This document shows, piece after piece, positions 1 to 64,000 of a DNA stretch of 64,000 bases. Location: NCBI GenBank assembly GCA_965221695.1, contig OZ244905.1, positions 2,752,001 through 2,816,000 of the forward strand, read 5' to 3'. Positions within the stretch are counted from its first letter, which is position 1. The number at the start of each line of letters is the position of its first letter. Source of the stretch: Gammaproteobacteria bacterium. Its GTDB lineage: Bacteria; Pseudomonadota; Gammaproteobacteria; Eutrophobiales; Eutrophobiaceae. Under the pieces are notes generated by a model, which saw only the letters and a program-made list of their open reading frames with translations, was not told the origin of the DNA and searched no databases. A program made the translations under genes and the position numbers.

Positions 1-59
1 GACATAGATTACAAAAACACGGCATTATCTGCTTACTATTTTATGGGGGTGTTATAAAA

Positions 60-2333
60 ATGAAAAATTTCTTTCATTGTACATTGCTGTTGCTATTCTT
101 CAGTTCCAGTATCTCCTCTGCCGCCGTCCTTGAAGAAATCATCGTCACCGCCACCAAGCGTGAGGAAAGTTTACAGGATGTGCCGGTATCCGTATCGGTT
201 ATGGACGGCGTGGCGCTGGACAACGCTTCGATAAACAGTCTTGATGAACTGACATTGCGCATGCCATCGGTGATGATGACCGAAGCTCAGGCGGCAACCA
301 ATATTTTTATCCGCGGCGTCGGTTCGGGGCAGAACTACGGTTTTGAACAGTCCGTCGGCATGTTCATAGACGGCGCCTATTTCAGTCGCAGCCGCGCCTT
401 TCGCAACCCCTTCTTTGATGTGCAACGTGTGGAAGTCCTTAAGGGCCCGCAGACCGTGCTGTTCGGCAAGAATGTCGTTGCCGGCGCGTTCAATATTGAA
501 ACCCGGCGTCCGACCGAGGAATGGGAAAACAGTATCAGCGCCTACTGGGATCCGGAGTATGACGGCAAGGAGTTCACTGCAGTCGTATCCGGTCCGCTCA
601 GCGACAACGTGGGTATTCGTCTCGCCGGCAAATACTACGATGTCGATGGCTATATCGAAAATTCGCTCCCCGGTGTGCCCGACCCGTACCAACGCGAGCA
701 TTATCTCATCCGCGGCACCATCCAGTGGGATATCACTCCTGATTTCAGCGCTACCCTGAAAGGGGAATTCGGCGCCTATGACGTGACCGGCGGTTACCAT
801 ACCCAGCCGCAGTTCCTGTCGGCCAATCACCTGGCGCTGACGCAGGCCAATGACCCGCAGGCGGAAGCTGCATTCGATTACCGGGTCTCCATCCCGGCGC
901 CCCCGGGCGATCCGTTTTTTGACGGTCTGTTCAATGATACCAACATGGAAAATGTGACCCTGACCCTGGACTGGAACGCCGGCGGTCACCAGGTTAAGTC
1001 CATCACCAGCTATGTCGCCTTCGATTTTGAGGCATTGACCAATAATGATCACACCAACCTCAGGATAGTTGCCGGACCGCAACGGCAGGATTCGGAGACC
1101 ATCTCTCAGGAGCTCCGCATCACCTCGCCGCAGGACCAGTTCATCGAATATATTATTGGGGCCTATTATGCCGATGATAAATATCGAACCCGTCTGCAAG
1201 CGTCTCTTGACCTGGGTCAGTCCGCATTGGCCGCGGTATTTCCCATCGTGCGCCTCGGCAGGAACCAGCAGACCCGGCAGGATGGCGAGACCTGGGCGGT
1301 ATTCGGCGAGGCCACGATGAATTTCACGGACCGGGTGCGCTTGATCCTGGGCGCCCGTTATACGGAGGACCGCAAAACGGCTGACAAACGGCTCTGGTAT
1401 TCCGATGTGTCTACATTGGACAATGCCGTGCCGGATCCGGCCATCGCTGCAATCTATAACGGCGTTATCGGTGTGGAACATGACCTCCGGGGCGTGAAAC
1501 GCAAGACCGATGACGTCCCATTTGCCGTGACCGGTGAATTTGATGCAAGTGATGACCTGATGGTCTATGTAACCTATAGAGAAGGGTTCAAGGCCGGCGG
1601 GTTTGATGAGGACTTTAATTCCGGCGTGTTCTCGGAATATGAATTTGAAGACGAGCAGGTGGAGTCGTTTGCATACGGCGCCAAGATGACACTGGCGGAC
1701 GGCAGGGCGTATATCAATGCCGAATATTTCCACTCGGAATACAGCAACCTACAGGTCTCAACCTTCTCCGTCGCCAGTTTCCTGGTAGGCAATGCAGCCT
1801 CGGCCACCACCCAGGGGCTGGATGTAGACGCACGTTGGCTGGTCACGGATCAATTCAGTGTAGGCGGCGCGTTTGTCTGGTTGGACGCCGAATACGATAA
1901 CTACGAATCCGGCCCCTGCTTGCTTGACGCTGCCGGCAACGAAATCGCGGACTTTTGTGACCTGTCGGGTCGCCCGCTGCAATACGCGCCTGATATCGAA
2001 TTCAATATCTACGCGGATCTGGTCGTGCCTGTCTACCAGGGCTGGGAACTTGGGCTGACCGGCGATCTCACCTATTCGGATGACTTCTACCTGGCAGGCG
2101 ATCTCGATCCGGACTATGTGCAGGAAGACTATGCCAAGCTCAATGCCACCCTGAGCCTGGCCTCACCCGACGGCAGGTACCGCTTTTCTGTCATCGGCAA
2201 GAATCTGACCGACAAGCAGACTTCGCACCAGCAGAATGATATTCCGCTGGCAGGTTTGTATGGCGGCAAGGCCGGTTCGGCATTCTCCGACCCGCCGCGC
2301 GTCGTCGCACTGCAGGCAGAGGTTAAATTCTGA
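60..2333 (+). CDS. TonB-dependent receptor
   Basis: Signal peptide, TonB box-like LEEIIVTATKRE, plug motif RVEVLKGPQTVLFGKN, C-terminal Phe; 757 aa. Confidence 0.95.
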   Translation: MKNFFHCTLLLLFFSSSISSAAVLEEIIVTATKREESLQDVPVSVSVMDGVALDNASINSLDELTLRMPSVMMTEAQAATNIFIRGVGSGQNYGFEQSVGMFIDGAYFSRSRAFRNPFFDVQRVEVLKGPQTVLFGKNVVAGAFNIETRRPTEEWENSISAYWDPEYDGKEFTAVVSGPLSDNVGIRLAGKYYDVDGYIENSLPGVPDPYQREHYLIRGTIQWDITPDFSATLKGEFGAYDVTGGYHTQPQFLSANHLALTQANDPQAEAAFDYRVSIPAPPGDPFFDGLFNDTNMENVTLTLDWNAGGHQVKSITSYVAFDFEALTNNDHTNLRIVAGPQRQDSETISQELRITSPQDQFIEYIIGAYYADDKYRTRLQASLDLGQSALAAVFPIVRLGRNQQTRQDGETWAVFGEATMNFTDRVRLILGARYTEDRKTADKRLWYSDVSTLDNAVPDPAIAAIYNGVIGVEHDLRGVKRKTDDVPFAVTGEFDASDDLMVYVTYREGFKAGGFDEDFNSGVFSEYEFEDEQVESFAYGAKMTLADGRAYINAEYFHSEYSNLQVSTFSVASFLVGNAASATTQGLDVDARWLVTDQFSVGGAFVWLDAEYDNYESGPCLLDAAGNEIADFCDLSGRPLQYAPDIEFNIYADLVVPVYQGWELGLTGDLTYSDDFYLAGDLDPDYVQEDYAKLNATLSLASPDGRYRFSVIGKNLTDKQTSHQQNDIPLAGLYGGKAGSAFSDPPRVVALQAEVKF

Positions 2334-2385
2334 CTTGCATAATCGGTAACTGCCCGGCGAAAGAGCGGCTGGTACGGTTCCTCTT

Positions 2386-4167
2386 TTGGTGATGCGAACC
2401 GGTTGCAAAGCGGGAACGCCTTTTTACAGCACGCTGTTGGTCGTGGCGATGCTGTCAGTTATTGTGCCCGGGGCGCCTGCGCGTGATACCAGCCTGTACT
2501 GGGGTGACACCCATTTACACACGAACAACTCACCCGACGCATCGCTGAACGGCAACATTCGCATTGGTCCGGAAGAGGCGTTCCGTTTCGCCCGCGGCGA
2601 AGCCGTCGAAGGCCACAGCGGCGCACCGGCAAAACTGGAAAGGCCGCTGGACTTTCTGGTGGTAAGTGACCATGCTGAATATCTCGGCTTGCTGCCGAGA
2701 ATACGCGATGGCGATACGCTGGTATTGAAAAATGCTGTGACCCGGCGCTGGCGCGACATGATAGACAGCGGTGATGGGGAACAGACCTGGAAAGCGATGT
2801 TTGAAGTCCTGGAGGACATTGAGACGAACAACCCGAGTTTCGATGATACGGATATAAGGCATTCCACCTGGGGGCGCTTTATCGAACTTGCCGACAGATA
2901 TAACGAACCGGGCAGGTTTACCGCATTCATCGGTTTTGAGTGGACCTCGATGCCGGACGGGAACAACCTGCACAGGGTGGTCATTTTCCGGGACGGCGCC
3001 GCAAAGGCAGGAACGGTATTGCCGTTCTCGGCGTTTGACGGCGATGACCCGGAACAACTCTGGGCGTTCCTGGAGAATTACGAGACGGACACGGGGGGCA
3101 GGGCGCTTGCCATTCCCCACAACGGTAATATGAGCAACGGTCGCATGTTCCCGGAAACAGACTTCGAGGGTAGACCGATCGACGGGGATTACGCTCGCGC
3201 CAGGTCCCGCTGGGAACCCCTGTATGAAGTCACCCAGATCAAGGGTGACGCGGAGACACATCCGCAATTATCTCCCCGGGACCTTTTTGCCGATTTCGAG
3301 AACTGGGACAGGGGCAACATCACTGCAACAGCGCTGAAACAGACCGGGATGCTCAAGGCCGAATATGCGCGCGCGGCGCTGCAGACGGGCCTGGGACTCG
3401 AACGGCAGGTCGGCGCCAATCCGTACCGTTTCGGACTGATCGGCAGTTCGGATGCGCATACCGGATTTGCCGCCGTGGCTGAGCGGAACTTCTGGGGCAA
3501 GTTTTCCGTGTACGAGCCTGGTTTGCACCGCCTGACACACCACTCGGTTGTGAAGGGCAGGCAGGGGAAGACATACGATATCTGGGCTTACGAGATGGTT
3601 GCCTCGGGTTATGCCGCGGTCTGGGCAACGGAAAATACCCGCGCCGCGCTGTTCGATGCCATGCAACGCAGAGAAGTTTACGCCACCACCGGCTCGCGTA
3701 TCAGGCTACAGTATTTTGCGGGCTGGGATTTCCTGCCCGAGGATGCAAACGGCGACGATTTTGCCGCCAATGGTTATCGAAACGGCGTGCCCATGGGCGG
3801 CACACTGAGCGCCGCCCCGGCAAACTCCGGGCCGGCGTTCATCATCAATGCGCTCAAGGACCCGGCCGGCGTTTCGCTTGAACGGGTCCAGGTCATCAAG
3901 GGATGGGTCGATGAAAATGGAGACACTCATGAAATCATCCATGATGCAGCCGTTGCGGAAAACGGCGCAGTCGGTTTCCACACCTATTGGCAAGACCCGG
4001 ATTTTGATCCCCGGCAGCATGCCTTTTATTACCTGAGGGTCCTTGAGATACCCAAACCCCGCTGGACGACACTGGAGGCTCGGCGGCTGAATACGGCTCT
4101 GCCGGAACAGGTACCTGCGCAGATACAGGACAGGGCATACAGCAGTCCCGTCTGGTACAGTCCGTGA
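2386..4167 (+). CDS. DUF3604 family (PHP-like fold) secreted protein
   Basis: YWGDTHLHT, LDFLVVSDHAEY, NNLHRVVIF, IPHNGN, EVTQIKG, GSSDAH, YATTG, RAYSSPVWY motifs; N-terminal signal sequence. Confidence 0.85.
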   Translation: MVMRTGCKAGTPFYSTLLVVAMLSVIVPGAPARDTSLYWGDTHLHTNNSPDASLNGNIRIGPEEAFRFARGEAVEGHSGAPAKLERPLDFLVVSDHAEYLGLLPRIRDGDTLVLKNAVTRRWRDMIDSGDGEQTWKAMFEVLEDIETNNPSFDDTDIRHSTWGRFIELADRYNEPGRFTAFIGFEWTSMPDGNNLHRVVIFRDGAAKAGTVLPFSAFDGDDPEQLWAFLENYETDTGGRALAIPHNGNMSNGRMFPETDFEGRPIDGDYARARSRWEPLYEVTQIKGDAETHPQLSPRDLFADFENWDRGNITATALKQTGMLKAEYARAALQTGLGLERQVGANPYRFGLIGSSDAHTGFAAVAERNFWGKFSVYEPGLHRLTHHSVVKGRQGKTYDIWAYEMVASGYAAVWATENTRAALFDAMQRREVYATTGSRIRLQYFAGWDFLPEDANGDDFAANGYRNGVPMGGTLSAAPANSGPAFIINALKDPAGVSLERVQVIKGWVDENGDTHEIIHDAAVAENGAVGFHTYWQDPDFDPRQHAFYYLRVLEIPKPRWTTLEARRLNTALPEQVPAQIQDRAYSSPVWYSP

Positions 4168-6380
4168 TGCCGAAGAATGCCGATAAATTCAGGCATTGTC
4201 CCGGTCTCCTCCTGTGTTTGTGCATAGCCCTGACGGCCTGTGCCGAACCGGATGTTCCCGCGGATGGCGTGCTGACCGCGACCAACGGGGAAGCGGAGTT
4301 TGGTCAGATCGATGACGAGCGCATACTGAACCATGCGGATGACCCCGACAACTGGCTGGCCCATGGGCGTGATTACAGTGAGAAGCGGTTTTCACCTCTC
4401 AGTGAGATAAACAAGTCCAATGTATCCGGACTGGGTCTGGCGTGGGCGCTCGATATGGGCACGAACCGGGCGCAGGAGGCAACGCCCATCGTCGTGGACG
4501 ATACACTTTTTCTCACCAGCGCCTGGAGCCGCGTGTTCGCCATTGATGCCCGCACGGGTTCAATACGCTGGAAATACGATCCGCAAGTGCCCGGCGCCTG
4601 GTCGCGGCGCGCCTGTTGCGACGTGGTCAACCGCGGCGTTGCCGTATACCGCGGGCGCGTCTATGTGGGCAGTCTTGACGGTCGCCTGATAGCTTTGGAC
4701 GCGGCGACCGGCGCAGAGGTTTGGCAAGTGGACACGCTCATCGATCGGGACCGGTTTTACACCATCACCGGCGCGCCTCGGGCCGCCCGCGGCAAAGTTT
4801 ACATTGGCAATGGCGGCGCAGAGTTCGGCGTGAGGGGATATGTGTCGGCCTACGATGCGGATACGGGCAAACTTGCGTGGCGTTTTTATACCGTTCCCGG
4901 CGATCCTTCGCAACCCTACGAACATCCCGAACTGGAACTGGCCGTTGCCACCTGGAGTGGTAATGAATGGTGGAAATACGGAGGCGGCGGGACAGTATGG
5001 AATTCGATCGTGTACGACGCCGAATTCAATCATCTTTATATCGGCGTCGGTAACGGTTCCCCCTGGGCGCGCGCGATACGCTCACCGGGCGGCGGCGACA
5101 ACCTGTTTCTGTCCTCAATCGTAGCCCTGGATGCCGACAGCGGCAGGATGAAATGGTATTACCAGACCACACCGGCGGATAACTGGGACTATACCGCGGT
5201 GCAGGACATGGCCCTGGCGGAGCTGGAAGTCGGCGGGGAACTGCGCAAGGTATTGTTGCAGGCGCCGAAGAACGGGTTTTTCTACGTGCTTGATCGCAGT
5301 GACGGTGAATTGCTGCGCGCGCACCCATACAGCGCAGTGAACTGGGCAACCCATGTCGACCTGGAAACCGGGCGGCCCGTGGAAAACCCTGATCTGGATT
5401 ATCTCGAACAGGAAAAATGGGTGCTGCCGGGTTCCGCAGGCGCCCATGGCTGGCAGGCCATGTCCGTCGATGAAATGAGCGGCCTGGTGTATATCCCCAC
5501 CCAGGAAAGTCCTCTTATCTTTGCCATGGCCGATGAATGGAAACAGAGCGGGCGCTTCGAGAGAAACCCCGGCAGATGGAATATCGGCCTTGAGGTCGGG
5601 CGCCTGGCGCAGTTGTTTGTTGATAATGTTGCGACCCAACCGGCGCCGGCAGGCGCGCTGAAGGCATTCGACCCCATCAGTGGAGAGACCCGCTGGGAGG
5701 TGCGCAATCCCTATTACTGGAACGGCGGGGTACTGGCCACACAGGGCGGCCTGGTATTCCAGGGGGATGCCAACGGTGTCTTGTCTGCCTACGACAAGGA
5801 AAACGGCGACAGCTTATGGCAGTTCAATACCTGGACATCCATACTTGCGCCGCCGGTCACCTACAGCATCGACGGCACGCAATATGTTGCGTTGCTGACC
5901 GGTGGCGGCGGCGCCGACCTGTTCGGCGGCGAAGCGGACACGGCTACGAGCAAATACGGGAACAGGGGACAACTGCTGGCATTTCGCCTCGGTGGAGATG
6001 CGCTGCTGCCCGAACCCGAGCCGTTGGACAAGCGCATACCGGAACAGCCCGCGGTAACGGTGGACAGCATGGTGATTGCGCAGGGAGAACTGCTGTATAA
6101 CAACTTCTGCGCCACGTGCCATGGCCTGTTGGCGCGCTCGGGTGGGTCTATCCCTGACCTGAGACTGATGTCCGACCAAAGCCATGCCCTGTTCCATGAT
6201 ATCGTCAGTGATGGGATCCTGTCCGCGAACGGCATGGCGGGATTCGGGGATATCCTGACTACGGCTGAAGTTGAAAAAATTCACCACTATGTGCGCGCGC
6301 GGGCCTCGGAAGACAGGGCCGTGGCAACAGGCGATAAGCAACAGGCGACACTGACCTGGCTGTCGCCGCCGGAAGAGTAA
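4164..6380 (+). CDS. Type II quinohemoprotein (PQQ + heme c) alcohol dehydrogenase, probable lipoprotein
   Basis: Vicinal cysteines ACCDVVNRG, PQQ propeller Trp motifs, WDYT, C-terminal CATCH heme site, lipobox LTAC; overlaps the upstream stop codon. Confidence 0.93.
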   Translation: MMPKNADKFRHCPGLLLCLCIALTACAEPDVPADGVLTATNGEAEFGQIDDERILNHADDPDNWLAHGRDYSEKRFSPLSEINKSNVSGLGLAWALDMGTNRAQEATPIVVDDTLFLTSAWSRVFAIDARTGSIRWKYDPQVPGAWSRRACCDVVNRGVAVYRGRVYVGSLDGRLIALDAATGAEVWQVDTLIDRDRFYTITGAPRAARGKVYIGNGGAEFGVRGYVSAYDADTGKLAWRFYTVPGDPSQPYEHPELELAVATWSGNEWWKYGGGGTVWNSIVYDAEFNHLYIGVGNGSPWARAIRSPGGGDNLFLSSIVALDADSGRMKWYYQTTPADNWDYTAVQDMALAELEVGGELRKVLLQAPKNGFFYVLDRSDGELLRAHPYSAVNWATHVDLETGRPVENPDLDYLEQEKWVLPGSAGAHGWQAMSVDEMSGLVYIPTQESPLIFAMADEWKQSGRFERNPGRWNIGLEVGRLAQLFVDNVATQPAPAGALKAFDPISGETRWEVRNPYYWNGGVLATQGGLVFQGDANGVLSAYDKENGDSLWQFNTWTSILAPPVTYSIDGTQYVALLTGGGGADLFGGEADTATSKYGNRGQLLAFRLGGDALLPEPEPLDKRIPEQPAVTVDSMVIAQGELLYNNFCATCHGLLARSGGSIPDLRLMSDQSHALFHDIVSDGILSANGMAGFGDILTTAEVEKIHHYVRARASEDRAVATGDKQQATLTWLSPPEE

Positions 6381-6384
6381 TACC

Positions 6385-7509
6385 ATGCAGATAACAGATG
6401 TGCGCCTGCGCCGTTTACGGGTCATCGAGGAAGTGGGGACGGTGCAACTGGCCTGGAGTCCGGGCGATCAGATGCTGATCCAAAAAGGGGGCGGCGGTTT
6501 TGTTGAAGTTCTGACTGATGAAGGTATTGCCGGAATTGGTCCGGAGGTGGATGACCGCTTCATCCCGGTGTTGAAGAAGATACTCATCGGCAGGGACCCC
6601 ATGGAAGTGGAAAAGCTCAGCGCGATGCTGGAGTATTACCTTCAGGCAGGGACCCATTACCAACATGTGGCCGGAGTGGATATCGCGCTGTGGGATATCG
6701 TGGGCAAGGCCAGGGGCTTGCCCCTGTATAAACTATGGGGCGGAAGTAAGGATCGTATTGTGCCCTATGCCGCAATGATCATGTTGTCCACGCCTGAGGA
6801 AAGGGCGGATATGGCGCGCCGGCTCAGGGATCAGGGCTGGCAGGCAATAAAGCTGCGTCTGCACCATGAGACCATGGCGGAAGATATCCGCACGGTGGCC
6901 AAGGTCAGGGACGCAGTGGGCAGCGATATGCGCATCATGGTGGATGCCAACCAGGCACAATCCAAGGGTGACTGGCAACCGGGGGTGAGATGGGACTACC
7001 GGCGCGCGTACGACACCGCGCTGGAATTGCAACAGCTTGACTGCGTATGGCTGGAGGAGCCCAGGCCGCGCTATGCATTCGAGGAGCTGGCCAGGCTGAA
7101 TGATTCGGTGGAGATAGACCTGGCAGGCGGTGAAAATGCCGCTGTCCTTTACGAGTTTCAACAGATGTGCGAACTGGGCGCCTACAGCATATTGCAACCG
7201 GAATGCCTGGTATTGACCGGGATCACCGAAACCCTGAAGGTGGGGGAGATTGCAAAAAAATACGGCAAACAGGTTGCCCCCCATAACGGCTACGTGAAAC
7301 TCGGGTTGATCGCCCATATGCACATGGTGGCAAGCTGGCCGCACGCACCGTACCTGGAGCTGATCCACGACCCACCCGTCGGCGATTACCGCAATTTTTT
7401 TGCGTTGATGGATAATCCACCCCTGGTTGATGAACACGGGTGCATGACCGTACCGTCAGCGCCCGGCCTCGGCGTGGATATAGCCCCGGACCTGATCATC
7501 CCTGACTGA
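6385..7509 (+). CDS. Mandelate racemase/muconate-lactonizing enzyme family protein (enolase superfamily)
   Basis: DIALWDIVGK, metal ligands in MVDAN / WLEEP / GGEN, C-terminal PGLGV. Confidence 0.9.
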   Translation: MQITDVRLRRLRVIEEVGTVQLAWSPGDQMLIQKGGGGFVEVLTDEGIAGIGPEVDDRFIPVLKKILIGRDPMEVEKLSAMLEYYLQAGTHYQHVAGVDIALWDIVGKARGLPLYKLWGGSKDRIVPYAAMIMLSTPEERADMARRLRDQGWQAIKLRLHHETMAEDIRTVAKVRDAVGSDMRIMVDANQAQSKGDWQPGVRWDYRRAYDTALELQQLDCVWLEEPRPRYAFEELARLNDSVEIDLAGGENAAVLYEFQQMCELGAYSILQPECLVLTGITETLKVGEIAKKYGKQVAPHNGYVKLGLIAHMHMVASWPHAPYLELIHDPPVGDYRNFFALMDNPPLVDEHGCMTVPSAPGLGVDIAPDLIIPD

Positions 7510-7549
7510 GCAACCCCTGTCCTGATCGCCGGTCGTGATCCCAAACAAG

Positions 7550-7578
7550 GGGACCTCTGATTAAGTCTCAGAGTTTCC
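7550..7578. repeat. 29-bp solo terminal hairpin of the IS5-type MITE family
   Basis: GGGACCTCTGA-TTAAGTC-TCAGAGTTTCC flanked on both sides by CAAG. Confidence 0.7.
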
Positions 7579-7660
7579 CAAGATATCTATTCAGGGACCC
7601 TGTTCAACAATTTGTGTTACTCTGCGGTGAAATAAAAGCGAATAACATCGGGAGAACCCT

Positions 7661-8770
7661 ATGCACGTACATGCACTGGCGGCCGTTGCGCGGTCGCCCG
7701 AGGCGCCGTTTGATTTTCGCGAAATGGAACTGCTGCCACCGCGCAGTAACGAAGTACAGGTCAGGATTGCGGCGACCGGTATCTGCCATACGGATATTGC
7801 AGTCAAAGAACAGGCATTTCCATTGCCCTTGCCCATGGTGCTGGGCCATGAAGGCGCCGGGGTTGTCGAGGCGGTAGGTGAAGAAGTCACCCATCTACAG
7901 GTCGGGGACCATGTCGTGTTATGTGGCGATTCCTGTGGTAGGTGCGGTAATTGCCACCAGGGGTTGCCGTTTTACTGCCGCGAATTCCCGGAGCGCAACC
8001 TGAGTGGCCTGCGCACTGACGGCAGCACCAGCCTGGTGTGCGATGGAGAGCCGATGCGGGGACGGTTTGTCGCCCAGTCGTCATTTTCCACCCGGGTGAT
8101 CGGCGCCGCAAGAGGCGCAATAAAAGTCCCCGGCGATTTACCCCTTGAATTGTTGGGGCCGCTGGGCTGTGGACTTGCCACCGGCGTGGGCACGGTGATG
8201 AATGCGCTGCGTCCGAGCGCCGGTTCAAGTATCGCGATTTTCGGCGCCGGAACCGTAGGGCTTGCCGCGGTGATGGGCGCGCGCCTTTCGGGTTGTACCT
8301 GCATAATCGTTACCGACATCCGGCCCGCGCGGCTTGAAATGGCGCGCGAACTGGGCGCGACCCATGTGCTTGATGCCGGTACGGAGGATGTGGTTGACGC
8401 GATCCATTCCATTACCGGCGGCGGCGCCAATTATGCGGTCGAATGCACGGGTGTACCCGAAGTCGTTATCCAGTCGGTCAACTGCCTTGCCCCGCCCGGC
8501 TGGTGTGCGCAGGTTGGGGTGACGCCTGCCGCCGCCACCGTGCCCCTGGAAATGGACCAGGTGATTTTCGGGCGCGGCCTGCGCGGTGTGGTGATGGGCG
8601 AAGCGAATGTGCAGGTCTTTGTACCGTTCCTGGCCGACCTGTTCAGGCAGGGGCGGCTCCCCTATGACCGCTTCGTCAAGTTCTATGACTTTGCCGATAT
8701 CGACCGGGCAGTACATGACAGCGCCGTCACCGGCGAGGTGATCAAGCCGATCCTGCGCATGCCGGAATAG
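7661..8770 (+). CDS. Zn-dependent NAD(P) alcohol dehydrogenase (aryl-alcohol dehydrogenase-like)
   Basis: GICHTD, GHEGAGVV, structural Zn site CGRCGNC...C, GAGTVG Rossmann motif. Confidence 0.92.
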   Translation: MHVHALAAVARSPEAPFDFREMELLPPRSNEVQVRIAATGICHTDIAVKEQAFPLPLPMVLGHEGAGVVEAVGEEVTHLQVGDHVVLCGDSCGRCGNCHQGLPFYCREFPERNLSGLRTDGSTSLVCDGEPMRGRFVAQSSFSTRVIGAARGAIKVPGDLPLELLGPLGCGLATGVGTVMNALRPSAGSSIAIFGAGTVGLAAVMGARLSGCTCIIVTDIRPARLEMARELGATHVLDAGTEDVVDAIHSITGGGANYAVECTGVPEVVIQSVNCLAPPGWCAQVGVTPAAATVPLEMDQVIFGRGLRGVVMGEANVQVFVPFLADLFRQGRLPYDRFVKFYDFADIDRAVHDSAVTGEVIKPILRMPE

Positions 8771-8816
8771 GTTAGTCCCTTTTCCTTTTAATTCTGATTA
8801 TGTTCAGAGCAAAGCC

Positions 8817-10130
8817 GTGGCGTCAAGACAAGGCTCAGTCCGCAGTCCGGTGAATAGTCTGAATCCCTCCCTGCGGGAATACTGGCCCCGGCGTTACACG
8901 CTGACCGGCCTGGCGGTTATCGCGATGTTCATCTGCTACATGGACCGGGTGAACATTTCCATTGCCATCATACCGATGGCTGACGACATGGGTTGGCAGC
9001 CGGAACAACAGGGCATGGTATTGTCGTCTTTTTTTCTCGGTTACCTGTTAACCCAGGTCCTCGGTGGCCGCCTGGCGGATCGCCATGGCGGCAAGCTTGT
9101 GCTGGGAGTTGCGGTACTGGTCTGGTCGTTGTTCACGTTTGTCACACCCGTAGCTGCAATGGCCGGTTTCGGCGCACTGCTCCTGGCGCGTATCGGTATG
9201 GGCGCAGGCGAAGGCGTGGCGTTGCCGGCCGTTTACAGTCTCTACGGTCGCTGGTTGCCGCGTCATGAGTTTTCCCGCGCCATTGGCGCTACCTTTTCTG
9301 CGATGACCCTGGGGATTGTTTTCGGCATGGCAGCCACGCCCTGGATCATCGTCAATTTCGGTTGGCACTGGGCATTTTATTCATTCGGTCTCGCCGGTTT
9401 TGCCTGGTTCATCTTCTGGCACAAAAGCGCTGCGTCGCATCCTGACCTGCATTCGGGTATCAGCGAGCAAGAGCGCGCGCTGATACGCAGGGATGCGGCG
9501 CCGGTCACGGCAACACAGGCGCCGCCCTGGGGCCAGTTGTTAACCACACCGGCCGTCTGGGCTATCATCGTGGCCCATTTCTGTTCCAACTGGGGTGTGT
9601 ACGTGCTGCTGGCGTGGATGCCCACCTATATCAACAAGGGGTTGCAGGTTGATTTCAATGCGGTGGGCTTGTATGCAATGATCCCCTACATCGCCGCCTT
9701 CCTGTTCTTTAACATAGCCGGCGCGCTCGCAGACAGACTGGCCATGCGTGGTTGGGAGACAATAAAAATCCGCAAGTTGATGCAAGTCATCGGTTTTGGC
9801 GGACCGGCGCTGATCCTGATGTTCGTCGGTAATGTCGATAATGCAGAAGCCGCGATTGCATTGATGACACTGGCCAATATTTTTATAGCCTTCAATGCGG
9901 GCGCTTTCATCGTCAACCACCTGGACATAGCCCCGAAATACGCCGGCGTTTTGATGGGCCTGTCGAACACGGCAGGCACAATACCGGGTATCATAGGCGT
10001 TTATGTCAGCGGAATGATACTGGGGCTGACTGGTTCGTGGACGCTGGTGTTTCAGCTCGCAGCGCTGGTATACCTGCTGGGGCTGGTATTCTACCTGGCG
10101 TTCGCATCGGGCAAACGCCTGTTTGATTAG
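8817..10130 (+). CDS. MFS transporter, anion:cation symporter (ACS) family
   Basis: CYMDRVNISIA, GGRLADRHG, DIAPKYAG; about 12 hydrophobic segments. Confidence 0.92.
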   Translation: MASRQGSVRSPVNSLNPSLREYWPRRYTLTGLAVIAMFICYMDRVNISIAIIPMADDMGWQPEQQGMVLSSFFLGYLLTQVLGGRLADRHGGKLVLGVAVLVWSLFTFVTPVAAMAGFGALLLARIGMGAGEGVALPAVYSLYGRWLPRHEFSRAIGATFSAMTLGIVFGMAATPWIIVNFGWHWAFYSFGLAGFAWFIFWHKSAASHPDLHSGISEQERALIRRDAAPVTATQAPPWGQLLTTPAVWAIIVAHFCSNWGVYVLLAWMPTYINKGLQVDFNAVGLYAMIPYIAAFLFFNIAGALADRLAMRGWETIKIRKLMQVIGFGGPALILMFVGNVDNAEAAIALMTLANIFIAFNAGAFIVNHLDIAPKYAGVLMGLSNTAGTIPGIIGVYVSGMILGLTGSWTLVFQLAALVYLLGLVFYLAFASGKRLFD

Positions 10131-10281
10131 GGAAACTCTGAACAAGTCCATCCTGGACTTGTCAGAGTACGGAAAACAAAAATGCGATTTTTGTTTTCCT
10201 CACAATATCAATGCCTTACAGACATTGATATTGACGATACATCCTTGTATCGTAGGAACCTCTGACTTAATCAGAGGTTCC
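10131..10281 (+). mobile_element. 151-bp IS5-type MITE, copy 1
   Basis: TIRs GGAAACTCTGA...TCAGAGGTTCC, TTAG direct repeats at 10127-10130 and 10282-10285, five internal hairpins; near-identical copies at 28532 and 33188. Confidence 0.9.
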
Positions 10282-10300
10282 TTAGTTTTGGAGACAACTT

Positions 10301-11161
10301 ATGCAATGGCAAATAGGCAAGGTAAAAATAACCCGTGTGGTTGAGTTGGTCGTCAGCGGAGACAACGAATTTGTGTTGCCGGACGCGCAAAACGAAAAGT
10401 GCCTGGCATACGACTGGATGCAGCCGCACTTCATGGATGAAAAAGGGTTTCTTCTTTTCAGCGTGCATGGTCTGATTGTCGATACCGGCGCCCACAAGGT
10501 CATGGTCGACACCTGTATCGGCAATGACAAGCAGTTGGCGGTTCCCACCTGGAATAATATGCAGACGAACTTTCTGGAAGACATGAAGGCCGCCGGGTAT
10601 GCGCGGGAGGATATCGATACGGTGCTGTGCACGCATCTTCACGTCGACCATGTGGGTTGGAATACCATGCTGGTGGACGGTAAATGGACGCCAACCTTCA
10701 ACAACGCCCGCTACCTGGTGGCGAAATCAGAGTGGGAGCACTGGGATGCCCATGAGGAGGAGATTGAGATAGGCCCGGTCATGCAGCAGTCCGTCCGGCC
10801 TGTAGTAGAGGCGGGGTTGATGGAACTGGTTGATCAGGATTACAGGGTCTGTCCCGAAATTAGACTGATACCGACACCCGGCCATACTCCGGGTCATGTG
10901 AGCGTGCTGATCTCGTCCGAAGACAACCAGGCGCTGATTACCGGCGATTTTATCCACCACCCGGTACAGATGACACGGCCTGATTGGTGCAGTTCGGCAG
11001 ATTCCGACTCCGCGCAAGGCCTGCTCACCAGGAAGGAGATCCTGGAACGGTATGCCGCCACCGAGGTCCTGATTATCGGCAGCCATTTCCCCACACCGAC
11101 CGCCGGTTATATCAAGCCCATGAGTAACGGTGATAATTACTGGCTGGACGTGAATGATTGA
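10301..11161 (+). CDS. MBL-fold metallo-hydrolase
   Basis: THLHVDHVG (HxHxDH), PGHTPGH, TGD and GSHF motifs. Confidence 0.92.
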   Translation: MQWQIGKVKITRVVELVVSGDNEFVLPDAQNEKCLAYDWMQPHFMDEKGFLLFSVHGLIVDTGAHKVMVDTCIGNDKQLAVPTWNNMQTNFLEDMKAAGYAREDIDTVLCTHLHVDHVGWNTMLVDGKWTPTFNNARYLVAKSEWEHWDAHEEEIEIGPVMQQSVRPVVEAGLMELVDQDYRVCPEIRLIPTPGHTPGHVSVLISSEDNQALITGDFIHHPVQMTRPDWCSSADSDSAQGLLTRKEILERYAATEVLIIGSHFPTPTAGYIKPMSNGDNYWLDVND

Positions 11162-11173
11162 CCGGAGTTTCTT

Positions 11174-12352
11174 ATGACCCGTATCAAGTCGGTGGCCCTG
11201 ACGGAATTTGAGTTTGGCGTGGACAACATAGGGCTGGAGACCGCGGCTGCCGGTGTCGGCAACATGGCCTATGTCAAGGGCAACCGGTTCAAGGCCAGGC
11301 GCTGGGCCGTAAGCATCAGCGCCGACGAAGGCGCAACAGGTGAATATGTGACCAACTGGGTGGGAACGCCGTCATCGTTCGGCCAGGCATCCATGCTGGC
11401 GCCGTTGCTCGTCGGGCGTGACCCCGAACACAGGGAACAGATCTACAACGACCTGAAATGGGAAATACGGGCCTATGACCACATGGGGCACGGCCCATTG
11501 GATATTGCCTTGTGGGACCTGGCAGGCAAGCTCCACGGCGTATCCATCAAGAGCATGCTTGGCGGCTACCGTGACAGGTTGCCGGTCTACGCGAGCACCT
11601 ACGGGGGCCAGGAAAGCCCGGGCGGGTTGCACACGCCGGCGGATTTTGCCGACTATGCCGAACACTGCCTCGCTGCCGGTTTCCACGGCTTCAAGATCCA
11701 CGGCTGGCGCAACAGCATACTGGCGCGTGAGATGGAAAACCTGCGCGGCGTGCGGGACAGGGTGGGAGATGATTACCCGGTGATGATTGATCCGGCCTGC
11801 ATGCTGGAAACCTGGATGGATGCCCTGGAACTGGGCAGGGTAGCCGACGAGGTCGGTTGCCTCTGGTATGAAGACCCCTACAAGGACGCGTCGGTCTCCG
11901 CGTTCGCGCACAGCCGCCTGCGGGAAAAACTGAAAACGCCGTTACTGGTCAGCGAGCATGTGCGCGGCCTGGAACAGAAAGCGTCCTTTCTGGTCAACGG
12001 CGGGTGCGACATGATCCATGCAGACCCGGAATACGATATGGGCATCACGGGCGTAATGAAAATAGCCCATTTCTGCGAAGCCATGGGACTGGATGTGCAG
12101 ATTCATGCTGTCGGCCCCGCCCATCGCCTGTGCATGTCGGCGATGCGCAACACCCTGATGTATGAAATGGCGCTGGTCGGCCCGGACATGCCCAACATCG
12201 TAGCGCCGGTATATACCTGTGGCTACTCGGATCGGGCGGAGGACCTGCCCGCCGACGGATTTCTGCCCGTTCCCGACGGCCCCGGCCTGGGCGTCAGCTA
12301 TGACTGGGACTATATAAATGCCCACCAGACCAGGCGCCTGGTGTTTGAGTAA
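11174..12352 (+). CDS. Mandelate racemase family protein (enolase superfamily)
   Basis: DIALWDLAGK, MIDPA / WYEDP / VSEH metal ligands, PGLGV. Confidence 0.9.
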   Translation: MTRIKSVALTEFEFGVDNIGLETAAAGVGNMAYVKGNRFKARRWAVSISADEGATGEYVTNWVGTPSSFGQASMLAPLLVGRDPEHREQIYNDLKWEIRAYDHMGHGPLDIALWDLAGKLHGVSIKSMLGGYRDRLPVYASTYGGQESPGGLHTPADFADYAEHCLAAGFHGFKIHGWRNSILAREMENLRGVRDRVGDDYPVMIDPACMLETWMDALELGRVADEVGCLWYEDPYKDASVSAFAHSRLREKLKTPLLVSEHVRGLEQKASFLVNGGCDMIHADPEYDMGITGVMKIAHFCEAMGLDVQIHAVGPAHRLCMSAMRNTLMYEMALVGPDMPNIVAPVYTCGYSDRAEDLPADGFLPVPDGPGLGVSYDWDYINAHQTRRLVFE

Positions 12353-12450
12353 CGGAGGTCAGCAGGCAAAGACCCAGGGCAGGCCGGCAGCAATCCGGAA
12401 ACAGCGAACCGCCGGTTGAACCTCAGAAGCCCCCTGGTCCGGTCTCGCTT

Positions 12451-14790
12451 TTACCAGTTATAACCGACTTCAACGCCATAGGTGCGCGGCGGTCCTTGCA
12501 TCTGATGGGCAAATCCCAGGGCCGAAATAATATCCTGGCCGGAGGACATGTACTTTGCGTTAGTGAGATTCATGACCCACACCGCTGCGTCCCAGTTGCC
12601 GTTATCCTGTTGGAAACTAAGACGCCCGTTCAGTAGGAAGTAGCCGTCTTCTTCCAGGATCAGGCGGTTGTTGGGTTCCAGGAAATGCTCGTCGACATAC
12701 TTGAAGTCAGCCTGGAGGTAAGGACGAACTCCTCCCATCATGGGCAACTCGTAACGCGCTCTCCCATTGAAGGACCAGTCGGGCGCGTTGGTAATTTCAT
12801 TACCCTTGATGGTTGAGGCTGGTCCGCCTGCCAACGAAGACAGGACCACATCGGTCTTGACGATCTCGTTATCCAGCCAGCTTAAGCCGACATCAATATA
12901 GAGCCGGTCAGTCATCAGCCATTGCAGAGAACCCTCGGCCCCGAAGATTTCCACATCGCCGGCGTTCTGTAGGCGGGCGCTCACCTCGGTACCGCGCACG
13001 AAGGTAGCCTGGTACCCTTCAAAGTCATAGAAGAATCCGCTGCCGTTGAACTGCATGCGTCCGTCCAGCAAGGTCCACTTGAAGCCGCCCTCGTAGGCTC
13101 GCAGGGATTCGACGCCGAACGGCTGCAACGACGGCTGGGAAAAAATTACCGCGCCGGAATACCCACCACTGCGGAAACCTTCGCTGACTGATATATACCA
13201 CATCATATCGTCGGTCGGGCTGTATTTGAGTGCGACACGGAAGTCCACGTTTTCCTCTTCCTGTTTGTTGTCGAAATCCAAGGGGCCGCCAGGCATAAAC
13301 CCGTCGCAAGTGCCGCCTGCTGTAATAGGCAAGGCTGACAATGGACAAGGTGTGAAACCGGGAGTTGTCAGGGAAGTAAAAGCGTCATCAAGGTCGGTAT
13401 ACGTGCCGATAAATGAGCCGCCTGTCCATTCGCGCTCTTCATAGGTAAAACGCAAACCTGCCTCGGCCTCGATCTGGTCGGTAAGTGGGACGGTGATATC
13501 GCCGAAGACGGCCCAGGATTCCGTATCCTGGTCGGCTCCGTTGCTGGTCGGAATCGCGACGGCGCTAAGGTCAATCGTCTGGAACCAAGCGATGTCGCTC
13601 TGAAAATAAAAACCGCCTATGATCCACGCAAATCCCCAGGAATCATCCGACGTGATACGCACTTCCTGGCTGAAGCTGTCTACCTCGCTATCGATGGTGT
13701 CGTTATTACCGATCTTGAACCGTGAGGCGTCGAGGTCCTGCGATTGCTCCTTTTCGAATTGCTCGTAACCGCTGATCGCGGTGACGCTGAAACGCGGCAA
13801 ACGCCAGTTGATATGCGCCACCACGTTATGATTTTCCATTTCGACCATGGGCTCGGCGTCGGCCTCGGTATCGAAGCGGTTGTCGTCCGGGTCAAAATGT
13901 CCCAGCAATCCCACGCACTGCCCCTCAGCGCGTTTTCCCGCCAGCACGGGGGCGCAGACTCCACCCCCGGCAGGGTCAAGCGCATGGGAAGGTTCGAGCA
14001 GCGGCTCCTCTGACTCGTGGTAACCGTAGTTGAAGATCACACGGGCATCGAAATCCTCTGTCGGCAGCCAATGGAGCTGGCCGCGCACAGCAAAGCGGTC
14101 GTCGTCACCCATTGTATTTTCTGTCAGGCGGTTGTAAGAGTAACCTGAACCTGAATCGCTGAGCTGTCCGGCAACCGATACCCGACCCAGCAGGGTTTCA
14201 GAGAGCGGGCCGCTTACCGCGCCCTCGACTGTGGCGGTGTTGTAGCGCTGGTAACCGGCGCGCAAATAGCCTTCCGCTTCAGCCGTGGGCAGGGCCGAGA
14301 TAATGTTGACCGCGCCGCCAGTGCTGTTGCGGCCGTAGAGTGTTCCCTGCGGACCCTTGAGCACTTCAACCCGCTCTACATCCATCAGGGCGAAGTTCAG
14401 GGTATCCGGTGTCGGCTTGTAGACCTCGTCCACATAGACGCCGACCGATGAATCAACCGTGCCGGTGAAATCGTTAATCCCCACGCCACGCAGGTAAAAA
14501 CTCACGGTTCGCAGTCCGTTCGGACCCAGCTTGGTGAGCAGTCCCGGTGTCTGCATGGCCAGGTCCCTCGGTTCCTTGATGCGAAGCGAGTAAAGGTCTT
14601 CGCCTGAAAACACCGTGACCGGATTGGCGACATTCTGGAGCGTCTCCTCACGCTTCTGGGCAGTTACCACGATTTCTTCCAACACCTGGCCCGGCGCAGT
14701 GACACAGAATATAAACAAACCGAAGGCAACGCACAGGTTACGGCAGAAATGGGAAATTCGTAACCGTTGGAAAGTTGTTTGCGATGGCAT
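12451..14790 (-). CDS. TonB-dependent receptor
   Basis: LEEIVVTAQKRE, RVEVLKGPQGTLYGRNSTGG, PRTYG and C-terminal Trp. Confidence 0.95.
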   Translation of the reverse strand: MPSQTTFQRLRISHFCRNLCVAFGLFIFCVTAPGQVLEEIVVTAQKREETLQNVANPVTVFSGEDLYSLRIKEPRDLAMQTPGLLTKLGPNGLRTVSFYLRGVGINDFTGTVDSSVGVYVDEVYKPTPDTLNFALMDVERVEVLKGPQGTLYGRNSTGGAVNIISALPTAEAEGYLRAGYQRYNTATVEGAVSGPLSETLLGRVSVAGQLSDSGSGYSYNRLTENTMGDDDRFAVRGQLHWLPTEDFDARVIFNYGYHESEEPLLEPSHALDPAGGGVCAPVLAGKRAEGQCVGLLGHFDPDDNRFDTEADAEPMVEMENHNVVAHINWRLPRFSVTAISGYEQFEKEQSQDLDASRFKIGNNDTIDSEVDSFSQEVRITSDDSWGFAWIIGGFYFQSDIAWFQTIDLSAVAIPTSNGADQDTESWAVFGDITVPLTDQIEAEAGLRFTYEEREWTGGSFIGTYTDLDDAFTSLTTPGFTPCPLSALPITAGGTCDGFMPGGPLDFDNKQEEENVDFRVALKYSPTDDMMWYISVSEGFRSGGYSGAVIFSQPSLQPFGVESLRAYEGGFKWTLLDGRMQFNGSGFFYDFEGYQATFVRGTEVSARLQNAGDVEIFGAEGSLQWLMTDRLYIDVGLSWLDNEIVKTDVVLSSLAGGPASTIKGNEITNAPDWSFNGRARYELPMMGGVRPYLQADFKYVDEHFLEPNNRLILEEDGYFLLNGRLSFQQDNGNWDAAVWVMNLTNAKYMSSGQDIISALGFAHQMQGPPRTYGVEVGYNW

Positions 14791-14892
14791 CTGACAAGCC
14801 CCCCTGACAGGTGTTGTATTTATAAAACAACCGGGAACAATTTCTTGGAACAGACTATCCTCATATTAGCTGAAACTGAATTGGAATTCAAT

Positions 14893-15951
14893 TTACGAAC
14901 CCGCAACCTCGCGCAACCAGTTAAATTTGTCCGGCGCCCGACCTTCCTGAATATCAAGCAGTTCCTCTCGCAATCTTTTGGCGACAGGACCGCAAGCCTC
15001 AGGCAATTCAAAGGTAGCGCCGTCTTTTTCAGCTATCACACTGATAGGCGCAACGATTGCCGCGGTGCCACAGGCAAAGGCCTCGGTGCACCGTTCAGCG
15101 CGGATTTGCCGCAGCAACGTATCAATAGCCAGCCTTTCCTCCCGAACCGGAAGGCCATGATCTTTTGCCAGGGCAATCACCGAATCCCGGGTAACACCGG
15201 GGAGAATCGTGCCGCACAGTTCGGGGGTATGCAGTTCCCCGTCGATCACCGCGAAAAAATTCATTGCCGACAGTTCTTCAATGTATCTTTGCTCACGCGC
15301 GTCAAGCCAAAGTGTTTGGTGAAAACCGCTATCCATTGCTGTCGATGTTGCATAAAGGGATGCGCCATAATTACCACTGGCCTTGATATTTCCGACGCCG
15401 CCTGTTGACGCGCGAGTCCCTTCTCGCTCCACCACGACACGCAGACTGCCCGTGACCAGGGCATCCGAGGGACTTCCGATGACAAAAAATGAAAAGCGGT
15501 CGGATGTGAAAAAACCCAGTGAAGGATGAGTCGCGAACATCAACGGACGCAGGTAGAGCGATTGGCCTGATAATCCCGGAACGAGCGGGCCGGCATAGGC
15601 GGAAACCGCGGACACGCCTTCAATAAAAAATGATTCTGGCAGTTCAGGCATGAGCATACGCGTCGCCGAGCGGTTAAGCCGGGCGGCATTCATTTCCGGC
15701 CTGAATAATTTTATCTGCTTATGTTCTCCCCGATAGGCTTTCAGTCCCTCAAAGACGACCTGTGCGAAATGGAATATCCTGGCAGCGGGATCGATGGTTA
15801 TCTCAGCATAAGGAAGCAATTCGCCTTCGCCCCATTCGCCGTCTGTATAATCAACGCGGTACATGATCGGCGCGAGAGTCTGCCCGAAGCATAATTCCTC
15901 CGGCAACTCGAAGCGTTCAACGGCGGACATCACATTCGGATGGACTTTCAT
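14893..15951 (-). CDS. ilvE: Branched-chain amino acid aminotransferase (class IV PLP)
   Basis: FEGLKAY, YLRP, IKASGNY (PLP Lys), ILPGVTR, CGTAA; start moved to the ATG of MKVHPN to avoid overlap. Confidence 0.85.
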   Translation of the reverse strand: MKVHPNVMSAVERFELPEELCFGQTLAPIMYRVDYTDGEWGEGELLPYAEITIDPAARIFHFAQVVFEGLKAYRGEHKQIKLFRPEMNAARLNRSATRMLMPELPESFFIEGVSAVSAYAGPLVPGLSGQSLYLRPLMFATHPSLGFFTSDRFSFFVIGSPSDALVTGSLRVVVEREGTRASTGGVGNIKASGNYGASLYATSTAMDSGFHQTLWLDAREQRYIEELSAMNFFAVIDGELHTPELCGTILPGVTRDSVIALAKDHGLPVREERLAIDTLLRQIRAERCTEAFACGTAAIVAPISVIAEKDGATFELPEACGPVAKRLREELLDIQEGRAPDKFNWLREVAGS

Positions 15952-15997
15952 GGGGATTTTTGACGGGGCCAGTAATGGTAAGATACAGTTGCCTGTT

Positions 15998-17227
15998 TCA
16001 TTCGGGCAGACCGTTTTCAATAATATCAGAAACCAGTTCGCCCAGCACCTCAATCCCCAGGGCTATATCTTCCTGATGGGTGTCCTCGGCAACAACATGG
16101 CTGTGGCCGCCGACGCTGGGCACAAAAATCATGGCGGTAGGCGTTTTTTTTGCAAACAACATACAATCATGGCCGCCGCCGCTGGGCATGCGCATGCATG
16201 GGGCGTCGCAACGCATTGCAGCCGCTTCCAGGCGTTCAACGAGGTTTGAATCCATGGTTTCCGAAGCAATTTGGACGCCAGGGACCCATTTATGACCGAC
16301 TCTGTGTTTTGCTCCCACTTCAGCCGCTAGCCTGGGGATAGCCTGGTTGATACGGCTGAGTATTTCCGCTGAGCCGTCCCGATATTCGATTAACGCCTCC
16401 GCCTCCCGGGCGGTTACATTATACGCTCCCGGTTCCAGGCGCAAATTGCCGATATTCCAAACCGTAGAAGCGCTGCCGTGTTGGCGGCAAAAATCCGCAA
16501 ACAGCGTGGCAAATTCATAGGCCGCGGCCGCGGCATCCTTGCGCATCGTCATCGGTACGGTGCCTGCATGCCCCGCCTCGCCGAAGAAAAATACTTGAGA
16601 CCGGCCAACGCCGACAATTTCGGTGACAATGCCGATGATCTTGCCATGACTTTCCAGCATCGGGCCTTGTTCGATGTGCGCTTCGATGCAAGCGACATCC
16701 CGGAGCGAATCAAATCCGGCGATCGCGCGACCTGCATAGCCGGCCTCGCGTAACGCGTCTTTCAGCGCAGTACCGTCATCGGCAACGGCTTCTAGCGCTT
16801 GCTCCGGCGATTTCAGTCCGGTGTAAACGGAACTGCCGAGCAATCCGCTGAAACGGCCCTCTTCGTCGCTGAAAGATGTGGCTTTTACGCCGATATCGGC
16901 GCTGCCGCCTGCTTCCTGCAATGCTCTGGCTATCTCCAGCCCAAAGATGACACCCAAGGCGCCATCCAGCCATCCACCCTTGGGAACGGTATCTGAATGA
17001 GAGCCGATAATAATATAGCGTTTGCAGCCCGGCGTTTTTCCTATTACGTTGCCGATACCGTCAATCTCGGCATCCAACCCGGCTGTCTGCATACGCGCCA
17101 GTAACCAGGCGCGCGCGGCAATATCTTCCGGAGTGAACCCGCGCCGGTTTACGCCTGATTCAAATTTGCCGAATTCAGCCAACCGCTGTAAATCTTCAAT
17201 CACCCTGTTTGTATCAACCGCCAACAT
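15998..17227 (-). CDS. Zn-dependent M20 amidohydrolase (N-carbamoyl-amino acid / allantoate amidohydrolase family)
   Basis: GSHSDTVPKGGWLDGALG, DEEG, EAHIEQGP, HAGTVPM, SGGGHD. Confidence 0.9.
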   Translation of the reverse strand: MLAVDTNRVIEDLQRLAEFGKFESGVNRRGFTPEDIAARAWLLARMQTAGLDAEIDGIGNVIGKTPGCKRYIIIGSHSDTVPKGGWLDGALGVIFGLEIARALQEAGGSADIGVKATSFSDEEGRFSGLLGSSVYTGLKSPEQALEAVADDGTALKDALREAGYAGRAIAGFDSLRDVACIEAHIEQGPMLESHGKIIGIVTEIVGVGRSQVFFFGEAGHAGTVPMTMRKDAAAAAYEFATLFADFCRQHGSASTVWNIGNLRLEPGAYNVTAREAEALIEYRDGSAEILSRINQAIPRLAAEVGAKHRVGHKWVPGVQIASETMDSNLVERLEAAAMRCDAPCMRMPSGGGHDCMLFAKKTPTAMIFVPSVGGHSHVVAEDTHQEDIALGIEVLGELVSDIIENGLPE

Positions 17228-17230
17228 TTA

Positions 17231-18622
17231 TCAGGCGCTTCCTTGTTCGATGTCGGATCGATTTGACAAAGCATTGAACAGACGATCAAAAACGATATAG
17301 CCGACTATTCCAAGTGGTAATCCCACCAGCCAGGAAATCTGCAGCCACCAGACCATGGTGACGGTGGAAGCTCCCAGTGTGCTGATGATAGCGGCCGGGT
17401 TCAACCCGACAATGTGCCAATACCTGCTCTCCGGGGTCTCGTCGTACAGATCTTTCACCGATAACGGATCTTTTTCCAACCAGCGCTGGGCGAGCATGCA
17501 ACCCAGCAGCGGTCCGAAAAAGGCAGTGTAGTAATTAATGAAAGAAACAAAATGCGCGCCGCTTTCAAGCAGAACCCAGGGAAAGGAGAGACTCGCAAGA
17601 ATACCCGTTAGAATAACTCCCTTTTGCCAACTGAATCCGAACAACTCTTCGAAAATGAATGCCGGGGGTAAGATATTTATGGTTAAATTTGTGCTGAATT
17701 GTGCGACCAGGATGAAAACCAACATCAGTATCATGACAACCGGGCCTGGCGACAATTGCATCAATGCTTGGATGGGGTCCCATTGACCGGTTGTCACCGC
17801 GGACACGAAGCCAAGAAACATCATCAATCCCAACGGGGGGATGATTCCGAATAAATGCCCCAGCCACATGCTGCGTTGTTTGTTTTCGAGATAACGGGTC
17901 AAGTCGCTGGCGCTGACCATGACCGCGACAAGAATGCCCACGGTGGCGTTCACCCCGGTCCAGAATGACCAGCCCCAGTCGCCGCTGATGCGCCAGGTCT
18001 CGCTGATTTCAAACTGCTCGCTTTTCAATGTAGAAAACAGCATCTGCACAATGATTATCACCAGCGCGATGGATGCCCCTACAGTAAACCATTTCATCAT
18101 GCGAATACCGCGTGCAGCAAACCAGGTTTGAACGATAAGAAAAGCAATAAAATAAATGAGTTGGATGCCGTCGGCGGTGAATCCGACCAGGGTTCGGATA
18201 ATGCCGTCCATGGCCAGCGCCGCAATCCAGGTGCCGAAGCCATACCAGACAATGGCCGGCAGCAGGCGAATCAGCTCGGGGAGCCGCGCCCCGCGAATAC
18301 CGAAAGACGCTCGCGCCTGGATACAAAACGGAATCCCGTACTGTAATCCGGCCTGACCGTTGAGACTCATGAACACGGTCATGATCAGCGCAGATACCAG
18401 TATGACGGCGGCGCCTTGGACCAGGGAAAGATTTCCTTGGGGCGGCAGCAACGCCTGACCCAGCACGAAGCCCTGGATAACAATGAGCGACGCCCAAAGC
18501 ATCAATGTGTAGGACAGCAGGTTGAATACCCTGTCACCGAGACCGATCGGTTTCAGGCTTTCGATTCTTGAATTGCCAGCGTTATTATTCATTGTTGACT
18601 GGTATGCCGGTCCGGCAGCCAT
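17231..18622 (-). CDS. NCS1 family nucleobase/allantoin/hydantoin permease
   Basis: GIPFCIQARASFGIRG, WYG, SDLTRY, STN motifs; about 12 TM segments. Confidence 0.9.
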   Translation of the reverse strand: MAAGPAYQSTMNNNAGNSRIESLKPIGLGDRVFNLLSYTLMLWASLIVIQGFVLGQALLPPQGNLSLVQGAAVILVSALIMTVFMSLNGQAGLQYGIPFCIQARASFGIRGARLPELIRLLPAIVWYGFGTWIAALAMDGIIRTLVGFTADGIQLIYFIAFLIVQTWFAARGIRMMKWFTVGASIALVIIIVQMLFSTLKSEQFEISETWRISGDWGWSFWTGVNATVGILVAVMVSASDLTRYLENKQRSMWLGHLFGIIPPLGLMMFLGFVSAVTTGQWDPIQALMQLSPGPVVMILMLVFILVAQFSTNLTINILPPAFIFEELFGFSWQKGVILTGILASLSFPWVLLESGAHFVSFINYYTAFFGPLLGCMLAQRWLEKDPLSVKDLYDETPESRYWHIVGLNPAAIISTLGASTVTMVWWLQISWLVGLPLGIVGYIVFDRLFNALSNRSDIEQGSA

Positions 18623-18655
18623 GAGTTGTGACTGGCATGAATAATGGAGTCAGGG

Positions 18656-19582
18656 TTAATTTCTGTAAGGATGCGCCGCAATCCAGTGCTTGGCAATATC
18701 AAGCCGGCGGGTGATCCATACATCATCATGCTTCAAGACATAATCGAGAAAGCGTTCAAGGCCGGGAATGCGGGCGGGATGGCCAATGACCCGAAGGTGC
18801 AGGCCAACCGACATCATTCCGGGCTGTGTTTCACCTTCCCGGTACATGACATCGAAACAGTCCTGAAGATAATCGCTGAATTCCCGCGCGGTGGAAAAAG
18901 AACCCAGGGCAAACTTGGCGTCATTATTACTTAGAGTGTAAGGGACAACCAGATGCGGGCGTTCGTTAACCTCAACCCAGTAAGGCAAATCGTCATTATA
19001 CGCATCCGAGTCATAGAGGAAGTTACCCTCTTCGACAATCAGTTGCCTGGTATTGACGCTGGGACCGTAGCGGCAATACCAGCCGTAGGGTCTGTCGCCA
19101 ACCGTGTTTTGCAACGATCTTATGGCCCGGAGGATATGCTCACGCTCTGTATCAATGTCAAGATCGTAATGATTTTCCCAGCGCCAGCCATGACAACAGA
19201 CATCGTAGTTTGCCTGTTTTATCGCTTCAGCAGCAGGAGCATGGCGCTCCAACGCCAGGGCGCAACCAAACACGGTTAACGGAAGGTCGCGTTCCTGAAA
19301 CAAGCGCAATACACGCCAGAACCCAACCCGGGAACCGTACTCGTACATGGATTCCGCGGCCAGGTCGCGACCTTTCAACCCGGGATCGTAACCGCCGACT
19401 TCTGTCAAGGCGTTATCGGAACGAGCATCATTGTCCAGGATTGAATACTCAGATCCTTCTTCATAATTCAAGACAAAATTCAGCGCAAGGCGCGCGCCGC
19501 CAGGCCAGGCCGGATCGGGCCGGTTCGAGCCATAACCAATCAGGTCTCTTTTCGCTGAATAAGCCACTATACATTCATCCAT
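18656..19582 (-). CDS. puuE: Allantoinase PuuE (polysaccharide deacetylase fold)
   Basis: RDLIGYG, WPGGARLALNFVLNYEEG, ESMYEYGSRVGFWR, HGWRW, GLHLR. Confidence 0.85.
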   Translation of the reverse strand: MDECIVAYSAKRDLIGYGSNRPDPAWPGGARLALNFVLNYEEGSEYSILDNDARSDNALTEVGGYDPGLKGRDLAAESMYEYGSRVGFWRVLRLFQERDLPLTVFGCALALERHAPAAEAIKQANYDVCCHGWRWENHYDLDIDTEREHILRAIRSLQNTVGDRPYGWYCRYGPSVNTRQLIVEEGNFLYDSDAYNDDLPYWVEVNERPHLVVPYTLSNNDAKFALGSFSTAREFSDYLQDCFDVMYREGETQPGMMSVGLHLRVIGHPARIPGLERFLDYVLKHDDVWITRRLDIAKHWIAAHPYRN

Positions 19583-19587
19583 CTATG

Positions 19588-20091
19588 TTACGTTTCCGTG
19601 TCAACGGGCAGCGCAACGTCAAACGGCGCATTGATATCAAGAAACTCTTCATCCCCGCTGGTGCCGTCGCACCACATTAAAACTGCCAGCACCGCTGTTT
19701 CATCAAGCACTGTCATGCCGTGGTGCCAGACGCCGCAGCGGTAGGTAATTCCCTGGTCAGCATGAGCCAAAAAGGCCCTGACCCGGGCCAGGTCCGGCCC
19801 CCCGTCATCACTATCCGGCGCGACAATGACAAAATACCTGGATGCCTGCAATGGCAAAAACGTCTGGCTCGAAAATGGGTGGCGTTCCATCACGGTCGCG
19901 CGCAGGGGTAGCTTATCGACCGGTTTTATCGTTGCCAGGGATAGGTCGACACGCGCGCCTGTGCGGGCGTTTTCAAGCAGATCATTGAAGAAATGTCGGG
20001 CGCCTTCAGGCGGCCTCTGAATGACTTCTCCAAATTCGGAAAAATTGTCCTTATTCAAAGGCTCGGTAATGATTTTCGGTATCCGGGTCAC
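19588..20091 (-). CDS. allA: Ureidoglycolate lyase
   Basis: EPL...FGEVI, MERHPFSSQTFLP, QGITY...WHH. Confidence 0.85.
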   Translation of the reverse strand: MTRIPKIITEPLNKDNFSEFGEVIQRPPEGARHFFNDLLENARTGARVDLSLATIKPVDKLPLRATVMERHPFSSQTFLPLQASRYFVIVAPDSDDGGPDLARVRAFLAHADQGITYRCGVWHHGMTVLDETAVLAVLMWCDGTSGDEEFLDINAPFDVALPVDTET

Positions 20092-21887
20092 TGGTCCGAG
20101 TCTCTGAGACAGGCAGTTCGCTCAACATCCAATGCATGCGCGGTCGTTATCGCAACGCCGTATTGCTCCCGCGCTTCATTACGGGAAATATAACCATCCA
20201 GATAATCGTCCAGCACGCGTTTCGGGTCCCGTTCATAAGGATTGCCATAACCGCCGCCCGCGCCGCCTACGGCGATGAATCGATCCCCTGCCAGCGCCGG
20301 CCGGGTTTGTAGCATTGATGGCAGGTTTATCTCGTCCTTGTTTTTGCGTTTCAGGACCAATGCCGATGATACGCCATTGCTGCCGCCTTCAAACCCCCAG
20401 CCTTGATGGGAATGGCCGTCACCTTCCGCGCTGACCGAGCCGTCCGTCAGAAATTCCACTTCCTTGATCATGCCAAGCCCGCCGCGCCACTTGCCTGCGG
20501 GGCAGGCATTGTCCCGTAATTCATAGCGGTTGACCCGCAGCGGCACATGGGTTTCGATATCTTCGATGGGATTATTGCGGGTGTTGGCATAGAGGGTGTC
20601 CACAGTATCCATGCCGTCCTTGCCAAAGCGCCCGCCATAACTGCCCTCAAATATTTCAATATGTACCCAACGCTGTTCGCCGCGCAGGCCGGAAAAACCC
20701 AGAGCCTTGAGATTGGCGATGCCGGCGCTGACCTGTTCTGGCAGAACAGGCGCCAGCGCTCGCATCAGCGTGTCCGCGAGAACATTACCTGGAGAGACAC
20801 GCGCCATGGTCGGCACGGGAAAAATCGGGTTTGCCAGCGACCCTTCCGGGGCGGTGATATGGATCGGTCGATATAACCCGGCATTTTGCGGAATATCACC
20901 ATGCGCTTCCGTATCGAGCAGGATAGAGCGCAGGGTTAACCAGATGGACACATCAACCGTTCCTGTGAACGGCATATTTATCGCATGACCCTCGACCTGG
21001 TCGGCCGTACCGCTCAGGTCAACCGTCAACTCGGAGCCCGCAATGGTGGCAGTCACTTTTATCGGCAGTGATTTCAATTCGGGATCGGGATGATCCAGGT
21101 AACCATCGACCACACCTGTTGCGGTGTAGCTCCCGTCAGGAATTTTCTCTATTTGCGCGCGCATCAATCGCTCGGAATAATCGAACAGGTCTTCCACCGC
21201 ATCATTTAAGACCTCCAGCCCGAATCGATCAATAAGCGCGACAAACCGTTCGGCTCCGACACGGCAGGCAGCAATCTGGGCCTCCATGTCGCCCACAATC
21301 AAATCGGGGACACGGACGTTATCGCGTATCAGTTGCCATACGGCGCCATTGCTGACGCCCTCCTGTTCCACCTTGATGGCTTTGAACTGCAATCCTTCCG
21401 CGTAGGCGTCAGCGCAGTTGGAAACGCCAACGCTGCCCGGTTCGCATGAGCCGATGTCCAGGTGATGTGCCGTGGTCATCGCGAAGCCGATATGTTTCCC
21501 GGCATAGAACACGGGCACGCAAAAGCCGATATCCGGACTGTGTGAAGCCCCGTTATAGGCATCGTTGTGAATGATCACATCACCGGCGCGCAACGTCTCG
21601 CCGCGCGCATCCAATTGTTTCATTATTCCTTGGACATATCCCGGAATAGGACCGGACTGCAACGGCGTGCTCTTCTTGCACTCACAAAGTTGCCGGCCTT
21701 GCGCGTCACACAATGCGGCACCGAAGTCTTCGGATTCACGGATGATGCTGGAATACGACATGCGCATAAGCTTGTATCCCATTTCAATTGCGATATTTTC
21801 CAGCGCGCCGTAGATAATACTGGCGGTTACCGGGTCTACCCGTGTGGCGCTTGGTTCCGGTCTGTTTTGCGGGTCGGCCATGTTCAT
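20088..21887 (-). CDS. Hydantoinase B / 5-oxoprolinase subunit
   Basis: SYSSIIRESEDF, HNDAY...HSPD, HHLDIG, GKWRGG, GGGYGNP. Confidence 0.92.
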   Translation of the reverse strand: MNMADPQNRPEPSATRVDPVTASIIYGALENIAIEMGYKLMRMSYSSIIRESEDFGAALCDAQGRQLCECKKSTPLQSGPIPGYVQGIMKQLDARGETLRAGDVIIHNDAYNGASHSPDIGFCVPVFYAGKHIGFAMTTAHHLDIGSCEPGSVGVSNCADAYAEGLQFKAIKVEQEGVSNGAVWQLIRDNVRVPDLIVGDMEAQIAACRVGAERFVALIDRFGLEVLNDAVEDLFDYSERLMRAQIEKIPDGSYTATGVVDGYLDHPDPELKSLPIKVTATIAGSELTVDLSGTADQVEGHAINMPFTGTVDVSIWLTLRSILLDTEAHGDIPQNAGLYRPIHITAPEGSLANPIFPVPTMARVSPGNVLADTLMRALAPVLPEQVSAGIANLKALGFSGLRGEQRWVHIEIFEGSYGGRFGKDGMDTVDTLYANTRNNPIEDIETHVPLRVNRYELRDNACPAGKWRGGLGMIKEVEFLTDGSVSAEGDGHSHQGWGFEGGSNGVSSALVLKRKNKDEINLPSMLQTRPALAGDRFIAVGGAGGGYGNPYERDPKRVLDDYLDGYISRNEAREQYGVAITTAHALDVERTACLRDSDQ

Positions 21888-21986
21888 TTTGTAATTCCGA
21901 CGGTGTGGGTGACCTGTTTTTCAGGTTGGGGATATCGTAGCGTATTCAGGGCACAAGTTGAAGTTGAATCCGCCTTGTCGGATTAA

Positions 21987-22013
21987 GGAAACTCTGATTA
22001 AGTCAGAGCTTCT
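21987..22013. repeat. 27-bp solo terminal hairpin of the IS5-type MITE family
   Basis: GGAAACTCTGA-TTAAG-TCAGAGCTTCT flanked on both sides by TTAA. Confidence 0.75.
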
Positions 22014-22035
22014 TTAAATTACTACTGGGATGACC

Positions 22036-22044
22036 TGATATAAT
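22036..22044 (+). promoter_or_regulatory. Extended -10 element for hydantoinase A
   Basis: TGaTATAAT about 75 bp upstream of the ATG at 22120. Confidence 0.5.
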
Positions 22045-22119
22045 ACTTTAAAGACAAAATGATTGACTAACCCTCACGCTGTTTATCATGACACATTTTT
22101 ATCGGGACAACATGCAGGC

Positions 22120-24204
22120 ATGAAAGTCATTGGCGTGGATGTCGGCGGCACATTTACCGATATTGTTCTGACCGACTCGACCACTTCTGACATGGCAATC
22201 CACAAGATTGCCAGTTCCCCGGATGACCCGTCGATAGCCGTGATCCGGGGCATTGCTGAAATATGCGAACATAACAGCGTCGCCCACGCAGATATCGCGC
22301 ATGTGTTCCACGGCACAACTGTGGCTACCAATGCGGTATTGCAGTATCAGGGCGCGCCGGCCGGTATGATAACAACAGCCGGTTTCCGGGATATTATTCA
22401 TATCGGCCGTCACCAGCGACCACAGCATTATTCAATCATGCAGGACATCCCCTGGCAGGTAAGACCGTTAATCAGGCGGCGGTTTCGCAAAACTGTCAGC
22501 GAACGACTGGCGCCACCCAATGGCGAGACGCTCGTGCCGTTGAATGAAGACGAGGTGAGGCAGGCCGCGCGGGAATTAAAACAGGCGGGTATCAGCTCAG
22601 TCGCAATTTGTTTTCTGTTCTCCTATCTCAACCCAGCGCATGAACAGCGCGCCAAATCCATTGTAAAAGAACTGTGTCCGGACGCATTTGTTACCACTTC
22701 CAGCGAGGTTTCGCCCCAGTTTCGGGAATTCGAGCGTTTTACAACGGCTGCCATGAATGCCTTTATCGGGCCGTTGGTGCGCGAGTATGTAGACAACCTT
22801 GAACAGGCATTGCGAGCGCATAATATCGGGGCAGAGTTGCACATCATGTGCTCCAATGGGGGCGTAGCAACTGCGCAAACGATCGCGCGCTTGCCCGTCA
22901 ATACCATGATGTCCGGGCTCGCCGCAGGCGTTCTGGGTGGAGCCTGGGTGGGCGAGTTGGCTAAGCAGCAAAATGTTATTACGTTTGATATTGGCGGCAC
23001 CAGCGCAGATATCGGGGTTGTCACGAATGGCGCATTTACCGAGGCTTCTGCGCGCGACACATTCATTGGAGGCTATCCGATCATGGTTCCCATGGTTGAT
23101 GTCCACACCATAGGCGCGGGCGGCGGCTCTATTGCTCACCTTGATGACGGTGGCGGTTTTAAGGTTGGCCCGCAAAGCGCCGGTGCAATACCTGGCCCTG
23201 CCGCTTACGGCAAAGGGGGAATCGAGGCGACTGTCACTGACGCAAACCTGGTATTGGGCAGGCTGGATAAAGACAATTTTCTGGGCGGAGCGATGGAGTT
23301 GGATGCCGGGGCGGCCCGGAAAGTCGTGCAGCGTCTCGCGGATCGCTTGGGGATACCGCTATTGGATGCTGCGGAAGGAATCATTGCCCTGCTTAATGCC
23401 AATATGGCAAATGCGATTCGCGCTCGCACCGTACAAAAAGGCATTGATCCGCGTGATTATGCGCTGGTAGCCTCCGGTGGGGCCGGTCCCTTGCACGGCG
23501 CAGAGGTTGCCCGCATTCTGGAAATTCCGGAAGTCATCGTTCCGCCCTGTCCGGGGATAAACTCAGCCATGGGTTTGTTAACCACGGACTTGAAATATGA
23601 CCTCATTCAAACAGCATTTCTGCTGTCCACAGCCATTGATTTTCAGCGTCTGAACAATGGTTTTTCAGACATGGAGGCGCAACTTCGCAAGCAGTTTGAA
23701 GCCGATGACATTGACCCGAGTGAAACACGTTTCCTGCGTTATACCGATATGCATTATGTCGGTCAGGGATACGAGTTACGTGTGCCTGTGCCCGGCGGCG
23801 AGGTCAATGAGGATACTATCCAGGAAACACTGGCGGCATTTCATGCTTTGCACCGGAGTGAGTACGGCCACAGCTTTCCGGATAGCCCGGTAGAGTTCGT
23901 CAATATAAGATTGACAGGGATCGGTCCCATGCCGAAGATTGGAACGCCAACGGTGGCTGCCGGTGGGTCGCTGGATAAAGCCGTGGTCAAGCGTGACCTG
24001 ACTGTGTTTCGGCGCGCAGAACAACTGGACGAGTATGAAACCGTTTTCTACCGGCGCGGGAGGCTGCCGTTAAATACCAGGATTCCAGGTCCCGCGGTTA
24101 TTCTGCAAACCGATTCAACTACGGTTGTGCCGCCGGATAGTTCCGTAACAGCAATCGCTTCTGGAGTCCTGACAATACATATCGGGGAAAATCAACAGCG
24201 TTGA
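22120..24204 (+). CDS. Hydantoinase A / 5-oxoprolinase ATP-binding subunit
   Basis: GVDVGGTFTD, HGTTVATNA, REFERFTT, DIGGTSAD, GAGGGS; start set at MKVIG. Confidence 0.92.
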   Translation: MKVIGVDVGGTFTDIVLTDSTTSDMAIHKIASSPDDPSIAVIRGIAEICEHNSVAHADIAHVFHGTTVATNAVLQYQGAPAGMITTAGFRDIIHIGRHQRPQHYSIMQDIPWQVRPLIRRRFRKTVSERLAPPNGETLVPLNEDEVRQAARELKQAGISSVAICFLFSYLNPAHEQRAKSIVKELCPDAFVTTSSEVSPQFREFERFTTAAMNAFIGPLVREYVDNLEQALRAHNIGAELHIMCSNGGVATAQTIARLPVNTMMSGLAAGVLGGAWVGELAKQQNVITFDIGGTSADIGVVTNGAFTEASARDTFIGGYPIMVPMVDVHTIGAGGGSIAHLDDGGGFKVGPQSAGAIPGPAAYGKGGIEATVTDANLVLGRLDKDNFLGGAMELDAGAARKVVQRLADRLGIPLLDAAEGIIALLNANMANAIRARTVQKGIDPRDYALVASGGAGPLHGAEVARILEIPEVIVPPCPGINSAMGLLTTDLKYDLIQTAFLLSTAIDFQRLNNGFSDMEAQLRKQFEADDIDPSETRFLRYTDMHYVGQGYELRVPVPGGEVNEDTIQETLAAFHALHRSEYGHSFPDSPVEFVNIRLTGIGPMPKIGTPTVAAGGSLDKAVVKRDLTVFRRAEQLDEYETVFYRRGRLPLNTRIPGPAVILQTDSTTVVPPDSSVTAIASGVLTIHIGENQQR

Positions 24205-24315
24205 CCACTACTGCCGCATGCATGTTCGCTTGGCATAGCAGGCATGTGGACCGGATGAGATCCCACTGACGCAAACTTCTGCGCGGTCATCGCGCCATTC
24301 TGTGAAATAGCCGGG

Positions 24316-25752
24316 TTAAGCAATTCTGACGTACTCAAAGTCGCCGGGTTTACCGTTGATGCCGGCCCGCGGCGGCGCAATCCAGTGAGCATATCCGCCT
24401 GGTTCGGTAACCTGCTGCATGAGTGAGAGCAGGAAGGCGAGGTCGTCCTCGTTCGGCAGCCATTGCTCCTGGCATTGTTCCCATTGCGTCTGGCTGATCA
24501 CTTCGCCGCCAGGCGTTGTGTAAATATCGCTGAACTCGCCCACCACGCGATGGAAGGCCCGGCTGGGCAGGCTCAAGCGGTAGTCATAGCCGTGCCTGGC
24601 AATGGCCTTGTTCCAGGTAGCCAGGACCTGTTCACAATCGGCGATGAAATCATCGCACAAGCGGGCATTTACCGCGTTGATAGCCGGCTCGTCTACGCGG
24701 ACCAGCCGCCCGTTCACATGCTTCAGAGTCGGATACACGCTGTGATGGAGCAGATGGTCATCATCAATGGTGGTTTCCCTGAAACGCCCTTTCAGACTGG
24801 CGTTGAACGCATTGGATGCGTTGGTGGAAATCTCCGCGCCGAACAGGTCCAGGGTGACGGAGTAGTGAAAATTGATTTTCTTCTGTATTGTCGGCAGATC
24901 GATAACGCCCAGGTTTCTGACCATTGCCATATCGGTTGGGTCGTCGATATGATGTTTGCGCATGATCTCACAAGTGCGTCTTAGCGCGCGTTCCACACCG
25001 GTCCGACCCACGAACATATGATGGCCTTCTTCGGTCAGCATGAAGCGGGTGGTGCGGGCCAGGGGGTCGAAGCCGGAATGGGCCAGCGCTTCCAGTTGCA
25101 TCTTGCCGTCGCGATCGGTAAAGGTGGTAAACATGAAAAAGGACAGCCAGTCCGGTGTTGCTTCGTTGAATGCCCCCAGGATACGGGGCTTGTCCTGGTT
25201 GCCGGAACGGCGCATCAGCAACTCATGCGCCTCCTCGCGACCATCGCGACCGAAATATTTATGCAGCAGGTACACCATCGCCCAGAGGTGCCTTCCTTCC
25301 TCAACATTGACCTGAAATACATTGCGCATGTCATAGAGGGACGGCGCGGTATGCCCCAGGTAGCGCTGCTGTTCCACCGAAGCCGGCTCCGTATCGCCTT
25401 GGATAACCACCAGGCGCCGCAACATTGCGCGATATTCTCCTGGGACTTCCTGCCATGCCGGCTCACCCTTGTGTTGGCCAAAGGCAATGCTGCGATTTTC
25501 TTCTTGCGGCGCCAGCAATATGCCCCAGCGGTATTCCGGCATTTTTACGTAACCAAACCGGGCCCAGCCCTCAGGCTCCACACCAACTGCGGTGCGCAGG
25601 TAGACTTCCAGATCCTGGAAACCATCCGGCCCCATGGTCTTCCACCAGTCGATAAAACCCGGATGCCACTTCTCCAAGGCCCGTTGCAGGCGCCGGTCAG
25701 TGGCGAGGCCCACATTGTTGGGTATCAGGTTGTCGTAATCTACAGTATTCAT
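24316..25752 (-). CDS. boxB: Benzoyl-CoA 2,3-epoxidase diiron subunit
   Basis: IPNNV, QGDTEPASVEQ, VNVEEGRHLWAM, DRDGK, EEGHH diiron ligands, FEYVR C-terminus. Confidence 0.93.
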   Translation of the reverse strand: MNTVDYDNLIPNNVGLATDRRLQRALEKWHPGFIDWWKTMGPDGFQDLEVYLRTAVGVEPEGWARFGYVKMPEYRWGILLAPQEENRSIAFGQHKGEPAWQEVPGEYRAMLRRLVVIQGDTEPASVEQQRYLGHTAPSLYDMRNVFQVNVEEGRHLWAMVYLLHKYFGRDGREEAHELLMRRSGNQDKPRILGAFNEATPDWLSFFMFTTFTDRDGKMQLEALAHSGFDPLARTTRFMLTEEGHHMFVGRTGVERALRRTCEIMRKHHIDDPTDMAMVRNLGVIDLPTIQKKINFHYSVTLDLFGAEISTNASNAFNASLKGRFRETTIDDDHLLHHSVYPTLKHVNGRLVRVDEPAINAVNARLCDDFIADCEQVLATWNKAIARHGYDYRLSLPSRAFHRVVGEFSDIYTTPGGEVISQTQWEQCQEQWLPNEDDLAFLLSLMQQVTEPGGYAHWIAPPRAGINGKPGDFEYVRIA

Positions 25753-25767
25753 GGCGCTAACCCGTGG

Positions 25768-27474
25768 TCAGGCGCGCCGGTTATCGTACTCGGGACGCGC
25801 GCCCGTGCCATAACGTCGAAGCGCCCCTGTGTCACCCGCCGCGTTCGGACGTTGGAAAATCCAGTTTTGCCAGGCGCTGAGGCGACCGAATATCTTGGTC
25901 TCCATGGTTTCCGGTCCGGCAAAGCGTAGGTTGGCTTCCATCCCGCTCAGGGCATCGGGAGAGAAACTGGCCCGTTCTTCCAACAGCAATCTGATCTCGT
26001 CCTCCCAATCCAGGTCATCGGGAGTAAACGTAACCAGTCCCAGACGCGCCGCCTCGGCAGCTTCAAGGTCTGTGCCAGCGTGGTCATTGGCGTCGGCGAC
26101 CCGTTCCGGCTCGCCCAGGAAACGGGTTTCGAGACGCGTCAATCCATTAGCCATCGGCAGCAACCCGAAGTTGCTTTCTGTCAACATGATAGTGGCTGCC
26201 GGTGTGTCGTGATTATCAAACTGCCCGTCCAGCATGTAGCTGCGGTCCGCCGCAAACAGGACTTCCGCCAGGATACCGTGGAAGCAGCTTCCAGGCTCAA
26301 CCAGCACAAAAATGCTACGTGATGTAACCTCAAGCCGTTTCAGCGTGCGTTTCCAGTACAGGATTATCTCTCGTGCCAGCCAGTTGTCCCGGCCCCGCCG
26401 CAGGAATTCGTCATGGCTCGTTACGAGGGCGCCGCAACCGCTACTCTTGATAATGATCGCGCCGATATCCGGCTCGTTGAAGCGCAGGTGCAACAAAGCG
26501 TCATCCAGATCACGGGCCAGGGCCAGGGGCCAGAATTGCGCGCCCAGGTCAAGCGCCTCCGCCATGGTATCCGGGGCTGCGGCGTCGGGGCCTTTGATGG
26601 CAAGCGTAACGTTGCGGTTTTTCCGGTCGAATTGAAGCTCAAGCCAGTCATATTCGATACTGTGCGCGCCCGTCTTACGGGTCAGCGGAGTCAGTCGCAC
26701 TCCTCTTGCCTTGTCGGGGCGGTCGGACAGTTTGCACATTTCCCGTGCCCGTTCGTCTACCCGCTGCGCAAACCGGGAAGCGGATACGGTTTCATCCACC
26801 AGTCGCCAGTCCACTGCGCGCTGCCCCCTCACGCCTTCTTCTACGGTGCAAAATACGTCCGCCAGGTCGCGGCGGACTTTTCTCTTGTCGACGACCCGGG
26901 TCAGCCCGCCGGTGCCCGGCAGCACGGCCAATAGCGGCGTTTCCGGCAGCGACACCGCGGCATTGCCGTCATCGATCAGGATCAGGTAGTCCATGGCCAG
27001 CGCCAACTCATAGCCACCGCCGGCCGCGCTGCCGTTCAGCGCGCACAGGTAACGCTGGCCGGAGAATTCCCCGGCTTCCTCGATGGCGTTTCGGGTCTCG
27101 TTGGTGAACTTGCAGAAATTCACCTTATGGCCATGGGAAGCCCGCGCCAGCATACGGATATTAGCGCCGGCGCAGAACATGCCGGGTTTGCCGGAGCTGA
27201 CCACTACGGTCTTTATTTCCGGGCGCTCAAAACGCAGTCGCTGTACGGCATCGTACAGTTCCATATCAACGCCGATATCGTAGGAATTCAGTTTGAGTTC
27301 ATAGCCGGAGAACTTGGCGCCGCTTTCATCCACATCCATCTCCAACCTGGCAATCGGCCCGGAAGTTGCCAGCTTCCAATGACGATAGCGCGCCGGCTCA
27401 GTCCGGAAATCCAACGGCGCGCTGCCGGAAGATACTCCAGGTGTTCCAATATCGGTCTGCTCGGTATCGGTCAT
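25768..27474 (-). CDS. boxC: 2,3-epoxybenzoyl-CoA dihydrolase
   Basis: YELKLNSYD, KVNFCKFTNETRN, LAVLPGTGG, IFGRLSAWQNWIFQRPNA; start set at MTDTEQ. Confidence 0.93.
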   Translation of the reverse strand: MTDTEQTDIGTPGVSSGSAPLDFRTEPARYRHWKLATSGPIARLEMDVDESGAKFSGYELKLNSYDIGVDMELYDAVQRLRFERPEIKTVVVSSGKPGMFCAGANIRMLARASHGHKVNFCKFTNETRNAIEEAGEFSGQRYLCALNGSAAGGGYELALAMDYLILIDDGNAAVSLPETPLLAVLPGTGGLTRVVDKRKVRRDLADVFCTVEEGVRGQRAVDWRLVDETVSASRFAQRVDERAREMCKLSDRPDKARGVRLTPLTRKTGAHSIEYDWLELQFDRKNRNVTLAIKGPDAAAPDTMAEALDLGAQFWPLALARDLDDALLHLRFNEPDIGAIIIKSSGCGALVTSHDEFLRRGRDNWLAREIILYWKRTLKRLEVTSRSIFVLVEPGSCFHGILAEVLFAADRSYMLDGQFDNHDTPAATIMLTESNFGLLPMANGLTRLETRFLGEPERVADANDHAGTDLEAAEAARLGLVTFTPDDLDWEDEIRLLLEERASFSPDALSGMEANLRFAGPETMETKIFGRLSAWQNWIFQRPNAAGDTGALRRYGTGARPEYDNRRA

Positions 27475-27724
27475 GGTTACCGCCGCAGGCAGCCGGCAGC
27501 AAACCTTATGGCGATGGCATTCATTACGGTTCACGCCCTCCGCTATTGAAGTTGATATACAGGTTATGTTCAGTATAACTGATATGCAAGCAGGCTTTTG
27601 CAAACATTATATGATTGACAAATCATCGTATTAATATTGAAAACTAAAATTCTGAATTTCAATTTTCAACGATAATACGATCGTATTTCCAGGTTGACAT
27701 CATCTGGAGTAAAATGGCGCAGAA

Positions 27725-28531
27725 ATGCAAGTCCAAGATAAAATGTTGCTGAAAGATAAGGTTGTATTTATTACCGGCGGCGCAAGAGGTATCGGTTACG
27801 GCATTGCTCATGCTGCCCTGGAAGCGGGGGCGCAGGTGGTTATCGGTGACCTGCATGAACATGCGGTGTTTGCCGCGCGGGAATCCCTGCTCGCGGAATT
27901 GCCCATCTCCGATAACGCGGCGCTGGCAACGACGCTTGACGTCGCGAATGAACTTTCAGTTCAAGAGGCCCTGGCCGCGGCTTGTTCGCATTTTGGCTAT
28001 TTGAACGGACTCGTCAACAATGCCGGAACCATTCGTCTTGGAGCGGATCTCGAAGCCAGTGTGGACGACTGGCAGGCCCAACTGGCGGTTAACGTCATTG
28101 GCACACACCTGTGCAGCCAAACGTTCACAAAATTACTCATCGGCAGGAAACAGCCAGGGGCTATCGTCAATATCGCCTCCAACTGCGGAAAAGTGGGTTA
28201 CCCGAACATGGCAGGGTACAACGCCAGCAAGGCCGCGGTAATCAATCTTACCCGTTCGCTGTCAAACGAGCTCAGCGCTCATAATATTAATGTCAATGCG
28301 ATCTGCCCCGGCGGAGTCTACACACCCATGCTGATGGAAGTCGCTGAAGTGGTCGGCCAGCGTATTGGCGAGAACCCGGCAGAACTGATAAAAACCATGG
28401 CGCCGGCGCAGTTGGGACGCCATATTGAACCCCTGGAAATCGGACGCGTTGCCGCATTCCTGTTATCCGACCACGCCAACATCATCCGCGGGCAGGCTAT
28501 CAATACCGATGGCGGGGAGACGCCGTATTAG
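27725..28531 (+). CDS. Short-chain dehydrogenase/reductase (polyol/acetoin dehydrogenase-like)
   Basis: TGGARGIG, NNAG, YNASK. Confidence 0.9.
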   Translation: MQVQDKMLLKDKVVFITGGARGIGYGIAHAALEAGAQVVIGDLHEHAVFAARESLLAELPISDNAALATTLDVANELSVQEALAAACSHFGYLNGLVNNAGTIRLGADLEASVDDWQAQLAVNVIGTHLCSQTFTKLLIGRKQPGAIVNIASNCGKVGYPNMAGYNASKAAVINLTRSLSNELSAHNINVNAICPGGVYTPMLMEVAEVVGQRIGENPAELIKTMAPAQLGRHIEPLEIGRVAAFLLSDHANIIRGQAINTDGGETPY

Positions 28532-28682
28532 GGAAACTCTGAACAAGTCCATCCTGGACTTGTCAGAGCACGGAAAACAAAAATGCGATTTTAGTTTTCC
28601 TCACAATATCAATGCCTTATAGTCATTGATTTTGACGATACATCCTTGTATCGTAGCAACCTCTGACTAAATCAGAGGTTCC
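28532..28682 (+). mobile_element. 151-bp IS5-type MITE, copy 2
   Basis: Same TIRs and hairpins as copy 1; flanks TTAG (contains the SDR stop codon) and CTAG. Confidence 0.9.
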
Positions 28683-28690
28683 CTAGCACC

Positions 28691-30214
28691 ATGCGGATAC
28701 ACCGTATCCAGGCCAGATTTTTTCCAATCATTATTTCCGTCCTCCTTCTGATAGTGGTTAACTGCACGGATTCACCGTATGGGGAACCGGCAAATAATGA
28801 AGAATCCTCAAGACCGAATTTCATCGTGGTGTTGACCGACGACCAGGGTTATAACGATATCGGTGTCTATGGCTCGAAGGACATCAGGACCCCGGTCCTG
28901 GATCGGATGGCGCAGGAAGGCATCAGGTTCACCAGCTTTTACGCCCAGCCGGTCTGCGGACCGTCCCGGGCGGCGTTGCTCACCGGCGCTTATCCGGTGA
29001 GGGTGGCTGAGCCTGAGAACAGGAAAAACCCGAATACTATCCTGCACTCGCGCGAAGTAACCATTGCCGAAACTCTGAAGGCTGCCGGCTACGCGACCGC
29101 GATTATCGGCAAGTGGCACATGGCCGGAGATGGTGACGAACCCTGGGATTTTGCTCCGCCACCACAACCGCCGGGACGGGTGGGCGGCAAGGGACCGTTC
29201 AAGGCTGAATTGATGCCGAATGCCCAGGGCTTCGATTACTTCTACGGCACGCCCATGTACCACGGTTACACCCGTGATGTTGACCTGGCGCGCTTTATCC
29301 CCGAGATGATGCGTAACGGAGAGGTCATCGAAAGTCCTGCGGATGTGGACCTGCTGACCAGGAAATATACGGAAGAAACGATTGAATATATCCGGGATAA
29401 CCGTGACAAACCGTTTTTTATCTATCTTGCTCATCACATGCCCCATTTGCCCATGGGCGCATCGGCCGGGTTCAAGGGCAGGTCCGTACGCGGGCCCTAC
29501 GGGGACGCCGTGGAGGAACTGGACTGGAGCATGGGTGAAATTTTCAGAGAACTGGACCGATTGCAACTGGATGACAGGACACTGGTGATTTATCTCTCTG
29601 ACAACGGCCCGGAGGTCGGCCATAGCGAACAATACACCGGCAGCGCTGCGCCTCTCAGAGGCAAAAAATACTCTAACTGGGAGGGCGGCGTACGGGTGCC
29701 CGCCATCATGCGCTGGCCCGGGAAGATCCCGGAAGCGGCCGTCAGTAACGAATTGGTGACGATAATGGACATATACCCGACCCTGGCGGAGCTGGCCGGA
29801 ACCCGACTGCCGGCGGGTATCGAATTCGACGGCGCCGACATCAGTCCGATACTGTTCGATCATCCAAGAGCGAAAAGTCCGCACACGAGTTACTTCTATT
29901 ATTCCCTTACACAGTTACAGGCAGTACGCACCGGCCGCTGGAAACTCGTCCTGCCCCGGCAGGCAAACACACGATACATCTCCTGGCTCGGCCGTTATAC
30001 GGATACGGTTGAAGAGCCGCTGTTATTCGACCTGCAGGAAGACATAGCAGAGCAGGTTGACTTGTCCGAACAACATCCGCATATCGTCAGGAAGCTGCTG
30101 CAAGAAGCGCACAGGGCCAGGCTGGAGTTGGGCGATTACAACAGCATTGGTACGGGCGCGCGGTTTTTTGACGAAGGTGAAAGAAGACCGGCTACATTTT
30201 TCCCGGCGGAGTAA
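28691..30214 (+). CDS. Formylglycine-dependent sulfatase (arylsulfatase A-like)
   Basis: [21 protein letters not shown] (CxPxR), GKWH, SDNG, EGGVRVP; signal peptide. Confidence 0.93.
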
Positions 30215-30523
30215 TCGGTTAAAGTTCACCAAGCCGCTTCACCAGCAAGTCGACGGCGTAGCCGGAGGACCAGGCGTCGCAGGGTCCGGTGTCTGGCAGA
30301 TATCTACCTGTAGCGCAAAAGTTTCAATTGCATCCGCTGCCCCGACTGCTGTAGACGAATTTTTCGGTAAGTCGCCGGCAAGCAGCGTGCCGGTCAGGCA
30401 GACCAGGATAATCAAGATTGTTGTCAGATGATTATTCAAGATGATCAGAGTATAGCAATGCTCGGCTCTACAGTTAAGTCTACGGTGAGAGACATAATAT
30501 GTTTTGCTGTCTGAACTCTGTTG

Positions 30524-30543
30524 GTATATACTTCCGTATATAC
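30524..30543. promoter_or_regulatory. Probable VapBC autoregulatory operator
   Basis: Two GTATATAC palindromes (30524-30531, 30536-30543) just upstream of vapB. Confidence 0.6.
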
Positions 30544-30564
30544 TTTTAGTATTCGGCTAGAGGT

Positions 30565-30810
30565 TTGATGCAACAACAGACAACAAAAGTATTCAAAAGC
30601 GGCAATAGCCAGGCGGTGAGGTTACCGCGTGATTTTCGGGTAGATTGCGAAGAGGTGCTGATTAGAAAACAAGGTAGAAACATCATTATTTCGCCACTGC
30701 CGATATCATGGGAAGGTTTTATGGAAGATATTCCACCGTTATCGAGTGACTTTTCCGTTGAGGGCGCTGAGTTGCCGAATGATTTGCCTCGCGCGGCGTT
30801 AAAGGACTGA
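30565..30810 (+). CDS. vapB: Antitoxin VapB (AbrB/SpoVT fold)
   Basis: KVFKSGNSQAVRLP; directly upstream of a PIN-domain gene. Confidence 0.92.
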   Translation: MMQQQTTKVFKSGNSQAVRLPRDFRVDCEEVLIRKQGRNIIISPLPISWEGFMEDIPPLSSDFSVEGAELPNDLPRAALKD

Positions 30811-30812
30811 AG

Positions 30813-31229
30813 GTGGTCAGGTACCTGTTGGATACGGATACGTCCATCGCCATCATGGATGATTCTCCTGTTCATGTGCGGCAGCAATTGAAAAAAAACC
30901 GTGTTGATGAGGTAGGCATCTCGACCATCACCCTGTATGAATTGCAGTACGGCGTGAGTAAATCACGAAAACGCCGCCGCAACAGCGCGACCTTGAATAG
31001 TTTTCTTGCGTATATCCAGGTACTGGAGTGGACTCGGGAATGTGCTTATTCGGCGGGGAACCTGCGCGCTGAGCTGGAAAAGCGCGGCAACCTCATTGGC
31101 CCCTATGATTTACTGATCGCAGCGCACGCCACCACCTTGGGAGCAACACTTGTCACGCATAACGTTAAGGAATTCATACAGGTGGATAATTTAAGAATAC
31201 AGGACTGGGTGGGGACGGAAACAGCATAA
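30813..31229 (+). CDS. vapC: Toxin VapC (PIN domain)
   Basis: YLLDT, EL.YG, IGPYDLLIAAHA, LVTHN..EF. Confidence 0.92.
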   Translation: MVRYLLDTDTSIAIMDDSPVHVRQQLKKNRVDEVGISTITLYELQYGVSKSRKRRRNSATLNSFLAYIQVLEWTRECAYSAGNLRAELEKRGNLIGPYDLLIAAHATTLGATLVTHNVKEFIQVDNLRIQDWVGTETA

Positions 31230-31270
31230 CCTGCGTTAAGTGTGTGCTTGTCTGTGGCTAAGCGGCGGCG

Positions 31271-31450
31271 TGAACGGGGATCAAGACAGTGATAGAGTTG
31301 AAGTGGGAGTGCCATCTTCCGGGAAGAAGGTGAAGACCGACACATAATACTATATCAGTTCCCTGCCCATGGATGTTGAGCGGGTGCCGCAGATGATGCG
31401 ACGGTGTTGGGAGGTCGAGAAAGGGGTTGCCCTGATAGTGTATTGATGTA
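31271..31450 (+). pseudogene. Decayed ISAs1-family transposase fragment
   Basis: Broken frames read *TGIKTVIE then GKKVKTDT*YYISSLPMDVERVPQMMRRCWEVEKG, resembling the ISAs1 YYISSL...R.HW.VEN.LHW region; has stops and frameshifts. Confidence 0.65.
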
Positions 31451-31530
31451 AGCAATATATGCTTGACAAATGATGCTATACTAATTTTCCCCAGTAGGAA
31501 AGAGATTAGTATCAGAGATTAGTATCAATC

Positions 31531-31740
31531 ATGCAGAGAGGAACAGTGGCAGAGTCAATGAAAATAAGTCCTCAGAGAGAAAAAGATATTCTTGGCGCCT
31601 TGAAAAAGGCTGGCGAACAAATGACTCCAGAGCAGAAACGCCAACAAAGAATATCCTTTGTTATGGGAACCTTGGATAGTGAGAGCACCATCACGCGTGA
31701 TTTTGTGGAAGCTGTATTGGAGAAAACTCACGGGACGTAG
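31531..31740 (+). CDS. Small protein, candidate Fic antitoxin
   Basis: 69 aa, ends 5 bp before the Fic gene; MTPEQKRQQRISFVMGTLDSES resembles an (S/T)xxxE inhibitory helix. Confidence 0.55.
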   Translation: MQRGTVAESMKISPQREKDILGALKKAGEQMTPEQKRQQRISFVMGTLDSESTITRDFVEAVLEKTHGT

Positions 31741-31745
31741 AGTGC

Positions 31746-32372
31746 ATGATACTTTATGAATTAACGGGACAAAACGAAAGTGATCCAATATATGAAGCCC
31801 TTGAGGTTTCGAACGGTGGTCGTCATTACAGTTTTCTGGAATCAATAGTCTCTGCGTCTATTGAAATTGGTCGACCCTTTCTCTCACAAACAATAATAAA
31901 AGCAATAAACTATCATGCCATAGTCTGTCTTCATATTAATGCAGGCGAATATCGCCCTTGTGAAGTAGAAGTTGGAGATTACACGCCACCACCACATTAT
32001 CTCGTAAATTCCCTGATGGATGATTTTGTTAATTCAGTCAATCGATGGTGGGATGCGGCTGGTGCTGTGGAATTATCATCTTATGTTCTTTGGCAACTTA
32101 ATCGTATTCACCCATTCGTGAATGGAAACGGAAGAACTGCCAGAGCTGCATGTTACTTCGTGCTGTGTATAAAAGAAGGCGGCTGGTTGGGCGGTGGCAC
32201 CATATTACCTGAACTGCTACGTCAAAATAGAGAAGACTATATAAAAGCGCTTAGAGAAGTAGATGCCAGGGCATCGGATGAAAAATTCAAGGATAATTCT
32301 CTACAACCACTAAATGATCTTATTCTTAAACTGTTACAAATACAGGTTAATATTCCTAGTACTAGCCTATGA
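31746..32372 (+). CDS. Fic domain protein
   Basis: HPFVNGNGRTAR Fic motif, GEYR; AT-rich. Confidence 0.9.
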   Translation: MILYELTGQNESDPIYEALEVSNGGRHYSFLESIVSASIEIGRPFLSQTIIKAINYHAIVCLHINAGEYRPCEVEVGDYTPPPHYLVNSLMDDFVNSVNRWWDAAGAVELSSYVLWQLNRIHPFVNGNGRTARAACYFVLCIKEGGWLGGGTILPELLRQNREDYIKALREVDARASDEKFKDNSLQPLNDLILKLLQIQVNIPSTSL

Positions 32373-32470
32373 CAAATGAATGTCACAACTTGAACTGACT
32401 TACAACTCATAAGAGGTTCCTGTGACACAGGAATAAATCGCCACAAATACCTAAGAAATAAACCAGAAAC

Positions 32471-33181
32471 ATGACTGCCAGTATATTCAACGCCGCGCCG
32501 GGTGATTTTGCCGAGACCGTGCTCATGCCCGGAGATCCGTTGAGGGCGAAATACATTGCCGAAAAATATCTCAGTGATGCTCGGCAGGTATCCGATGTTC
32601 GCAACATGCTGGGTTTCACCGGCTCATACAAGAGCATGAATGTTTCGGTTGTGGCGCATGGTATCGGCATACCCTCGGCCTGCGTGTACTGTACTGAATT
32701 GATCACCGCTTACGGCGTCAAACGCATTATTCGGGTCGGCAGTTGCGGGACGATTTCGGCATCAGTCAAAATGCGGGATATCGTTATTGCGATGGGCGCG
32801 TCGACCGATTCCAATGTCAACCGGGTGCGCTTTAACGGATTTGATTTCGCGGCGCTGGCCGATTATGACCTGTTGCAGAATGCTGTCAGCGCGGCAAAGG
32901 TGCAAGCTGTTCCGTTTCACGTTGCGAACGTGTTCTCCTCCGACCTGTTTTTCCCGCCGCCGGGCAAGCAGATGTGGGACGTGATGGAACGCTTGAATGT
33001 CCCGGTGGTGGAGATGGAGGTGGCCGGCATTTACGGAGTCGCCGCTGAATACGGCGCTAAGGCAGTGGCGCTGTGCACTGTTACCGACGATGCCCGCGCC
33101 GTCACCGGGCTGTCGGTGGAAGCGCGCCAGACCAGCCTGGACCAGATGATTGATGTCGCGCTGGAAGCGGCCCTGCTGTAA
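32471..33181 (+). CDS. deoD: Purine nucleoside phosphorylase DeoD-type
   Basis: MPGDPLRAKYIAE, VRNMLGFTG, RVGSCG, VEME. Confidence 0.92.
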   Translation: MTASIFNAAPGDFAETVLMPGDPLRAKYIAEKYLSDARQVSDVRNMLGFTGSYKSMNVSVVAHGIGIPSACVYCTELITAYGVKRIIRVGSCGTISASVKMRDIVIAMGASTDSNVNRVRFNGFDFAALADYDLLQNAVSAAKVQAVPFHVANVFSSDLFFPPPGKQMWDVMERLNVPVVEMEVAGIYGVAAEYGAKAVALCTVTDDARAVTGLSVEARQTSLDQMIDVALEAALL

Positions 33182-33187
33182 CGCTAG

Positions 33188-33338
33188 GGAAACTCTGATT
33201 AAGTCAGAGTTTCCTGCGATACAGGGATGTATCGCCAAATTCAATGACGATAAGTCATTGAATTTGAGAGCAAAACAAAAATCGCATTTTTGTTTTGCGT
33301 GCTCTGACAAGTCCAGGATGGACTTGTTCAGAGCTTCC
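33188..33338 (-). mobile_element. 151-bp IS5-type MITE, copy 3 (inverted)
   Basis: Reverse-complement homolog of copy 1; CTAG repeats at 33184-33187 and 33339-33342; lies between convergent genes. Confidence 0.9.
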
Positions 33339-33344
33339 CTAGTA

Positions 33345-35018
33345 CTAATGCCCGGTGGCCCGGGCCAGCGCTTTCGACACCTTTTCCCTGTTGAACTCCC
33401 GCCAGCGTCCGGCGACATGCTGGTCGGGCCGTACCAGGTAATACGTACCCGGGCGGGCATCGTAGTGCCGATAAAGCAGGCCGTCACTGTCCGTGATACG
33501 GTTTTTGCCTGTCCCTGATACCACCAGGGTATCGACCGGGATTTGCTCCGAGCCGACTGCGTCGAGTTCCGCCGGCGTGTTGCCGTCGTCGCTGAAATAA
33601 ATGCCGACGAAGCGGTCTCCCAACAGGTTCAGGAACCAGGTATCAGCGCCATTGATGGTGACCGGGGCGTCCAGGCAGGGCGCGCCGGGTCGCAGCCTGT
33701 CGCTGAATTCATCCTCGTCCGGCGTGTTCAGGGGCGAACCGTCCAGGACACTGGGCATGGACAGGCGGCCGGGGTTGACGAACCTGCGGGCAAACTCGAA
33801 ATCCTTTGCCAGTTCCAGCGTGGCGTTGCGGAACGCGAGGCTGACCTCACTTTTCGGGGTCATAAAGTCTGTGCTGCGGGATGAATTCATCACGTTTTCT
33901 TCAGCGCCCAGGATGCGTTCATCGTCATAGCTGTCGATGAGGGTGGGCGGCGCGGCGCCGGTCAGCGCCAGGTGGAGTTTCCAGGCCAGGTTGTCCACAT
34001 CCTGCAGCCCGCCGTTTGCGCCGCGTGCCCCGAACGGCGACACGAGATGGGCGGAATCGCCGGCGAAGATGGTGCGCCCATGAACGAACTTTTCCATGCG
34101 GCAGCACTTGAACGTATACAGGCTCACCCATTCGTACTCGAATTCGATATCGGCGCCGAGAAATGCCCGAATCTTTGCGTCGATATTCTCCTCCTTCATC
34201 ACCTCATCGCGGTCGATGTCCCAGCCCATCTGGAAATCGATGCGCCAGACATCATCGGCCTGCTTGTGGATCAGCGAGGTCTGGCCGGGATTGAACGGCG
34301 GGTCAAACCAGAAACGCCGGATCGCGGGAAAGTCCGCCTTCATGCGCACGTCGGCAATCAGAAAATTGTCCTCGAACACCCGGCCAACAAAGTCCAGACC
34401 CAGAGCCTCGCGTATCGGGCTGCGATGCCCGTCTGCTGCGATCAGGTAGTCGCAACTGAGCCGGTATTCTCCGTCGGGAGTGCTCACGGTAACGACAACC
34501 TTGTCGGCGCCGTTCTCGATACCGACCACTTCGTTCTGCCAGCGAACCCCGGTTAGCGGATACTCTGGGAACAGGTCGATCAGGTACTCTTCCGCGTAGA
34601 ACTGCTGCAGGTTGATGAACGCGGGAAACTTCTGCTGCTTGTCCGGCAACAGGTCGAACTTGTAGATGGGTTCGGTTTCCTCGCCGAAATAGACCCAGCC
34701 CTGGTTCCACACCACGCCTTTTTCCATCATGCGCTCACTGGTTCCGAGCCGGTCCAGGATTTCCAGCGTGCGTTTCGCCCAGCAGATGGCGCGCGAACCG
34801 TCGCTGACGGTATTGTATTTCTCAAGCACCACGGAGGGAATGCCGTAACGCGCCAGGTCTATCGCACTGGCCAGGCCGATGGGACCACCGCCGGCGATGA
34901 TCACCGGAAAATGGGCTGTCTCACCGGAATCGATCTCGGCGGGCCGGATAAATTCATATATGCGCCGCGCCTGGCGGCTGGTCTGCCGCGCCTTGCCTAT
35001 ATCACCGTATTTCGCCAT
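33345..35018 (-). CDS. FAD-dependent aromatic monooxygenase (MhpA/PheA-like, group A)
   Basis: GGGPIG, ADG, GDSAHLVSPFGARGAN, C-terminal LVRPDQHV thioredoxin-like domain. Confidence 0.88.
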   Translation of the reverse strand: MAKYGDIGKARQTSRQARRIYEFIRPAEIDSGETAHFPVIIAGGGPIGLASAIDLARYGIPSVVLEKYNTVSDGSRAICWAKRTLEILDRLGTSERMMEKGVVWNQGWVYFGEETEPIYKFDLLPDKQQKFPAFINLQQFYAEEYLIDLFPEYPLTGVRWQNEVVGIENGADKVVVTVSTPDGEYRLSCDYLIAADGHRSPIREALGLDFVGRVFEDNFLIADVRMKADFPAIRRFWFDPPFNPGQTSLIHKQADDVWRIDFQMGWDIDRDEVMKEENIDAKIRAFLGADIEFEYEWVSLYTFKCCRMEKFVHGRTIFAGDSAHLVSPFGARGANGGLQDVDNLAWKLHLALTGAAPPTLIDSYDDERILGAEENVMNSSRSTDFMTPKSEVSLAFRNATLELAKDFEFARRFVNPGRLSMPSVLDGSPLNTPDEDEFSDRLRPGAPCLDAPVTINGADTWFLNLLGDRFVGIYFSDDGNTPAELDAVGSEQIPVDTLVVSGTGKNRITDSDGLLYRHYDARPGTYYLVRPDQHVAGRWREFNREKVSKALARATGH

Positions 35019-35197
35019 GGGTCGATTATACCGTTTAACTCACAGATGTCTGATTGTATTGTAACCGCATGCAGGATAGGTCAGCAGCGCGGTTTCCGCT
35101 ACATACAAGTTTTGCTTCCGCTATGTCTATGTGTTGCCATTGGAATACGTTTATACTGTTCTGCGGATGCTTTCCAAACAGGGACACCGATACATAA

Positions 35198-35226
35198 GGA
35201 ACCTCTGGTCAAGTCCCGGAGGTTAC
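35198..35226. repeat. Degenerate solo MITE terminal hairpin
   Basis: GGAACCTCTGG-TCAAGTC-CCGGAGGTTAC, flanks ATAA/ACAA, in the TBDR leader. Confidence 0.5.
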
Positions 35227-35249
35227 ACAACGATTTGGAGGGTAGACTT

Positions 35250-37553
35250 ATGAAACGCCATTTGAATTCATTGCTGGTGAGCGCAGCATTAGTTGGCATG
35301 GTTCTGCCGATGACCGCTTATCCGCAGATAGAGGAGATCGTCGTCACCGCACAAAAGCGCGAGGAAAACCTGCAGGACACACCCATCGCCATTACCGCGT
35401 TTACCGAGGAAGCCTTGGAAGCGCGCATGATCAGCGACATATCGAAACTCGCGGATTTCACGCCCAATGTGATCTTTGATACCACTGCGCCGATCAGCGG
35501 CCTGTCCAATGGCGCCGCGGTGTTTATCCGGGGTATCGGGCAACTGGATTTTGCGATGACCACGGATCCTGGTGTGGGAACCTATATTGACGGCGTTTAT
35601 TCATCCCGCGCGGTAGGCGGCGTACTGGATGTGGTGGACATTGAGCGAATCGAAATTCTGCGCGGTTCCCAGGGTACCCTGTTCGGCCGCAACACGATAG
35701 GCGGCGCCATCAACATCACTACCAAGCGGCCGGCAGAGACCTTCGGCGGGATGCTGGAAGCCACTTTCGGCGAGTTTGAGAGGACGGATTTCAAGGGTTC
35801 ACTCGATGTGCCGGTTACGGATAAGTTCCGCACCAAGTTCGCCTTTTCCAGCAAGAACAGGAACGGCTTCGTGGACCGAATAGCAGTCGGGGATCGGCTG
35901 GGTGATGAAGACCGGCAGTCGGTGCGCGCATCGTTCCTGTTGCAGCCGGCGGATGCCATCGAGATGTATGCGACCGTAGATTACACCAGTATCGACGAAC
36001 AGAGCGCCGGCAGCGTGATGGTCGGCATCACCGAGTTCACCGGTGACCCGGCGCAAGGTCTGACGCCCAGCAGTACCTGGGCCTACAACCAGGTGTTCGT
36101 GCCGGCCAACCCCGGCGCTGCGCCTTACACTCTCAATGAATTTTTACCGGGCGCTGCCGATCAGACCCTGGCAACCGGGCCCACAGGCACTGATCTAGAA
36201 AGTTTCGGCGCTACCCTGACCTTCACCTGGTCGCTTCCCTGGTTCGAGTTCAAATCGATCTCGTCGTATCGCGACACGGAAGGTGAGTTCTACCGTGACC
36301 CGGATAATTCCTCTGTTGAGATCACGGAGACCTCCAATCCCAATTACAACCACGAGCAGTTCAGCCAGGAACTGCAGTTAACCGGCGCAGGGTTCAACGA
36401 GCGCTTGCAATATGTGCTCGGCGCCTACTATTTCGAGGAAGACGGCGCCGATGATGTGTTCGTGCCTATATACGGGGCCTTGCCGACGCCCGTTGGTCTG
36501 ATAGCGTTACCGCTTTACATCAACAATTACTCAACGGTGGATAACGACAGCAAGGCGGTTTTCGGCCAAGGGACCTTCGCCGTCACCGAACAGATCGCGC
36601 TGACCTTCGGGATGCGCTATACGGAAGATAAAAAAGGATTTGGATACCGCCAATATATCTCACCTGACCCGTTCCCGGGCAACATCGCGGTCGTCGCAAT
36701 TCTTGGCCCGCCCTTCGCGGTCCCGGGGCCGGCAGATGCGCTTGTTATGTGGGATAAGGTATCGGAGAAATTCAATGAGTTGAATTTCCGCGCCGGCATC
36801 GACTACCAGCTCAACGACGATACCCTGTTGTACTTCACCTATGCGGACGGGTACAAAAGCGGCGGCTTCAACTACCGCTACGTGGTCCCCCGCCTGGACC
36901 CGCTGCCGTTCGACCCGGAGACCCTGGAGTCCTACGAGGTGGGGGTGAAATGGCAAGGTCTGGACGACCGCCTGCGCATCAATGCGGCGGGGTTTGTCAG
37001 TGAGTACAGCGATGTGCAGATCCAGTTGTTCGAGACCGGCGGTGGCCCGCTGACCCAGAATGCCGGTGTCGCCGATATCATCGGCGTGGAAGTGGAACTG
37101 ACCGCAGCGCTCCATGAGCGCCTGCTGCTCAACGCCGGCTTCGGCTACATCGACGCAGAGTACGATGAGCTCAACCTGCCCACCACGAATGTGGCGCAGG
37201 CGGTCAACCTGGATACAAAACTGCCCAATACCCCTGAAACCACGGTGAATGTCTCGGCGCAATATTCCCACCCGCTGCCCTGGGGTTCACTGATCGTGCG
37301 TGGCGATTACCGCTATACCGACGACCTGTACAACGATGCACAAAATTCCCCGTTTCTGTACCAGGATGGGTATCATACGGTGAACGCGTCGTTGACCTTC
37401 AGCGCCGGCAACTGGGAATTCAGCGTATTCGGCGTCAACCTGACGGATAAACGTTTTATCACCAGCGGCGACTCCAACTTCGGCCTGGGGTTCCACGAAG
37501 CGAATTACAACCGCCCGCGGGAGTTCGGCGGGCTGCTCAGGTACCGGTTTTAG
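35250..37553 (+). CDS. TonB-dependent receptor
   Basis: GGAGG RBS before MKRH, signal peptide, IEEIVVTAQKRE, GTLFGRNTIGG, C-terminal YRF. Confidence 0.95.
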   Translation: MKRHLNSLLVSAALVGMVLPMTAYPQIEEIVVTAQKREENLQDTPIAITAFTEEALEARMISDISKLADFTPNVIFDTTAPISGLSNGAAVFIRGIGQLDFAMTTDPGVGTYIDGVYSSRAVGGVLDVVDIERIEILRGSQGTLFGRNTIGGAINITTKRPAETFGGMLEATFGEFERTDFKGSLDVPVTDKFRTKFAFSSKNRNGFVDRIAVGDRLGDEDRQSVRASFLLQPADAIEMYATVDYTSIDEQSAGSVMVGITEFTGDPAQGLTPSSTWAYNQVFVPANPGAAPYTLNEFLPGAADQTLATGPTGTDLESFGATLTFTWSLPWFEFKSISSYRDTEGEFYRDPDNSSVEITETSNPNYNHEQFSQELQLTGAGFNERLQYVLGAYYFEEDGADDVFVPIYGALPTPVGLIALPLYINNYSTVDNDSKAVFGQGTFAVTEQIALTFGMRYTEDKKGFGYRQYISPDPFPGNIAVVAILGPPFAVPGPADALVMWDKVSEKFNELNFRAGIDYQLNDDTLLYFTYADGYKSGGFNYRYVVPRLDPLPFDPETLESYEVGVKWQGLDDRLRINAAGFVSEYSDVQIQLFETGGGPLTQNAGVADIIGVEVELTAALHERLLLNAGFGYIDAEYDELNLPTTNVAQAVNLDTKLPNTPETTVNVSAQYSHPLPWGSLIVRGDYRYTDDLYNDAQNSPFLYQDGYHTVNASLTFSAGNWEFSVFGVNLTDKRFITSGDSNFGLGFHEANYNRPREFGGLLRYRF

Positions 37554-37604
37554 GCTAGCCCGCAACACCTGCTGAGAAATACGGGCTAACAGGAGAATTT
37601 GCAG

Positions 37605-38639
37605 ATGTTGGAACAATACAAAGTAGCCGTGGTCCAGGCGGCGCCGGTGTTCCTGGACCTGGAAGGCACGGTTGCCAAGGGGATTGCGTTAATTGAGGAA
37701 GCGGCGCGTAACGGCGCCCGGCTGATCGGGTTCCCGGAGACCTGGATACCGGGTTACCCGTGGTGGATCTGGCTGGATTCCCCGATCGATGGTCTGCGTT
37801 TTGTGCAGCAATACCATGAAAACAGCCTGGGTAAGGACAGCCCGCAGTTGCAGCAGCTCTGCGATGCGGCTCGGGATAATGACATCATGGTAGTAATGGG
37901 CGCCAGTGAGCGGGACGGCGGTTCACGTTACATCTCACAGTTTTTCATCGGCGCAGATGGCGCGTTGCTGGACATCCGGCGCAAGCTGAAACCAACCCAC
38001 GTGGAACGCACCGTGTTCGGCGATGGCCATGGCAATAACTTGCGTGTCTATGAGACGGAACTTGGCCGGGTGGGTGGTCTGTGCTGTTGGGAGCATTTGC
38101 AGCCGTTGAGCAAGTATGCGATGTATGCCCAGAATGAACAGGTACATATCGGCGCCTGGCCGACCTTCAGCCTGTACCGTGACAAGGCCTACAGCCTTGG
38201 ACCGGAGTTGAACATGGCGGCATCTTCGGTGTATGCAGCCGAGGGGTCATGTTATTTTCTTGCGCCGTGCGGGCTCATTTCGCAGGACATGGTTGAGTTG
38301 ATGGCCACTACCCCGACAAAACAGGACCTGCTCCCGCCCGGCGGCGGTCATGCGATGATCTTCGGGCCGGACGGCGCGCCTTTGTGTGACTACCTGGCAG
38401 AAGATGCCGAGGGCCTGTTATACGCAGAAGTTGACTTCGGCGCCATCACGGTAGCGAAATCCTTTGCCGACCCGGCCGGACACTACTCCCGTCCGGATGT
38501 CACACGCCTGTTGTTGAATGTTGCTCCGGTCACGCCAGTCGAATACCTGGATACGCCTGCTGAGGAAGAGGACGATACGGGGACCCTGGACATTGAGACA
38601 CATGCCGGTTCGACTTCAGGGTTGTCTGTCGTGAAATAG
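37605..38639 (+). CDS. Nitrilase (arylacetonitrilase/aliphatic nitrilase branch)
   Basis: FPETWIPGYP, RRKLKPTHVER, CCWEH (Glu-Lys-Cys triad), DPAGHYSRPDV. Confidence 0.92.
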   Translation: MLEQYKVAVVQAAPVFLDLEGTVAKGIALIEEAARNGARLIGFPETWIPGYPWWIWLDSPIDGLRFVQQYHENSLGKDSPQLQQLCDAARDNDIMVVMGASERDGGSRYISQFFIGADGALLDIRRKLKPTHVERTVFGDGHGNNLRVYETELGRVGGLCCWEHLQPLSKYAMYAQNEQVHIGAWPTFSLYRDKAYSLGPELNMAASSVYAAEGSCYFLAPCGLISQDMVELMATTPTKQDLLPPGGGHAMIFGPDGAPLCDYLAEDAEGLLYAEVDFGAITVAKSFADPAGHYSRPDVTRLLLNVAPVTPVEYLDTPAEEEDDTGTLDIETHAGSTSGLSVVK

Positions 38640-38708
38640 ATGGGCCGATTTGAACGCGTGCGGTGAGCAAAGCGGGCTATACTGATAAGTAAATCCCGGT
38701 ATTCTTCA

Positions 38709-39704
38709 ATGTCCGATTTTCTGCTTCCAAAAGGGCATATCACTACGACAGAGGATGTTGCCGAAAAAGACCAGCTTGAATACTGGATAGACATGATCTG
38801 TGATGAATTCGTGCAACTGGACTGCACCATCGAAAATCATCATAAGGACTTCAAGGGAAAAATCCGCGGCGCCCGACTCGGAGACATACGTGTCTCTGAA
38901 GTAAATTCCGATGCGCAACATGTTATCCGGTCGCGCAAACAGATCGCCAAATCCACCGAATGCGAGTTCCTGTTGAGCTTACAAATGGATGAGGTTGGTT
39001 TCATTAATCAGGATGGCCGTATTGCGGAACTGCACCCGGGAGATTTTGCACTGTATGACAGCACCAGGCCATACTTCCTGCATTTCGATCGGCCGTTTCG
39101 CCAGATAGTACTGCAGATTCCCTATCACTCCCTGGCGGAACAGTTCGTCAGGCCGGAGAATATCACTGCCCGCCGGGTATCCGCACAAACTGCCATGGGC
39201 GCGTTGGCATCGCAGTTCATACAGTCCGTCGCTGCGCGCCTGGACATCCTGTCGGCACAGGAACGCGGCGTGATCAACCACCACATCATCGAATTGATAG
39301 CGCTGGCCATGGGGTCGATGTCCTCGTTACCGGAACTGGACGGCCAATCGATTGCCCGAACTGCCCTGCTGGAACGTATCAAGCAGTACATTGAGATCAA
39401 TATCCGAGACCCGCAACTGACGCCGGCACAGGTCGCCTCACACCACCATATCAGCGAGCGTTACCAACGCATGCTGTTTGCATCCAAGGGCGCCACCGTC
39501 TCCAGGTATATCCTGGACAAGCGCCTGGAATTATGCCGGGAATCGCTGGAAAACCATGCCTTCCGTGATTACAGCCTCACCCAGATCGCCTTCAGCTACG
39601 GCTTCAATGACGCAGCACACTTCAGCCGCAGGTTCAGGGAGCGTTATGGCGCGTCTCCCAGGGAATATCGCGAAAGGCTCATACATAAAGCAACCTGTGA
39701 TTAA
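38709..39704 (+). CDS. AraC-family regulator (NitR/FeaR-like)
   Basis: QDGR...L.PGDFALYDSTRPY ligand domain; C-terminal IAFSYGFNDAAHFSRRFR...G.SPREYR. Confidence 0.9.
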   Translation: MSDFLLPKGHITTTEDVAEKDQLEYWIDMICDEFVQLDCTIENHHKDFKGKIRGARLGDIRVSEVNSDAQHVIRSRKQIAKSTECEFLLSLQMDEVGFINQDGRIAELHPGDFALYDSTRPYFLHFDRPFRQIVLQIPYHSLAEQFVRPENITARRVSAQTAMGALASQFIQSVAARLDILSAQERGVINHHIIELIALAMGSMSSLPELDGQSIARTALLERIKQYIEINIRDPQLTPAQVASHHHISERYQRMLFASKGATVSRYILDKRLELCRESLENHAFRDYSLTQIAFSYGFNDAAHFSRRFRERYGASPREYRERLIHKATCD

Positions 39705-39729
39705 ACCCCCACAGCTTCGCTTCCACGGC

Positions 39730-39759
39730 AAAAAAACCCGCAGCGTTGTCGCTGCGGGT
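39730..39759 (-). terminator. Rho-independent terminator of the sNOR cluster
   Basis: Minus strand reads ACCCGCAGCG-ACAA-CGCTGCGGGT followed by a T run. Confidence 0.75.
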
Positions 39760-39802
39760 AAAATGCTCACACTGCTTGGTAGGAAGGATACCGATCGCGT
39801 AT

Positions 39803-40378
39803 TCAAGCATTGCCAGACCCTTTCAGTTTTTGTCCGGGCCGGTATCCGGAGGTATTGAAAAACACCTGTCCGAGCCAGATCATTCCAAGTATAAGGCCCA
39901 GTATGATAAGCAGATTTCCGAGTTGCTGTTGTTCGCTTAACAGGTAGTTATTACAAAGCCGATCAGGCGCGACGAGATAGATCCAGCCAAGTCTGAACAG
40001 CATTGCCAGAAATTCGATTTTTACCACCCCCCTGGCTATGAAATGCAGGTTACGCCAGCACAGCCCCAGGGGAATGCCGATCAGTAACGGCACGGAAATG
40101 TATTTCATTAGAGCAACGAACTCGTCATTCACCGACGCATCCAGCCACCTGGGTATCATCCAGAACACGAGAGTAAAACCTGCGAGCAGAACACAGGGGA
40201 TACTGATACTGTTGAGGACGCGGGACATGTGTGGTGTGACTAGCCGGCCTGCCGTGATGCCGGTGAAAATCAGCAGCGGTATTTCAACCAGCACGTGCGT
40301 CAGTAATGAGGCCTCAAGAAATGAACCCATTGGAGTGAGGGCGATGAGCAGCCACAAAACCGAACCGAGCAGGAACAT
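39803..40378 (-). CDS. Membrane protein of the sNOR cluster (orf1-like, putative assembly factor)
   Basis: 5-6 TM segments, FWMIPRWLD, RLCNNYL..EQ; last gene of the oxidase cluster. Confidence 0.7.
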   Translation of the reverse strand: MFLLGSVLWLLIALTPMGSFLEASLLTHVLVEIPLLIFTGITAGRLVTPHMSRVLNSISIPCVLLAGFTLVFWMIPRWLDASVNDEFVALMKYISVPLLIGIPLGLCWRNLHFIARGVVKIEFLAMLFRLGWIYLVAPDRLCNNYLLSEQQQLGNLLIILGLILGMIWLGQVFFNTSGYRPGQKLKGSGNA

Positions 40379-40381
40379 GGT

Positions 40382-40990
40382 TCAGATGAGTGAAGTGATA
40401 TGCCGGATCATTGCGTCTGTGTCATCAACATCGTAAATACCCACAATCTGATGCTTCCTGACCAGGTATATCGCAGTATTGTGTACGTACCCCAGATCAG
40501 GTTCCGGCAGGACAATGACTTCGAGGCTGTCAAGCAGCTCGTCCAATGTCTGCCTGTTCGTGACCCTCAGGGCGGACCATGATCCGGGCTCAGGCGAAAA
40601 CCTGCGCAGGTATGCGGACAGTTGTTCCGGTCCGTCATGGTCATGGTCAAAAGAGACACTTAATAACTGTACTTTTTCAGCATGCCCGGCAGAGGCCAGT
40701 ATTGACTGTAATTGGCTGAACCGGTAGCCCATCGTCATGCATGCGGTCGTGCAACGCGTGAAGATAAAGTCCATGACAAGTACCGGTTTGTCAAAATCGT
40801 GCAGGCTTGCGTGTTTTCCCGTCTCGCGCTGGACTGCAATATCCGGCAGTGACCTAGGTTGGCTCAGTAGTGAGCGCCGGCGCGCGGCTTCGGTAGTCCA
40901 GGTGGTCCAGCCGTCCGTGGCCCAGCCCAGAGTCGCCAGCCCGCCTGCGCTGATGCCGAGCGCCAGGAGTACGCTAACCCACGGCTTCAC
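40382..40990 (-). CDS. senC: SCO1/SenC copper chaperone
   Basis: FIFTRCTTAC (CxxxC), SVSFD...D, conserved His in YVHNTAIYL. Confidence 0.88.
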   Translation of the reverse strand: MKPWVSVLLALGISAGGLATLGWATDGWTTWTTEAARRRSLLSQPRSLPDIAVQRETGKHASLHDFDKPVLVMDFIFTRCTTACMTMGYRFSQLQSILASAGHAEKVQLLSVSFDHDHDGPEQLSAYLRRFSPEPGSWSALRVTNRQTLDELLDSLEVIVLPEPDLGYVHNTAIYLVRKHQIVGIYDVDDTDAMIRHITSLI

Positions 40991-42429
40991 GCTGTACGGG
41001 CATTCCCCATGCCGACCAGGAACCTCAGGGCAAACACCAGCGCAGACAGCGCGATGCCAATTGCCAGTACAGAAGCTGTCTCACTGTAGCTGACCCATTC
41101 CGGCAGGTGAACCGCCCAGCGGCGCGCGACGCTGGCCTGGCCGCTGGCAAGAAAGTTCATGCAGAACGCGGCGCCGGCTAGCAGGTAGACCCAGAATGCA
41201 AGTTTATCAAGCAGTTTGGGGGCGCCGTTCTGGGCAATGTAATACATGAAACCGAACAGCATCGCGACCAGGCCCACGATCAGGTACATGTGGAAATGAC
41301 CAGGGACCCACATGGTATTGTGCATGACCTGGTTGGCTGCAATAGTTCCGTCGATAACGGCCGGTATCACGCCTACCGCCCACCCGAAGATGGATACGAA
41401 TAACAGTCCTGATACCATGTCCCAGCGAAGATTTGACCGGTGCACAAGGGTCAACGCGCCGTACGCGGTCACTACGAGAACCGGCAACCCACTCAGGTAG
41501 GACAGGATCTGTCCCATTAATAACATCCAGGTTGGCATCACGAAATCCATCAGCAGGTGATGTGGGTACACGAACATCACCATGAAAGTCGATGCCGTCC
41601 AGGCTGCAAGAAATACCTTGTTTACTTTCCAGGGACGTCCCGTATATTCTGGCAGGATCTCATAAACTGCGATTACGGCCTGGTAAATGGTCGCATTGAT
41701 AAAGACATGGCCGAAGAAGAAAATAAGATTCTTCGCCAACAGGGCATCGACGCTAAAGGCCGGGTAAAACAGGTTCACGAGGATCATGGTCAATACCACT
41801 GCGCCTGCCAGGATGCCGGCGATATTTATGATCAGCGCCATGGTTGACGCGACCACGCAGGCAGGTGGAAAATCTGTGCTGTTGCCGAATAACTGGGGCC
41901 AGCCGAGACTGCGTGCAAGGTTACCGTATTTCGAGATGATGGCGCGCGCCACATCCAGGTACAACAACAGGAAGCCGACGCCAATCAGGAGCAGGCCAAT
42001 CAGGAACGATGCCGCGCCGCTTACATCCCACAAGCCCATGCCGTGGGACGGCAGCGGAAACAGGAAGGTCCAGGCGCCACCGTATCCGCCCAGGAAGATA
42101 CCTCCCAGGATCAGGACGACGCCGAGCAGGAAAAAGGCCAGGTTGGCCCATAATATTCCGCTGGTCAGGTTCACATGCCGGCGCAGGAAATACCATAGCA
42201 CGGCGCTCGCAGCGAGACCGGAAATGCCCACCATACCGGCGCCATGCGCGGTCATGATTTGGTAAAAAATATGCGGTGGTATGGTCAGCCATTGCGCCTG
42301 CCCCATGCGCATCAGCAATCCCAGCATCATCATCAACACAAACACCAGGGCGCTGATCCCAAGATAGGAAATAATCGCGTACCGAGCAGATTTACTCATT
42401 GGTGTGATTGAAGCTTCATTTGTCATCAC
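40987..42429 (-). CDS. norY: Heme-copper oxidoreductase subunit I, sNOR type (putative NO reductase)
   Basis: Six His ligands (TAHG, FFGH, PHH, GHFH) present, but H+4 is Asn (HVFIN) instead of the cross-linked Tyr. Confidence 0.8.
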   Translation of the reverse strand: MMTNEASITPMSKSARYAIISYLGISALVFVLMMMLGLLMRMGQAQWLTIPPHIFYQIMTAHGAGMVGISGLAASAVLWYFLRRHVNLTSGILWANLAFFLLGVVLILGGIFLGGYGGAWTFLFPLPSHGMGLWDVSGAASFLIGLLLIGVGFLLLYLDVARAIISKYGNLARSLGWPQLFGNSTDFPPACVVASTMALIINIAGILAGAVVLTMILVNLFYPAFSVDALLAKNLIFFFGHVFINATIYQAVIAVYEILPEYTGRPWKVNKVFLAAWTASTFMVMFVYPHHLLMDFVMPTWMLLMGQILSYLSGLPVLVVTAYGALTLVHRSNLRWDMVSGLLFVSIFGWAVGVIPAVIDGTIAANQVMHNTMWVPGHFHMYLIVGLVAMLFGFMYYIAQNGAPKLLDKLAFWVYLLAGAAFCMNFLASGQASVARRWAVHLPEWVSYSETASVLAIGIALSALVFALRFLVGMGNARTA

Positions 42430-42476
42430 AATACCCCCAAACCCGGATTTCTCACCAGGTCGCTAGTTGACATTTT

Positions 42477-43001
42477 TCACTTGACGATGAAAGGAATGAT
42501 CATCGCATGGTGGGACAGACCGCAGTATTCCATACACATCAACCTGTACTGGCCTGGCTCGTTGAACGTGTATTTCAGCTTGTTTTCGTACCCGGGCATC
42601 GCCTGTGTCTGGGCCAGTAAACGCAGTTCACTGTCGTAAATTCCCATACCATGATTGACATCCTCGGTGGTGACGTTGAATATCACGGTAGCGCCGGCCT
42701 CAACCTGGTTTTGACTCAGTTGCCAGAACCATTGTCTTCCGATCGCATCGATTTCTACGGCATCTGCAGTTATCTCACCGCGTGTCGTCGCATATGGCAA
42801 CACCTGGGTGGTAGCAAAGAAGATAACGACCCCGGCGACAAGCAGTGTCCAGAAGAGTTTCGCCCTGAAACTCAATGCGCGTGTCAGTACCGTATCATAA
42901 TCCGGAACGGTTTTTGACGTGTTGACGGCGACATAAATGAAAACGGCCGCGATGATGGCCATAAATGAGAGTGATATAAGCCAGACAGTCTCTTGAATCA
43001 T
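42477..43001 (-). CDS. norS: CuA-containing subunit II, sNOR type
   Basis: DVNHG...AMPG...CMEYCGLSHHAM CuA motif; two N-terminal TM helices. Confidence 0.8.
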   Translation of the reverse strand: MIQETVWLISLSFMAIIAAVFIYVAVNTSKTVPDYDTVLTRALSFRAKLFWTLLVAGVVIFFATTQVLPYATTRGEITADAVEIDAIGRQWFWQLSQNQVEAGATVIFNVTTEDVNHGMGIYDSELRLLAQTQAMPGYENKLKYTFNEPGQYRLMCMEYCGLSHHAMIIPFIVK

Positions 43002-43041
43002 CAGTCTTCCCCCAGAGTGGACTTAACGCCGAACTCTTATT

Positions 43042-44754
43042 TTATTGCCGCCACCAGCCGGCAGCGAACTCGTTGACTTCCCGGGCGCGGAAGCGCGCCA
43101 CACGGTTACTCGGTTCCAGCGCCTCGGTATAGAAGAACTCGGGAAGTTCATCGTCCGCTTCAGTAAAGCCGGCAGCCCGATTGAATTCCCGCTCCAGGCG
43201 CAAGGTCTCCCGACCCAGTTCGCGGAAGAAGGACGGTTCCAGTTCAGTCCCGACCGCGCTGTTGATGGCGTCGGTGATCAGTTCCAGTTGGGTGTTGGTC
43301 ACGGTACGCCCGAACACGCAAAATCCAAGAGAATCCGTTGCCGCGGTGACTACCTGCGCATCGTGGCTGGCGCCGGCTATCTCATCCAAGGACTTGTCGG
43401 CGGTCTCCATCTTGGGGACGTTGCCGGCGGTATGGTCCGCGCCCTGGGCCGTGAGCATCATGGTAATGCCGGTGGCCTCGATCACGCGCGGGTCATAGGC
43501 GCTGATGGCCTGGCGTTTGATGACCGGCACTCGTTCAACCCCATAGTGTTCACCCACGGCCGCGGTGCCGCCGGCCCAGAGACGGCCTTGCTCGGTTCCC
43601 GCGCGTACCTGTTCCAGCACATCCGTGACGAAGTCCACATCGCCAAATTCGCCCAGGCCGGCCTCCATCAGTACCCCGACCATTGCGCCGGCTTCGATGG
43701 TGTCGATGCCGAGATCGTTGGCGACGGCATTCAGCCGGGCCAGGTCATCGGGTTCCTTGATACCGCAATTGGTCCCCAGCAACCCCAGCGTTTCGTACTC
43801 GACCGGCGACACGATCTCATTGCCGTCGGCATCGGCATAGACATTGCTGCAGCGGATCAGGCAACCGGGCATGCAGGCATGATCCTGCTCGCCGCCGCGG
43901 GCGATATTCTGCTCGCGGATGAAGTCGCCGCCCATCTTCAGGGTCTCGATATTGGTGTCGACCAGCCGCCCCGAGGAAAAATTGCGCACCGGCAGGCCGC
44001 CCACATGGTTGGTGTAGTCCGCCATCATCGCGGTGCCAAAGCGCTTGTAGCTGTCGATCATCGGGTCTTTGCCCAGTTTTTCCGCATAGTTACGCACCGC
44101 GCCGATGACTTTTTTGCGCTCATGCAGTTGCGGCATCCGATCCAGGTCGGCAACGACGGCTTTCACCTTCTTGCTGCCCATGACCGCGCCGACACCACCG
44201 CGCGCTGCCAGCCTCGCGGGGCGCCGGTCGGTATCGCTGACCGCGATCCCGGCAAGCAGGCCCTGGTATTCGCCAACGGGACCGCACAGGGCCAGGCTCA
44301 CTTTTTTGCCGTATTTTTCATGCAGCAGGGCGGCCGTCTCAAAATTGCCCATACCCATGAAACCCGTAGCCGCATCGAAATTGACACTACCGTCCTTCCT
44401 CAGGTGGATAATCATCCATTCATCGGCGGCGCCGTGCAGGGTAAATCCCGACAGGTGCAACTGGCCCAGCGCCACGCCCAGGGTGCCGCCGGCGTTGGCT
44501 TCCTTGACGCCGCCCGTGAGCGGACTTTTGCAACCGACGCTGGTGCGGTTGGCGTTGGAGAAGTTGGTGCCGGCGAACGGTCCGGCGGAGAAAATCAGCG
44601 GATTTGCCGGTGACAAGGGGTCCACGCCGGCGATATTCTCTTCCAGCAGGGTCTTGGCGATCAGGTAGCGTCCTACGCGCACCAGCTCCTCTCCTTTCTG
44701 CTCAACGGCACGCACGGTCCGGTTCTTAAGGTCGATATGCAGATAATTACGCAT
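43042..44754 (-). CDS. Aldehyde:ferredoxin oxidoreductase family (tungstopterin) enzyme
   Basis: KSPLTGG, ARGGVGAVMGSKKVKA, CMPGCLIRC, EYET, DLGID, DSLGFC, FNRAAG. Confidence 0.9.
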   Translation of the reverse strand: MRNYLHIDLKNRTVRAVEQKGEELVRVGRYLIAKTLLEENIAGVDPLSPANPLIFSAGPFAGTNFSNANRTSVGCKSPLTGGVKEANAGGTLGVALGQLHLSGFTLHGAADEWMIIHLRKDGSVNFDAATGFMGMGNFETAALLHEKYGKKVSLALCGPVGEYQGLLAGIAVSDTDRRPARLAARGGVGAVMGSKKVKAVVADLDRMPQLHERKKVIGAVRNYAEKLGKDPMIDSYKRFGTAMMADYTNHVGGLPVRNFSSGRLVDTNIETLKMGGDFIREQNIARGGEQDHACMPGCLIRCSNVYADADGNEIVSPVEYETLGLLGTNCGIKEPDDLARLNAVANDLGIDTIEAGAMVGVLMEAGLGEFGDVDFVTDVLEQVRAGTEQGRLWAGGTAAVGEHYGVERVPVIKRQAISAYDPRVIEATGITMMLTAQGADHTAGNVPKMETADKSLDEIAGASHDAQVVTAATDSLGFCVFGRTVTNTQLELITDAINSAVGTELEPSFFRELGRETLRLEREFNRAAGFTEADDELPEFFYTEALEPSNRVARFRAREVNEFAAGWWRQ

Positions 44755-44846
44755 GATTTGATAACCTGGGAAAAAATATTTATCTATTATAGTACTAAGG
44801 AAGCATGAAGTGGGGAGGCAGGTAAGTTGGTAAAACTCATTGACAA

Positions 44847-46361
44847 TTACATCTCGCGCCAGTCACAGGACTGCTCAAACGCGTAAGCAGCTCGGTAGAT
44901 TGCCGGTTCATCATAATGTTTCCCCACCAGCATCATCCCGACCGGCAGCCCGTTGCGCAGGCCGCAGGGAACCGACATGGCCGGGTGGCCGGTGATATCG
45001 AACTGGCAGGTGTTGAGCACGGTATTCAACGCCACATGGATAATCTCATCATCGGCGTCCGCCGCGTCAGCCGTCGGGTTTTTGCGCGCCTGCATCAATG
45101 TCGTCGGCAGCAGTAACAGGTCATGGTTCTGCAACGCGTTGTCGTAAGCATGGACCAACCTCGGCAGATGGCTTTTCGCCTTCGCATAATACTTGCCTGC
45201 GTAGCGTTCCAGGTACTTGCCCAGCAACAATACCAGGTGCAGGTTTACCGGAAACTGCGCCAGTTTGTTCTGCCACCCGGACAAGTATTTTTCCAGCGTC
45301 GGCGAACTGAAGCCATTGGTATTCATCGCCAAGCCGTTGTACCGCAGCGTTTCCCAGAGGCCGTCGGTGATAATTGCGCCCCACAGCGAAACCCCGTCCC
45401 GGTGCATGGGAATGGAAATCTCGGACACCTCGGCGCCGAGGCCGGCGAACCGGTCCGCGGCCGCGCGCACACAATGATCCACAACCGGGTCCGACAACGG
45501 GTGCTCGAAGCCTTCCCGGAGCACGGCAATTTTCATACCTTGCGCGTCCTGGCCCAGCGCATCGGTATAGCGCCGCGTCTGTAATTGGCGTTGGCGGCTG
45601 TCCATGCCGTCATAACCGGCAAGGACTTCCAACATCAAAGCGTTGTCGCTGACATTTGCGGTCATCGGACCGACATGGTCGAGCATGGCTTCCATGCCCA
45701 GGATACCCGTGTAGGGCAACAGGCCGAAGCTCGCCTTCATGCCATAAACCCCGCAAAAGCTGGACGGTATGCGTACCGAGCCGGCCTGGTCGCAGCCCAG
45801 CGCCATGTCGACCGCGCCGCCGGCAACCAGCGCGGCGCTGCCGGAGGAAGAACCGCCGGCCGAATATGCGGGATTGTGTGGGTTGCGGACAACCCCGGTG
45901 CTGGCGGTGACGCTGGCGCCGGAAACACAAAGAAATTCACAGACCGCCTTGCCCGTAATCGTCGCGCCGGCGTCGAGCAGCCGGCTTACCACCGTGGCGT
46001 CAAACTCCGGCATGAAACCTTCCATGATCGAAGCGCCGTTCATCATCGGAACCTGCGCCACGAATATATTGTCCTTGATGGCGACCGTGCGCCCGGCGAG
46101 AGGCCCTTCAGCATTACCTGGCAGGTCAGTCTTTACATACCAGGCGCCAAGAGGGTTTTCCTCCGGCGTCGGAAACCGGTAACTGCGTTCCGGATAGCGG
46201 ACCTGCGGCAGGTTGTCTCCCTGTTCATCCAGAAACCGGTAGCCCTCGGCAAACGGCCCTGAGTTTCTGAGCAGGGTTTCCGTTTGCCGGTCATCCAGCG
46301 ACAACCCCATGGCCGCCGCCAGCGTTTTCAATTCTCCCGTGTCAGGCAGTTTGAATGTCAT
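44847..46361 (-). CDS. Amidase (amidase signature family)
   Basis: IKDN, GGSSSGS, GCDQAGSVRIPSSFCG; start set at MTFKLP. Confidence 0.92.
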   Translation of the reverse strand: MTFKLPDTGELKTLAAAMGLSLDDRQTETLLRNSGPFAEGYRFLDEQGDNLPQVRYPERSYRFPTPEENPLGAWYVKTDLPGNAEGPLAGRTVAIKDNIFVAQVPMMNGASIMEGFMPEFDATVVSRLLDAGATITGKAVCEFLCVSGASVTASTGVVRNPHNPAYSAGGSSSGSAALVAGGAVDMALGCDQAGSVRIPSSFCGVYGMKASFGLLPYTGILGMEAMLDHVGPMTANVSDNALMLEVLAGYDGMDSRQRQLQTRRYTDALGQDAQGMKIAVLREGFEHPLSDPVVDHCVRAAADRFAGLGAEVSEISIPMHRDGVSLWGAIITDGLWETLRYNGLAMNTNGFSSPTLEKYLSGWQNKLAQFPVNLHLVLLLGKYLERYAGKYYAKAKSHLPRLVHAYDNALQNHDLLLLPTTLMQARKNPTADAADADDEIIHVALNTVLNTCQFDITGHPAMSVPCGLRNGLPVGMMLVGKHYDEPAIYRAAYAFEQSCDWREM

Positions 46362-46454
46362 AGTTGGTGAGCTGGTTAACTCAGAGTTGTTCTTACTATA
46401 ACAAACCTGTTGGCGCCGGGGAATCAAATACTGACGCATCTGTTGCTTATTTCC

Positions 46455-46524
46455 CTGGGACCGCGGGCGTCCCGCCTGCGTGCGGGCGCAGTCCGCGAGC
46501 CTGATGCGGGTGAGACGCCCGCGC
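46455..46524. repeat. REP-like inverted doublet
   Basis: CGCGGGCGTCCCGCCTGC and inverted GCGGGTGAGACGCCCGCG (15/18 match); right copy ends at the solo MITE. Confidence 0.55.
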
Positions 46525-46530
46525 AATTAG

Positions 46531-46559
46531 GGAAGCTCTGAGATTAAGTCAGAGCTTCC
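46531..46559. repeat. 29-bp solo terminal hairpin of the IS5-type MITE family
   Basis: GGAAGCTCTGA-GATTAAG-TCAGAGCTTCC, perfect 11-bp arms, TTAG on both sides. Confidence 0.8.
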
Positions 46560-46563
46560 TTAG

Positions 46564-46878
46564 TCCGAATATCTCACCAATTGATGCGATGATCGCTGAG
46601 GATTTATTGATGCGCCCCATCCGTGGGGCGCCCCCTTCGGGCATCCTTCGGATGTCCAAATCCGCTCCAGGCGGATTTGTGCGTCAGTACGCGGGCGCTC
46701 GTGACCGAAACCATAGTGGTTCTTCTGGTTGAGGGAACATGTGCCCGCTAACGCAAAAAAGACCAGTGAGGGCGCATCAAGCGCAGTGTGTAATGGCAAA
46801 ATACTCGGCAGATTATCACAACTCATTGACAGCAAACATCTACCCGATGCTGACAAGCGAATTGGTGAGATATTCGGG
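46564..46878. mobile_element. 315-bp non-autonomous TIR element (second MITE family)
   Basis: TCCGAATATCTCACCAATT ... AATTGGTGAGATATTCGGG (18/19 inverted), TTAG at 46560-46563 and 46879-46882; nested hairpin block at 46612-46680. Confidence 0.75.
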
Positions 46879-46896
46879 TTAGGTTAAGCGGCAAAA

Positions 46897-46925
46897 TTGG
46901 TCGGGGTCAACTATACTGTTATAAT
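46897..46925 (+). promoter_or_regulatory. Putative sigma70 promoter for the TBDR
   Basis: TTGGTC-N17-TATAAT with TG extension. Confidence 0.5.
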
Positions 46926-46975
46926 GCTTGCAGAAGCTTCTGACTGTGTCGCCCGCGGGGCGACCCATTGTTTCA

Positions 46976-47002
46976 CTGGATTCCTGCTATCGCGGGAATG
47001 GT
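46976..47002 (-). repeat. dRS3/REP-like palindrome
   Basis: Reverse complement ACCATTCCCGCGATAGCAGGAATCCAG matches 52853-52879 at 25/27. Confidence 0.7.
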
Positions 47003-47062
47003 GTGGGGCGCAAGTCAGTTAGTACAATCTATACAGCAAATGACCTGCGGGAGTGTATTGTG

Positions 47063-49396
47063 ATGTTGACCAGTAAAATTCTACGTCGTGTTGTAACTGT
47101 GACCCTCACTTTTTTCGCCGTTTTCTCCATAGCCAATGCGCAGGACAGTTCTACGGCGCTGGAAGAGATCATCGTTACCGCGCAAAAGCGCGCGCAATCG
47201 GTCCAGGATGTGGGGCTGACGGTAGCGGCCTTCAACGACGAACAGTATCGGGAATTGACCCGGGGCACTCTTGACGGTCTTGCGGCGCAAATCTCAAATG
47301 TGCAGGCGTATGCAAACAATACCTACCTGGAGAGCGTGCATATTCGCGGTATCGGGTTGAATGAATTCCAGGGGCAGTTCGATTCGCCGGTGGCGACGCA
47401 CTTCGATGAAGTCTATATCGCCAAACCCTGGATGAAGGCGCGCCGCCATTACGACATCGGGCGGGTCGAGGCGCTGAAAGGACCACAGGGCACCTTGTTC
47501 GGCCGTAACACCACCGGTGGTTCAATCAACTTCTACACCAAGGCGCCGGTGGACCGGTTCGAGGCCGAGTTGGAAGCCGGGATGGACGAACATGAACGCT
47601 ACCGGGTCACCGGCATGGTCAACGCTCCGCTGTCCGACGGGCTCAGCGGGCGTGTCTCCTTCAACACGGAATTCGGCAACGGCGGCCCCCAGAAAAACCT
47701 GTTTTCCGGCGACGAACACGGCCGGCCGGACCTGTTGGATGTACGCGGCCAGCTACTGTGGACCGGAGACAAACTGACCGTGCGCGCGCTGGTCCACGGC
47801 GGCCGGGACAAGAGCGATAAGACCGCCTGGAAAGGCCCGGGAATTTTTAACCTGGGGGCGCCGGGATTGTGTCCGCAACTGTTTACCGGCGAGGTGTCGA
47901 AAAGCCCGTCGACCTGCTCCAAGACTGGCGGATCCGCGACCCTGAATGGTTACCCTGAGGGTGAATTCGAGCCTGAAGGCATACATACCATCAACCAGAA
48001 TAAGCCGCCGACGGTAGATGACAAGTTCTATGGTGGTTACCTGCGCTGGGATTATGAAATAGGCAATGCAACGCTGACTTCTATTACCGCCTATGAATAT
48101 TACGAGCGCATCCATACTGACGACAGCCAGGCCGATATGTTCAACTCGACCAGCACTCACTATTACGACGAGATGAACCAGATCAGCCAGGAACTCAGGC
48201 TGACCGGTTTTCTGAGCAGAAACTGGCGCTATATCCTGGGATTTTTCTATGAAAACGACGACCTGGACCAGGTCGACGGTTCCGACCTGAGCCAGCAACA
48301 GGTGCCGACAATAACCCCGCCGTTTGCGGACCAGTTCTTCTCCGAGTTTGCCTTGGATACGGAATCCATTGCCGTATTTGTCCACAATGAGTTCGATTTT
48401 ACCGACAACCTGACTCTCAACCTGGGATTGCGTTATACGGACGATAATATTGAAGTCAGCGATGCGCTGATGGGCATTGGCCTGTTGCCGCAGTTCGGCA
48501 AGGAGAAGTTTGTTACCCCGTGCTTCATCACCACCTATCCGGCCGGCCCGAACGGTTCCCCGGCCTGCCCGTTCCTGGGGCCCGAAGCGCCGCTTTACAA
48601 CGACAGCCGCACGGACAGGGATTTCTCCTGGCGCGTAGGCATCGAATGGAGCGCGGCTGATGACCTGCTGGTCTATTCCAACTTGACCACCGGTTACCGC
48701 AGCGGCGGCTACAGCCTGCCGTTCGCGGGCGCAGCCACCACGTTTGACCCGGAAGAACTGCTCACGGTGGAATTGGGTTTCAAGTACCAGTTACTGGATG
48801 ACACCTTGCGCATCAATGCGTCGGCCTTCCGTTACGTGTACGACGATGTGCAGGTCAATGTGGACGACCCGGTTTCGCCGCTGGTGCCTATCACGCGTAA
48901 TATCGGCGAGCAGTTGAATACCGGATTTGAGGCTGATATCACCTGGCAGCCGGTGCCCAGTCTGTACCTGAGACAGAGCATCGGTTACCTGGATGCCGAA
49001 TTCAACGACACGCCGCGCACGGTTTCCACCTATACGGGCGTCATCCCCCTGGAAGGCAAGCGCCCGGTGAATTCCCCCGAGTGGACTTACAACGGCGCGG
49101 CCCGCTGGCAGCAACAGGTGGCTGACGGCATGGACTTGATCATCGGTGTGGACTACCGTTGGATAGACGACCGTTTTCTGGAAGCGACCAATGCGGCTTT
49201 CGACAAATCGGATGATTATTGGGTGGCCAACATGCGGGTTGCGCTGGCGACCGATAAATGGGAAATCGCGCTATACGGAACCAATATTTTCGATGAGGAA
49301 TACCTGACCTATATCAACAATATCGGTTTCTTCAAGCTGGATATCTTCGGAGAAAGGCAGACCTTCGGCGCGTCCGTCCGCTACCGGTTCCAGTAA
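47063..49396 (+). CDS. TonB-dependent receptor
   Basis: Signal peptide from MLTSK, LEEIIVTAQKR, LKGPQGTLFGRNTTGG, C-terminal YRFQ. Confidence 0.95.
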   Translation: MLTSKILRRVVTVTLTFFAVFSIANAQDSSTALEEIIVTAQKRAQSVQDVGLTVAAFNDEQYRELTRGTLDGLAAQISNVQAYANNTYLESVHIRGIGLNEFQGQFDSPVATHFDEVYIAKPWMKARRHYDIGRVEALKGPQGTLFGRNTTGGSINFYTKAPVDRFEAELEAGMDEHERYRVTGMVNAPLSDGLSGRVSFNTEFGNGGPQKNLFSGDEHGRPDLLDVRGQLLWTGDKLTVRALVHGGRDKSDKTAWKGPGIFNLGAPGLCPQLFTGEVSKSPSTCSKTGGSATLNGYPEGEFEPEGIHTINQNKPPTVDDKFYGGYLRWDYEIGNATLTSITAYEYYERIHTDDSQADMFNSTSTHYYDEMNQISQELRLTGFLSRNWRYILGFFYENDDLDQVDGSDLSQQQVPTITPPFADQFFSEFALDTESIAVFVHNEFDFTDNLTLNLGLRYTDDNIEVSDALMGIGLLPQFGKEKFVTPCFITTYPAGPNGSPACPFLGPEAPLYNDSRTDRDFSWRVGIEWSAADDLLVYSNLTTGYRSGGYSLPFAGAATTFDPEELLTVELGFKYQLLDDTLRINASAFRYVYDDVQVNVDDPVSPLVPITRNIGEQLNTGFEADITWQPVPSLYLRQSIGYLDAEFNDTPRTVSTYTGVIPLEGKRPVNSPEWTYNGAARWQQQVADGMDLIIGVDYRWIDDRFLEATNAAFDKSDDYWVANMRVALATDKWEIALYGTNIFDEEYLTYINNIGFFKLDIFGERQTFGASVRYRFQ

Positions 49397-49437
49397 GTAA
49401 AAAATCGTTCTCGGGGCTAGCGCTAGTTTACTGAGTA

Positions 49438-50805
49438 CTAAGCCCCCTCGATATCGAAGTCGTCCAGGTTTACCTCGCGCATGGTAACCCGGCGGTACTT
49501 GTCTTCCCGGGGCAACGGCACGGTGGCGTCGATGCCGAGCCGGGTCCACTTGTCGTTCTCGACCATGGGGTTCAGACGGTGGCCGATGCCGTCGGGTATC
49601 GGTAACAGGTCGCGGTCGAAGCGGCAGCGCGTCTGCACCGCCCAGTCCACGTCCGCGAGGCTGTAGAGATCCACGTCCGTGTCCACCACGGTGACCGTCT
49701 TGACAAACGCCAGCGAGACGAACGCGGCCATGATCGCGTTGCGCTGGCTGCCCTCATGCTTTTTGTCGAGCTGCACCACCAGGTGGTAGGGTACGCTGCC
49801 GTCGGAGAAATGTACCGCGGTCACCTCCGGCACCAGGCTGTGTATCTTGTCAAACGCCCCGGCGCCGGCGATGAGGCCGTAGGCGTTATAGACTTCCTTG
49901 CCCGATAGAATGGAATGGAAAATCGGCTCGCGCCGGCGGGTAATCGCAGAGACTTCAAATACCCAGCGATCGTCTACGCCCGCGTAATAGCCGGTCACTT
50001 CAGCATACGGGCCTTCCGGTTCGCGCACACCCGGAAGTATTTTCCCTTCAATAACGAATTGCGCGTCGGCCCAGGCTTCCACGCCTACGGTCTGCGCTTC
50101 GATAAGCCGCACCGGCGCGCCGTGCATCTGGCAGGCAATGCCGATTTCATCCATTTCCATGGGCGCAGCGGAGGCCGGGGAAGCCGCCGCCATACTCATC
50201 GCGTAATCTGCGCCGTTGTTGACAGTCAGCTCCAGGGGTTGCCCCTTGGCTTCGGCTCGTTTGAAATAGTCCATCAGGTGCCCCAGTTCCTCCAGCAGCA
50301 GGGTAAAGCGGTTTTTGCCGGTGACCATCATGCGGTGGATAGACAGGTTGCGCACCCCTGTGTCCGGGTCCTTGGCGATAACGACGCTGGAGGTCAGGTA
50401 ACGCCCGCCGTCGCCCTCGGCGTGGTGAGGTATCGGCAGCGCGCCCAAATCGGGGTCGGCCTCGATCACTTCATTGGCCGGACCCTGTTGCACCGTTACA
50501 GGCTCAATCGGGCTTTTGCGCCAGGCGCGGATGTCATCCGCGAGCGCGAACGGCAGCCGGGCGCTGGTGGTCTGAAAAAACTTCGCCATGAATTCACGGT
50601 TCCAGTACAGCCCGATCAACACCGGGTAGTTACTGCCCTTGACCTTCTCGAACAGCAAAGCTTTGCCGCCCTCGAATTTTCGGGCGATGCCTGCCAGTTG
50701 GAAGGCGGGGTCCACCTCGCTTTTTACCCGGACCAGGTGATTGTGCTGGTCCATGAACGCGAGATAGGCTTGGAGGTCGATAAGTTTGCGTTTGGCAAGG
50801 TCCAT
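49438..50805 (-). CDS. UbiD-family prFMN-dependent (de)carboxylase
   Basis: DGGRY, RNLSIHR, EGPYAEVTGYY, VVDTDVD...DVDWA, GIDAT. Confidence 0.9.
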   Translation of the reverse strand: MDLAKRKLIDLQAYLAFMDQHNHLVRVKSEVDPAFQLAGIARKFEGGKALLFEKVKGSNYPVLIGLYWNREFMAKFFQTTSARLPFALADDIRAWRKSPIEPVTVQQGPANEVIEADPDLGALPIPHHAEGDGGRYLTSSVVIAKDPDTGVRNLSIHRMMVTGKNRFTLLLEELGHLMDYFKRAEAKGQPLELTVNNGADYAMSMAAASPASAAPMEMDEIGIACQMHGAPVRLIEAQTVGVEAWADAQFVIEGKILPGVREPEGPYAEVTGYYAGVDDRWVFEVSAITRRREPIFHSILSGKEVYNAYGLIAGAGAFDKIHSLVPEVTAVHFSDGSVPYHLVVQLDKKHEGSQRNAIMAAFVSLAFVKTVTVVDTDVDLYSLADVDWAVQTRCRFDRDLLPIPDGIGHRLNPMVENDKWTRLGIDATVPLPREDKYRRVTMREVNLDDFDIEGA

Positions 50806-50822
50806 GGTCGTTCTCTTATAAA

Positions 50823-51356
50823 TCAGTTACCGGAAGCACGGTGTCTTTTCTGCAACCGGGCATAATGTTGCGCGGAATAATCTATGTAGGCCAGTTCCGG
50901 GTCCGTGAGTTTACGCGCCTGGCGCGCCGGCGCGCCCATGTAAAGATAGCCGCTCTCCAGGGTCTTACCCGATGAGACCAGGCTGCCGGCGCCGATCATC
51001 GTATGCGATTCGATCACTGCCCGGTCCAGGATGATTGAGGACATGCCGATCAGGCAATGGTCTTGAATCGTACAGCCGTGCAACATGACCTTGTGGCCTA
51101 CAGTTACATCACTGCCGATGGTTAACGGATCGCCGCCGGGATTGCTATCGGACTCGTGGTTCACGTGCAGGACCGAACCGTCCTGGATATTGGTGCGACT
51201 GCCGATGGTTATGCTGTTGATGTCTCCCCGGATTACCGCCGCGGGCCATACCGAGGAATCTTCCCCCATGGTTACGTTGCCGATAACCACGGCCATCTCG
51301 TCAATATAAGTGGAAGCGGGTATTACAGGTGTGATACCCTCAAAAGCTCTGATCAT
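50823..51356 (-). CDS. Gamma carbonic anhydrase family protein (YrdA-like)
   Basis: Hexapeptide repeats, RGD, TNIQDGSVLH, GHKVMLHGC (three Zn His). Confidence 0.92.
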   Translation of the reverse strand: MIRAFEGITPVIPASTYIDEMAVVIGNVTMGEDSSVWPAAVIRGDINSITIGSRTNIQDGSVLHVNHESDSNPGGDPLTIGSDVTVGHKVMLHGCTIQDHCLIGMSSIILDRAVIESHTMIGAGSLVSSGKTLESGYLYMGAPARQARKLTDPELAYIDYSAQHYARLQKRHRASGN

Positions 51357-51521
51357 AATAAATTATAAAAAATTCTGATTGTTATCGAAAAACCGGCCCT
51401 GCGCCGTCCTGTGACCATATTAACATGCCTGTCCGGATAAATTATCGCCCCTTGCAGTTTGTAACAGCGGGAATGGTATGGGGCGTAGCTCAGTGAGTAA
51501 AATTTACACGGAAAATCCGTA

Positions 51522-52829
51522 ATGCAGACAGATATACGTCAACTGATAGATGAAAGGCCCATCAGCGGCCTGCAACTCCGGGTTGTCCTGGGTTGTTTTG
51601 CCCTGAACATGCTGGACGGGTTCGATGTGCTGGCCATCGCTTTCAGCGCCCCCACCATCTCCCAGGAATGGCAGTTGACGCCCTATACGCTGGGCATCAT
51701 CTTCAGCGCCGGACTTATCGGCATGACCCTGGGCGCGGCGTTCATCGCCCCGTACACGGACGTGATAGGCCGGCGTGCGATGATACTGCTCTCGCTCCTT
51801 GCCATCGCCGTCAGCATGGCCATAACCGGCATGACCGAAAACGCCAACCAGATGATCGCGATGCGGGTTTTGACCGGACTGGGGATCGGCAGCATTCTTG
51901 CCAGCCTGACCAGCCTGGTTGCCGAATATATGCCGGCCAGGAAACGCAGCCTGGCTGTGGGCTTTATGCAGGTAGGCTACCCGCTGGGCGCGACCGTGGG
52001 TGGGTTTGCCGCGGTCTGGCTGATCCAGGCATATGGCTGGCAGGCGGTATTTTATTTCGGCAGCGCCCTGTCATTTGCGGCGGCCCTGTGCGCTTTTCTG
52101 TTTTTGCCGGAATCCCTGGAATTTCTTTCCTCCCGTCAACCCGCACAGGCATTGACGAAAATAAACCGGATACTGGCCCGTATGGGCTGGCCACAACTGG
52201 AATCCATGCCGGCGGCGCCGGCAGCCGTGGCAAAGCCTTCAGTGAAAAATATATTGACCCCGGAGTATCGCAACTGGACGCTACTGTTGTGGTGCGGTTT
52301 CTTCATGGCATTCCTGACCTTGTATTTCCTGTTCAGTTGGGTCCCGAAGATTACCGTTGACGCGGGACTGCCAATTGACAAGGGCATCTACATCGGCACC
52401 GCGTTGAATTTTGGCGCATTCCTGGGCGGCGCCATCCTGGGCTACCTGTCTGACCGGTTCGGCGTGCGCCCCCTGATCATCTGGTTTTTCATCGGCGGTG
52501 TCATTTTCATGCTGGCCTTCGGATTCTCCCCGCCTGAGGTGGGGTTGCTGCTGATACTGGCCTTTGCGCTGGGATTTTGTGTACTGGGCGGATTTGTCGG
52601 TTTTTATATCTCTGCCGCGTGCCTGTATGATACGAAAATTCGCGCAACCGGCGTCGGCTGGAGCATCGGCGCAGGCCGGACCGGCGCGATCATCGGCCCT
52701 TACCTCGGCGGCGTGCTCATCAATATGGGCTATTCAACCAGCGTCAACTTTATCATCTTCGCGATCCCGCTGATCCTTGCCTGTGTCGCGATATACCTGT
52801 TACGCGCGCCGCAACTCGAACCCGGCTAG
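51522..52829 (+). CDS. MFS aromatic acid:H+ symporter (PcaK/BenK family)
   Basis: LDGFD in TM1, D..GRR, AEY.P...R, RATGVGW..GAGR.GAI.GP. Confidence 0.9.
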   Translation: MQTDIRQLIDERPISGLQLRVVLGCFALNMLDGFDVLAIAFSAPTISQEWQLTPYTLGIIFSAGLIGMTLGAAFIAPYTDVIGRRAMILLSLLAIAVSMAITGMTENANQMIAMRVLTGLGIGSILASLTSLVAEYMPARKRSLAVGFMQVGYPLGATVGGFAAVWLIQAYGWQAVFYFGSALSFAAALCAFLFLPESLEFLSSRQPAQALTKINRILARMGWPQLESMPAAPAAVAKPSVKNILTPEYRNWTLLLWCGFFMAFLTLYFLFSWVPKITVDAGLPIDKGIYIGTALNFGAFLGGAILGYLSDRFGVRPLIIWFFIGGVIFMLAFGFSPPEVGLLLILAFALGFCVLGGFVGFYISAACLYDTKIRATGVGWSIGAGRTGAIIGPYLGGVLINMGYSTSVNFIIFAIPLILACVAIYLLRAPQLEPG

Positions 52830-52852
52830 TCAGATATTGTCTTCCAACACTT

Positions 52853-52972
52853 ACCATTCCCGCGGAAGCAGGAATCCAGTAGGCAACAAAACTCATTATA
52901 AATAAGATTTGCATATTGGATTCCTGCCCCCAGCAGACATCATAAGCGGGCAGGTTTCATCGGCATGGGTAG
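52853..52972. repeat. dRS3/REP-like inverted doublet between convergent genes
   Basis: ACCATTCCCGCGGAAGCAGGAATCCAG plus an interrupted inverted copy starting TGGATTCCTGC at 52917. Confidence 0.65.
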
Positions 52973-52991
52973 TTATTCGGAAATAACCAGG

Positions 52992-53828
52992 TTAATTTTC
53001 TACGATCGTATTTGATAATACGCCTATGCCCTCCAGTTCCACTTCAACCCGGTCGCCGGGGAACATGTATAGCTGTGGCTGCCGCTTGTAACCAACCCCG
53101 CCCGGTGTGCCGGTGGCGATGATGTCCCCGGACTCCAGCGTGGTGAACGTGGAGATATAGGCGATGAGCGCCGGCACCGGGAACAGCATCAGGTCAGTGG
53201 TCGTGCTCTGCACCGTTGCGCCGTTCAGGCGGGTCTCGAGCCGGTAACCCGCATTGGGGTCCGGCAGTTCTTCGGCCGGGATCATCCACGGGCCGCAGGC
53301 GCCGGAGGCATCGAAGTTCTTGCCGGGTATGTATTGCGTGGTATGCACCTGGAAGTCCCGAACCGAGCCGTCCATAAAACAACTGTAACCGGCAATATGT
53401 TCCAATGCCTGTTCCGGGCTGATGCGCCGCCCGGGCTTGCCGATGATCAGCGCCAGCTCTCCTTCAAAATCGTACTCATTGCTTTCCGCGGGTTTGATCA
53501 GAGCCTGGTCATGCCCCGATACCGAGGAAGGGTAGCGTGTAAAAATAAGCGGATGCGCTGTCCTGTCTCCACCCATCTCATCTCGGTGCGCGGCATAATT
53601 CTGGCCGATGCAGAGGATTCGGGCCGGATCCGGTATCGGTGGCAGGTAGGTAATTTCGGCCAAAGGCACGGATTTGCCGCTTGCCGCAGCGCCGGGTGCG
53701 TCTGCCAGGTTGCCCTTGCTCACGGCTGCCTTCAGAGAAGGCTCAAAATGGCTCAAATCAGCGATGACCCCGTCATTCAGCAGGCCCCAGCCGGGTTGGC
53801 CGTTATGCAGGTAAGTGACAAACTTCAT
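52992..53828 (-). CDS. Fumarylacetoacetate hydrolase family protein
   Basis: CIGQNY, DFEGEL, DGSVRDFQ, GKNF, TGTPGGVG. Confidence 0.9.
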   Translation of the reverse strand: MKFVTYLHNGQPGWGLLNDGVIADLSHFEPSLKAAVSKGNLADAPGAAASGKSVPLAEITYLPPIPDPARILCIGQNYAAHRDEMGGDRTAHPLIFTRYPSSVSGHDQALIKPAESNEYDFEGELALIIGKPGRRISPEQALEHIAGYSCFMDGSVRDFQVHTTQYIPGKNFDASGACGPWMIPAEELPDPNAGYRLETRLNGATVQSTTTDLMLFPVPALIAYISTFTTLESGDIIATGTPGGVGYKRQPQLYMFPGDRVEVELEGIGVLSNTIVEN

Positions 53829-53829
53829 C

Positions 53830-54828
53830 TCAATTCCCATTCTTCACGGTTCGAAAGCCGATATGCGCGGCGCTCAGTGTAAGCTCCTGTGCGTGCCTGG
53901 CGGCTGGCCGGTAGCGCCGGCAATAATTTTCCGCGCACAGATAGGAACCGCCCTTGATCACTTTTACCGGCACGCCGGGCTGGCGCGGGTCATGGCCGCC
54001 GCTCCCTGGTGTGCCATGGGCCGGGTAATACCAGTCGTCCACCCATTCCCACAAGTTGCCGATCATATCGTACAAGCCGTACCCGTTCGCAGGAAAACAG
54101 CCGACCGGCGCGCTGGCGGAATAATGGTCTTCCGCGGCATTCACCATCGGGAATATCCCCTGCCAGGTGTTGGCCTGGTGTTGGCCGTCAATCAGGAATT
54201 CATCGCCCCAGGCGTACACGGCGCGTTCCAGTCCGCCCCGGGCCGCGTACTCCCACTGCGCCTCGGTCGGCAGGTCATGGCCGAGCCACTCGGCAAAAGC
54301 CCGTGCGTCCTCGTGCGCAATATGCGCCACCGGATGATGTTCCAACCCGTCGATGGAACTGCCCGGCCCTGTGGGTTCACGCCAGTTAGCGCCGGGGACG
54401 AAGCGCCACCATTGGGTCAGGTTACCGGCAGGTTGCGTGGGCATGGTGAATACAACAGAACCCGGCTTCAGCAACGCGGGATCGATATCGGGAAAGTCTT
54501 TCGGGTCCGGCTGGCGTTCCGCCACGGTGACGTAACCGGTTTCTGCCACGAATTCGCTGAATCGGGCATTGGTTACCTCGAACCTGCCGATCCAGAAGCC
54601 ATCAACCCGCACTGTCTCCTGCGGGCCTTCGTCGGGATAAAAACCGGTTGCTCCCCGGGTATAACTCCCGCCTTCCAACCATACCATTTCGCGATGTTCA
54701 GATGCATCTTTGCAATCAGCCTGGGATAGGGACACCGCGCCCATTTCCGAGCCACTGTCCAACGCGATGAAATAACCGAGTACAGCAGCGGCTCCCAGTA
54801 TCAGAGCAATGGTCAGAGCCTTCTTCAT
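53830..54828 (-). CDS. Formylglycine-generating enzyme (SUMF1/FGE)
   Basis: EVTN..F, LPTEAQWEYAARGG, GLYDMIGN.WEW, KGGSYLCAENYCRRYR, HIGFR. Confidence 0.9.
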   Translation of the reverse strand: MKKALTIALILGAAAVLGYFIALDSGSEMGAVSLSQADCKDASEHREMVWLEGGSYTRGATGFYPDEGPQETVRVDGFWIGRFEVTNARFSEFVAETGYVTVAERQPDPKDFPDIDPALLKPGSVVFTMPTQPAGNLTQWWRFVPGANWREPTGPGSSIDGLEHHPVAHIAHEDARAFAEWLGHDLPTEAQWEYAARGGLERAVYAWGDEFLIDGQHQANTWQGIFPMVNAAEDHYSASAPVGCFPANGYGLYDMIGNLWEWVDDWYYPAHGTPGSGGHDPRQPGVPVKVIKGGSYLCAENYCRRYRPAARHAQELTLSAAHIGFRTVKNGN

Positions 54829-54986
54829 TCGGCTATCTTACTATCAATCCGCGCCTCTCACCAAGTTATGCTTTCGGTCGCAAGCACGCCGTAGACGTAA
54901 CATATCCTGCGCGAGCATCTCATTACCTGGAAAGACTTGCGGATTTATCTTTAGAACCTGTGAGGACTTAAGCAGAGGCTCTCTGT

Positions 54987-55015
54987 TTGTATTCGACATC
55001 GTCCGAAAGTATAAT
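54987..55015 (+). promoter_or_regulatory. Putative sigma70 promoter for argB
   Basis: TTGTAT-N17-TATAAT. Confidence 0.55.
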
Positions 55016-55063
55016 CAGACGCTTATCAAACTTGCTTTTTTCTAATTTCCTCTACAATTCTGC

Positions 55064-55942
55064 ATGCCCTACAAGCTCGTTTTACTGGAAACGGCCAGGA
55101 AACTCGCCGAACAACATGATTTTGACGGGCAGGCCCTCAGGGAAGCCATTCCCTACCTGGAGGCGTTCCAGGGCAGAAAATTCGTGCTCAAGATCGGCGG
55201 TTCGATATTGCAGGACGAGCGGCTGATACCCTCCCTGGTCAGTGATGTTGCGTTTCTCAAGCGCCTGGACATCAGTGTCATCCTTGTGCATGGCGGCGCC
55301 CGGCAACTGGACCGGCGCATGCACGCGCTTGGCTTGAAACCGAGCAAACTGGACGGATTGCGGGTCACTTCCCGTGAAGTCCTGGACCTCGCGAACGACG
55401 TATTCCTGGAAATCAGCCGCGTGATTCGGGATGCGGTGGCCCACCGAGGATACCGGGGTGTTATCTTCGACCGCAGCAGCGGCCTGGTGCGCTCCAGGCA
55501 AAAGGACGCCGGACTGGGCTATGTGGGCGAACCGGCCCGGGTGGATACGCCATTGCTGGAGCAATTGCCTGCCGAAGCCGTACCCATTGTCAGCGCGATC
55601 ACTTCGGGGATGGAGGACGGAGAACCCGGCTACAATGTTAATGCCGATGAAGTCGCCAGCGCTATCGCCGGGGAAATCCGGGCAGAGAAACTGATATTGA
55701 TGACCGACGAGGACGGCGTGCGGGACGCGGATGGTATGTTACTGCCCACACTCACCCCAGAGCAGGCCGGAAAACTGATCAAATCAGGCGTGATCCACGG
55801 CGGCATGATCCCCAAGGTCAAGGCCTGTCTCAGTCCCCTGCAGCGCGGCGTCAGCAAGTCCCACATCATCAGGGGAGACGCCGATTCCTTCATCAACGAA
55901 ATCCTCACCGACGCCGGCGTGGGCACCGAGTTTGTGCTGTGA
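55064..55942 (+). CDS. argB: Acetylglutamate kinase
   Basis: EAIPY, KIGG, VHGG, GLRVT, NVNAD, GGMIPKV, EILTDAGVGT. Confidence 0.85.
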   Translation: MPYKLVLLETARKLAEQHDFDGQALREAIPYLEAFQGRKFVLKIGGSILQDERLIPSLVSDVAFLKRLDISVILVHGGARQLDRRMHALGLKPSKLDGLRVTSREVLDLANDVFLEISRVIRDAVAHRGYRGVIFDRSSGLVRSRQKDAGLGYVGEPARVDTPLLEQLPAEAVPIVSAITSGMEDGEPGYNVNADEVASAIAGEIRAEKLILMTDEDGVRDADGMLLPTLTPEQAGKLIKSGVIHGGMIPKVKACLSPLQRGVSKSHIIRGDADSFINEILTDAGVGTEFVL

Positions 55943-56061
55943 CCTGCTATCGAGGGTTACCAGGTGGATTCATTCCTTGAAACAGGTTCTGATCTTCATT
56001 AAAATCATCAAGAAATCAGAAAGTTTCCGAAGTATATATTTCCTTACCATCCCTCCTTGCT

Positions 56062-56874
56062 ATGCTGAATGACGAACAAATCGCCAGGGCTGCCTCAGCC
56101 CTGTACATGGCGGAGAAGGAACGGAGACAAGCGCGGGCCGTTACCCTGGAGCATCCGGACATGAGCCTGGACGACGCCTATCGGGTTCAGGCGCAATGGA
56201 TGGCGTTGAAACAGGCCGAAGGGCGCGCCATCAAGGGTTATAAGATCGGCCTCACCTCGCGTGCCATGCAGATGACCATGCAGATAGATGAACCCGATTA
56301 CGGGACTCTACTGGATGACATGTTTTTTACCAGCGGAGTCGAAATTGATACCGCGGATTTTACCGACCCCAGGATAGAGGTCGAACTGGCGTTTGTCTTG
56401 AAGGAACGGTTGGCAGGCGAAGATGTGAGCGTGGATGAGGTCATGCGCGCGACCGATTGTGTGATACCTGCCCTGGAACTGATTGCGGCCCGCAGCTATC
56501 GGGTCGATCCAGACAGCGGTTATACGCGCAGAATACAGGACACCATTTCCGATAACGCGGCGAGCGGCGCTGTCATCCTTGGCGAACAACGCATCAGACC
56601 GGACAGTATGGACTTGCGCTGGTGCGGCGCGGCGCTGTACCGGAACGGTGTAGTGGAAGAGACCGGCCTGGCCGCAGGTGTGCTTGACCATCCCGCCAAC
56701 GGGATAGCTTGGATAGCGAGACGCTTTGCGCCCCACGGCGTGGCGCTGGAACCCGGTCATATACTTTTGTCGGGTTCTTTCACGCGGCCCGTGAACGCGC
56801 GCCCGGGTGATGTCTTCCGAGCCGACTACGGCAGCTTGGGAAGTATTGATTGCAGTTTCAGGCAACAAGCCTGA
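56062..56874 (+). CDS. hpaH: 2-oxo-hept-4-ene-1,7-dioate hydratase
   Basis: KIGLTSRAMQ, EPDYG, PRIEVELAF, DTISDNAA, EETGLAAGVL.HPA. Confidence 0.9.
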   Translation: MLNDEQIARAASALYMAEKERRQARAVTLEHPDMSLDDAYRVQAQWMALKQAEGRAIKGYKIGLTSRAMQMTMQIDEPDYGTLLDDMFFTSGVEIDTADFTDPRIEVELAFVLKERLAGEDVSVDEVMRATDCVIPALELIAARSYRVDPDSGYTRRIQDTISDNAASGAVILGEQRIRPDSMDLRWCGAALYRNGVVEETGLAAGVLDHPANGIAWIARRFAPHGVALEPGHILLSGSFTRPVNARPGDVFRADYGSLGSIDCSFRQQA

Positions 56875-56885
56875 AGCCAACTTAA

Positions 56886-57039
56886 GAATGCCTCTGAAAT
56901 TTAGAGGCGCCCGTGCGACATAGGGATGTGCCGCCATTTTCAATCGCTTAAGGCATTGAAATTGAAGGAAACGGAAAATCGGCATTTTTCATTTCCACCT
57001 CTGGAAATTTATCTGGTGATTTATGACTTTGAGTCGCCT
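56886..57039 (-). mobile_element. Diverged MITE relative with different termini, inside the hpa operon
   Basis: Internal hairpins align with H4, H3 and H2 of the 151-bp MITE; ends are GCCTCT...AGAGGCGCCC type; flanks TTAA/CTAA. Confidence 0.6.
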
Positions 57040-57109
57040 CTAAGCAAACTTGTGTAAGTAGTCTCTGGTTAAGCCAGAGCTTCCCGCAACAACCATACAG
57101 GAGAAATCA

Positions 57110-57889
57110 ATGCAGTTACCCGTGAACCGCCTGAAACAGGCCCTGGCCACTGGCCGTACGCAATACGGAATCTGGCTGGGGTTGCCGGACAACACCTGCG
57201 CCGAAATTTGTGCCGGCGCCGGATTTGACTGGTTGGTCGTAGACACCGAACACGGGCCATTCGACCTGCCCACAACCCTGCGACATTTGCAGACCATTGC
57301 GGCCTATGACACGCAAGCCGTTGTGCGCCCGGTGTCCGACGACCGCAACCTGATCAAGCAATTGCTGGATACGGGCGCGCAATCTCTGGTAGTTCCCATG
57401 GTTGAATCGGCGCAGCAAGCAGTGGAATTAGTACGCTCGACGCGCTACCCGCCTGCCGGCGCGCGGGGATTGGGCACGGCCATCGCCAGAGCAGCGCACT
57501 GGACCGGGATACCGGACTACCTGCACAAGGCGAATGAACAAATCTGCGTCATTGCCCAGATAGAAACCGAGCGCGCCATGCAAGCTTTGCCGGCAATACT
57601 GGAAGTGGAAGGGATCGACGGTATATTTATCGGCCCGTCCGATCTGTCCGCTACCATGGGCCATATTGGCAATGCCCGCCATCCGGATGTGGTCAAGGCG
57701 ATGCGGTCAGCGCTGAGCGCGGCCCGCGCGGCCGGTAAAGCGGCTGGCATCCTGGCCTTCAACCCGGCTGAAATAGAGGATTATCGCAACCATGGGGCCA
57801 ACATGATCGGTGTCGGCGCTGATACCTTGCTGCTAGCTAACAGCGCGCGACAGTTGGCCGAAAGTGTCAAAAATGAAAATCAGGATTAA
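57110..57889 (+). CDS. hpaI: 4-hydroxy-2-oxoheptanedioate aldolase
   Basis: GFDWLVVDTEH, IKQLLD.GAQ, QIET, FIGPSDLS. Confidence 0.9.
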   Translation: MQLPVNRLKQALATGRTQYGIWLGLPDNTCAEICAGAGFDWLVVDTEHGPFDLPTTLRHLQTIAAYDTQAVVRPVSDDRNLIKQLLDTGAQSLVVPMVESAQQAVELVRSTRYPPAGARGLGTAIARAAHWTGIPDYLHKANEQICVIAQIETERAMQALPAILEVEGIDGIFIGPSDLSATMGHIGNARHPDVVKAMRSALSAARAAGKAAGILAFNPAEIEDYRNHGANMIGVGADTLLLANSARQLAESVKNENQD

Positions 57890-58631
57890 TACAGATGGAA
57901 CCTTACGAGCGGCCAACCTTGATGAGCAGAACCGTATCCATCTGAACAAGACAACAACGGAGCTGAAAAACGTCCGGTTGCTGCCCATTACCGATCAGCC
58001 GGTAATCTGTGTGGCGCTGAATTACGCCGAGCATTACGATCAATTTGCCGGCGCCTTCCGTCACCCTCCCTATCAGCGGCCGCCACGCCAACCCGTTTTT
58101 TTTATCAAGCCGGTGAATACGCTGGCGGCGCATAGAGATGAGATAGTATGTCCTGGCCAGGTTGATCAAATCCTCACCGGGGCGGGGCTGGCCTTGGTTA
58201 TCGGCAAGACTGCTTCTCGGGTCAGAAGGGGGCTGGCTTTAGATTATATCGGCGGCTACACCATCTATAATGACTTCAGCCTGGCGGAAGACAGCTATTT
58301 CAGGCCGCCGGTGACCACCAAGTGTCTGGACGGGTACGGCCCGGTCGGCCCTTACATTATGGACCCGGGGGAAATTACCGACCCCCATGACCTTGCTATA
58401 TCGACCTACGTAAACGGAGAACTGAAGCAAACGGCCTCGACCAAGGACCTGAGGCTCAGCATACCCGCGATTATCGAGACCTTGACGGAGTTCATGACAC
58501 TGTCTCCGGGTGCGGTGGTCGTCACCGGCTTCCCACCGGGCCGGGTAGCCGTGCAGCCGGGCGATGAAGTCAGGGTGGAGATAACGCAGCTCGGCTCATT
58601 GGTAAATCATATAATAAGGAGCAGGGATTGA
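57873..58631 (+). CDS. hpaG: HpaG N-terminal-type subunit (FAH fold isomerase/decarboxylase)
   Basis: PPY..PP..PVFFIKP.NT, SYFRP...KC.DG; position in the hpa operon. Confidence 0.82.
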   Translation: MKIRINTDGTLRAANLDEQNRIHLNKTTTELKNVRLLPITDQPVICVALNYAEHYDQFAGAFRHPPYQRPPRQPVFFIKPVNTLAAHRDEIVCPGQVDQILTGAGLALVIGKTASRVRRGLALDYIGGYTIYNDFSLAEDSYFRPPVTTKCLDGYGPVGPYIMDPGEITDPHDLAISTYVNGELKQTASTKDLRLSIPAIIETLTEFMTLSPGAVVVTGFPPGRVAVQPGDEVRVEITQLGSLVNHIIRSRD

Positions 58632-58650
58632 TGTATGGAATAATTATCAG

Positions 58651-59418
58651 ATGAAATCAGCACGAGTAAAAATCAACGATAAGGCGCAACAGGTGATCGT
58701 CAACGACGATTACAGCGTCGTCGATAAGGATGGCAATACCTGGCAGGAGCATGAAGTCACCTGGTTACCGCCGCCGCACGGTACCGTGCTCGCACTGGGC
58801 CTGAATTACGTGGACCACGCGGCGGAACTTGCGTTCAAGGCGCCCGAGGAGCCGCTGTTGTTCCTGAAGACGCCCAATACATTTACCGGCCACAGGCAGC
58901 GCAGCTACCGTCCGGACCATGTCGAGTACATGCATTACGAGGCGGAACTGGTCGCGGTAATAGGAAAGACGGCCCGCAAGGTAAAACAGGACGAAGCCAT
59001 GGATTACGTCGGTGGTTATACCCTGTGCAACGATTACGCGGTGCGGGATTACCTGGAAAATTACTACCGGCCCAACCTGCGGGTGAAATGCCGGGATTCA
59101 CTCTCCCCGCTGGGGCCGTATATCATCGACCGGGATGATATAGACGACCCCCATGACCTGAAGCTCAGCGCCCGCGTCAACGGTGAACTGCGCCAGGAAG
59201 GGACGACACGGGACATGGTATTCAATATCCCGTTCCTGATCGAATATATCTCGGCGTTCATGACCCTGCAGCCGGGCGACATGATATCGACCGGAACGCC
59301 GAAAGGGCTCTCGGACGTACAACCGGGGGATGAGGTCGTAATAGAAGTTGAACAAGTGGGCTGTTTGATCAATTATGTGATCAGTGAGCAGGACTATTTC
59401 GGGGGGCAGACCGTATAA
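58651..59418 (+). CDS. hpaG: HpaG C-terminal-type subunit
   Basis: ALGLNY.DH, MHYEAEL, NDYAVRDYLENYYRPNLRVK, TGTPKG. Confidence 0.88.
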   Translation: MKSARVKINDKAQQVIVNDDYSVVDKDGNTWQEHEVTWLPPPHGTVLALGLNYVDHAAELAFKAPEEPLLFLKTPNTFTGHRQRSYRPDHVEYMHYEAELVAVIGKTARKVKQDEAMDYVGGYTLCNDYAVRDYLENYYRPNLRVKCRDSLSPLGPYIIDRDDIDDPHDLKLSARVNGELRQEGTTRDMVFNIPFLIEYISAFMTLQPGDMISTGTPKGLSDVQPGDEVVIEVEQVGCLINYVISEQDYFGGQTV

Positions 59419-59430
59419 CTGGAAGAAGCA

Positions 59431-60951
59431 ATGACCGGACAACTCCAAGAGAATCTGAAAAAGGCCGAAGGCTATTTGCAACGTTTCAGGGATAACGTCA
59501 CCGCGCATCATATCAACGGGGAGAGTCATCCCGGCGTTTCCAACGATACCTTTGACAACCTGACGCCGACCGACAATACTTCGCTGGGCCTTGTTGCCGC
59601 AGGTTCAGCGCAGGATATCGACCACGCCTGCCGGGCCGCACAGGAGGCCTTCCCCGCCTGGTCAGCCAGCCCCGGGAAGGAACGCAAGCAAATCCTCCAC
59701 CGTTTTGCTGACCTGGTCGAGCAAAGGGCCGAAGAAATCGCGTTGGTCGAGAGTATGGACTGTGGCCAACCGATCCGCTTCATGCGCGCGGCCGCGGCGC
59801 GCGGCGCTGAGAACTTCCGTTTCTTTGCAGATAAGGCCCCGGAGGCCGGCAACGGCTTGTCATTGCATCAGCAGCAGCACCTGAACTATACGAAACGCAC
59901 GGCCATCGGCCCGGTAGGTGTGATCACGCCCTGGAACACGCCGTTCATGCTGTCTACCTGGAAGATTGCGCCGGCCCTGGCAGCCGGTTGCACGGTGGTG
60001 CACAAACCGGCGGAATTCAGTCCCTTGTCGGCCATGCTGCTGGCAGAGATAAGCAAGCAAGCGGGCCTGCCCGACGGCGTGTGGAACACCGTCAACGGCC
60101 TCGGTGAAAGCGCCGGCAAGGCATTGACTGAGCATCCCGCGATCAAGGCCATCGGCTTCGTCGGCGAAACAGTGACCGGAACCCACATCATGCGCCAGGC
60201 ATCTGCCACGCTGAAACGAATTCACGTGGAACTGGGCGGGAAGAACCCTGTTATCGTTTTTGATGATGCCGATTTCGAGCGCGCCTTGGACGCGGTGGTG
60301 TTTATGATCTACAGCCTGAACGGGCAACGCTGTACTTCGAGCAGCCGCCTGCTGGTACAGGACGGGATCGCCGGCAGGTTCCTCGACGCGCTGGAACAAC
60401 GGGTCAATAACATCAGGGTGGGGCATCCGCTGGACCCCGCCACGGAACTGGGACCGCTGATCCATCCCAGCCACCTGGAGAAGGTAATGGGTTACGTGGA
60501 TGCGGCGCGGGATGAAAACGCGATCATTGCCGCAGGAGGCGAGCGGGTGACTGACCTGGGACCCGGCAATTACCTCAGACCCACCCTGTTCCGCAACGCC
60601 GCGAACAATATGAAGATTGCGCGTGAAGAGATTTTCGGGCCGGCGCTGACTGCGATCCGCTTTACCGATGAAGCAGAAGCCGTGACCCTGGCTAACGATA
60701 CGTCCTATGGCCTGGCGGGATATGTCTGGACCGGGGACTCCGGACGCGGCATCCGCATGGCAGAGGCGTTGGAAGCCGGCATGGTATGGGTCAACTCTGA
60801 GAACAACCGTAACCTGCCATCGCCCTTCGGCGGTATGAAGCAGAGCGGCATAGGCCGCGACGGCGGCGACTACAGCTTCGAATTTTACATGGAAACCAAG
60901 AACATATGCATTGCTCACGGTACGCATAAAGTGCCTGTGCTGGGAATGTGA
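59431..60951 (+). CDS. hpaE: 5-carboxymethyl-2-hydroxymuconate semialdehyde dehydrogenase
   Basis: ITPWNTPFMLSTWK, ELGGKNP, SLNGQRC, PFGG.K.SGIGRDGG. Confidence 0.92.
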   Translation: MTGQLQENLKKAEGYLQRFRDNVTAHHINGESHPGVSNDTFDNLTPTDNTSLGLVAAGSAQDIDHACRAAQEAFPAWSASPGKERKQILHRFADLVEQRAEEIALVESMDCGQPIRFMRAAAARGAENFRFFADKAPEAGNGLSLHQQQHLNYTKRTAIGPVGVITPWNTPFMLSTWKIAPALAAGCTVVHKPAEFSPLSAMLLAEISKQAGLPDGVWNTVNGLGESAGKALTEHPAIKAIGFVGETVTGTHIMRQASATLKRIHVELGGKNPVIVFDDADFERALDAVVFMIYSLNGQRCTSSSRLLVQDGIAGRFLDALEQRVNNIRVGHPLDPATELGPLIHPSHLEKVMGYVDAARDENAIIAAGGERVTDLGPGNYLRPTLFRNAANNMKIAREEIFGPALTAIRFTDEAEAVTLANDTSYGLAGYVWTGDSGRGIRMAEALEAGMVWVNSENNRNLPSPFGGMKQSGIGRDGGDYSFEFYMETKNICIAHGTHKVPVLGM

Positions 60952-60996
60952 TGAAGGCAGCCTACTTACCTGTTGATACATACCTGGGAGAAGAAA

Positions 60997-61845
60997 ATGG
61001 GTGAGATTGTACTGGCCGCGAAGATTACGCATGTGCCGTCCATGTACCTGTCAGAACTCCCCGGCCCCCACCAGGGTTGCCGCGAGGATGCCATCGAAGG
61101 CCACTATGAACTCAGCCGCCGTGCCCGCGCCCGCGGCGCGGATACCGCGCTGGTGTTTGACGTGCACTGGCTGGTGAACAGCGGTTACCACATCAACAGC
61201 GGCAATCATTTCAAGGGCGTGTACACCAGCCACGAACTCCCCCATTTCATCAAGGACATGGCCTATGAGTATGACGGCAATCCGGTCTTGGGTGACCTGG
61301 TTGCCGAATGCGCGAACGCCCGCGGGATAAACACCCGGTCGCACCATGTCGACAGCCTGACCCTTGAATACGGCACCCTGGTACCAATGCGCTACATGAA
61401 CCAGGATGGCCACTTTAAGGTGGTGTCAGTGGCGGCGTGGTGTGCCTGGCACGATTTGAACGACTCCCGCATCTTCGGCGAGGCGGTGAGAGAGGCGGTA
61501 GAAAAAAGTGACAACAAGGTCATGGTGCTGGCCAGCGGTTCCCTGTCCCACCGATTCAACGACAACTCCAATGCCGGCGATAAGATCTTCCAGATCAGCG
61601 ATGAGTTTTACCAGCAGATGGACCTGCGCGTGGTGGACTTGTGGAAGCGCGGCGATTTCAAGACCTTCACGGAGATGTTCCACGAATACGCGTACCGCTG
61701 CCACGGGGAGGGTTGGATGCACGACACCGCGATGTTGCTGGGCATGCTGGGCTGGGACGCCTACGACCGGCCGGTGGAGATTATCAGTGATTATTTTCCC
61801 AGTTCCGGCACCGGCCAGATCAACGCGGAATTTCCGGTAGGCTGA
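60997..61845 (+). CDS. hpaD: 3,4-dihydroxyphenylacetate 2,3-dioxygenase
   Basis: AAKITHVPSMYLSE, HWLVN, ELPHFI, LEYGTLVPMRYM, SGSLSH, SSGTGQ. Confidence 0.93.
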   Translation: MGEIVLAAKITHVPSMYLSELPGPHQGCREDAIEGHYELSRRARARGADTALVFDVHWLVNSGYHINSGNHFKGVYTSHELPHFIKDMAYEYDGNPVLGDLVAECANARGINTRSHHVDSLTLEYGTLVPMRYMNQDGHFKVVSVAAWCAWHDLNDSRIFGEAVREAVEKSDNKVMVLASGSLSHRFNDNSNAGDKIFQISDEFYQQMDLRVVDLWKRGDFKTFTEMFHEYAYRCHGEGWMHDTAMLLGMLGWDAYDRPVEIISDYFPSSGTGQINAEFPVG

Positions 61846-61847
61846 CT

Positions 61848-62246
61848 ATGCCCCATTTCATCCTGGAGTATTCAGCCAATCTCGATGATGACCTGGACCT
61901 GGACGGCTTGTTCAAGGCCTTGCATGACACCGCAATGGAGACCGGCGTGTTCGCCCTCGGCGGCGTGCGCTTTCGCGCCCACCGCTGCGAGCATTACCTC
62001 GTCGCCGACGGTGATCCGGACAATGCTTTCGTGCACCTGACCGCGCGCATCGGCCGCCGGCGCGACCCGGATGTCCGGCGCGAGATCGGTGAGCAGCTAT
62101 TCAACTCACTGGTGGATTACCTTGATGGCCTCTACCGGCAGCGGCCGCTGGCAATCTCGTTCGAGGTGACCGAGCTCACCTTCGGGCTGAGCTTTCGAAA
62201 GAACAATATCCACGACAAGATAAAGCAGAAACAGGGCGCAGGCTGA
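61848..62246 (+). CDS. hpaF: 5-carboxymethyl-2-hydroxymuconate delta-isomerase
   Basis: N-terminal MPH (catalytic Pro), EYSANL, GG.R.RA, KNNIH. Confidence 0.9.
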   Translation: MPHFILEYSANLDDDLDLDGLFKALHDTAMETGVFALGGVRFRAHRCEHYLVADGDPDNAFVHLTARIGRRRDPDVRREIGEQLFNSLVDYLDGLYRQRPLAISFEVTELTFGLSFRKNNIHDKIKQKQGAG

Positions 62247-62256
62247 ACAATCCAAT

Positions 62257-62991
62257 ATGTCCCTGTTTGAACCGTTCGCGATCCTGATCATCCTGGGTTC
62301 GTTTTTTTCATCGTTTATCAGCGCAGCCTTCGCGGTGGGCGGTGGTTTCATCATGCTTGCCATTGTCTCCAGCGTGCTGCCGATCACCGCGGCAGTGCCG
62401 CTGCACAGTTGCATGATGCTGGGATTGTCTCTGGGCAGGTCCTGGTATTTCCGCAAGGACATATGCCAGCGCATCGTCTGGCCGTTCCTGCTTGGGGCTT
62501 TGATTGGCGTTGCTGTCGGGGGCAGGCTGTATTTTGACCTGTCGGAATTCCTGCTCAGCCTGGTCATCGGCCTGTTGATTCTTGGCGCGGTGTGGATGCC
62601 GCAACAGGTAGGATGGGGTATGCGGTTTCCGGTGCCGTTTTTCTGGGTCGGCATCGCACACGCATTCGTGTCCACGCTGTTTTCGTTCGGCGGCCTGTTT
62701 CAGCCGCTGATGATGCGCGCGGCGTTGTCGAAACTGCAGATCGTCGGCACATTGGCGGCAGGGCTGACGTTCATGAACATACTCAAGATATGCGCATACA
62801 GTTACTACGGCTTTGATTACAGTCCGTATTTCATGGTCGTCGTGGCCGCCATTCTGGCCGCCGTCCCTGGCGCGTACCTGGGGAAAAAGCTGTTGCACCG
62901 GATCCCCGAAGACCGGTTCAGGCTCATATTCAGCCTCATCATGACCTGTTTTGCGCTGAGATTGCTCTACCGCGCCTGGGTCCTGGTCTGA
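62257..62991 (+). CDS. TauE/SafE (TSUP) family membrane exporter
   Basis: About 8 TM segments, GGG motif near the N-terminus, G.YLGK.L..RI....FR end. Confidence 0.8.
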   Translation: MSLFEPFAILIILGSFFSSFISAAFAVGGGFIMLAIVSSVLPITAAVPLHSCMMLGLSLGRSWYFRKDICQRIVWPFLLGALIGVAVGGRLYFDLSEFLLSLVIGLLILGAVWMPQQVGWGMRFPVPFFWVGIAHAFVSTLFSFGGLFQPLMMRAALSKLQIVGTLAAGLTFMNILKICAYSYYGFDYSPYFMVVVAAILAAVPGAYLGKKLLHRIPEDRFRLIFSLIMTCFALRLLYRAWVLV

Positions 62992-63008
62992 AATGTGGGT
63001 CAGGCTCG

Positions 63009-63650
63009 TCAGCAGCGGGCCAGGTTGAGTATATTGTCCGACAATGACTGCGCCCGAGCCCGGTCATGGGTGCTGAAGATGACAGTCCTGGCGCGGCCAT
63101 CCCGTTGCGCATCGATCCAGGCTTCGATCTCGCCGACGGTGACCTCGTCCAGGTAGGTGAACGGCTCATCCATGATGACGACATCGGGTTGCGGCGCGAG
63201 GGCGCGGGCCAGCGCCACCTTTTGGATTTCACCGCCCGACAGCTTGCCGGCATCCCGGTCCAACAACGAGGTAACACCCAGTTCCCGGGCCACGGCTTCC
63301 ACGGCTGCATCAATGGCGCCACGCCGCGCCCCCCGGAACTTCAACCCCAGGCCGATATTATCCCGCACAGACATTTTCATGAGGTAGGGTTTCTGCTGAA
63401 CGTATCCCACCTGGCGGCGTAACAGCGCAGTCCTGGTTGCGGACGCCGGCTCGCCGCGGAACAGGATCGTGCCCGCATCGGGTTTGCGCAAGAACGCCAG
63501 TATGTCGAACAGCGTGCTTTTACCGGAACCGTTGGGACCGACGACAGCGATTACCTGGTTGTAGCCGATAAGCAGTTGCTCCAAGTCCAGCGCTTTCCGG
63601 CCGCTGTAAGAGAAGGCAAGCTTGGAGATTCGGTACAGGTAGTCCATCAC
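63009..63650 (-). CDS. tupC: ABC transporter ATP-binding protein, tungstate type
   Basis: GPNGSGKST, LSGGE, MDEP, STH; directly after a TupB-like permease. Confidence 0.75.
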   Translation of the reverse strand: MMDYLYRISKLAFSYSGRKALDLEQLLIGYNQVIAVVGPNGSGKSTLFDILAFLRKPDAGTILFRGEPASATRTALLRRQVGYVQQKPYLMKMSVRDNIGLGLKFRGARRGAIDAAVEAVARELGVTSLLDRDAGKLSGGEIQKVALARALAPQPDVVIMDEPFTYLDEVTVGEIEAWIDAQRDGRARTVIFSTHDRARAQSLSDNILNLARC

Positions 63651-63660
63651 AGAACCTGCG

Positions 63661-64000
63661 TCAACCCATGGCCTGGAAGCGTTGTACCACGAAATTTACC
63701 AGGAACGCGGTCGCCAGCAACAGTATCCCCAACGCCAGCGCGAACTCGAATTCACCCTTGCTGGTTTCCAGCGCAATCGCAGTCGTCATGGTGCGGGTAA
63801 AACCTTCGATATTGCCGCCCAACATCATTGCGATACCCACTTCGCCGATGGCCCGGCCAAAACCGGCAACCATTGCGGCAGCCAGCGCATATCTCACTTC
63901 GTTCACATAGATTGCGCACTGCTGCAAGGTGGATGCGCCCAGGGCCTGGCTGGTGGGCAGCAGCCGCGGGTCGGCCCCGGAGGCCGCGGCAATGGACAGG
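63661..64000 (-). CDS. tupB: Tungstate ABC transporter permease (5' end beyond window)
   Basis: GFGRAIGEVG..MMLGGNI...TRTMTTAIALETSKGEF motif. Confidence 0.8.
   Translation of the reverse strand, partial: LSIAAASGADPRLLPTSQALGASTLQQCAIYVNEVRYALAAAMVAGFGRAIGEVGIAMMLGGNIEGFTRTMTTAIALETSKGEFEFALALGILLLATAFLVNFVVQRFQAMG

Follow-up and report, generated by a model that had tools for sequence, protein, structure and literature searches.

IS5-family DDE transposases act on double-stranded ends, and we know of no hairpin requirement for them. Correia/NEMIS and ERIC elements are MITEs of 100 to 160 bp with terminal repeats, A/T-containing targets, gene-end contacts, and internal deletion variants, and Correia and ERIC elements have been reported to act at the RNA level. 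The target rule of the IS5 group is a 4-bp duplication at YTAR-type sites (ISfinder). According to the sections of PMC3184786 used here, bcr1 of the Bacillus cereus group is about 155 bp long, carries two stem-loops along with repeats of 5 bp, and is reported to be transcribed with a fold at the RNA level; its independent stem-loops are kept by compensatory changes, and some copies lose stability. REPINs are likewise small, abundant, and intergenic and have a hairpin kept by compensatory changes, and in the sections of PMC3116915 used here selection is argued to act on the replicating unit, for which a DNA hairpin is the suggested intermediate. Given bcr1 and the REPINs, it would be too strong to call conserved hairpins in a small mobile repeat unprecedented.

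The repeat described here shares with Correia/NEMIS and ERIC elements, as they are generally known, the size class, the terminal repeats, the A/T-containing targets, the gene-end contacts, and internal deletion variants, but their terminal repeats pair into one long hairpin, whereas here there are five local hairpins and the ends are not paired with each other. Compared with bcr1 as it is described, rather than by its sequence, the repeat is similar in size, in its flanking short direct repeats, in its variable genomic distribution, and in its independent stem-loops, which compensatory changes maintain and which are less stable in some copies, and differs in having five hairpins, IS5-type ends, and no RNA-type sign in its pairing (PMC3184786, in part). 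Like REPINs, it is small, abundant, and intergenic. Unlike REPINs, which in the consulted sections of PMC3116915 are Y1 dependent and lack target duplications, it duplicates 4 bp of its target and has ends of the DDE type, and its genome lacks a Y1 gene.

The element is a mobile, non-autonomous MITE of the IS5 type, 151 bp long and without coding capacity. This agrees with the earlier note on this DNA, as insertions carry 4-bp, mostly YTAR duplications, a relative has an empty site, and a congener carries an insertion sequence (IS) with the same tips. In the window, by which we mean the whole 64-kb stretch of DNA analyzed, direct reading confirmed the three 151-bp copies that had been reported. 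Copy 1, of subfamily A, is full length (10131..10281, plus strand; CM score of 173.3 bits) and lies between two directly read TTAG flanks (10127-10130 and 10282-10285), the left one containing the TAG stop of the ORF at 8817-10130. Its left terminal inverted repeat, GGAAACTCTGAACAAGTCC (10131..10149, plus strand), begins with 11 nt that equal the tips of the congener's IS, the variable fifth base excepted, and contributes its positions 5 to 19 as the outer arm of hairpin 1. Copy 2 is also full length (28532..28682, plus strand; flanks TTAG/CTAG), and the ORF at 27725-28531 stops with the TAG of its duplicated target; these two ORFs bear out the proposal that two of the copies use the stop codon of the upstream gene as a target. 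Copy 3, a full-length member of subfamily B (33188..33338, minus strand; 175.1 bits; flanks CTAG/CTAG), sits between two convergent gene ends whose stops are 2 and 6 nt away. A fourth copy is a degenerate relic (56886..57023, minus strand; 42.9 bits) in which hairpins 2 to 5 are recognizable and hairpin 1 is lost. The window also holds three solo end-loop-end palindromes, listed without a strand: 29 bp at 7550..7578 with a CAAG duplication, 27 bp at 21987..22013 with a TTAA duplication, and 29 bp at 46531..46559 with a TTAG duplication. Within the window there are 12 occurrences of the terminal motif GGAANCTCTGA, where 0.08 would be expected, and the terminal inverted repeats GGAAaCTCTGAacAAGTC and GGAAcCTCTGAttAAGTC agree at 15 of 18 positions.

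The 3.54-Mb genome (G000) contains 87 copies of full length and some 160 loci that are partial or modular, with 253 related loci after merging. Identical 4-bp flanks were found at 64 of the 87 full-length copies, with 13 different sequences, and 49 of these 64 exact duplications are YTAR (TTAA, 33; TTAG, 7; CTAA, 7; CTAG, 2). The YTAG flanks previously noted thus hold for the three window copies but are not the sole target, since YTAR/TTAA and a few other sites are also used. In the closest relative, G008, the locus orthologous to copy 2 is an empty site that reads GTA-CTAG-TGCAC, compared with TTAG-[151 bp]-CTAG here. For copy 1, no contig in four public DNA runs joins across an empty site; contigs in these runs break at the repeat, and those of two other samples enter the element from the upstream gene. 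Within the family, gain, loss, and insertion affect hairpin units as modules, and 28 of 50 end-loop-end units of 27 to 29 bp have duplications of their own. The element is very abundant in uncultured soil and groundwater bacteria, and a search of a plasmid collection gave no match to it. A full-text literature search for the 16-nt end string returned no paper, and further searches turned up reviews and precedents without a description of this MITE family. A RefSeq-based MITE census left out most MAGs, and its supplementary sequence files could still list the family (PMC11602168, in part). The earlier note had also suggested a comparison with Rfam, and no family of Rfam 15 matches the window at gathering thresholds; permissive thresholds gave only 3 chance-level matches (20 to 24 bits, against thresholds of 42 to 60).

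A candidate source of transposase was found outside this genome. The congener G001 carries an intact 1149-bp IS5-family IS with a TTAA duplication, whose tips GGAAGCTCTGA and GGAAACTCTGA are identical to those of subfamily B at the left and right end, respectively; the element matches it at 11 of 11 positions at both tips and at 14 to 15 of 16 over the terminal repeat. Its 313-aa transposase scores 315 bits with NCBIfam transpos_IS5_4 (NF033581; cutoff of 140) and has the domains DUF772 (PF05598) and DDE_Tnp_1 (PF01609). Among the 41 genomes searched, an IS with matching ends is intact only in G001; broken relatives of it are present in G022 and G014, and G022 carries the IS without the MITE. 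In G000 and its nearest relative, G008, the DDE_Tnp_1 profile has 0 matches, despite which these two genomes hold the youngest and most numerous copies. G000 has one 202-aa DUF772 remnant (2871239-2871460) without matching ends, and among the 19 pairs of ends that lie 300 to 4000 bp apart in the genome, the 8 loci inspected enclose no transposase. The search for an IS5 transposase with matching inverted repeats, which the earlier note had proposed, therefore succeeded in the congener and not in this genome. With the IS5 group and its MITE derivatives, here the IS of G001, the element has in common terminal repeats starting GGAA..CTCTGA and the 4-bp TTAA/YTAR duplication. It differs in that only some 19 nt at the start resemble the IS (16 of 19 agree) and its core shows no relationship to the part of the IS interior that was read. 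Each of its ends pairs not with the other end but with its own internal copy, and the partner is absent from this genome.

The element folds into five hairpins, whose boundaries equal to the base those given in the earlier note (all on the plus strand in copy 1). Hairpin 1 (10135..10168) pairs the left end with its own inverted copy further inside the element; 91.6% of its cells are paired, and the sequence of its loop, C-ATCC-TG, is conserved. Hairpin 2 (10171..10199) has an A/T-rich, sequence-variable stem in which 9 of 13 pairs have changed on both sides, with 94.9% of cells paired. Hairpin 3 (10203..10233) varies more than any other stem, a single position showing up to four types of pair, and 10 of its 13 pairs have changed on both sides; its value of 78.5% paired cells comes from a MAFFT alignment in which this stem is misaligned. 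Hairpin 4 (10234..10253) has a conserved C-ATCC-YT-G loop, 5 of 8 pairs changed on both sides, and 96.1% of cells paired, and hairpin 5 (10255..10281) is a 27-bp palindrome of the right terminal repeat and its internal inverted copy, 96.6% paired. As RNA, a copy folds at -75.8 kcal/mol, compared with -29.5 +/- 3.7 for 200 shuffles, none of which is as good (z = -12.5), and the opposite strand folds as well as the first (z = -11.9). With single-stranded DNA parameters the z score is -15.0, and a copy at 77% identity gives the same five single-stranded DNA hairpins (z = -10.9). Reading copies 1 and 3 side by side recovered all five paired changes that had been named, going from copy 1 to copy 3: A-T to G-C in hairpin 1 (element pair 5/38), G-C to C-G in hairpin 2 (42/68), A-T to T-A in hairpin 3 (76/100 and 77/99), A-T to G-C in hairpin 4 (104/123), and C-G to A-T in hairpin 5 (129/147).

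Such compensated hairpins are a hallmark of REPINs (PMC3116915, in part), and the C-ATCC loop motif, conserved in hairpins 1 and 4, recurs in extra hairpin cassettes of relatives, which would fit substrates of a single-strand HUH (Y1) transposase (REP/REPIN-RAYT, IS200/IS605 derived) with incidental terminal repeats and duplications. We regard this reading as very improbable, since the Y1_Tnp profile (PF01797) has 0 matches in this genome, compared with 6 positives among 14 control genomes, and replication strand bias is absent, with 44 and 43 copies in the two replichore orientations. Moreover, the 4-bp duplications vary in sequence and the empty site is clean, and we know of no Y1 transposase that makes target duplications with clean empty sites. 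The C-ATCC-loop hairpins were also considered as a separate REP-like family and rejected, as 22 of 59 extra matches belong to a single tandem repeat of 279 bp within a gene.

The covariation of the internal fold, for which the earlier note had argued, is real over many copies and genomes. The alignment contains 81 distinct sequences from many genomes, namely, the 3 window copies and 78 others. The fetched loci had yielded 97 full-length matches to the model, from which 7 exact duplicates and 12 matches with large indels were dropped; a CM alignment of 129 rows (A2) that mixes partial matches with opposite-strand echoes was excluded from the counts. Of the 4819 cells in the alignment of 81 sequences, 91.1% are paired, compared with 81.2% in shuffles, and 0 of 500 shuffles are as high; when the partners are slid by 1 to 3 columns, pairing falls to 32 to 50%. 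Changes on both sides affect 36 of the 60 pairs and 500 cells, and the covariation score is 0.278, compared with 0.05 to 0.11 for slid partners. From the plain MAFFT alignment, RNAalifold recovered only 25 pairs and, because of the misalignment, missed hairpin 3; the fold of a single sequence was projected instead.

Resident copies were compared with the variants that spread. Among the 87 copies, 82 singleton substitutions fall in the 120 stem columns and 26 in the 31 unpaired columns, which is no stem depletion, in a test that a depletion of up to about one third could escape and with mutations young enough that weak host selection could be missed. Private mutations struck 79 pairs, of which 74 were left non-Watson-Crick (one through a gap) and only 2 were compensated by two private changes. 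A second expansion, of 17 copies, gave the same picture (15 singletons in 106 stem columns, 11 of them breaking a pair, and 5 in 45 unpaired columns). Copies at 76 to 81% identity are 65 to 78% paired, compared with 58 to 65% under neutral decay. Among variant pair states, by contrast, the frequent ones are more often Watson-Crick: 9 of 100 states found once, 4 of 44 found 2 to 3 times, 9 of 21 found at least 4 times, and 6 of 7 found at least 15 times. Most likely, then, the stems are kept by selection among element lineages, and copies decay freely once they have landed.

These data also bear on neutral palindrome maintenance, in which intrastrand template switching (quasipalindrome correction) would copy a mutation from arm to arm without functional selection. 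Near-perfect palindromes with short loops are reportedly its classic substrate (Ripley; Lovett and colleagues), and the five near-perfect palindromes of the element, with loops of 3 to 9 nt, strictly Watson-Crick pairing, and few G.T pairs, would suit it. So would the modular gain, loss, and insertion of hairpin units, from which it follows that hairpin-driven DNA events do occur in this MITE family. Correction in place should, however, reach resident copies, and the systematic form of it that the earlier note had offered as an alternative is disfavored because stem mutations private to one copy go uncompensated and because pairing in old copies is close to the neutral expectation. Moreover, a mutational process acting per locus does not predict that compensation rises with the copy number of a variant, and the replichore bias is absent. 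We therefore consider palindrome correction an unlikely explanation.

The earlier note had suggested that this may be a structured mobile RNA, and a related possibility is that the host keeps the fold for its own benefit as a 3'-UTR stabilizer, terminator, or processing site. The very stable RNA fold would agree with this, as would the RNA-level action reported for bcr1, Correia, and ERIC elements, the 17 of 71 adjoining gene 3' ends that abut or enter a copy (9 with stops in the duplicated target and 8 at the TGA of the terminal repeat), and the orientation of the element in tandem gene pairs, which follows the gene direction in 21 cases and opposes it in 10, a weak hint of a transcript-level effect. 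However, the stop-codon contacts arise because the target contains TAA or TAG, and copies occur in divergent (24), convergent (20), and tandem (31) regions between genes about as often as the available space would predict, by counts that rest on crude gene calls (longest-ORF greedy). We found no clear orientation or 3'-end (terminator-position) bias, and in the copies examined the element owns a T-run after none of its hairpins. Neither strand tolerates wobbles, as G.T is as rare as A.C both in stem cells across genomes (1.5% and 2.7%) and in distinct variant states (36 and 48). An excess of A.C over G.T had been considered as a strand signal (91 versus 55 in this genome and 131 versus 71 across genomes) and vanished when distinct states were counted. 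The generic expectations for a functional RNA thus contrast with wobbles that are not tolerated, resident stems that are not protected from private mutations and lose their fold with age, and an orientation skew seen only in tandem regions. The structured-RNA claim is not upheld, and a host-level RNA function appears quite improbable, even more so than palindrome correction.

Selection at the moment of insertion offers another way to a similar frequency pattern. Hairpins might make an insertion harmless, for example by masking promoters or start sites that arise by chance in A/T-rich DNA, or by insulating the neighbors. The host would then filter insertions, with surviving progeny only from well-folded lineages, and the transposase would be indifferent to the fold. 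Such a filter predicts the same frequency-dependent compensation, and copies do lie very near genes (median distances of 30 nt to the 3' end and 71 nt to the 5' end of a gene), but strong harm should also purge resident stem mutants, and no depletion of these was seen. It would also leave unexplained why each terminal repeat pairs with its own internal copy and why the 27- to 29-bp units with their own duplications persist. We judge it to be unlikely as well, slightly more so than palindrome correction and slightly less so than a host-level RNA.

Since stems are kept in spreading lineages while resident copies decay, the fold most likely acts in cis on DNA during transposition. Our preferred explanation, to which we assign a probability of roughly 0.45, is that selection maintains the fold in cis because it serves the spread of the element itself, probably as DNA hairpins, with an IS5-family DDE transposase supplied in trans. 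We infer both that selection acts on the transposition step itself and that DNA, not RNA, is the active form. The transposase would recognize the GGAANCTCTGA... ends and move the MITE in trans, and insertion at TTAA/YTAR would make the 4-bp duplication; only lineages with complementary stems would go on to many copies. Hairpins 1 and 5 would rebuild each terminal repeat as an intrastrand duplex, and the five palindromes, extruded as a cruciform or on single-stranded DNA, might collapse the stiff 151-bp rod and so bring both ends together for synapsis. A more specific and doubtful form of this proposal is a DDE (IS5-family) system whose non-autonomous partner must form intrastrand DNA hairpins in order to move, with self-paired ends and three covarying spacer hairpins that collapse an element shorter than the persistence length for synapsis. 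If this were true, the covariation would be the record of a double-strand transposase selecting a DNA structure, and the smallest substrates able to act on their own would be the 27- to 29-bp end-loop-end units that carry their own duplications.

Our findings add a large uncatalogued repeat family of uncultured Gammaproteobacteria, including lineages labeled as relatives of upland-soil methane oxidizers, in which this MITE family breaks assemblies and touches many gene ends. They provide a clean natural data set in which selection on the mobile element itself accounts better for covariation, a signal that usually passes as proof that an RNA is functional. The compensated changes sit in the variants that spread and not in the copies that stay, which calls for caution in covariation-based RNA discovery in repeats. 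With them, one can also test whether very short elements of the DDE type require DNA secondary structure in order to transpose.

The three 151-bp copies of the IS5-type MITE described in the earlier note were found exactly at their coordinates when the sequence was read directly (copy 1, 10131-10281, plus strand, subfamily A; copy 2, 28532-28682, plus strand; copy 3, 33188-33338, minus strand, subfamily B). The limits of the five consecutive hairpins of copy 1 (H1 to H5) agree to the base with those proposed, every paired difference listed between copies 1 and 3 is real, and the ORFs at 8817-10130 and 27725-28531 do terminate in the TAG of the flanking tetranucleotide. As RNA, copy 1 has a folding energy of -75.8 kcal/mol, whereas 200 dinucleotide shuffles average -29.5 +/- 3.7 (z -12.5); z is -11.9 for the opposite strand and -15.0 under DNA parameters. 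Also present in the window are a degenerate fourth copy that has lost H1 (56886-57023, minus strand; 42.9 bits with a covariance model) and three solo palindromes of 27-29 bp, made of the two ends and a loop only, each with its own duplication (7550-7578, CAAG; 21987-22013, TTAA; 46531-46559, TTAG).

The host genome (G000), a single 3.54-Mb contig of 55% G+C to which the window belongs, holds 280 non-nested BLAST matches to copy 1, 87 of them full length, and 253 element loci once neighbouring pieces are merged. All five hairpins are present at 93 of these loci, H5 alone at 83, H1 alone at 32, H4 with H5 at 14, and H1 with H4 and H5, as short forms of 82-91 bp, at 9, besides smaller classes. 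Long forms of 223-231 bp, located outside the window (1137682-1137911, 1316929-1317154, 1336032-1336254, 382594-382824, and 1204943-1205171 of contig C1), carry an extra block of ~72 bp, consisting of three further hairpins placed between H3 and H4, and the same block occurs in subfamily A and subfamily B backgrounds alike, which implies that the subfamilies have exchanged it or that a hairpin cassette was inserted repeatedly. In other genomes, copies have gained different small hairpin cassettes inside or between the standard hairpins (loci L040, L141, L154; L094, L095, L149; L108, L123; L103, L109, L125); one of these, present twice at L154, shares its C-ATCC loop motif with H1 and H4. A hairpin motif search also brought up a 279-bp unit (93 codons) repeated perfectly in tandem 22 times at about 1086800-1092700 of host contig C1, outside the window and apparently within a long coding frame. 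In three public sequencing runs (X1-X3), contigs stop at the element borders, and summed contig depth over the element (window 10096-10338) exceeds that of the flanks two- to three-hundredfold (in X1, 35230 versus ~100); the element is one of the main reasons why assemblies of these organisms break.

The element starts with GGAAAC and ends with GGTTCC; its ends are inverted repeats at 15 of 18 positions, and each additionally pairs with an internal inverted copy of itself, forming hairpins 1 and 5. Identical 4-bp flanks border 64 of the 87 full-length copies and are of varied sequence (TTAA 33, TTAG 7, CTAA 7, TAAA 5, CTAG 2, and eight other sequences), which marks them as genuine target duplications, with YTAR/TTAA preferred, and not as a fixed flanking motif. 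In the closest relative (G008), the flanks of copy 2, 95-97% identical to those of the window, lie adjacent to each other; TTAG-[151 bp]-CTAG of the window corresponds there to GTA-CTAG-TGCAC, an empty site in which the target occurs once.

With regard to the enzyme, DDE_Tnp_1 has no match anywhere in the host genome, and no transposase lies between paired element ends at the eight host loci inspected. The sole IS5-like trace there is a DUF772 remnant outside the window (202-aa open frame, 2871239-2871460, minus strand, L001), which has neither a DDE domain nor MITE-like ends. Among 30 DDE_Tnp_1 loci taken from congeners, two broken IS copies of ~1150 bp with MITE-like ends were found in G022 (L052 and L068), and a search with their protein located an intact IS of 1149 bp, with a TTAA duplication, in G001. 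This IS has the tips GGAAGCTCTGA and GGAAACTCTGA, exactly those that subfamily B carries on its left and right, and it encodes a 313-aa transposase with DUF772 and DDE_Tnp_1 domains that scores 315 bits against NCBIfam transpos_IS5_4, where the cut-off is 140. Tips, duplication, and transposase together support the attribution to IS5. The matching IS is nevertheless absent from G000 and G008, where the bursts are youngest. In the survey across genomes, G000, G008, and G013 gave 43, 40, and 15 MITE matches, respectively, and all three lack a DDE_Tnp_1 match; G022, with its broken IS copies, has no MITE match. Matching-end IS and MITE are partly decoupled across genomes.

Non-significant covariation over many copies, which the earlier note had named as a refutation, is not what the comparison shows. 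The alignment joined the three copies of the window to 78 distinct ones from other genomes, which remained of 97 full-length matches once 7 duplicates and 12 with large indels had been removed, and pairs were scored from a single-sequence fold projected onto it. Standard pairs fill 91.1% of 4819 cells, above the 81.2 +/- 0.3% obtained with 3' letters shuffled (0 of 500 as high) and the 32-50% obtained when partners were slid by one to three columns, which keeps relatedness. Both sides have changed at 36 of 60 pairs (500 cells), with up to four pair types per position (for example, AU 31, UA 26, CG 16, GC 7). The figure for hairpin 3, 78.5%, is lowered by its misalignment in the sequence alignment; when read, its stems are fully different between lineages yet complementary. 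The same five hairpins form in a 77%-identical copy that comes from a different family-level lineage (z -10.9).

Where this constraint acts can be seen from private changes. Singleton substitutions in the 87 full-length host copies strike stems and unpaired positions about equally often per column, with 82 in 120 stem columns and 26 in 31 unpaired columns (86 and 22 expected at a uniform rate), and 74 of the 79 pairs that they touch are left non-Watson-Crick (22 A.C, 17 G.T, 33 other, 1 changed on both sides, and 1 gap); only two are compensated by two private changes. A separate expansion of 17 copies, a smaller set, agrees (15 singletons in 106 stem columns and 5 in 45 unpaired ones, 11 of the 15 breaking the pair). 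The Watson-Crick share of distinct variant pair states is 9 of 100 for those seen once, 4 of 44 in two to three copies, 9 of 21 in at least four copies, and 6 of 7 in at least 15 copies, the sole exception among the latter adjoining the H3 loop. Copies 76-81% identical to the consensus are 65-78% paired, only slightly above the 58-65% expected if the arms decay independently. Unprotected stems, uncompensated private changes, and the decay of old copies lead us to conclude that complementarity is kept along multiplying lineages and lost in copies sitting still. This pattern argues against host purifying selection on each locus and against efficient in-place palindrome correction, which the earlier note had offered as its alternative and which the pairs that stay broken disfavor. 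Mutational maintenance of palindromes is unlikely, as private stem changes are rarely compensated in place while compensation rises with copy number; a filter by host tolerance at insertion appears slightly less probable still.

Nor does the pairing resemble that of an RNA. In stem cells across genomes, G.T (1.5%) is no commoner than A.C (2.7%), and distinct states in the host genome number 36 and 48, so the wobble tolerance expected of an RNA helix is seen on neither strand; both strands fold equally well. Together with the unprotected stems of resident copies, this does not sustain the structured mobile RNA proposed earlier, and an RNA function for the host, which would call for such protection and tolerance, is a doubtful explanation, a shade weaker than the tolerance filter. 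Intergenic placement (divergent 24, convergent 20, tandem 31) is roughly proportional to available space, and 12 further copies fall within ORFs as crudely called. Of the copies in tandem regions, 21 run along the gene direction and 10 against it. Contacts with stop codons (nine stops within the duplication, eight ORFs that stop at a TGA in the terminal repeat) are frequent because the target contains TAA or TAG. Orientation relative to replication is balanced (44 versus 43), no Y1 transposase occurs in the host genome, and target duplications are present, which together all but rule out a single-strand route of the IS200/REP type, by far the least probable of the alternatives. The earlier observation is confirmed, far exceeding what chance would give, and its interpretation holds in part; the element is a selfish DNA family and not a demonstrated structured RNA.

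We propose, as the likeliest of the explanations weighed, that an IS5-family transposase supplied in trans moves the element and that the hairpins are selected for raising its own chance of being moved. H1 and H5 might offer each terminal repeat as an intrastrand duplex, and five extruded palindromes might shorten the path from one cleavage site to the other, the element being too short for looping as B-DNA. Outside full copies, the host genome contains 50 solo end-loop-end units, 28 with exact duplications, many joining left-end and right-end variants of one subfamily; they are either the smallest mobile units or in-place deletions between 11-nt direct repeats. They favor the ends alone being a recognisable unit, but could equally have arisen by deletion.

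Within the genus, 18 of 22 further genomes carry the element; beyond it, the element occurs in one of two further genera from the same family and in 3 of the 16 additional families that were sampled across the class, with copies in distant genomes 75-83% identical. An exact-pattern scan of 185,579 species genomes gave at least 94 stretches, and among the matches listed, all record titles are uncultured Gammaproteobacteria, Proteobacteria, or 'Chromatiales'. The plasmid collection searched held no match to the element and the window matched no Rfam family; judged from the literature searched and Rfam, no such family seems to be catalogued in these organisms.

Small mobile repeats with covarying hairpins have been described before. 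In bcr1 of Bacillus (~155 bp, 5-bp direct repeats), two stem-loops are kept through compensatory changes, with stability lost in some strains (review by Delihas, PMC3184786); REPIN hairpins show compensatory changes, and selection is argued to target the replicating unit (Bertels and Rainey, PMC3116915); and stable stem-loop transcripts are regarded as typical of prokaryotic MITEs in a 2024 review (PMC10969869). The element stands apart in uniting several features: ends and duplications of the DDE/IS5 type, five local hairpins instead of one end-to-end hairpin, ends that each pair with their own internal copy, hairpins gained and lost as modules, and direct evidence that compensation tracks copy number.

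Follow-up and report, generated by a model that had tools for sequence, protein, structure and literature searches.

A norS-norY-senC-orf1 cassette of the sNOR family, predicted to reduce nitric oxide and probably transcribed by read-through, in a gammaproteobacterial genome

Four adjacent genes in a 64,000-nucleotide stretch of gammaproteobacterial DNA (C1:2752001-2816000; hereafter the window) look like a cytochrome c oxidase cluster, and the question they raise is whether the encoded enzyme reduces O2 or nitric oxide (NO). An earlier note on this DNA had proposed an sNOR-type NO reductase; sNOR was reportedly described as a family of heme-copper oxidoreductases by Hemp and Gennis in 2008. 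Because the signature residues of the catalytic subunit, its identity to known norY products, a clade with a support of 100 and a conserved gene order all agree, we likewise assign the cluster to the sNOR family. We think it likely that these genes form a norS-norY-senC-orf1 cassette whose enzyme would convert NO to N2O, mainly for NO removal, and which is transcribed by read-through after loss of its operator.

The cassette (minus strand, 39803-43001) comprises genes for subunit II (CuA) and subunit I (heme-copper), followed by those for an SCO/SenC protein and a membrane protein (Table 1). Open reading frames, Pfam matches and a stem-loop bear out the composition and closure described in the earlier note, including the SCO gene, the membrane orf and the terminator. 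All four frames are intact and every ligand is present. The norY stop codon and the senC start overlap by 4 nt, and the terminator, a strong one, lies 44 nt after the last stop codon of the cassette. In 79 of 80 related loci, norS is 40–87% identical to the gene preceding norY. NorS contains the full CuA motif claimed earlier, and each of its six ligands (H117, C156, E158, C160, H164 and M167) is conserved in at least 78 of 80 rows; C80-x3-C84 and H170 of the SCO protein are conserved in 76 of 76 rows. None of the NCBIfam models reached its cut-off for the cassette, the best scores of subunit I being 50.6 (cut-off 700) and 49.1 (cut-off 670.75), and annotation has given a close homologue the name ‘cbb3-type cytochrome c oxidase subunit I’, in line with the expectation that pipelines would label such an enzyme an oxidase.

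Table 1. Coordinates of the cassette and of its flanking features in the window.
Feature	Positions	Strand	Evidence
norS: CuA-binding subunit II, 174 aa, N-terminal membrane anchor and cupredoxin domain	42477..43001	-	Pfam COX2, 32.3 bits
norY: heme-copper subunit I, 480 aa, 12 helices	40987..42429	-	Pfam COX1, 160.5 bits
senC: SCO1/SenC-type periplasmic copper chaperone, 202 aa	40382..40990	-	Pfam SCO1-SenC, 48.7 bits
orf1: conserved polytopic membrane protein, 191 aa	39803..40378	-	Position after senC in relatives
Intrinsic terminator, cassette end	39736..39759	-	10-pair stem with 8 G-C pairs, then T run
AOR-norS junction: 40 nt between AOR stop codon and norS start	43002..43041	-	Sequence; ribosome-binding site only
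Aldehyde:ferredoxin oxidoreductase-family gene (AOR), directly upstream of norS	43042..44754	-	Pfam AFOR_N, 176 bits; AFOR_C, 198 bits

We aligned NorY with 80 relatives, giving 81 rows with the locus under study. All six His ligands reported earlier for subunit I were recovered (H62, H241, H290, H291, H378 and H380). Five of them, together with N245, Y249, Y256 and T321, were identical in 81 of 81 rows; H62 was His in 79 rows and fell in a gap in the other two. As judged from this alignment, the conservation of these NorY features is not due to chance. In a phmmer comparison with the PDB, G-H-V-F-I-N of NorY aligned to G-H-P-I-V-Y of Thermus ba3, placing Asn245 on Tyr237. Thus, the position of the cross-linked Tyr is indeed occupied by Asn, here and in every aligned relative.

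Dataset S1 of Murali 2024 (PMC11214002) gives the sNOR residues as N-243, Y-247, Y-254, E-255 and T-319 (numbered as in B. azotoformans); the position of ba3 S309 is not occupied by Ser. NorY has N245, Y249, Y256, E257 and T321, with Leu318 at the ba3 Ser position, and it therefore carries all of the published sNOR signature residues. The spacing from the Asn (+4, +11, +12 and +76) equals that in Dataset S1; our mapping runs through spacing and through Bacillaceae and ammonia-oxidiser (AOB) relatives rather than through the B. azotoformans sequence itself. The Glu of the E257 column is conserved in 76 of 81 rows. A further check suggested earlier concerned a Tyr supplied from another helix, and we found no conserved candidate. 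The only Tyr near the HH pair is Y288, two residues before it, and this position is Tyr in just 56 of the 81 rows, Phe in 24 and Val in one. Among the models that Murali 2024 describes (PMC11214002), there is no migrated Tyr.

A quick IQ-TREE phylogeny of 61 rows, from which named eNOR, gNOR, nNOR, bNOR and ba3 references were left out, placed NorY in a 29-row clade (SH-aLRT 100) with four Nitrosospira/Nitrosovibrio sequences, three from Bacillota, Aromatoleum and Thauera. Its identity to the norY products of Nitrosospira/Nitrosovibrio is 58–59%. Branches with supports of 96–98 separated the sNOR clade from all six representatives that bear the Tyr and from the genome’s own A-family and cbb3 subunits. 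NorY thus grouped with ammonia-oxidiser sNOR, as the earlier note would have it, and not with B- or C-family O2 reductases. In a motif survey of 40 full-length representatives among the 150 listed (two rows gave no active-site motif), GHxxxN, twice with Ser, extended down to ∼165 bits where the motif was found, and all six rows with GHP(V/I)VY scored at or below 131 bits. The AlphaFold2 model of NorY (pLDDT 90) aligned to bo3/aa3 with a TM score of 0.85 and to ba3 with 0.76, a fold search result that does not distinguish between the A and B families.

Gene order is conserved as well. Subunit II, subunit I, SCO and the fourth gene, orf1, follow one another on the same strand in 71 of 80 relatives, and of the nine exceptions six come from short contigs or from the end of a contig. 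The order matches the norSY-senC-orf1 (sNOR) cluster published for N. briensis (PMC4964001), as the earlier note had stated. That note had also stressed the presence of sNOR in a heterotroph; sNOR has already been catalogued in heterotrophs (Dataset S4 leaf list and Datasets S6/S8, PMC11214002).

From these residues we infer the following electron and proton paths. A periplasmic donor would reduce the CuA centre of NorS, from which electrons would pass to a low-spin heme (H62, H380) and on to a binuclear site made of a high-spin heme on H378 and a non-heme metal with H241, H290 and H291 as ligands. Without a His-Tyr cofactor, such a site should be unable to supply the fourth electron for O2, and it would most likely join two NO to form N2O (2 NO + 2 e- + 2 H+). 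A channel containing Y249, Y256, E257 and T321 may supply protons from the cytoplasm, and the reaction would then be electrogenic. SenC is predicted to load the copper of CuA, and orf1 probably acts as an accessory subunit or in assembly. That sNOR reduces NO is itself a prediction. A literature search from 2024 on, by title and abstract, found no biochemical study of a purified sNOR, in agreement with the earlier remark that the family is barely characterised biochemically, and an August 2026 paper describes eNOR as the only confirmed one among the new clades (PMC13592168).

We searched the genome for genes that make or consume NO and N2O. The earlier statement that no nir, norBC or nos genes are present is true of the window and incomplete for the genome, which holds nirS (at C1:646314) and a qNOR gene (at C1:1765059) whose 761-aa product matches solved qNORs with E 5e-220. 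Among the genes for which the earlier note had suggested a search, nirS was thus found and nirK and nosZ were not; narG and napA were also not found, and nirS is an orphan. Neither NirF nor NirN nor NirJ turned up. The genome contains aa3 and cbb3 oxidases besides sNOR. Because a bona fide qNOR is present, a second NO reductase is not needed, and we counted this against the NO-reductase reading. Six of the 23 genomes of the genus encode sNOR, two of them with nirS and none with nirK; since four of the six lack both, sNOR is not tied to an internal source of NO. With qNOR and an orphan nirS in the genome, and neither N2O reductase nor respiratory nitrate reductase, the enzyme would most likely serve in the removal of NO made by the cell or arriving from outside, rather than in full denitrification.

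The surroundings of the cassette in relatives point in a similar direction. The NsrR box is gATGyAT-N5-ATrCATc (Rodionov 2005, PMC1274295), and 16 of 77 loci have a box with at most one mismatch in the 200 nt upstream of norS (0.3% in shuffles). Among 80 loci, the flanking ORF closest to the cassette encodes an Rrf2 regulator in 17, a formate/nitrite channel in 16 and an HPP protein in four. FNR/DNR-like boxes occur in eight of 78 loci, versus 1.3% in shuffles, and a sigma-54 activator lies upstream of the cassette in ten of 75. Across the 80 relatives, then, gene neighbourhoods and candidate operators indicate a consistent link, in many of them, between the cassette and an NsrR-type repressor gene, NsrR boxes or nitrite channel genes. 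Such control and such channels suggest that the cassette in these relatives responds to NO or nitrite signals and not to O2 signals.

This bears on whether the enzyme might instead serve terminal O2 reduction at high affinity, as a B-type heme-copper oxidase for low oxygen whose NO reduction is at most a side reaction. From a 2.7- to 10.8-fold rise of sNOR transcripts in O2-limited N. europaea, Sedlacek 2020 proposed that the enzyme might be an oxidase of high affinity (PMC6967387); the modelled oxidase-type fold of subunit I (TM 0.85 to bo3/aa3), the oxidase-like CuA and SCO components and the four sNOR genomes of the genus with neither nirS nor nirK would all accommodate this view. We nevertheless consider it unlikely, because the cross-link position is Asn in all 81 rows, the one Tyr near the HH pair is poorly conserved and no migrated Tyr appears in the published models cited above, because the genome already encodes aa3 and cbb3 oxidases, and because relatives keep the cassette under NsrR-type control beside nitrite channels.

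A second alternative accepts that the enzyme is not an oxidase and assigns it some other small species of nitrogen or oxygen (for example nitroxyl, peroxynitrite, N2O or the dismutation of NO) in place of NO reduction to N2O. The chemistry of any sNOR is a prediction, NO dismutation or N2O reduction has been proposed for other Tyr-less offshoots of the superfamily (PMC11214002), and the channel Glu of sNOR occupies a place unused in other heme-copper oxidoreductases (PMC11214002). However, bNOR, whose active site matches that of sNOR, is a proven electrogenic NO reductase (PMC11214002), Nitrococcus produced N2O with sNOR as its sole NO reductase (PMC5665590), and the gene context gives no sign of a different substrate. 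We therefore hold this alternative to be quite improbable, and NO reduction to N2O remains our preferred reading.

The control elements seen in relatives are missing at the locus under study. When its upstream region was aligned with those of four congener or near loci, shared sequence was limited to ∼25 nt before the norS ATG; a TTGACA box and a palindrome that G133, G134, G135 and L009 share further upstream are both absent, as is the Rrf2 gene that follows orf1 in G133, G135 and G136. The 40-nt junction contained no promoter-like or terminator-like site, and the window yielded no FNR/DNR box at one mismatch or fewer. Seventeen NsrR-like boxes with one mismatch occur in the genome, none of them at sNOR, qNOR or nirS. 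With three cassette-linked Rrf2 proteins as tblastn queries, the only genome match was an IscR-like gene (28–33% identity), and the genome’s second Rrf2 (81 bits) sits among dehydrogenase genes. The alignments show that in this lineage a deletion took out the promoter/operator and the Rrf2 gene, which has left norS 40 bp after the AOR gene. The cassette is now probably transcribed by read-through from the amidase-AOR genes. For G000 versus G128, which both share the junction, dN/dS is 0.08–0.15 for the four genes, values that show them to be still under purifying selection. That the cassette is a silent, unexpressed remnant heading to decay, as the loss of the TTGACA box, palindrome and Rrf2 gene and the want of a promoter-like site before norS might suggest, is very improbable given intact frames with complete ligands in all four genes, low dN/dS since a G000/G128 split that itself came after the deletion, a good ribosome-binding site kept before norS and no terminator between AOR and norS to prevent read-through.

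We also weighed the roles of orf1 and of the genes upstream. Among 24 orf1 sequences nine columns are invariant, and six of the 24 matched DUF1404 below the cut-off; in the Pfam search, the orf1 described here has no match but a sub-threshold one to DUF1404. Neighbours of orf1 in the ESM Atlas carry DUF1404/Caa3_CtaG, and hhalign of orf1 against six Caa3_CtaG proteins gave a probability of 2.3% (E 0.021). A profile search of the PDB with orf1 found nothing below E 0.9, and its AlphaFold2 model (pLDDT 83.6) matched no solved chain at Z of at least 8, the matches being helical hairpins. It is possible that orf1 is a CtaG/DUF1404-like assembly factor, and we offer this as a lead. AOR lies upstream of the cassette in congeners G128, G133 and G135, with boxC/boxB-like genes between the AOR region and the cassette in the latter two. 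AOR and the amidase were rejected as functional partners of sNOR, as they adjoin the cassette in none of 80 wider relatives.

The absence of an NO-forming nitrite reductase from four of the six sNOR genomes, the stripped regulator and operator, the fusion of the cassette behind amidase-AOR and the strong purifying selection lead us to a further, tentative suggestion, possible although we doubt it: in this genus sNOR may be a stand-alone scavenger of outside NO, perhaps energy-conserving, rather than a denitrification enzyme, with expression that is constitutive or follows carbon/nitrogen catabolism and no longer responds to NO. If so, aerobic marine heterotrophs with sNOR would consume NO and release N2O in oxic water, a sink and a source that have gone unrecognised. 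General pipelines annotate sNOR, like several other enzymes predicted to form N2O, as a cytochrome oxidase, so that without special HMMs too few such genomes are counted as sources of N2O. For biochemistry (NO versus O2, metal content and proton uptake), a copy from a heterotroph that can be cultivated or cloned, small and complete with its four genes, would be a practical start.

How does the cassette compare with named systems? The cNOR/qNOR enzymes have an FeB site with a Glu ligand and NorC or a fused cytochrome-c-like domain, with no CuA; NorY has a CuA-type partner, no NO reductase was among the 27 PDB sequences it matched at E ≤0.001, and the true qNOR is the separate gene described above, so membership was rejected. 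C-family (cbb3) O2 reductases take their cross-link Tyr from helix VII and have cytochrome c subunits in place of CuA. Membership in this family was rejected on the variable Y288, the CuA-type partner and the genome’s own cbb3, which is located elsewhere and falls outside the sNOR clade. Thermus thermophilus ba3 is the best PDB sequence match to NorY (E 2.2e-06) and shares a CuA subunit II and K-channel Tyr/Thr equivalents, with 18% identity by structural alignment. In contrast to NorY, which has Asn245 and Leu318, it has Tyr237, cross-linked to His233, and Ser309; as NorY reads GHVFIN and lacks the cross-link Tyr of GHPxVY, it was not accepted as a B-family (ba3-type) O2 reductase.

The bNOR (qCuANOR) of Bacillus azotoformans shares with sNOR the CuA subunit, the three His and Asn at the Tyr site, although Murali 2024 describes the two families as not closely related (PMC11214002). 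Dataset S1 of that study gives Tyr at N+3, Ser-317, T-320 and Glu-5 in subunit II for bNOR (PMC11214002); in NorY, Ile stands at N+3 and Tyr at N+4, the Ser site holds Leu318, and Glu257 agrees with sNOR, and on these subunit I residues NorY was not placed in bNOR.

The nearest tree branches are Gamma- and Zetaproteobacteria sNOR loci (L010-L015, L018, L021 and L063-L067), in which subunit I is 56–76% identical to NorY. They have an NsrR box before norS and an Rrf2 and/or nitrite channel gene, whereas the cassette studied here has none of these. The sNOR clusters of ammonia and nitrite oxidisers (Nitrosomonas europaea, Nitrosospira briensis/multiformis and Nitrococcus mobilis) contain the same four genes in the same order, and in AOB sNOR the N, Y, Y, E and T residues stand at a spacing identical to that in NorY, within the same clade. 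Unlike those hosts, the present one lacks RuBisCO and SoxB; an AMO search matched nothing in its genome, and the control for that search likewise matched in no genome. A nitrite channel gene directly follows orf1 in five of five AOB loci, whereas this genome has no FNT or HPP homologue, and the cassette, unlike the AOB type, is missing its own promoter region. The locus is a typical member of the already named sNOR family, not a novel kind of system, and its contribution lies in context: the link in relatives to NsrR-type regulators and nitrite channels, and a natural, regulator-less version of the cassette kept by selection.

The interval that the earlier note had read as an sNOR-type nitric oxide reductase cluster resembling a cytochrome c oxidase holds four closely packed ORFs, norS, norY, senC and orf1, with the senC start overlapping the norY stop. 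Every part of the underlying observation was borne out: the four ORFs, six His ligands, an Asn at the Tyr site, CuA, the SCO protein, the membrane ORF and the terminator. Because one close homologue carries the source label 'cbb3-type cytochrome c oxidase subunit I', and no NCBIfam model came near its cut-off with the cassette proteins, the remark that pipelines would label the enzyme an oxidase is also fair. Nine columns are invariant among 24 sequences of the conserved orf1 (also called orf4) product.

Coordinates of the sNOR cassette and of other features discussed (window positions unless a contig or locus is named; C1 is the contig of the window's genome, L108 and L109 are loci on it, and L103–L105 are congener loci)
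Feature	Position	Strand	Size and match
sNOR cassette	39803-43001	minus	four ORFs
norS, subunit II	42477-43001	minus	174 aa; Pfam COX2, 32.3 bits
norY, subunit I	40987-42429	minus	480 aa; Pfam COX1, 160.5 bits
senC, SCO/SenC protein	40382-40990	minus	202 aa; Pfam SCO1-SenC, 48.7 bits
orf1, membrane protein	39803-40378	minus	191 aa; Pfam DUF1404, sub-threshold match only
Strong terminator	39759-39736	minus	10-pair stem, 8 G-C pairs, T run
AOR gene with amidase	43042-46526	minus	AOR 570 aa
Nitrilase and AraC regulator	37599-39704	plus	Nit6803-type; FeaR-like
Long ORF	34911-37553
Long ORF	46928-49396
nirS	C1:645433-647511 (L108:11433-13511)		692 aa
Tandem paralogues after qNOR	C1:1762600-1764703 (L109:6600-8703)	as qNOR	~347 aa each; 4Fe-4S dicluster domain in each
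Congener gene pair before norS	L103:4215-7375; L105:4243-7472; L104:10636-13846		enoyl-CoA hydratase family, 570 aa; PaaA/PaaC-like, 481-491 aa

The His ligands of subunit I are residues 62, 241, 290, 291, 378 and 380. In a phmmer search of the PDB, its G-H-V-F-I-N segment aligned with G-H-P-I-V-Y of Thermus ba3, and Asn245 therefore occupies the site of the cross-linked Tyr237. Subunit II carries the CuA ligands H117, C156, E158, C160, H164 and M167, and the SCO protein has C80-x3-C84 and H170. An AlphaFold2 model of subunit I (pLDDT 90) has the 12-helix oxidase fold, with TM scores of 0.85 to bo3/aa3 and 0.76 to ba3, a fold that does not separate the families. It is also unlikely that subunit I has a relocated Tyr as in cbb3. 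At Y288, adjoining the HH pair, the 81 aligned rows (the window protein and its best 80 relatives) show Tyr 56 times, Phe 24 times and Val once, and the invariant Y56 and Y382, judging by HCO structures, presumably lie beside heme ligands and not beside the CuB histidines.

Murali et al. 2024 (PMC11214002) define sNOR by its lack of the Tyr, its link to CuA and its relation to the B family; their Dataset S1 gives its residues, in B. azotoformans numbering, as N-243, Y-247, Y-254, E-255 and T-319, without Ser at the ba3 S309 site. In the window protein, N245, Y249, Y256, E257 and T321 occur at identical spacing from the Asn (+4, +11, +12 and +76), and Leu318 takes the Ser position; the mapping rests on this spacing and on its recurrence in Bacillaceae and ammonia-oxidiser relatives. 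Across the 81 rows the Asn, both Tyr, the Thr and five of the six His are identical throughout; H62 is present in 79 and falls in a gap in 2, and the Glu is retained in 76.

A whole-library HMMER search with subunit I returned only 531 cluster representatives with E of 0.001 or less, and 40 of the 150 matches listed were at least 440 aa long. Among these 40, our script found no active-site motif in two; down to ~165 bits the motifs found read GHxxxN (two with Ser), and the six GHP(V/I)VY representatives all scored 131 bits or less. Of 600 candidate stretches in a scan of one genome per species, 594 were confirmed, and the best 80 were used. The nearest of these is a Gammaproteobacteria MAG (92% identity in subunit I), and they include Nitrosovibrio sp. 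Nv6 (58%), Nitrosospira multiformis (59%) and N. briensis (58%), as well as Aromatoleum, Thauera, Thiobacillus, Mariprofundaceae, Brevibacillus and Cytobacillus. The cluster bears the name norSY-senC-orf1, sNOR, in the genome paper of N. briensis (PMC4964001). On one strand, the order subunit II, subunit I, SCO, orf4 was kept in 71 of the 80. Of the nine exceptions, six are located on short contigs or where a contig ends, one lacks SCO, one lacks orf4 and one lacks both.

We then placed subunit I in a quick IQ-TREE phylogeny of 61 rows. Besides the window protein and the A-family, cbb3 and qNOR subunits of its genome, these were 24 named loci selected by hand from the best 80 and, likewise selected from the 40 full-length representatives, 25 of the Asn type, 2 of the Ser type and 6 of the Tyr type. 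The window protein fell in a 29-row clade (SH-aLRT 100) with all four ammonia-oxidiser rows and all three Bacillota rows, and branches of 96–98 support separated the Tyr-bearing rows and the genome's A and cbb3 subunits. The closest PDB match was ba3 for one Tyr-type representative and A-family oxidases for another. The phylogeny proposed by the earlier note did not give the outcome that the note had named as refuting, a grouping with B- or C-family O2 reductases.

Regulatory context in the relatives was surveyed with the NsrR motif gATGyAT-N5-ATrCATc (Rodionov 2005, PMC1274295). Within 200 nt upstream of norS, exact boxes occurred at 7 of 77 loci (0% in mononucleotide shuffles), and at 16 of 77 with one mismatch allowed (shuffles 0.3%); an Rrf2 regulator gene was present at 10 of these 16. 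On both flanks of the cassette, the first ORF of 100 aa or more was recorded at 80 loci; it encoded an Rrf2 regulator at 17 (7 upstream, 10 downstream), a formate/nitrite channel at 16, including all five ammonia-oxidiser loci with a downstream ORF, and an HPP protein at 4. FNR/DNR-like boxes were found at 8 of 78 loci (shuffles 1.3%). Betaproteobacteria and Thiohalobacter carry a divergent sigma-54 activator with PAS domains upstream at 10 of 75 loci (L029, L032, L035, L037–L039, L041, L047, L051 and L059), where TGGCAC-N5-type sigma-54 promoter sequences were seen by eye before norS; these loci have a control logic other than the NsrR type. This context lends independent comparative support to an NO- or nitrite-linked function.

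NO reduction is the best-supported predicted function of the cassette, since the enzyme lacks a His-Tyr cofactor, its active site is that of bNOR, a proven NO reductase (PMC11214002), Nitrococcus, whose only NOR is sNOR, produces N2O (PMC5665590), and relatives show the NsrR and nitrite context. Within the literature found, NO reduction has been demonstrated for no purified sNOR. We judge it probable that the enzyme both belongs to sNOR and would reduce NO. A high-affinity oxidase, as Sedlacek 2020 (PMC6967387) argue for sNOR, is improbable, and some other chemistry is less probable still.

The cassette's surroundings in the window differ from those in its congeners. Three congeners (G133, G134 and G135) and a near MAG, L009, have in common a conserved stretch ahead of norS, with a TTGACA box and a palindrome that resembles an NsrR box at two mismatches. 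One further congener, G128, and the window match it for only ~25 nt before the norS ATG; beyond this comes the AOR stop codon, 40 nt ahead of norS. The amidase and AOR genes of G133 and G135 have the same orientation but lie 3.4–4.4 kb away, the interval holding BoxC-like and BoxB-like genes. The congener gene pair just before norS (Table) is absent from the window, and is tentatively called BoxC/BoxB-like from gene sizes and families. In G133, G135 and G136 the gene after orf1 encodes an Rrf2 regulator; in the window orf1 is followed instead by the terminator and the convergent AraC gene. Because congeners keep the upstream region and the Rrf2 gene, the window's genome and G128 appear to have lost the cassette's promoter/operator and regulator gene, and from the state common to four other genomes we infer a deletion in this lineage rather than an insertion in the others. 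No terminator- or promoter-like site was found between AOR and norS in the window, so read-through from AOR would be the likeliest source of cassette transcripts. That the cassette is a silent remnant is very improbable, as its four genes have been under purifying selection since the two genomes split (dN/dS 0.15, 0.08, 0.14 and 0.08).

Aldehyde:ferredoxin oxidoreductase (AOR) family members are normally tungsten or molybdenum enzymes of anaerobes. The AOR, amidase, nitrilase and AraC genes here look like a unit for nitrile, amide and aldehyde catabolism in an aerobic organism; at none of the best 80 loci did AOR, amidase or nitrilase genes adjoin the cassette, and two had a weak AraC-family match.

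The window's genome (one 3.54-Mb contig, 96.85% completeness) encodes four HCOs: A-family, cbb3, sNOR and a 761-aa qNOR (E 5e-220 to solved qNORs), the last followed directly by two tandem paralogues. The genome search for nirK, nirS and nosZ called for by the earlier note left two of these absent, with neither nirK nor nosZ of either clade found above cut-off, but nirS is present outside the window, besides the qNOR. Its product matches P. aeruginosa NirS (cd1 nitrite reductase; E 1.9e-263) and has an extra N-terminal cytochrome c domain; a Crp/Fnr-type regulator gene adjoins. Maturation of NirS is in question, since the genome yielded no NirF/NirN paralogue (a second PF02239 match reached only 19.6 bits), no NirJ above cut-off (best 82 bits against 515) and no heme d1 gene beside nirS. 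Also not found above cut-off were narG, napA, RuBisCO and SoxB; an AMO search gave no match, with an uninformative control. The heterotrophic host of the earlier note is plausible, resting on absences. The two long ORFs flanking the region look like TonB-dependent receptors from their translations, and a third, adjoining nirS, is one by Pfam; all are consistent with a substrate-scavenging marine heterotroph.

Among 61 genomes of relatives, sNOR occurred in six, all within the window's genus (6 of 23; 0 of 14 in other genera of the family, 0 of 24 in other families of the class). In that genus nirS was present in two genomes (the window's and G128), nirK in one, which lacks sNOR, and qNOR in 12, including five of the six with sNOR (one a partial match). 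Here sNOR is an accessory cassette of patchy occurrence and is not bound to an NO source within the cell. Published work already covers the family, the Asn hallmark, the gene order and the occurrence in heterotrophs: Datasets S4, S6 and S8 of PMC11214002 list Roseobacter sp., Thauera aromatica and Pseudohongiellaceae MAGs among others, and marine surveys, PMC13592168 among them, now annotate snor routinely.
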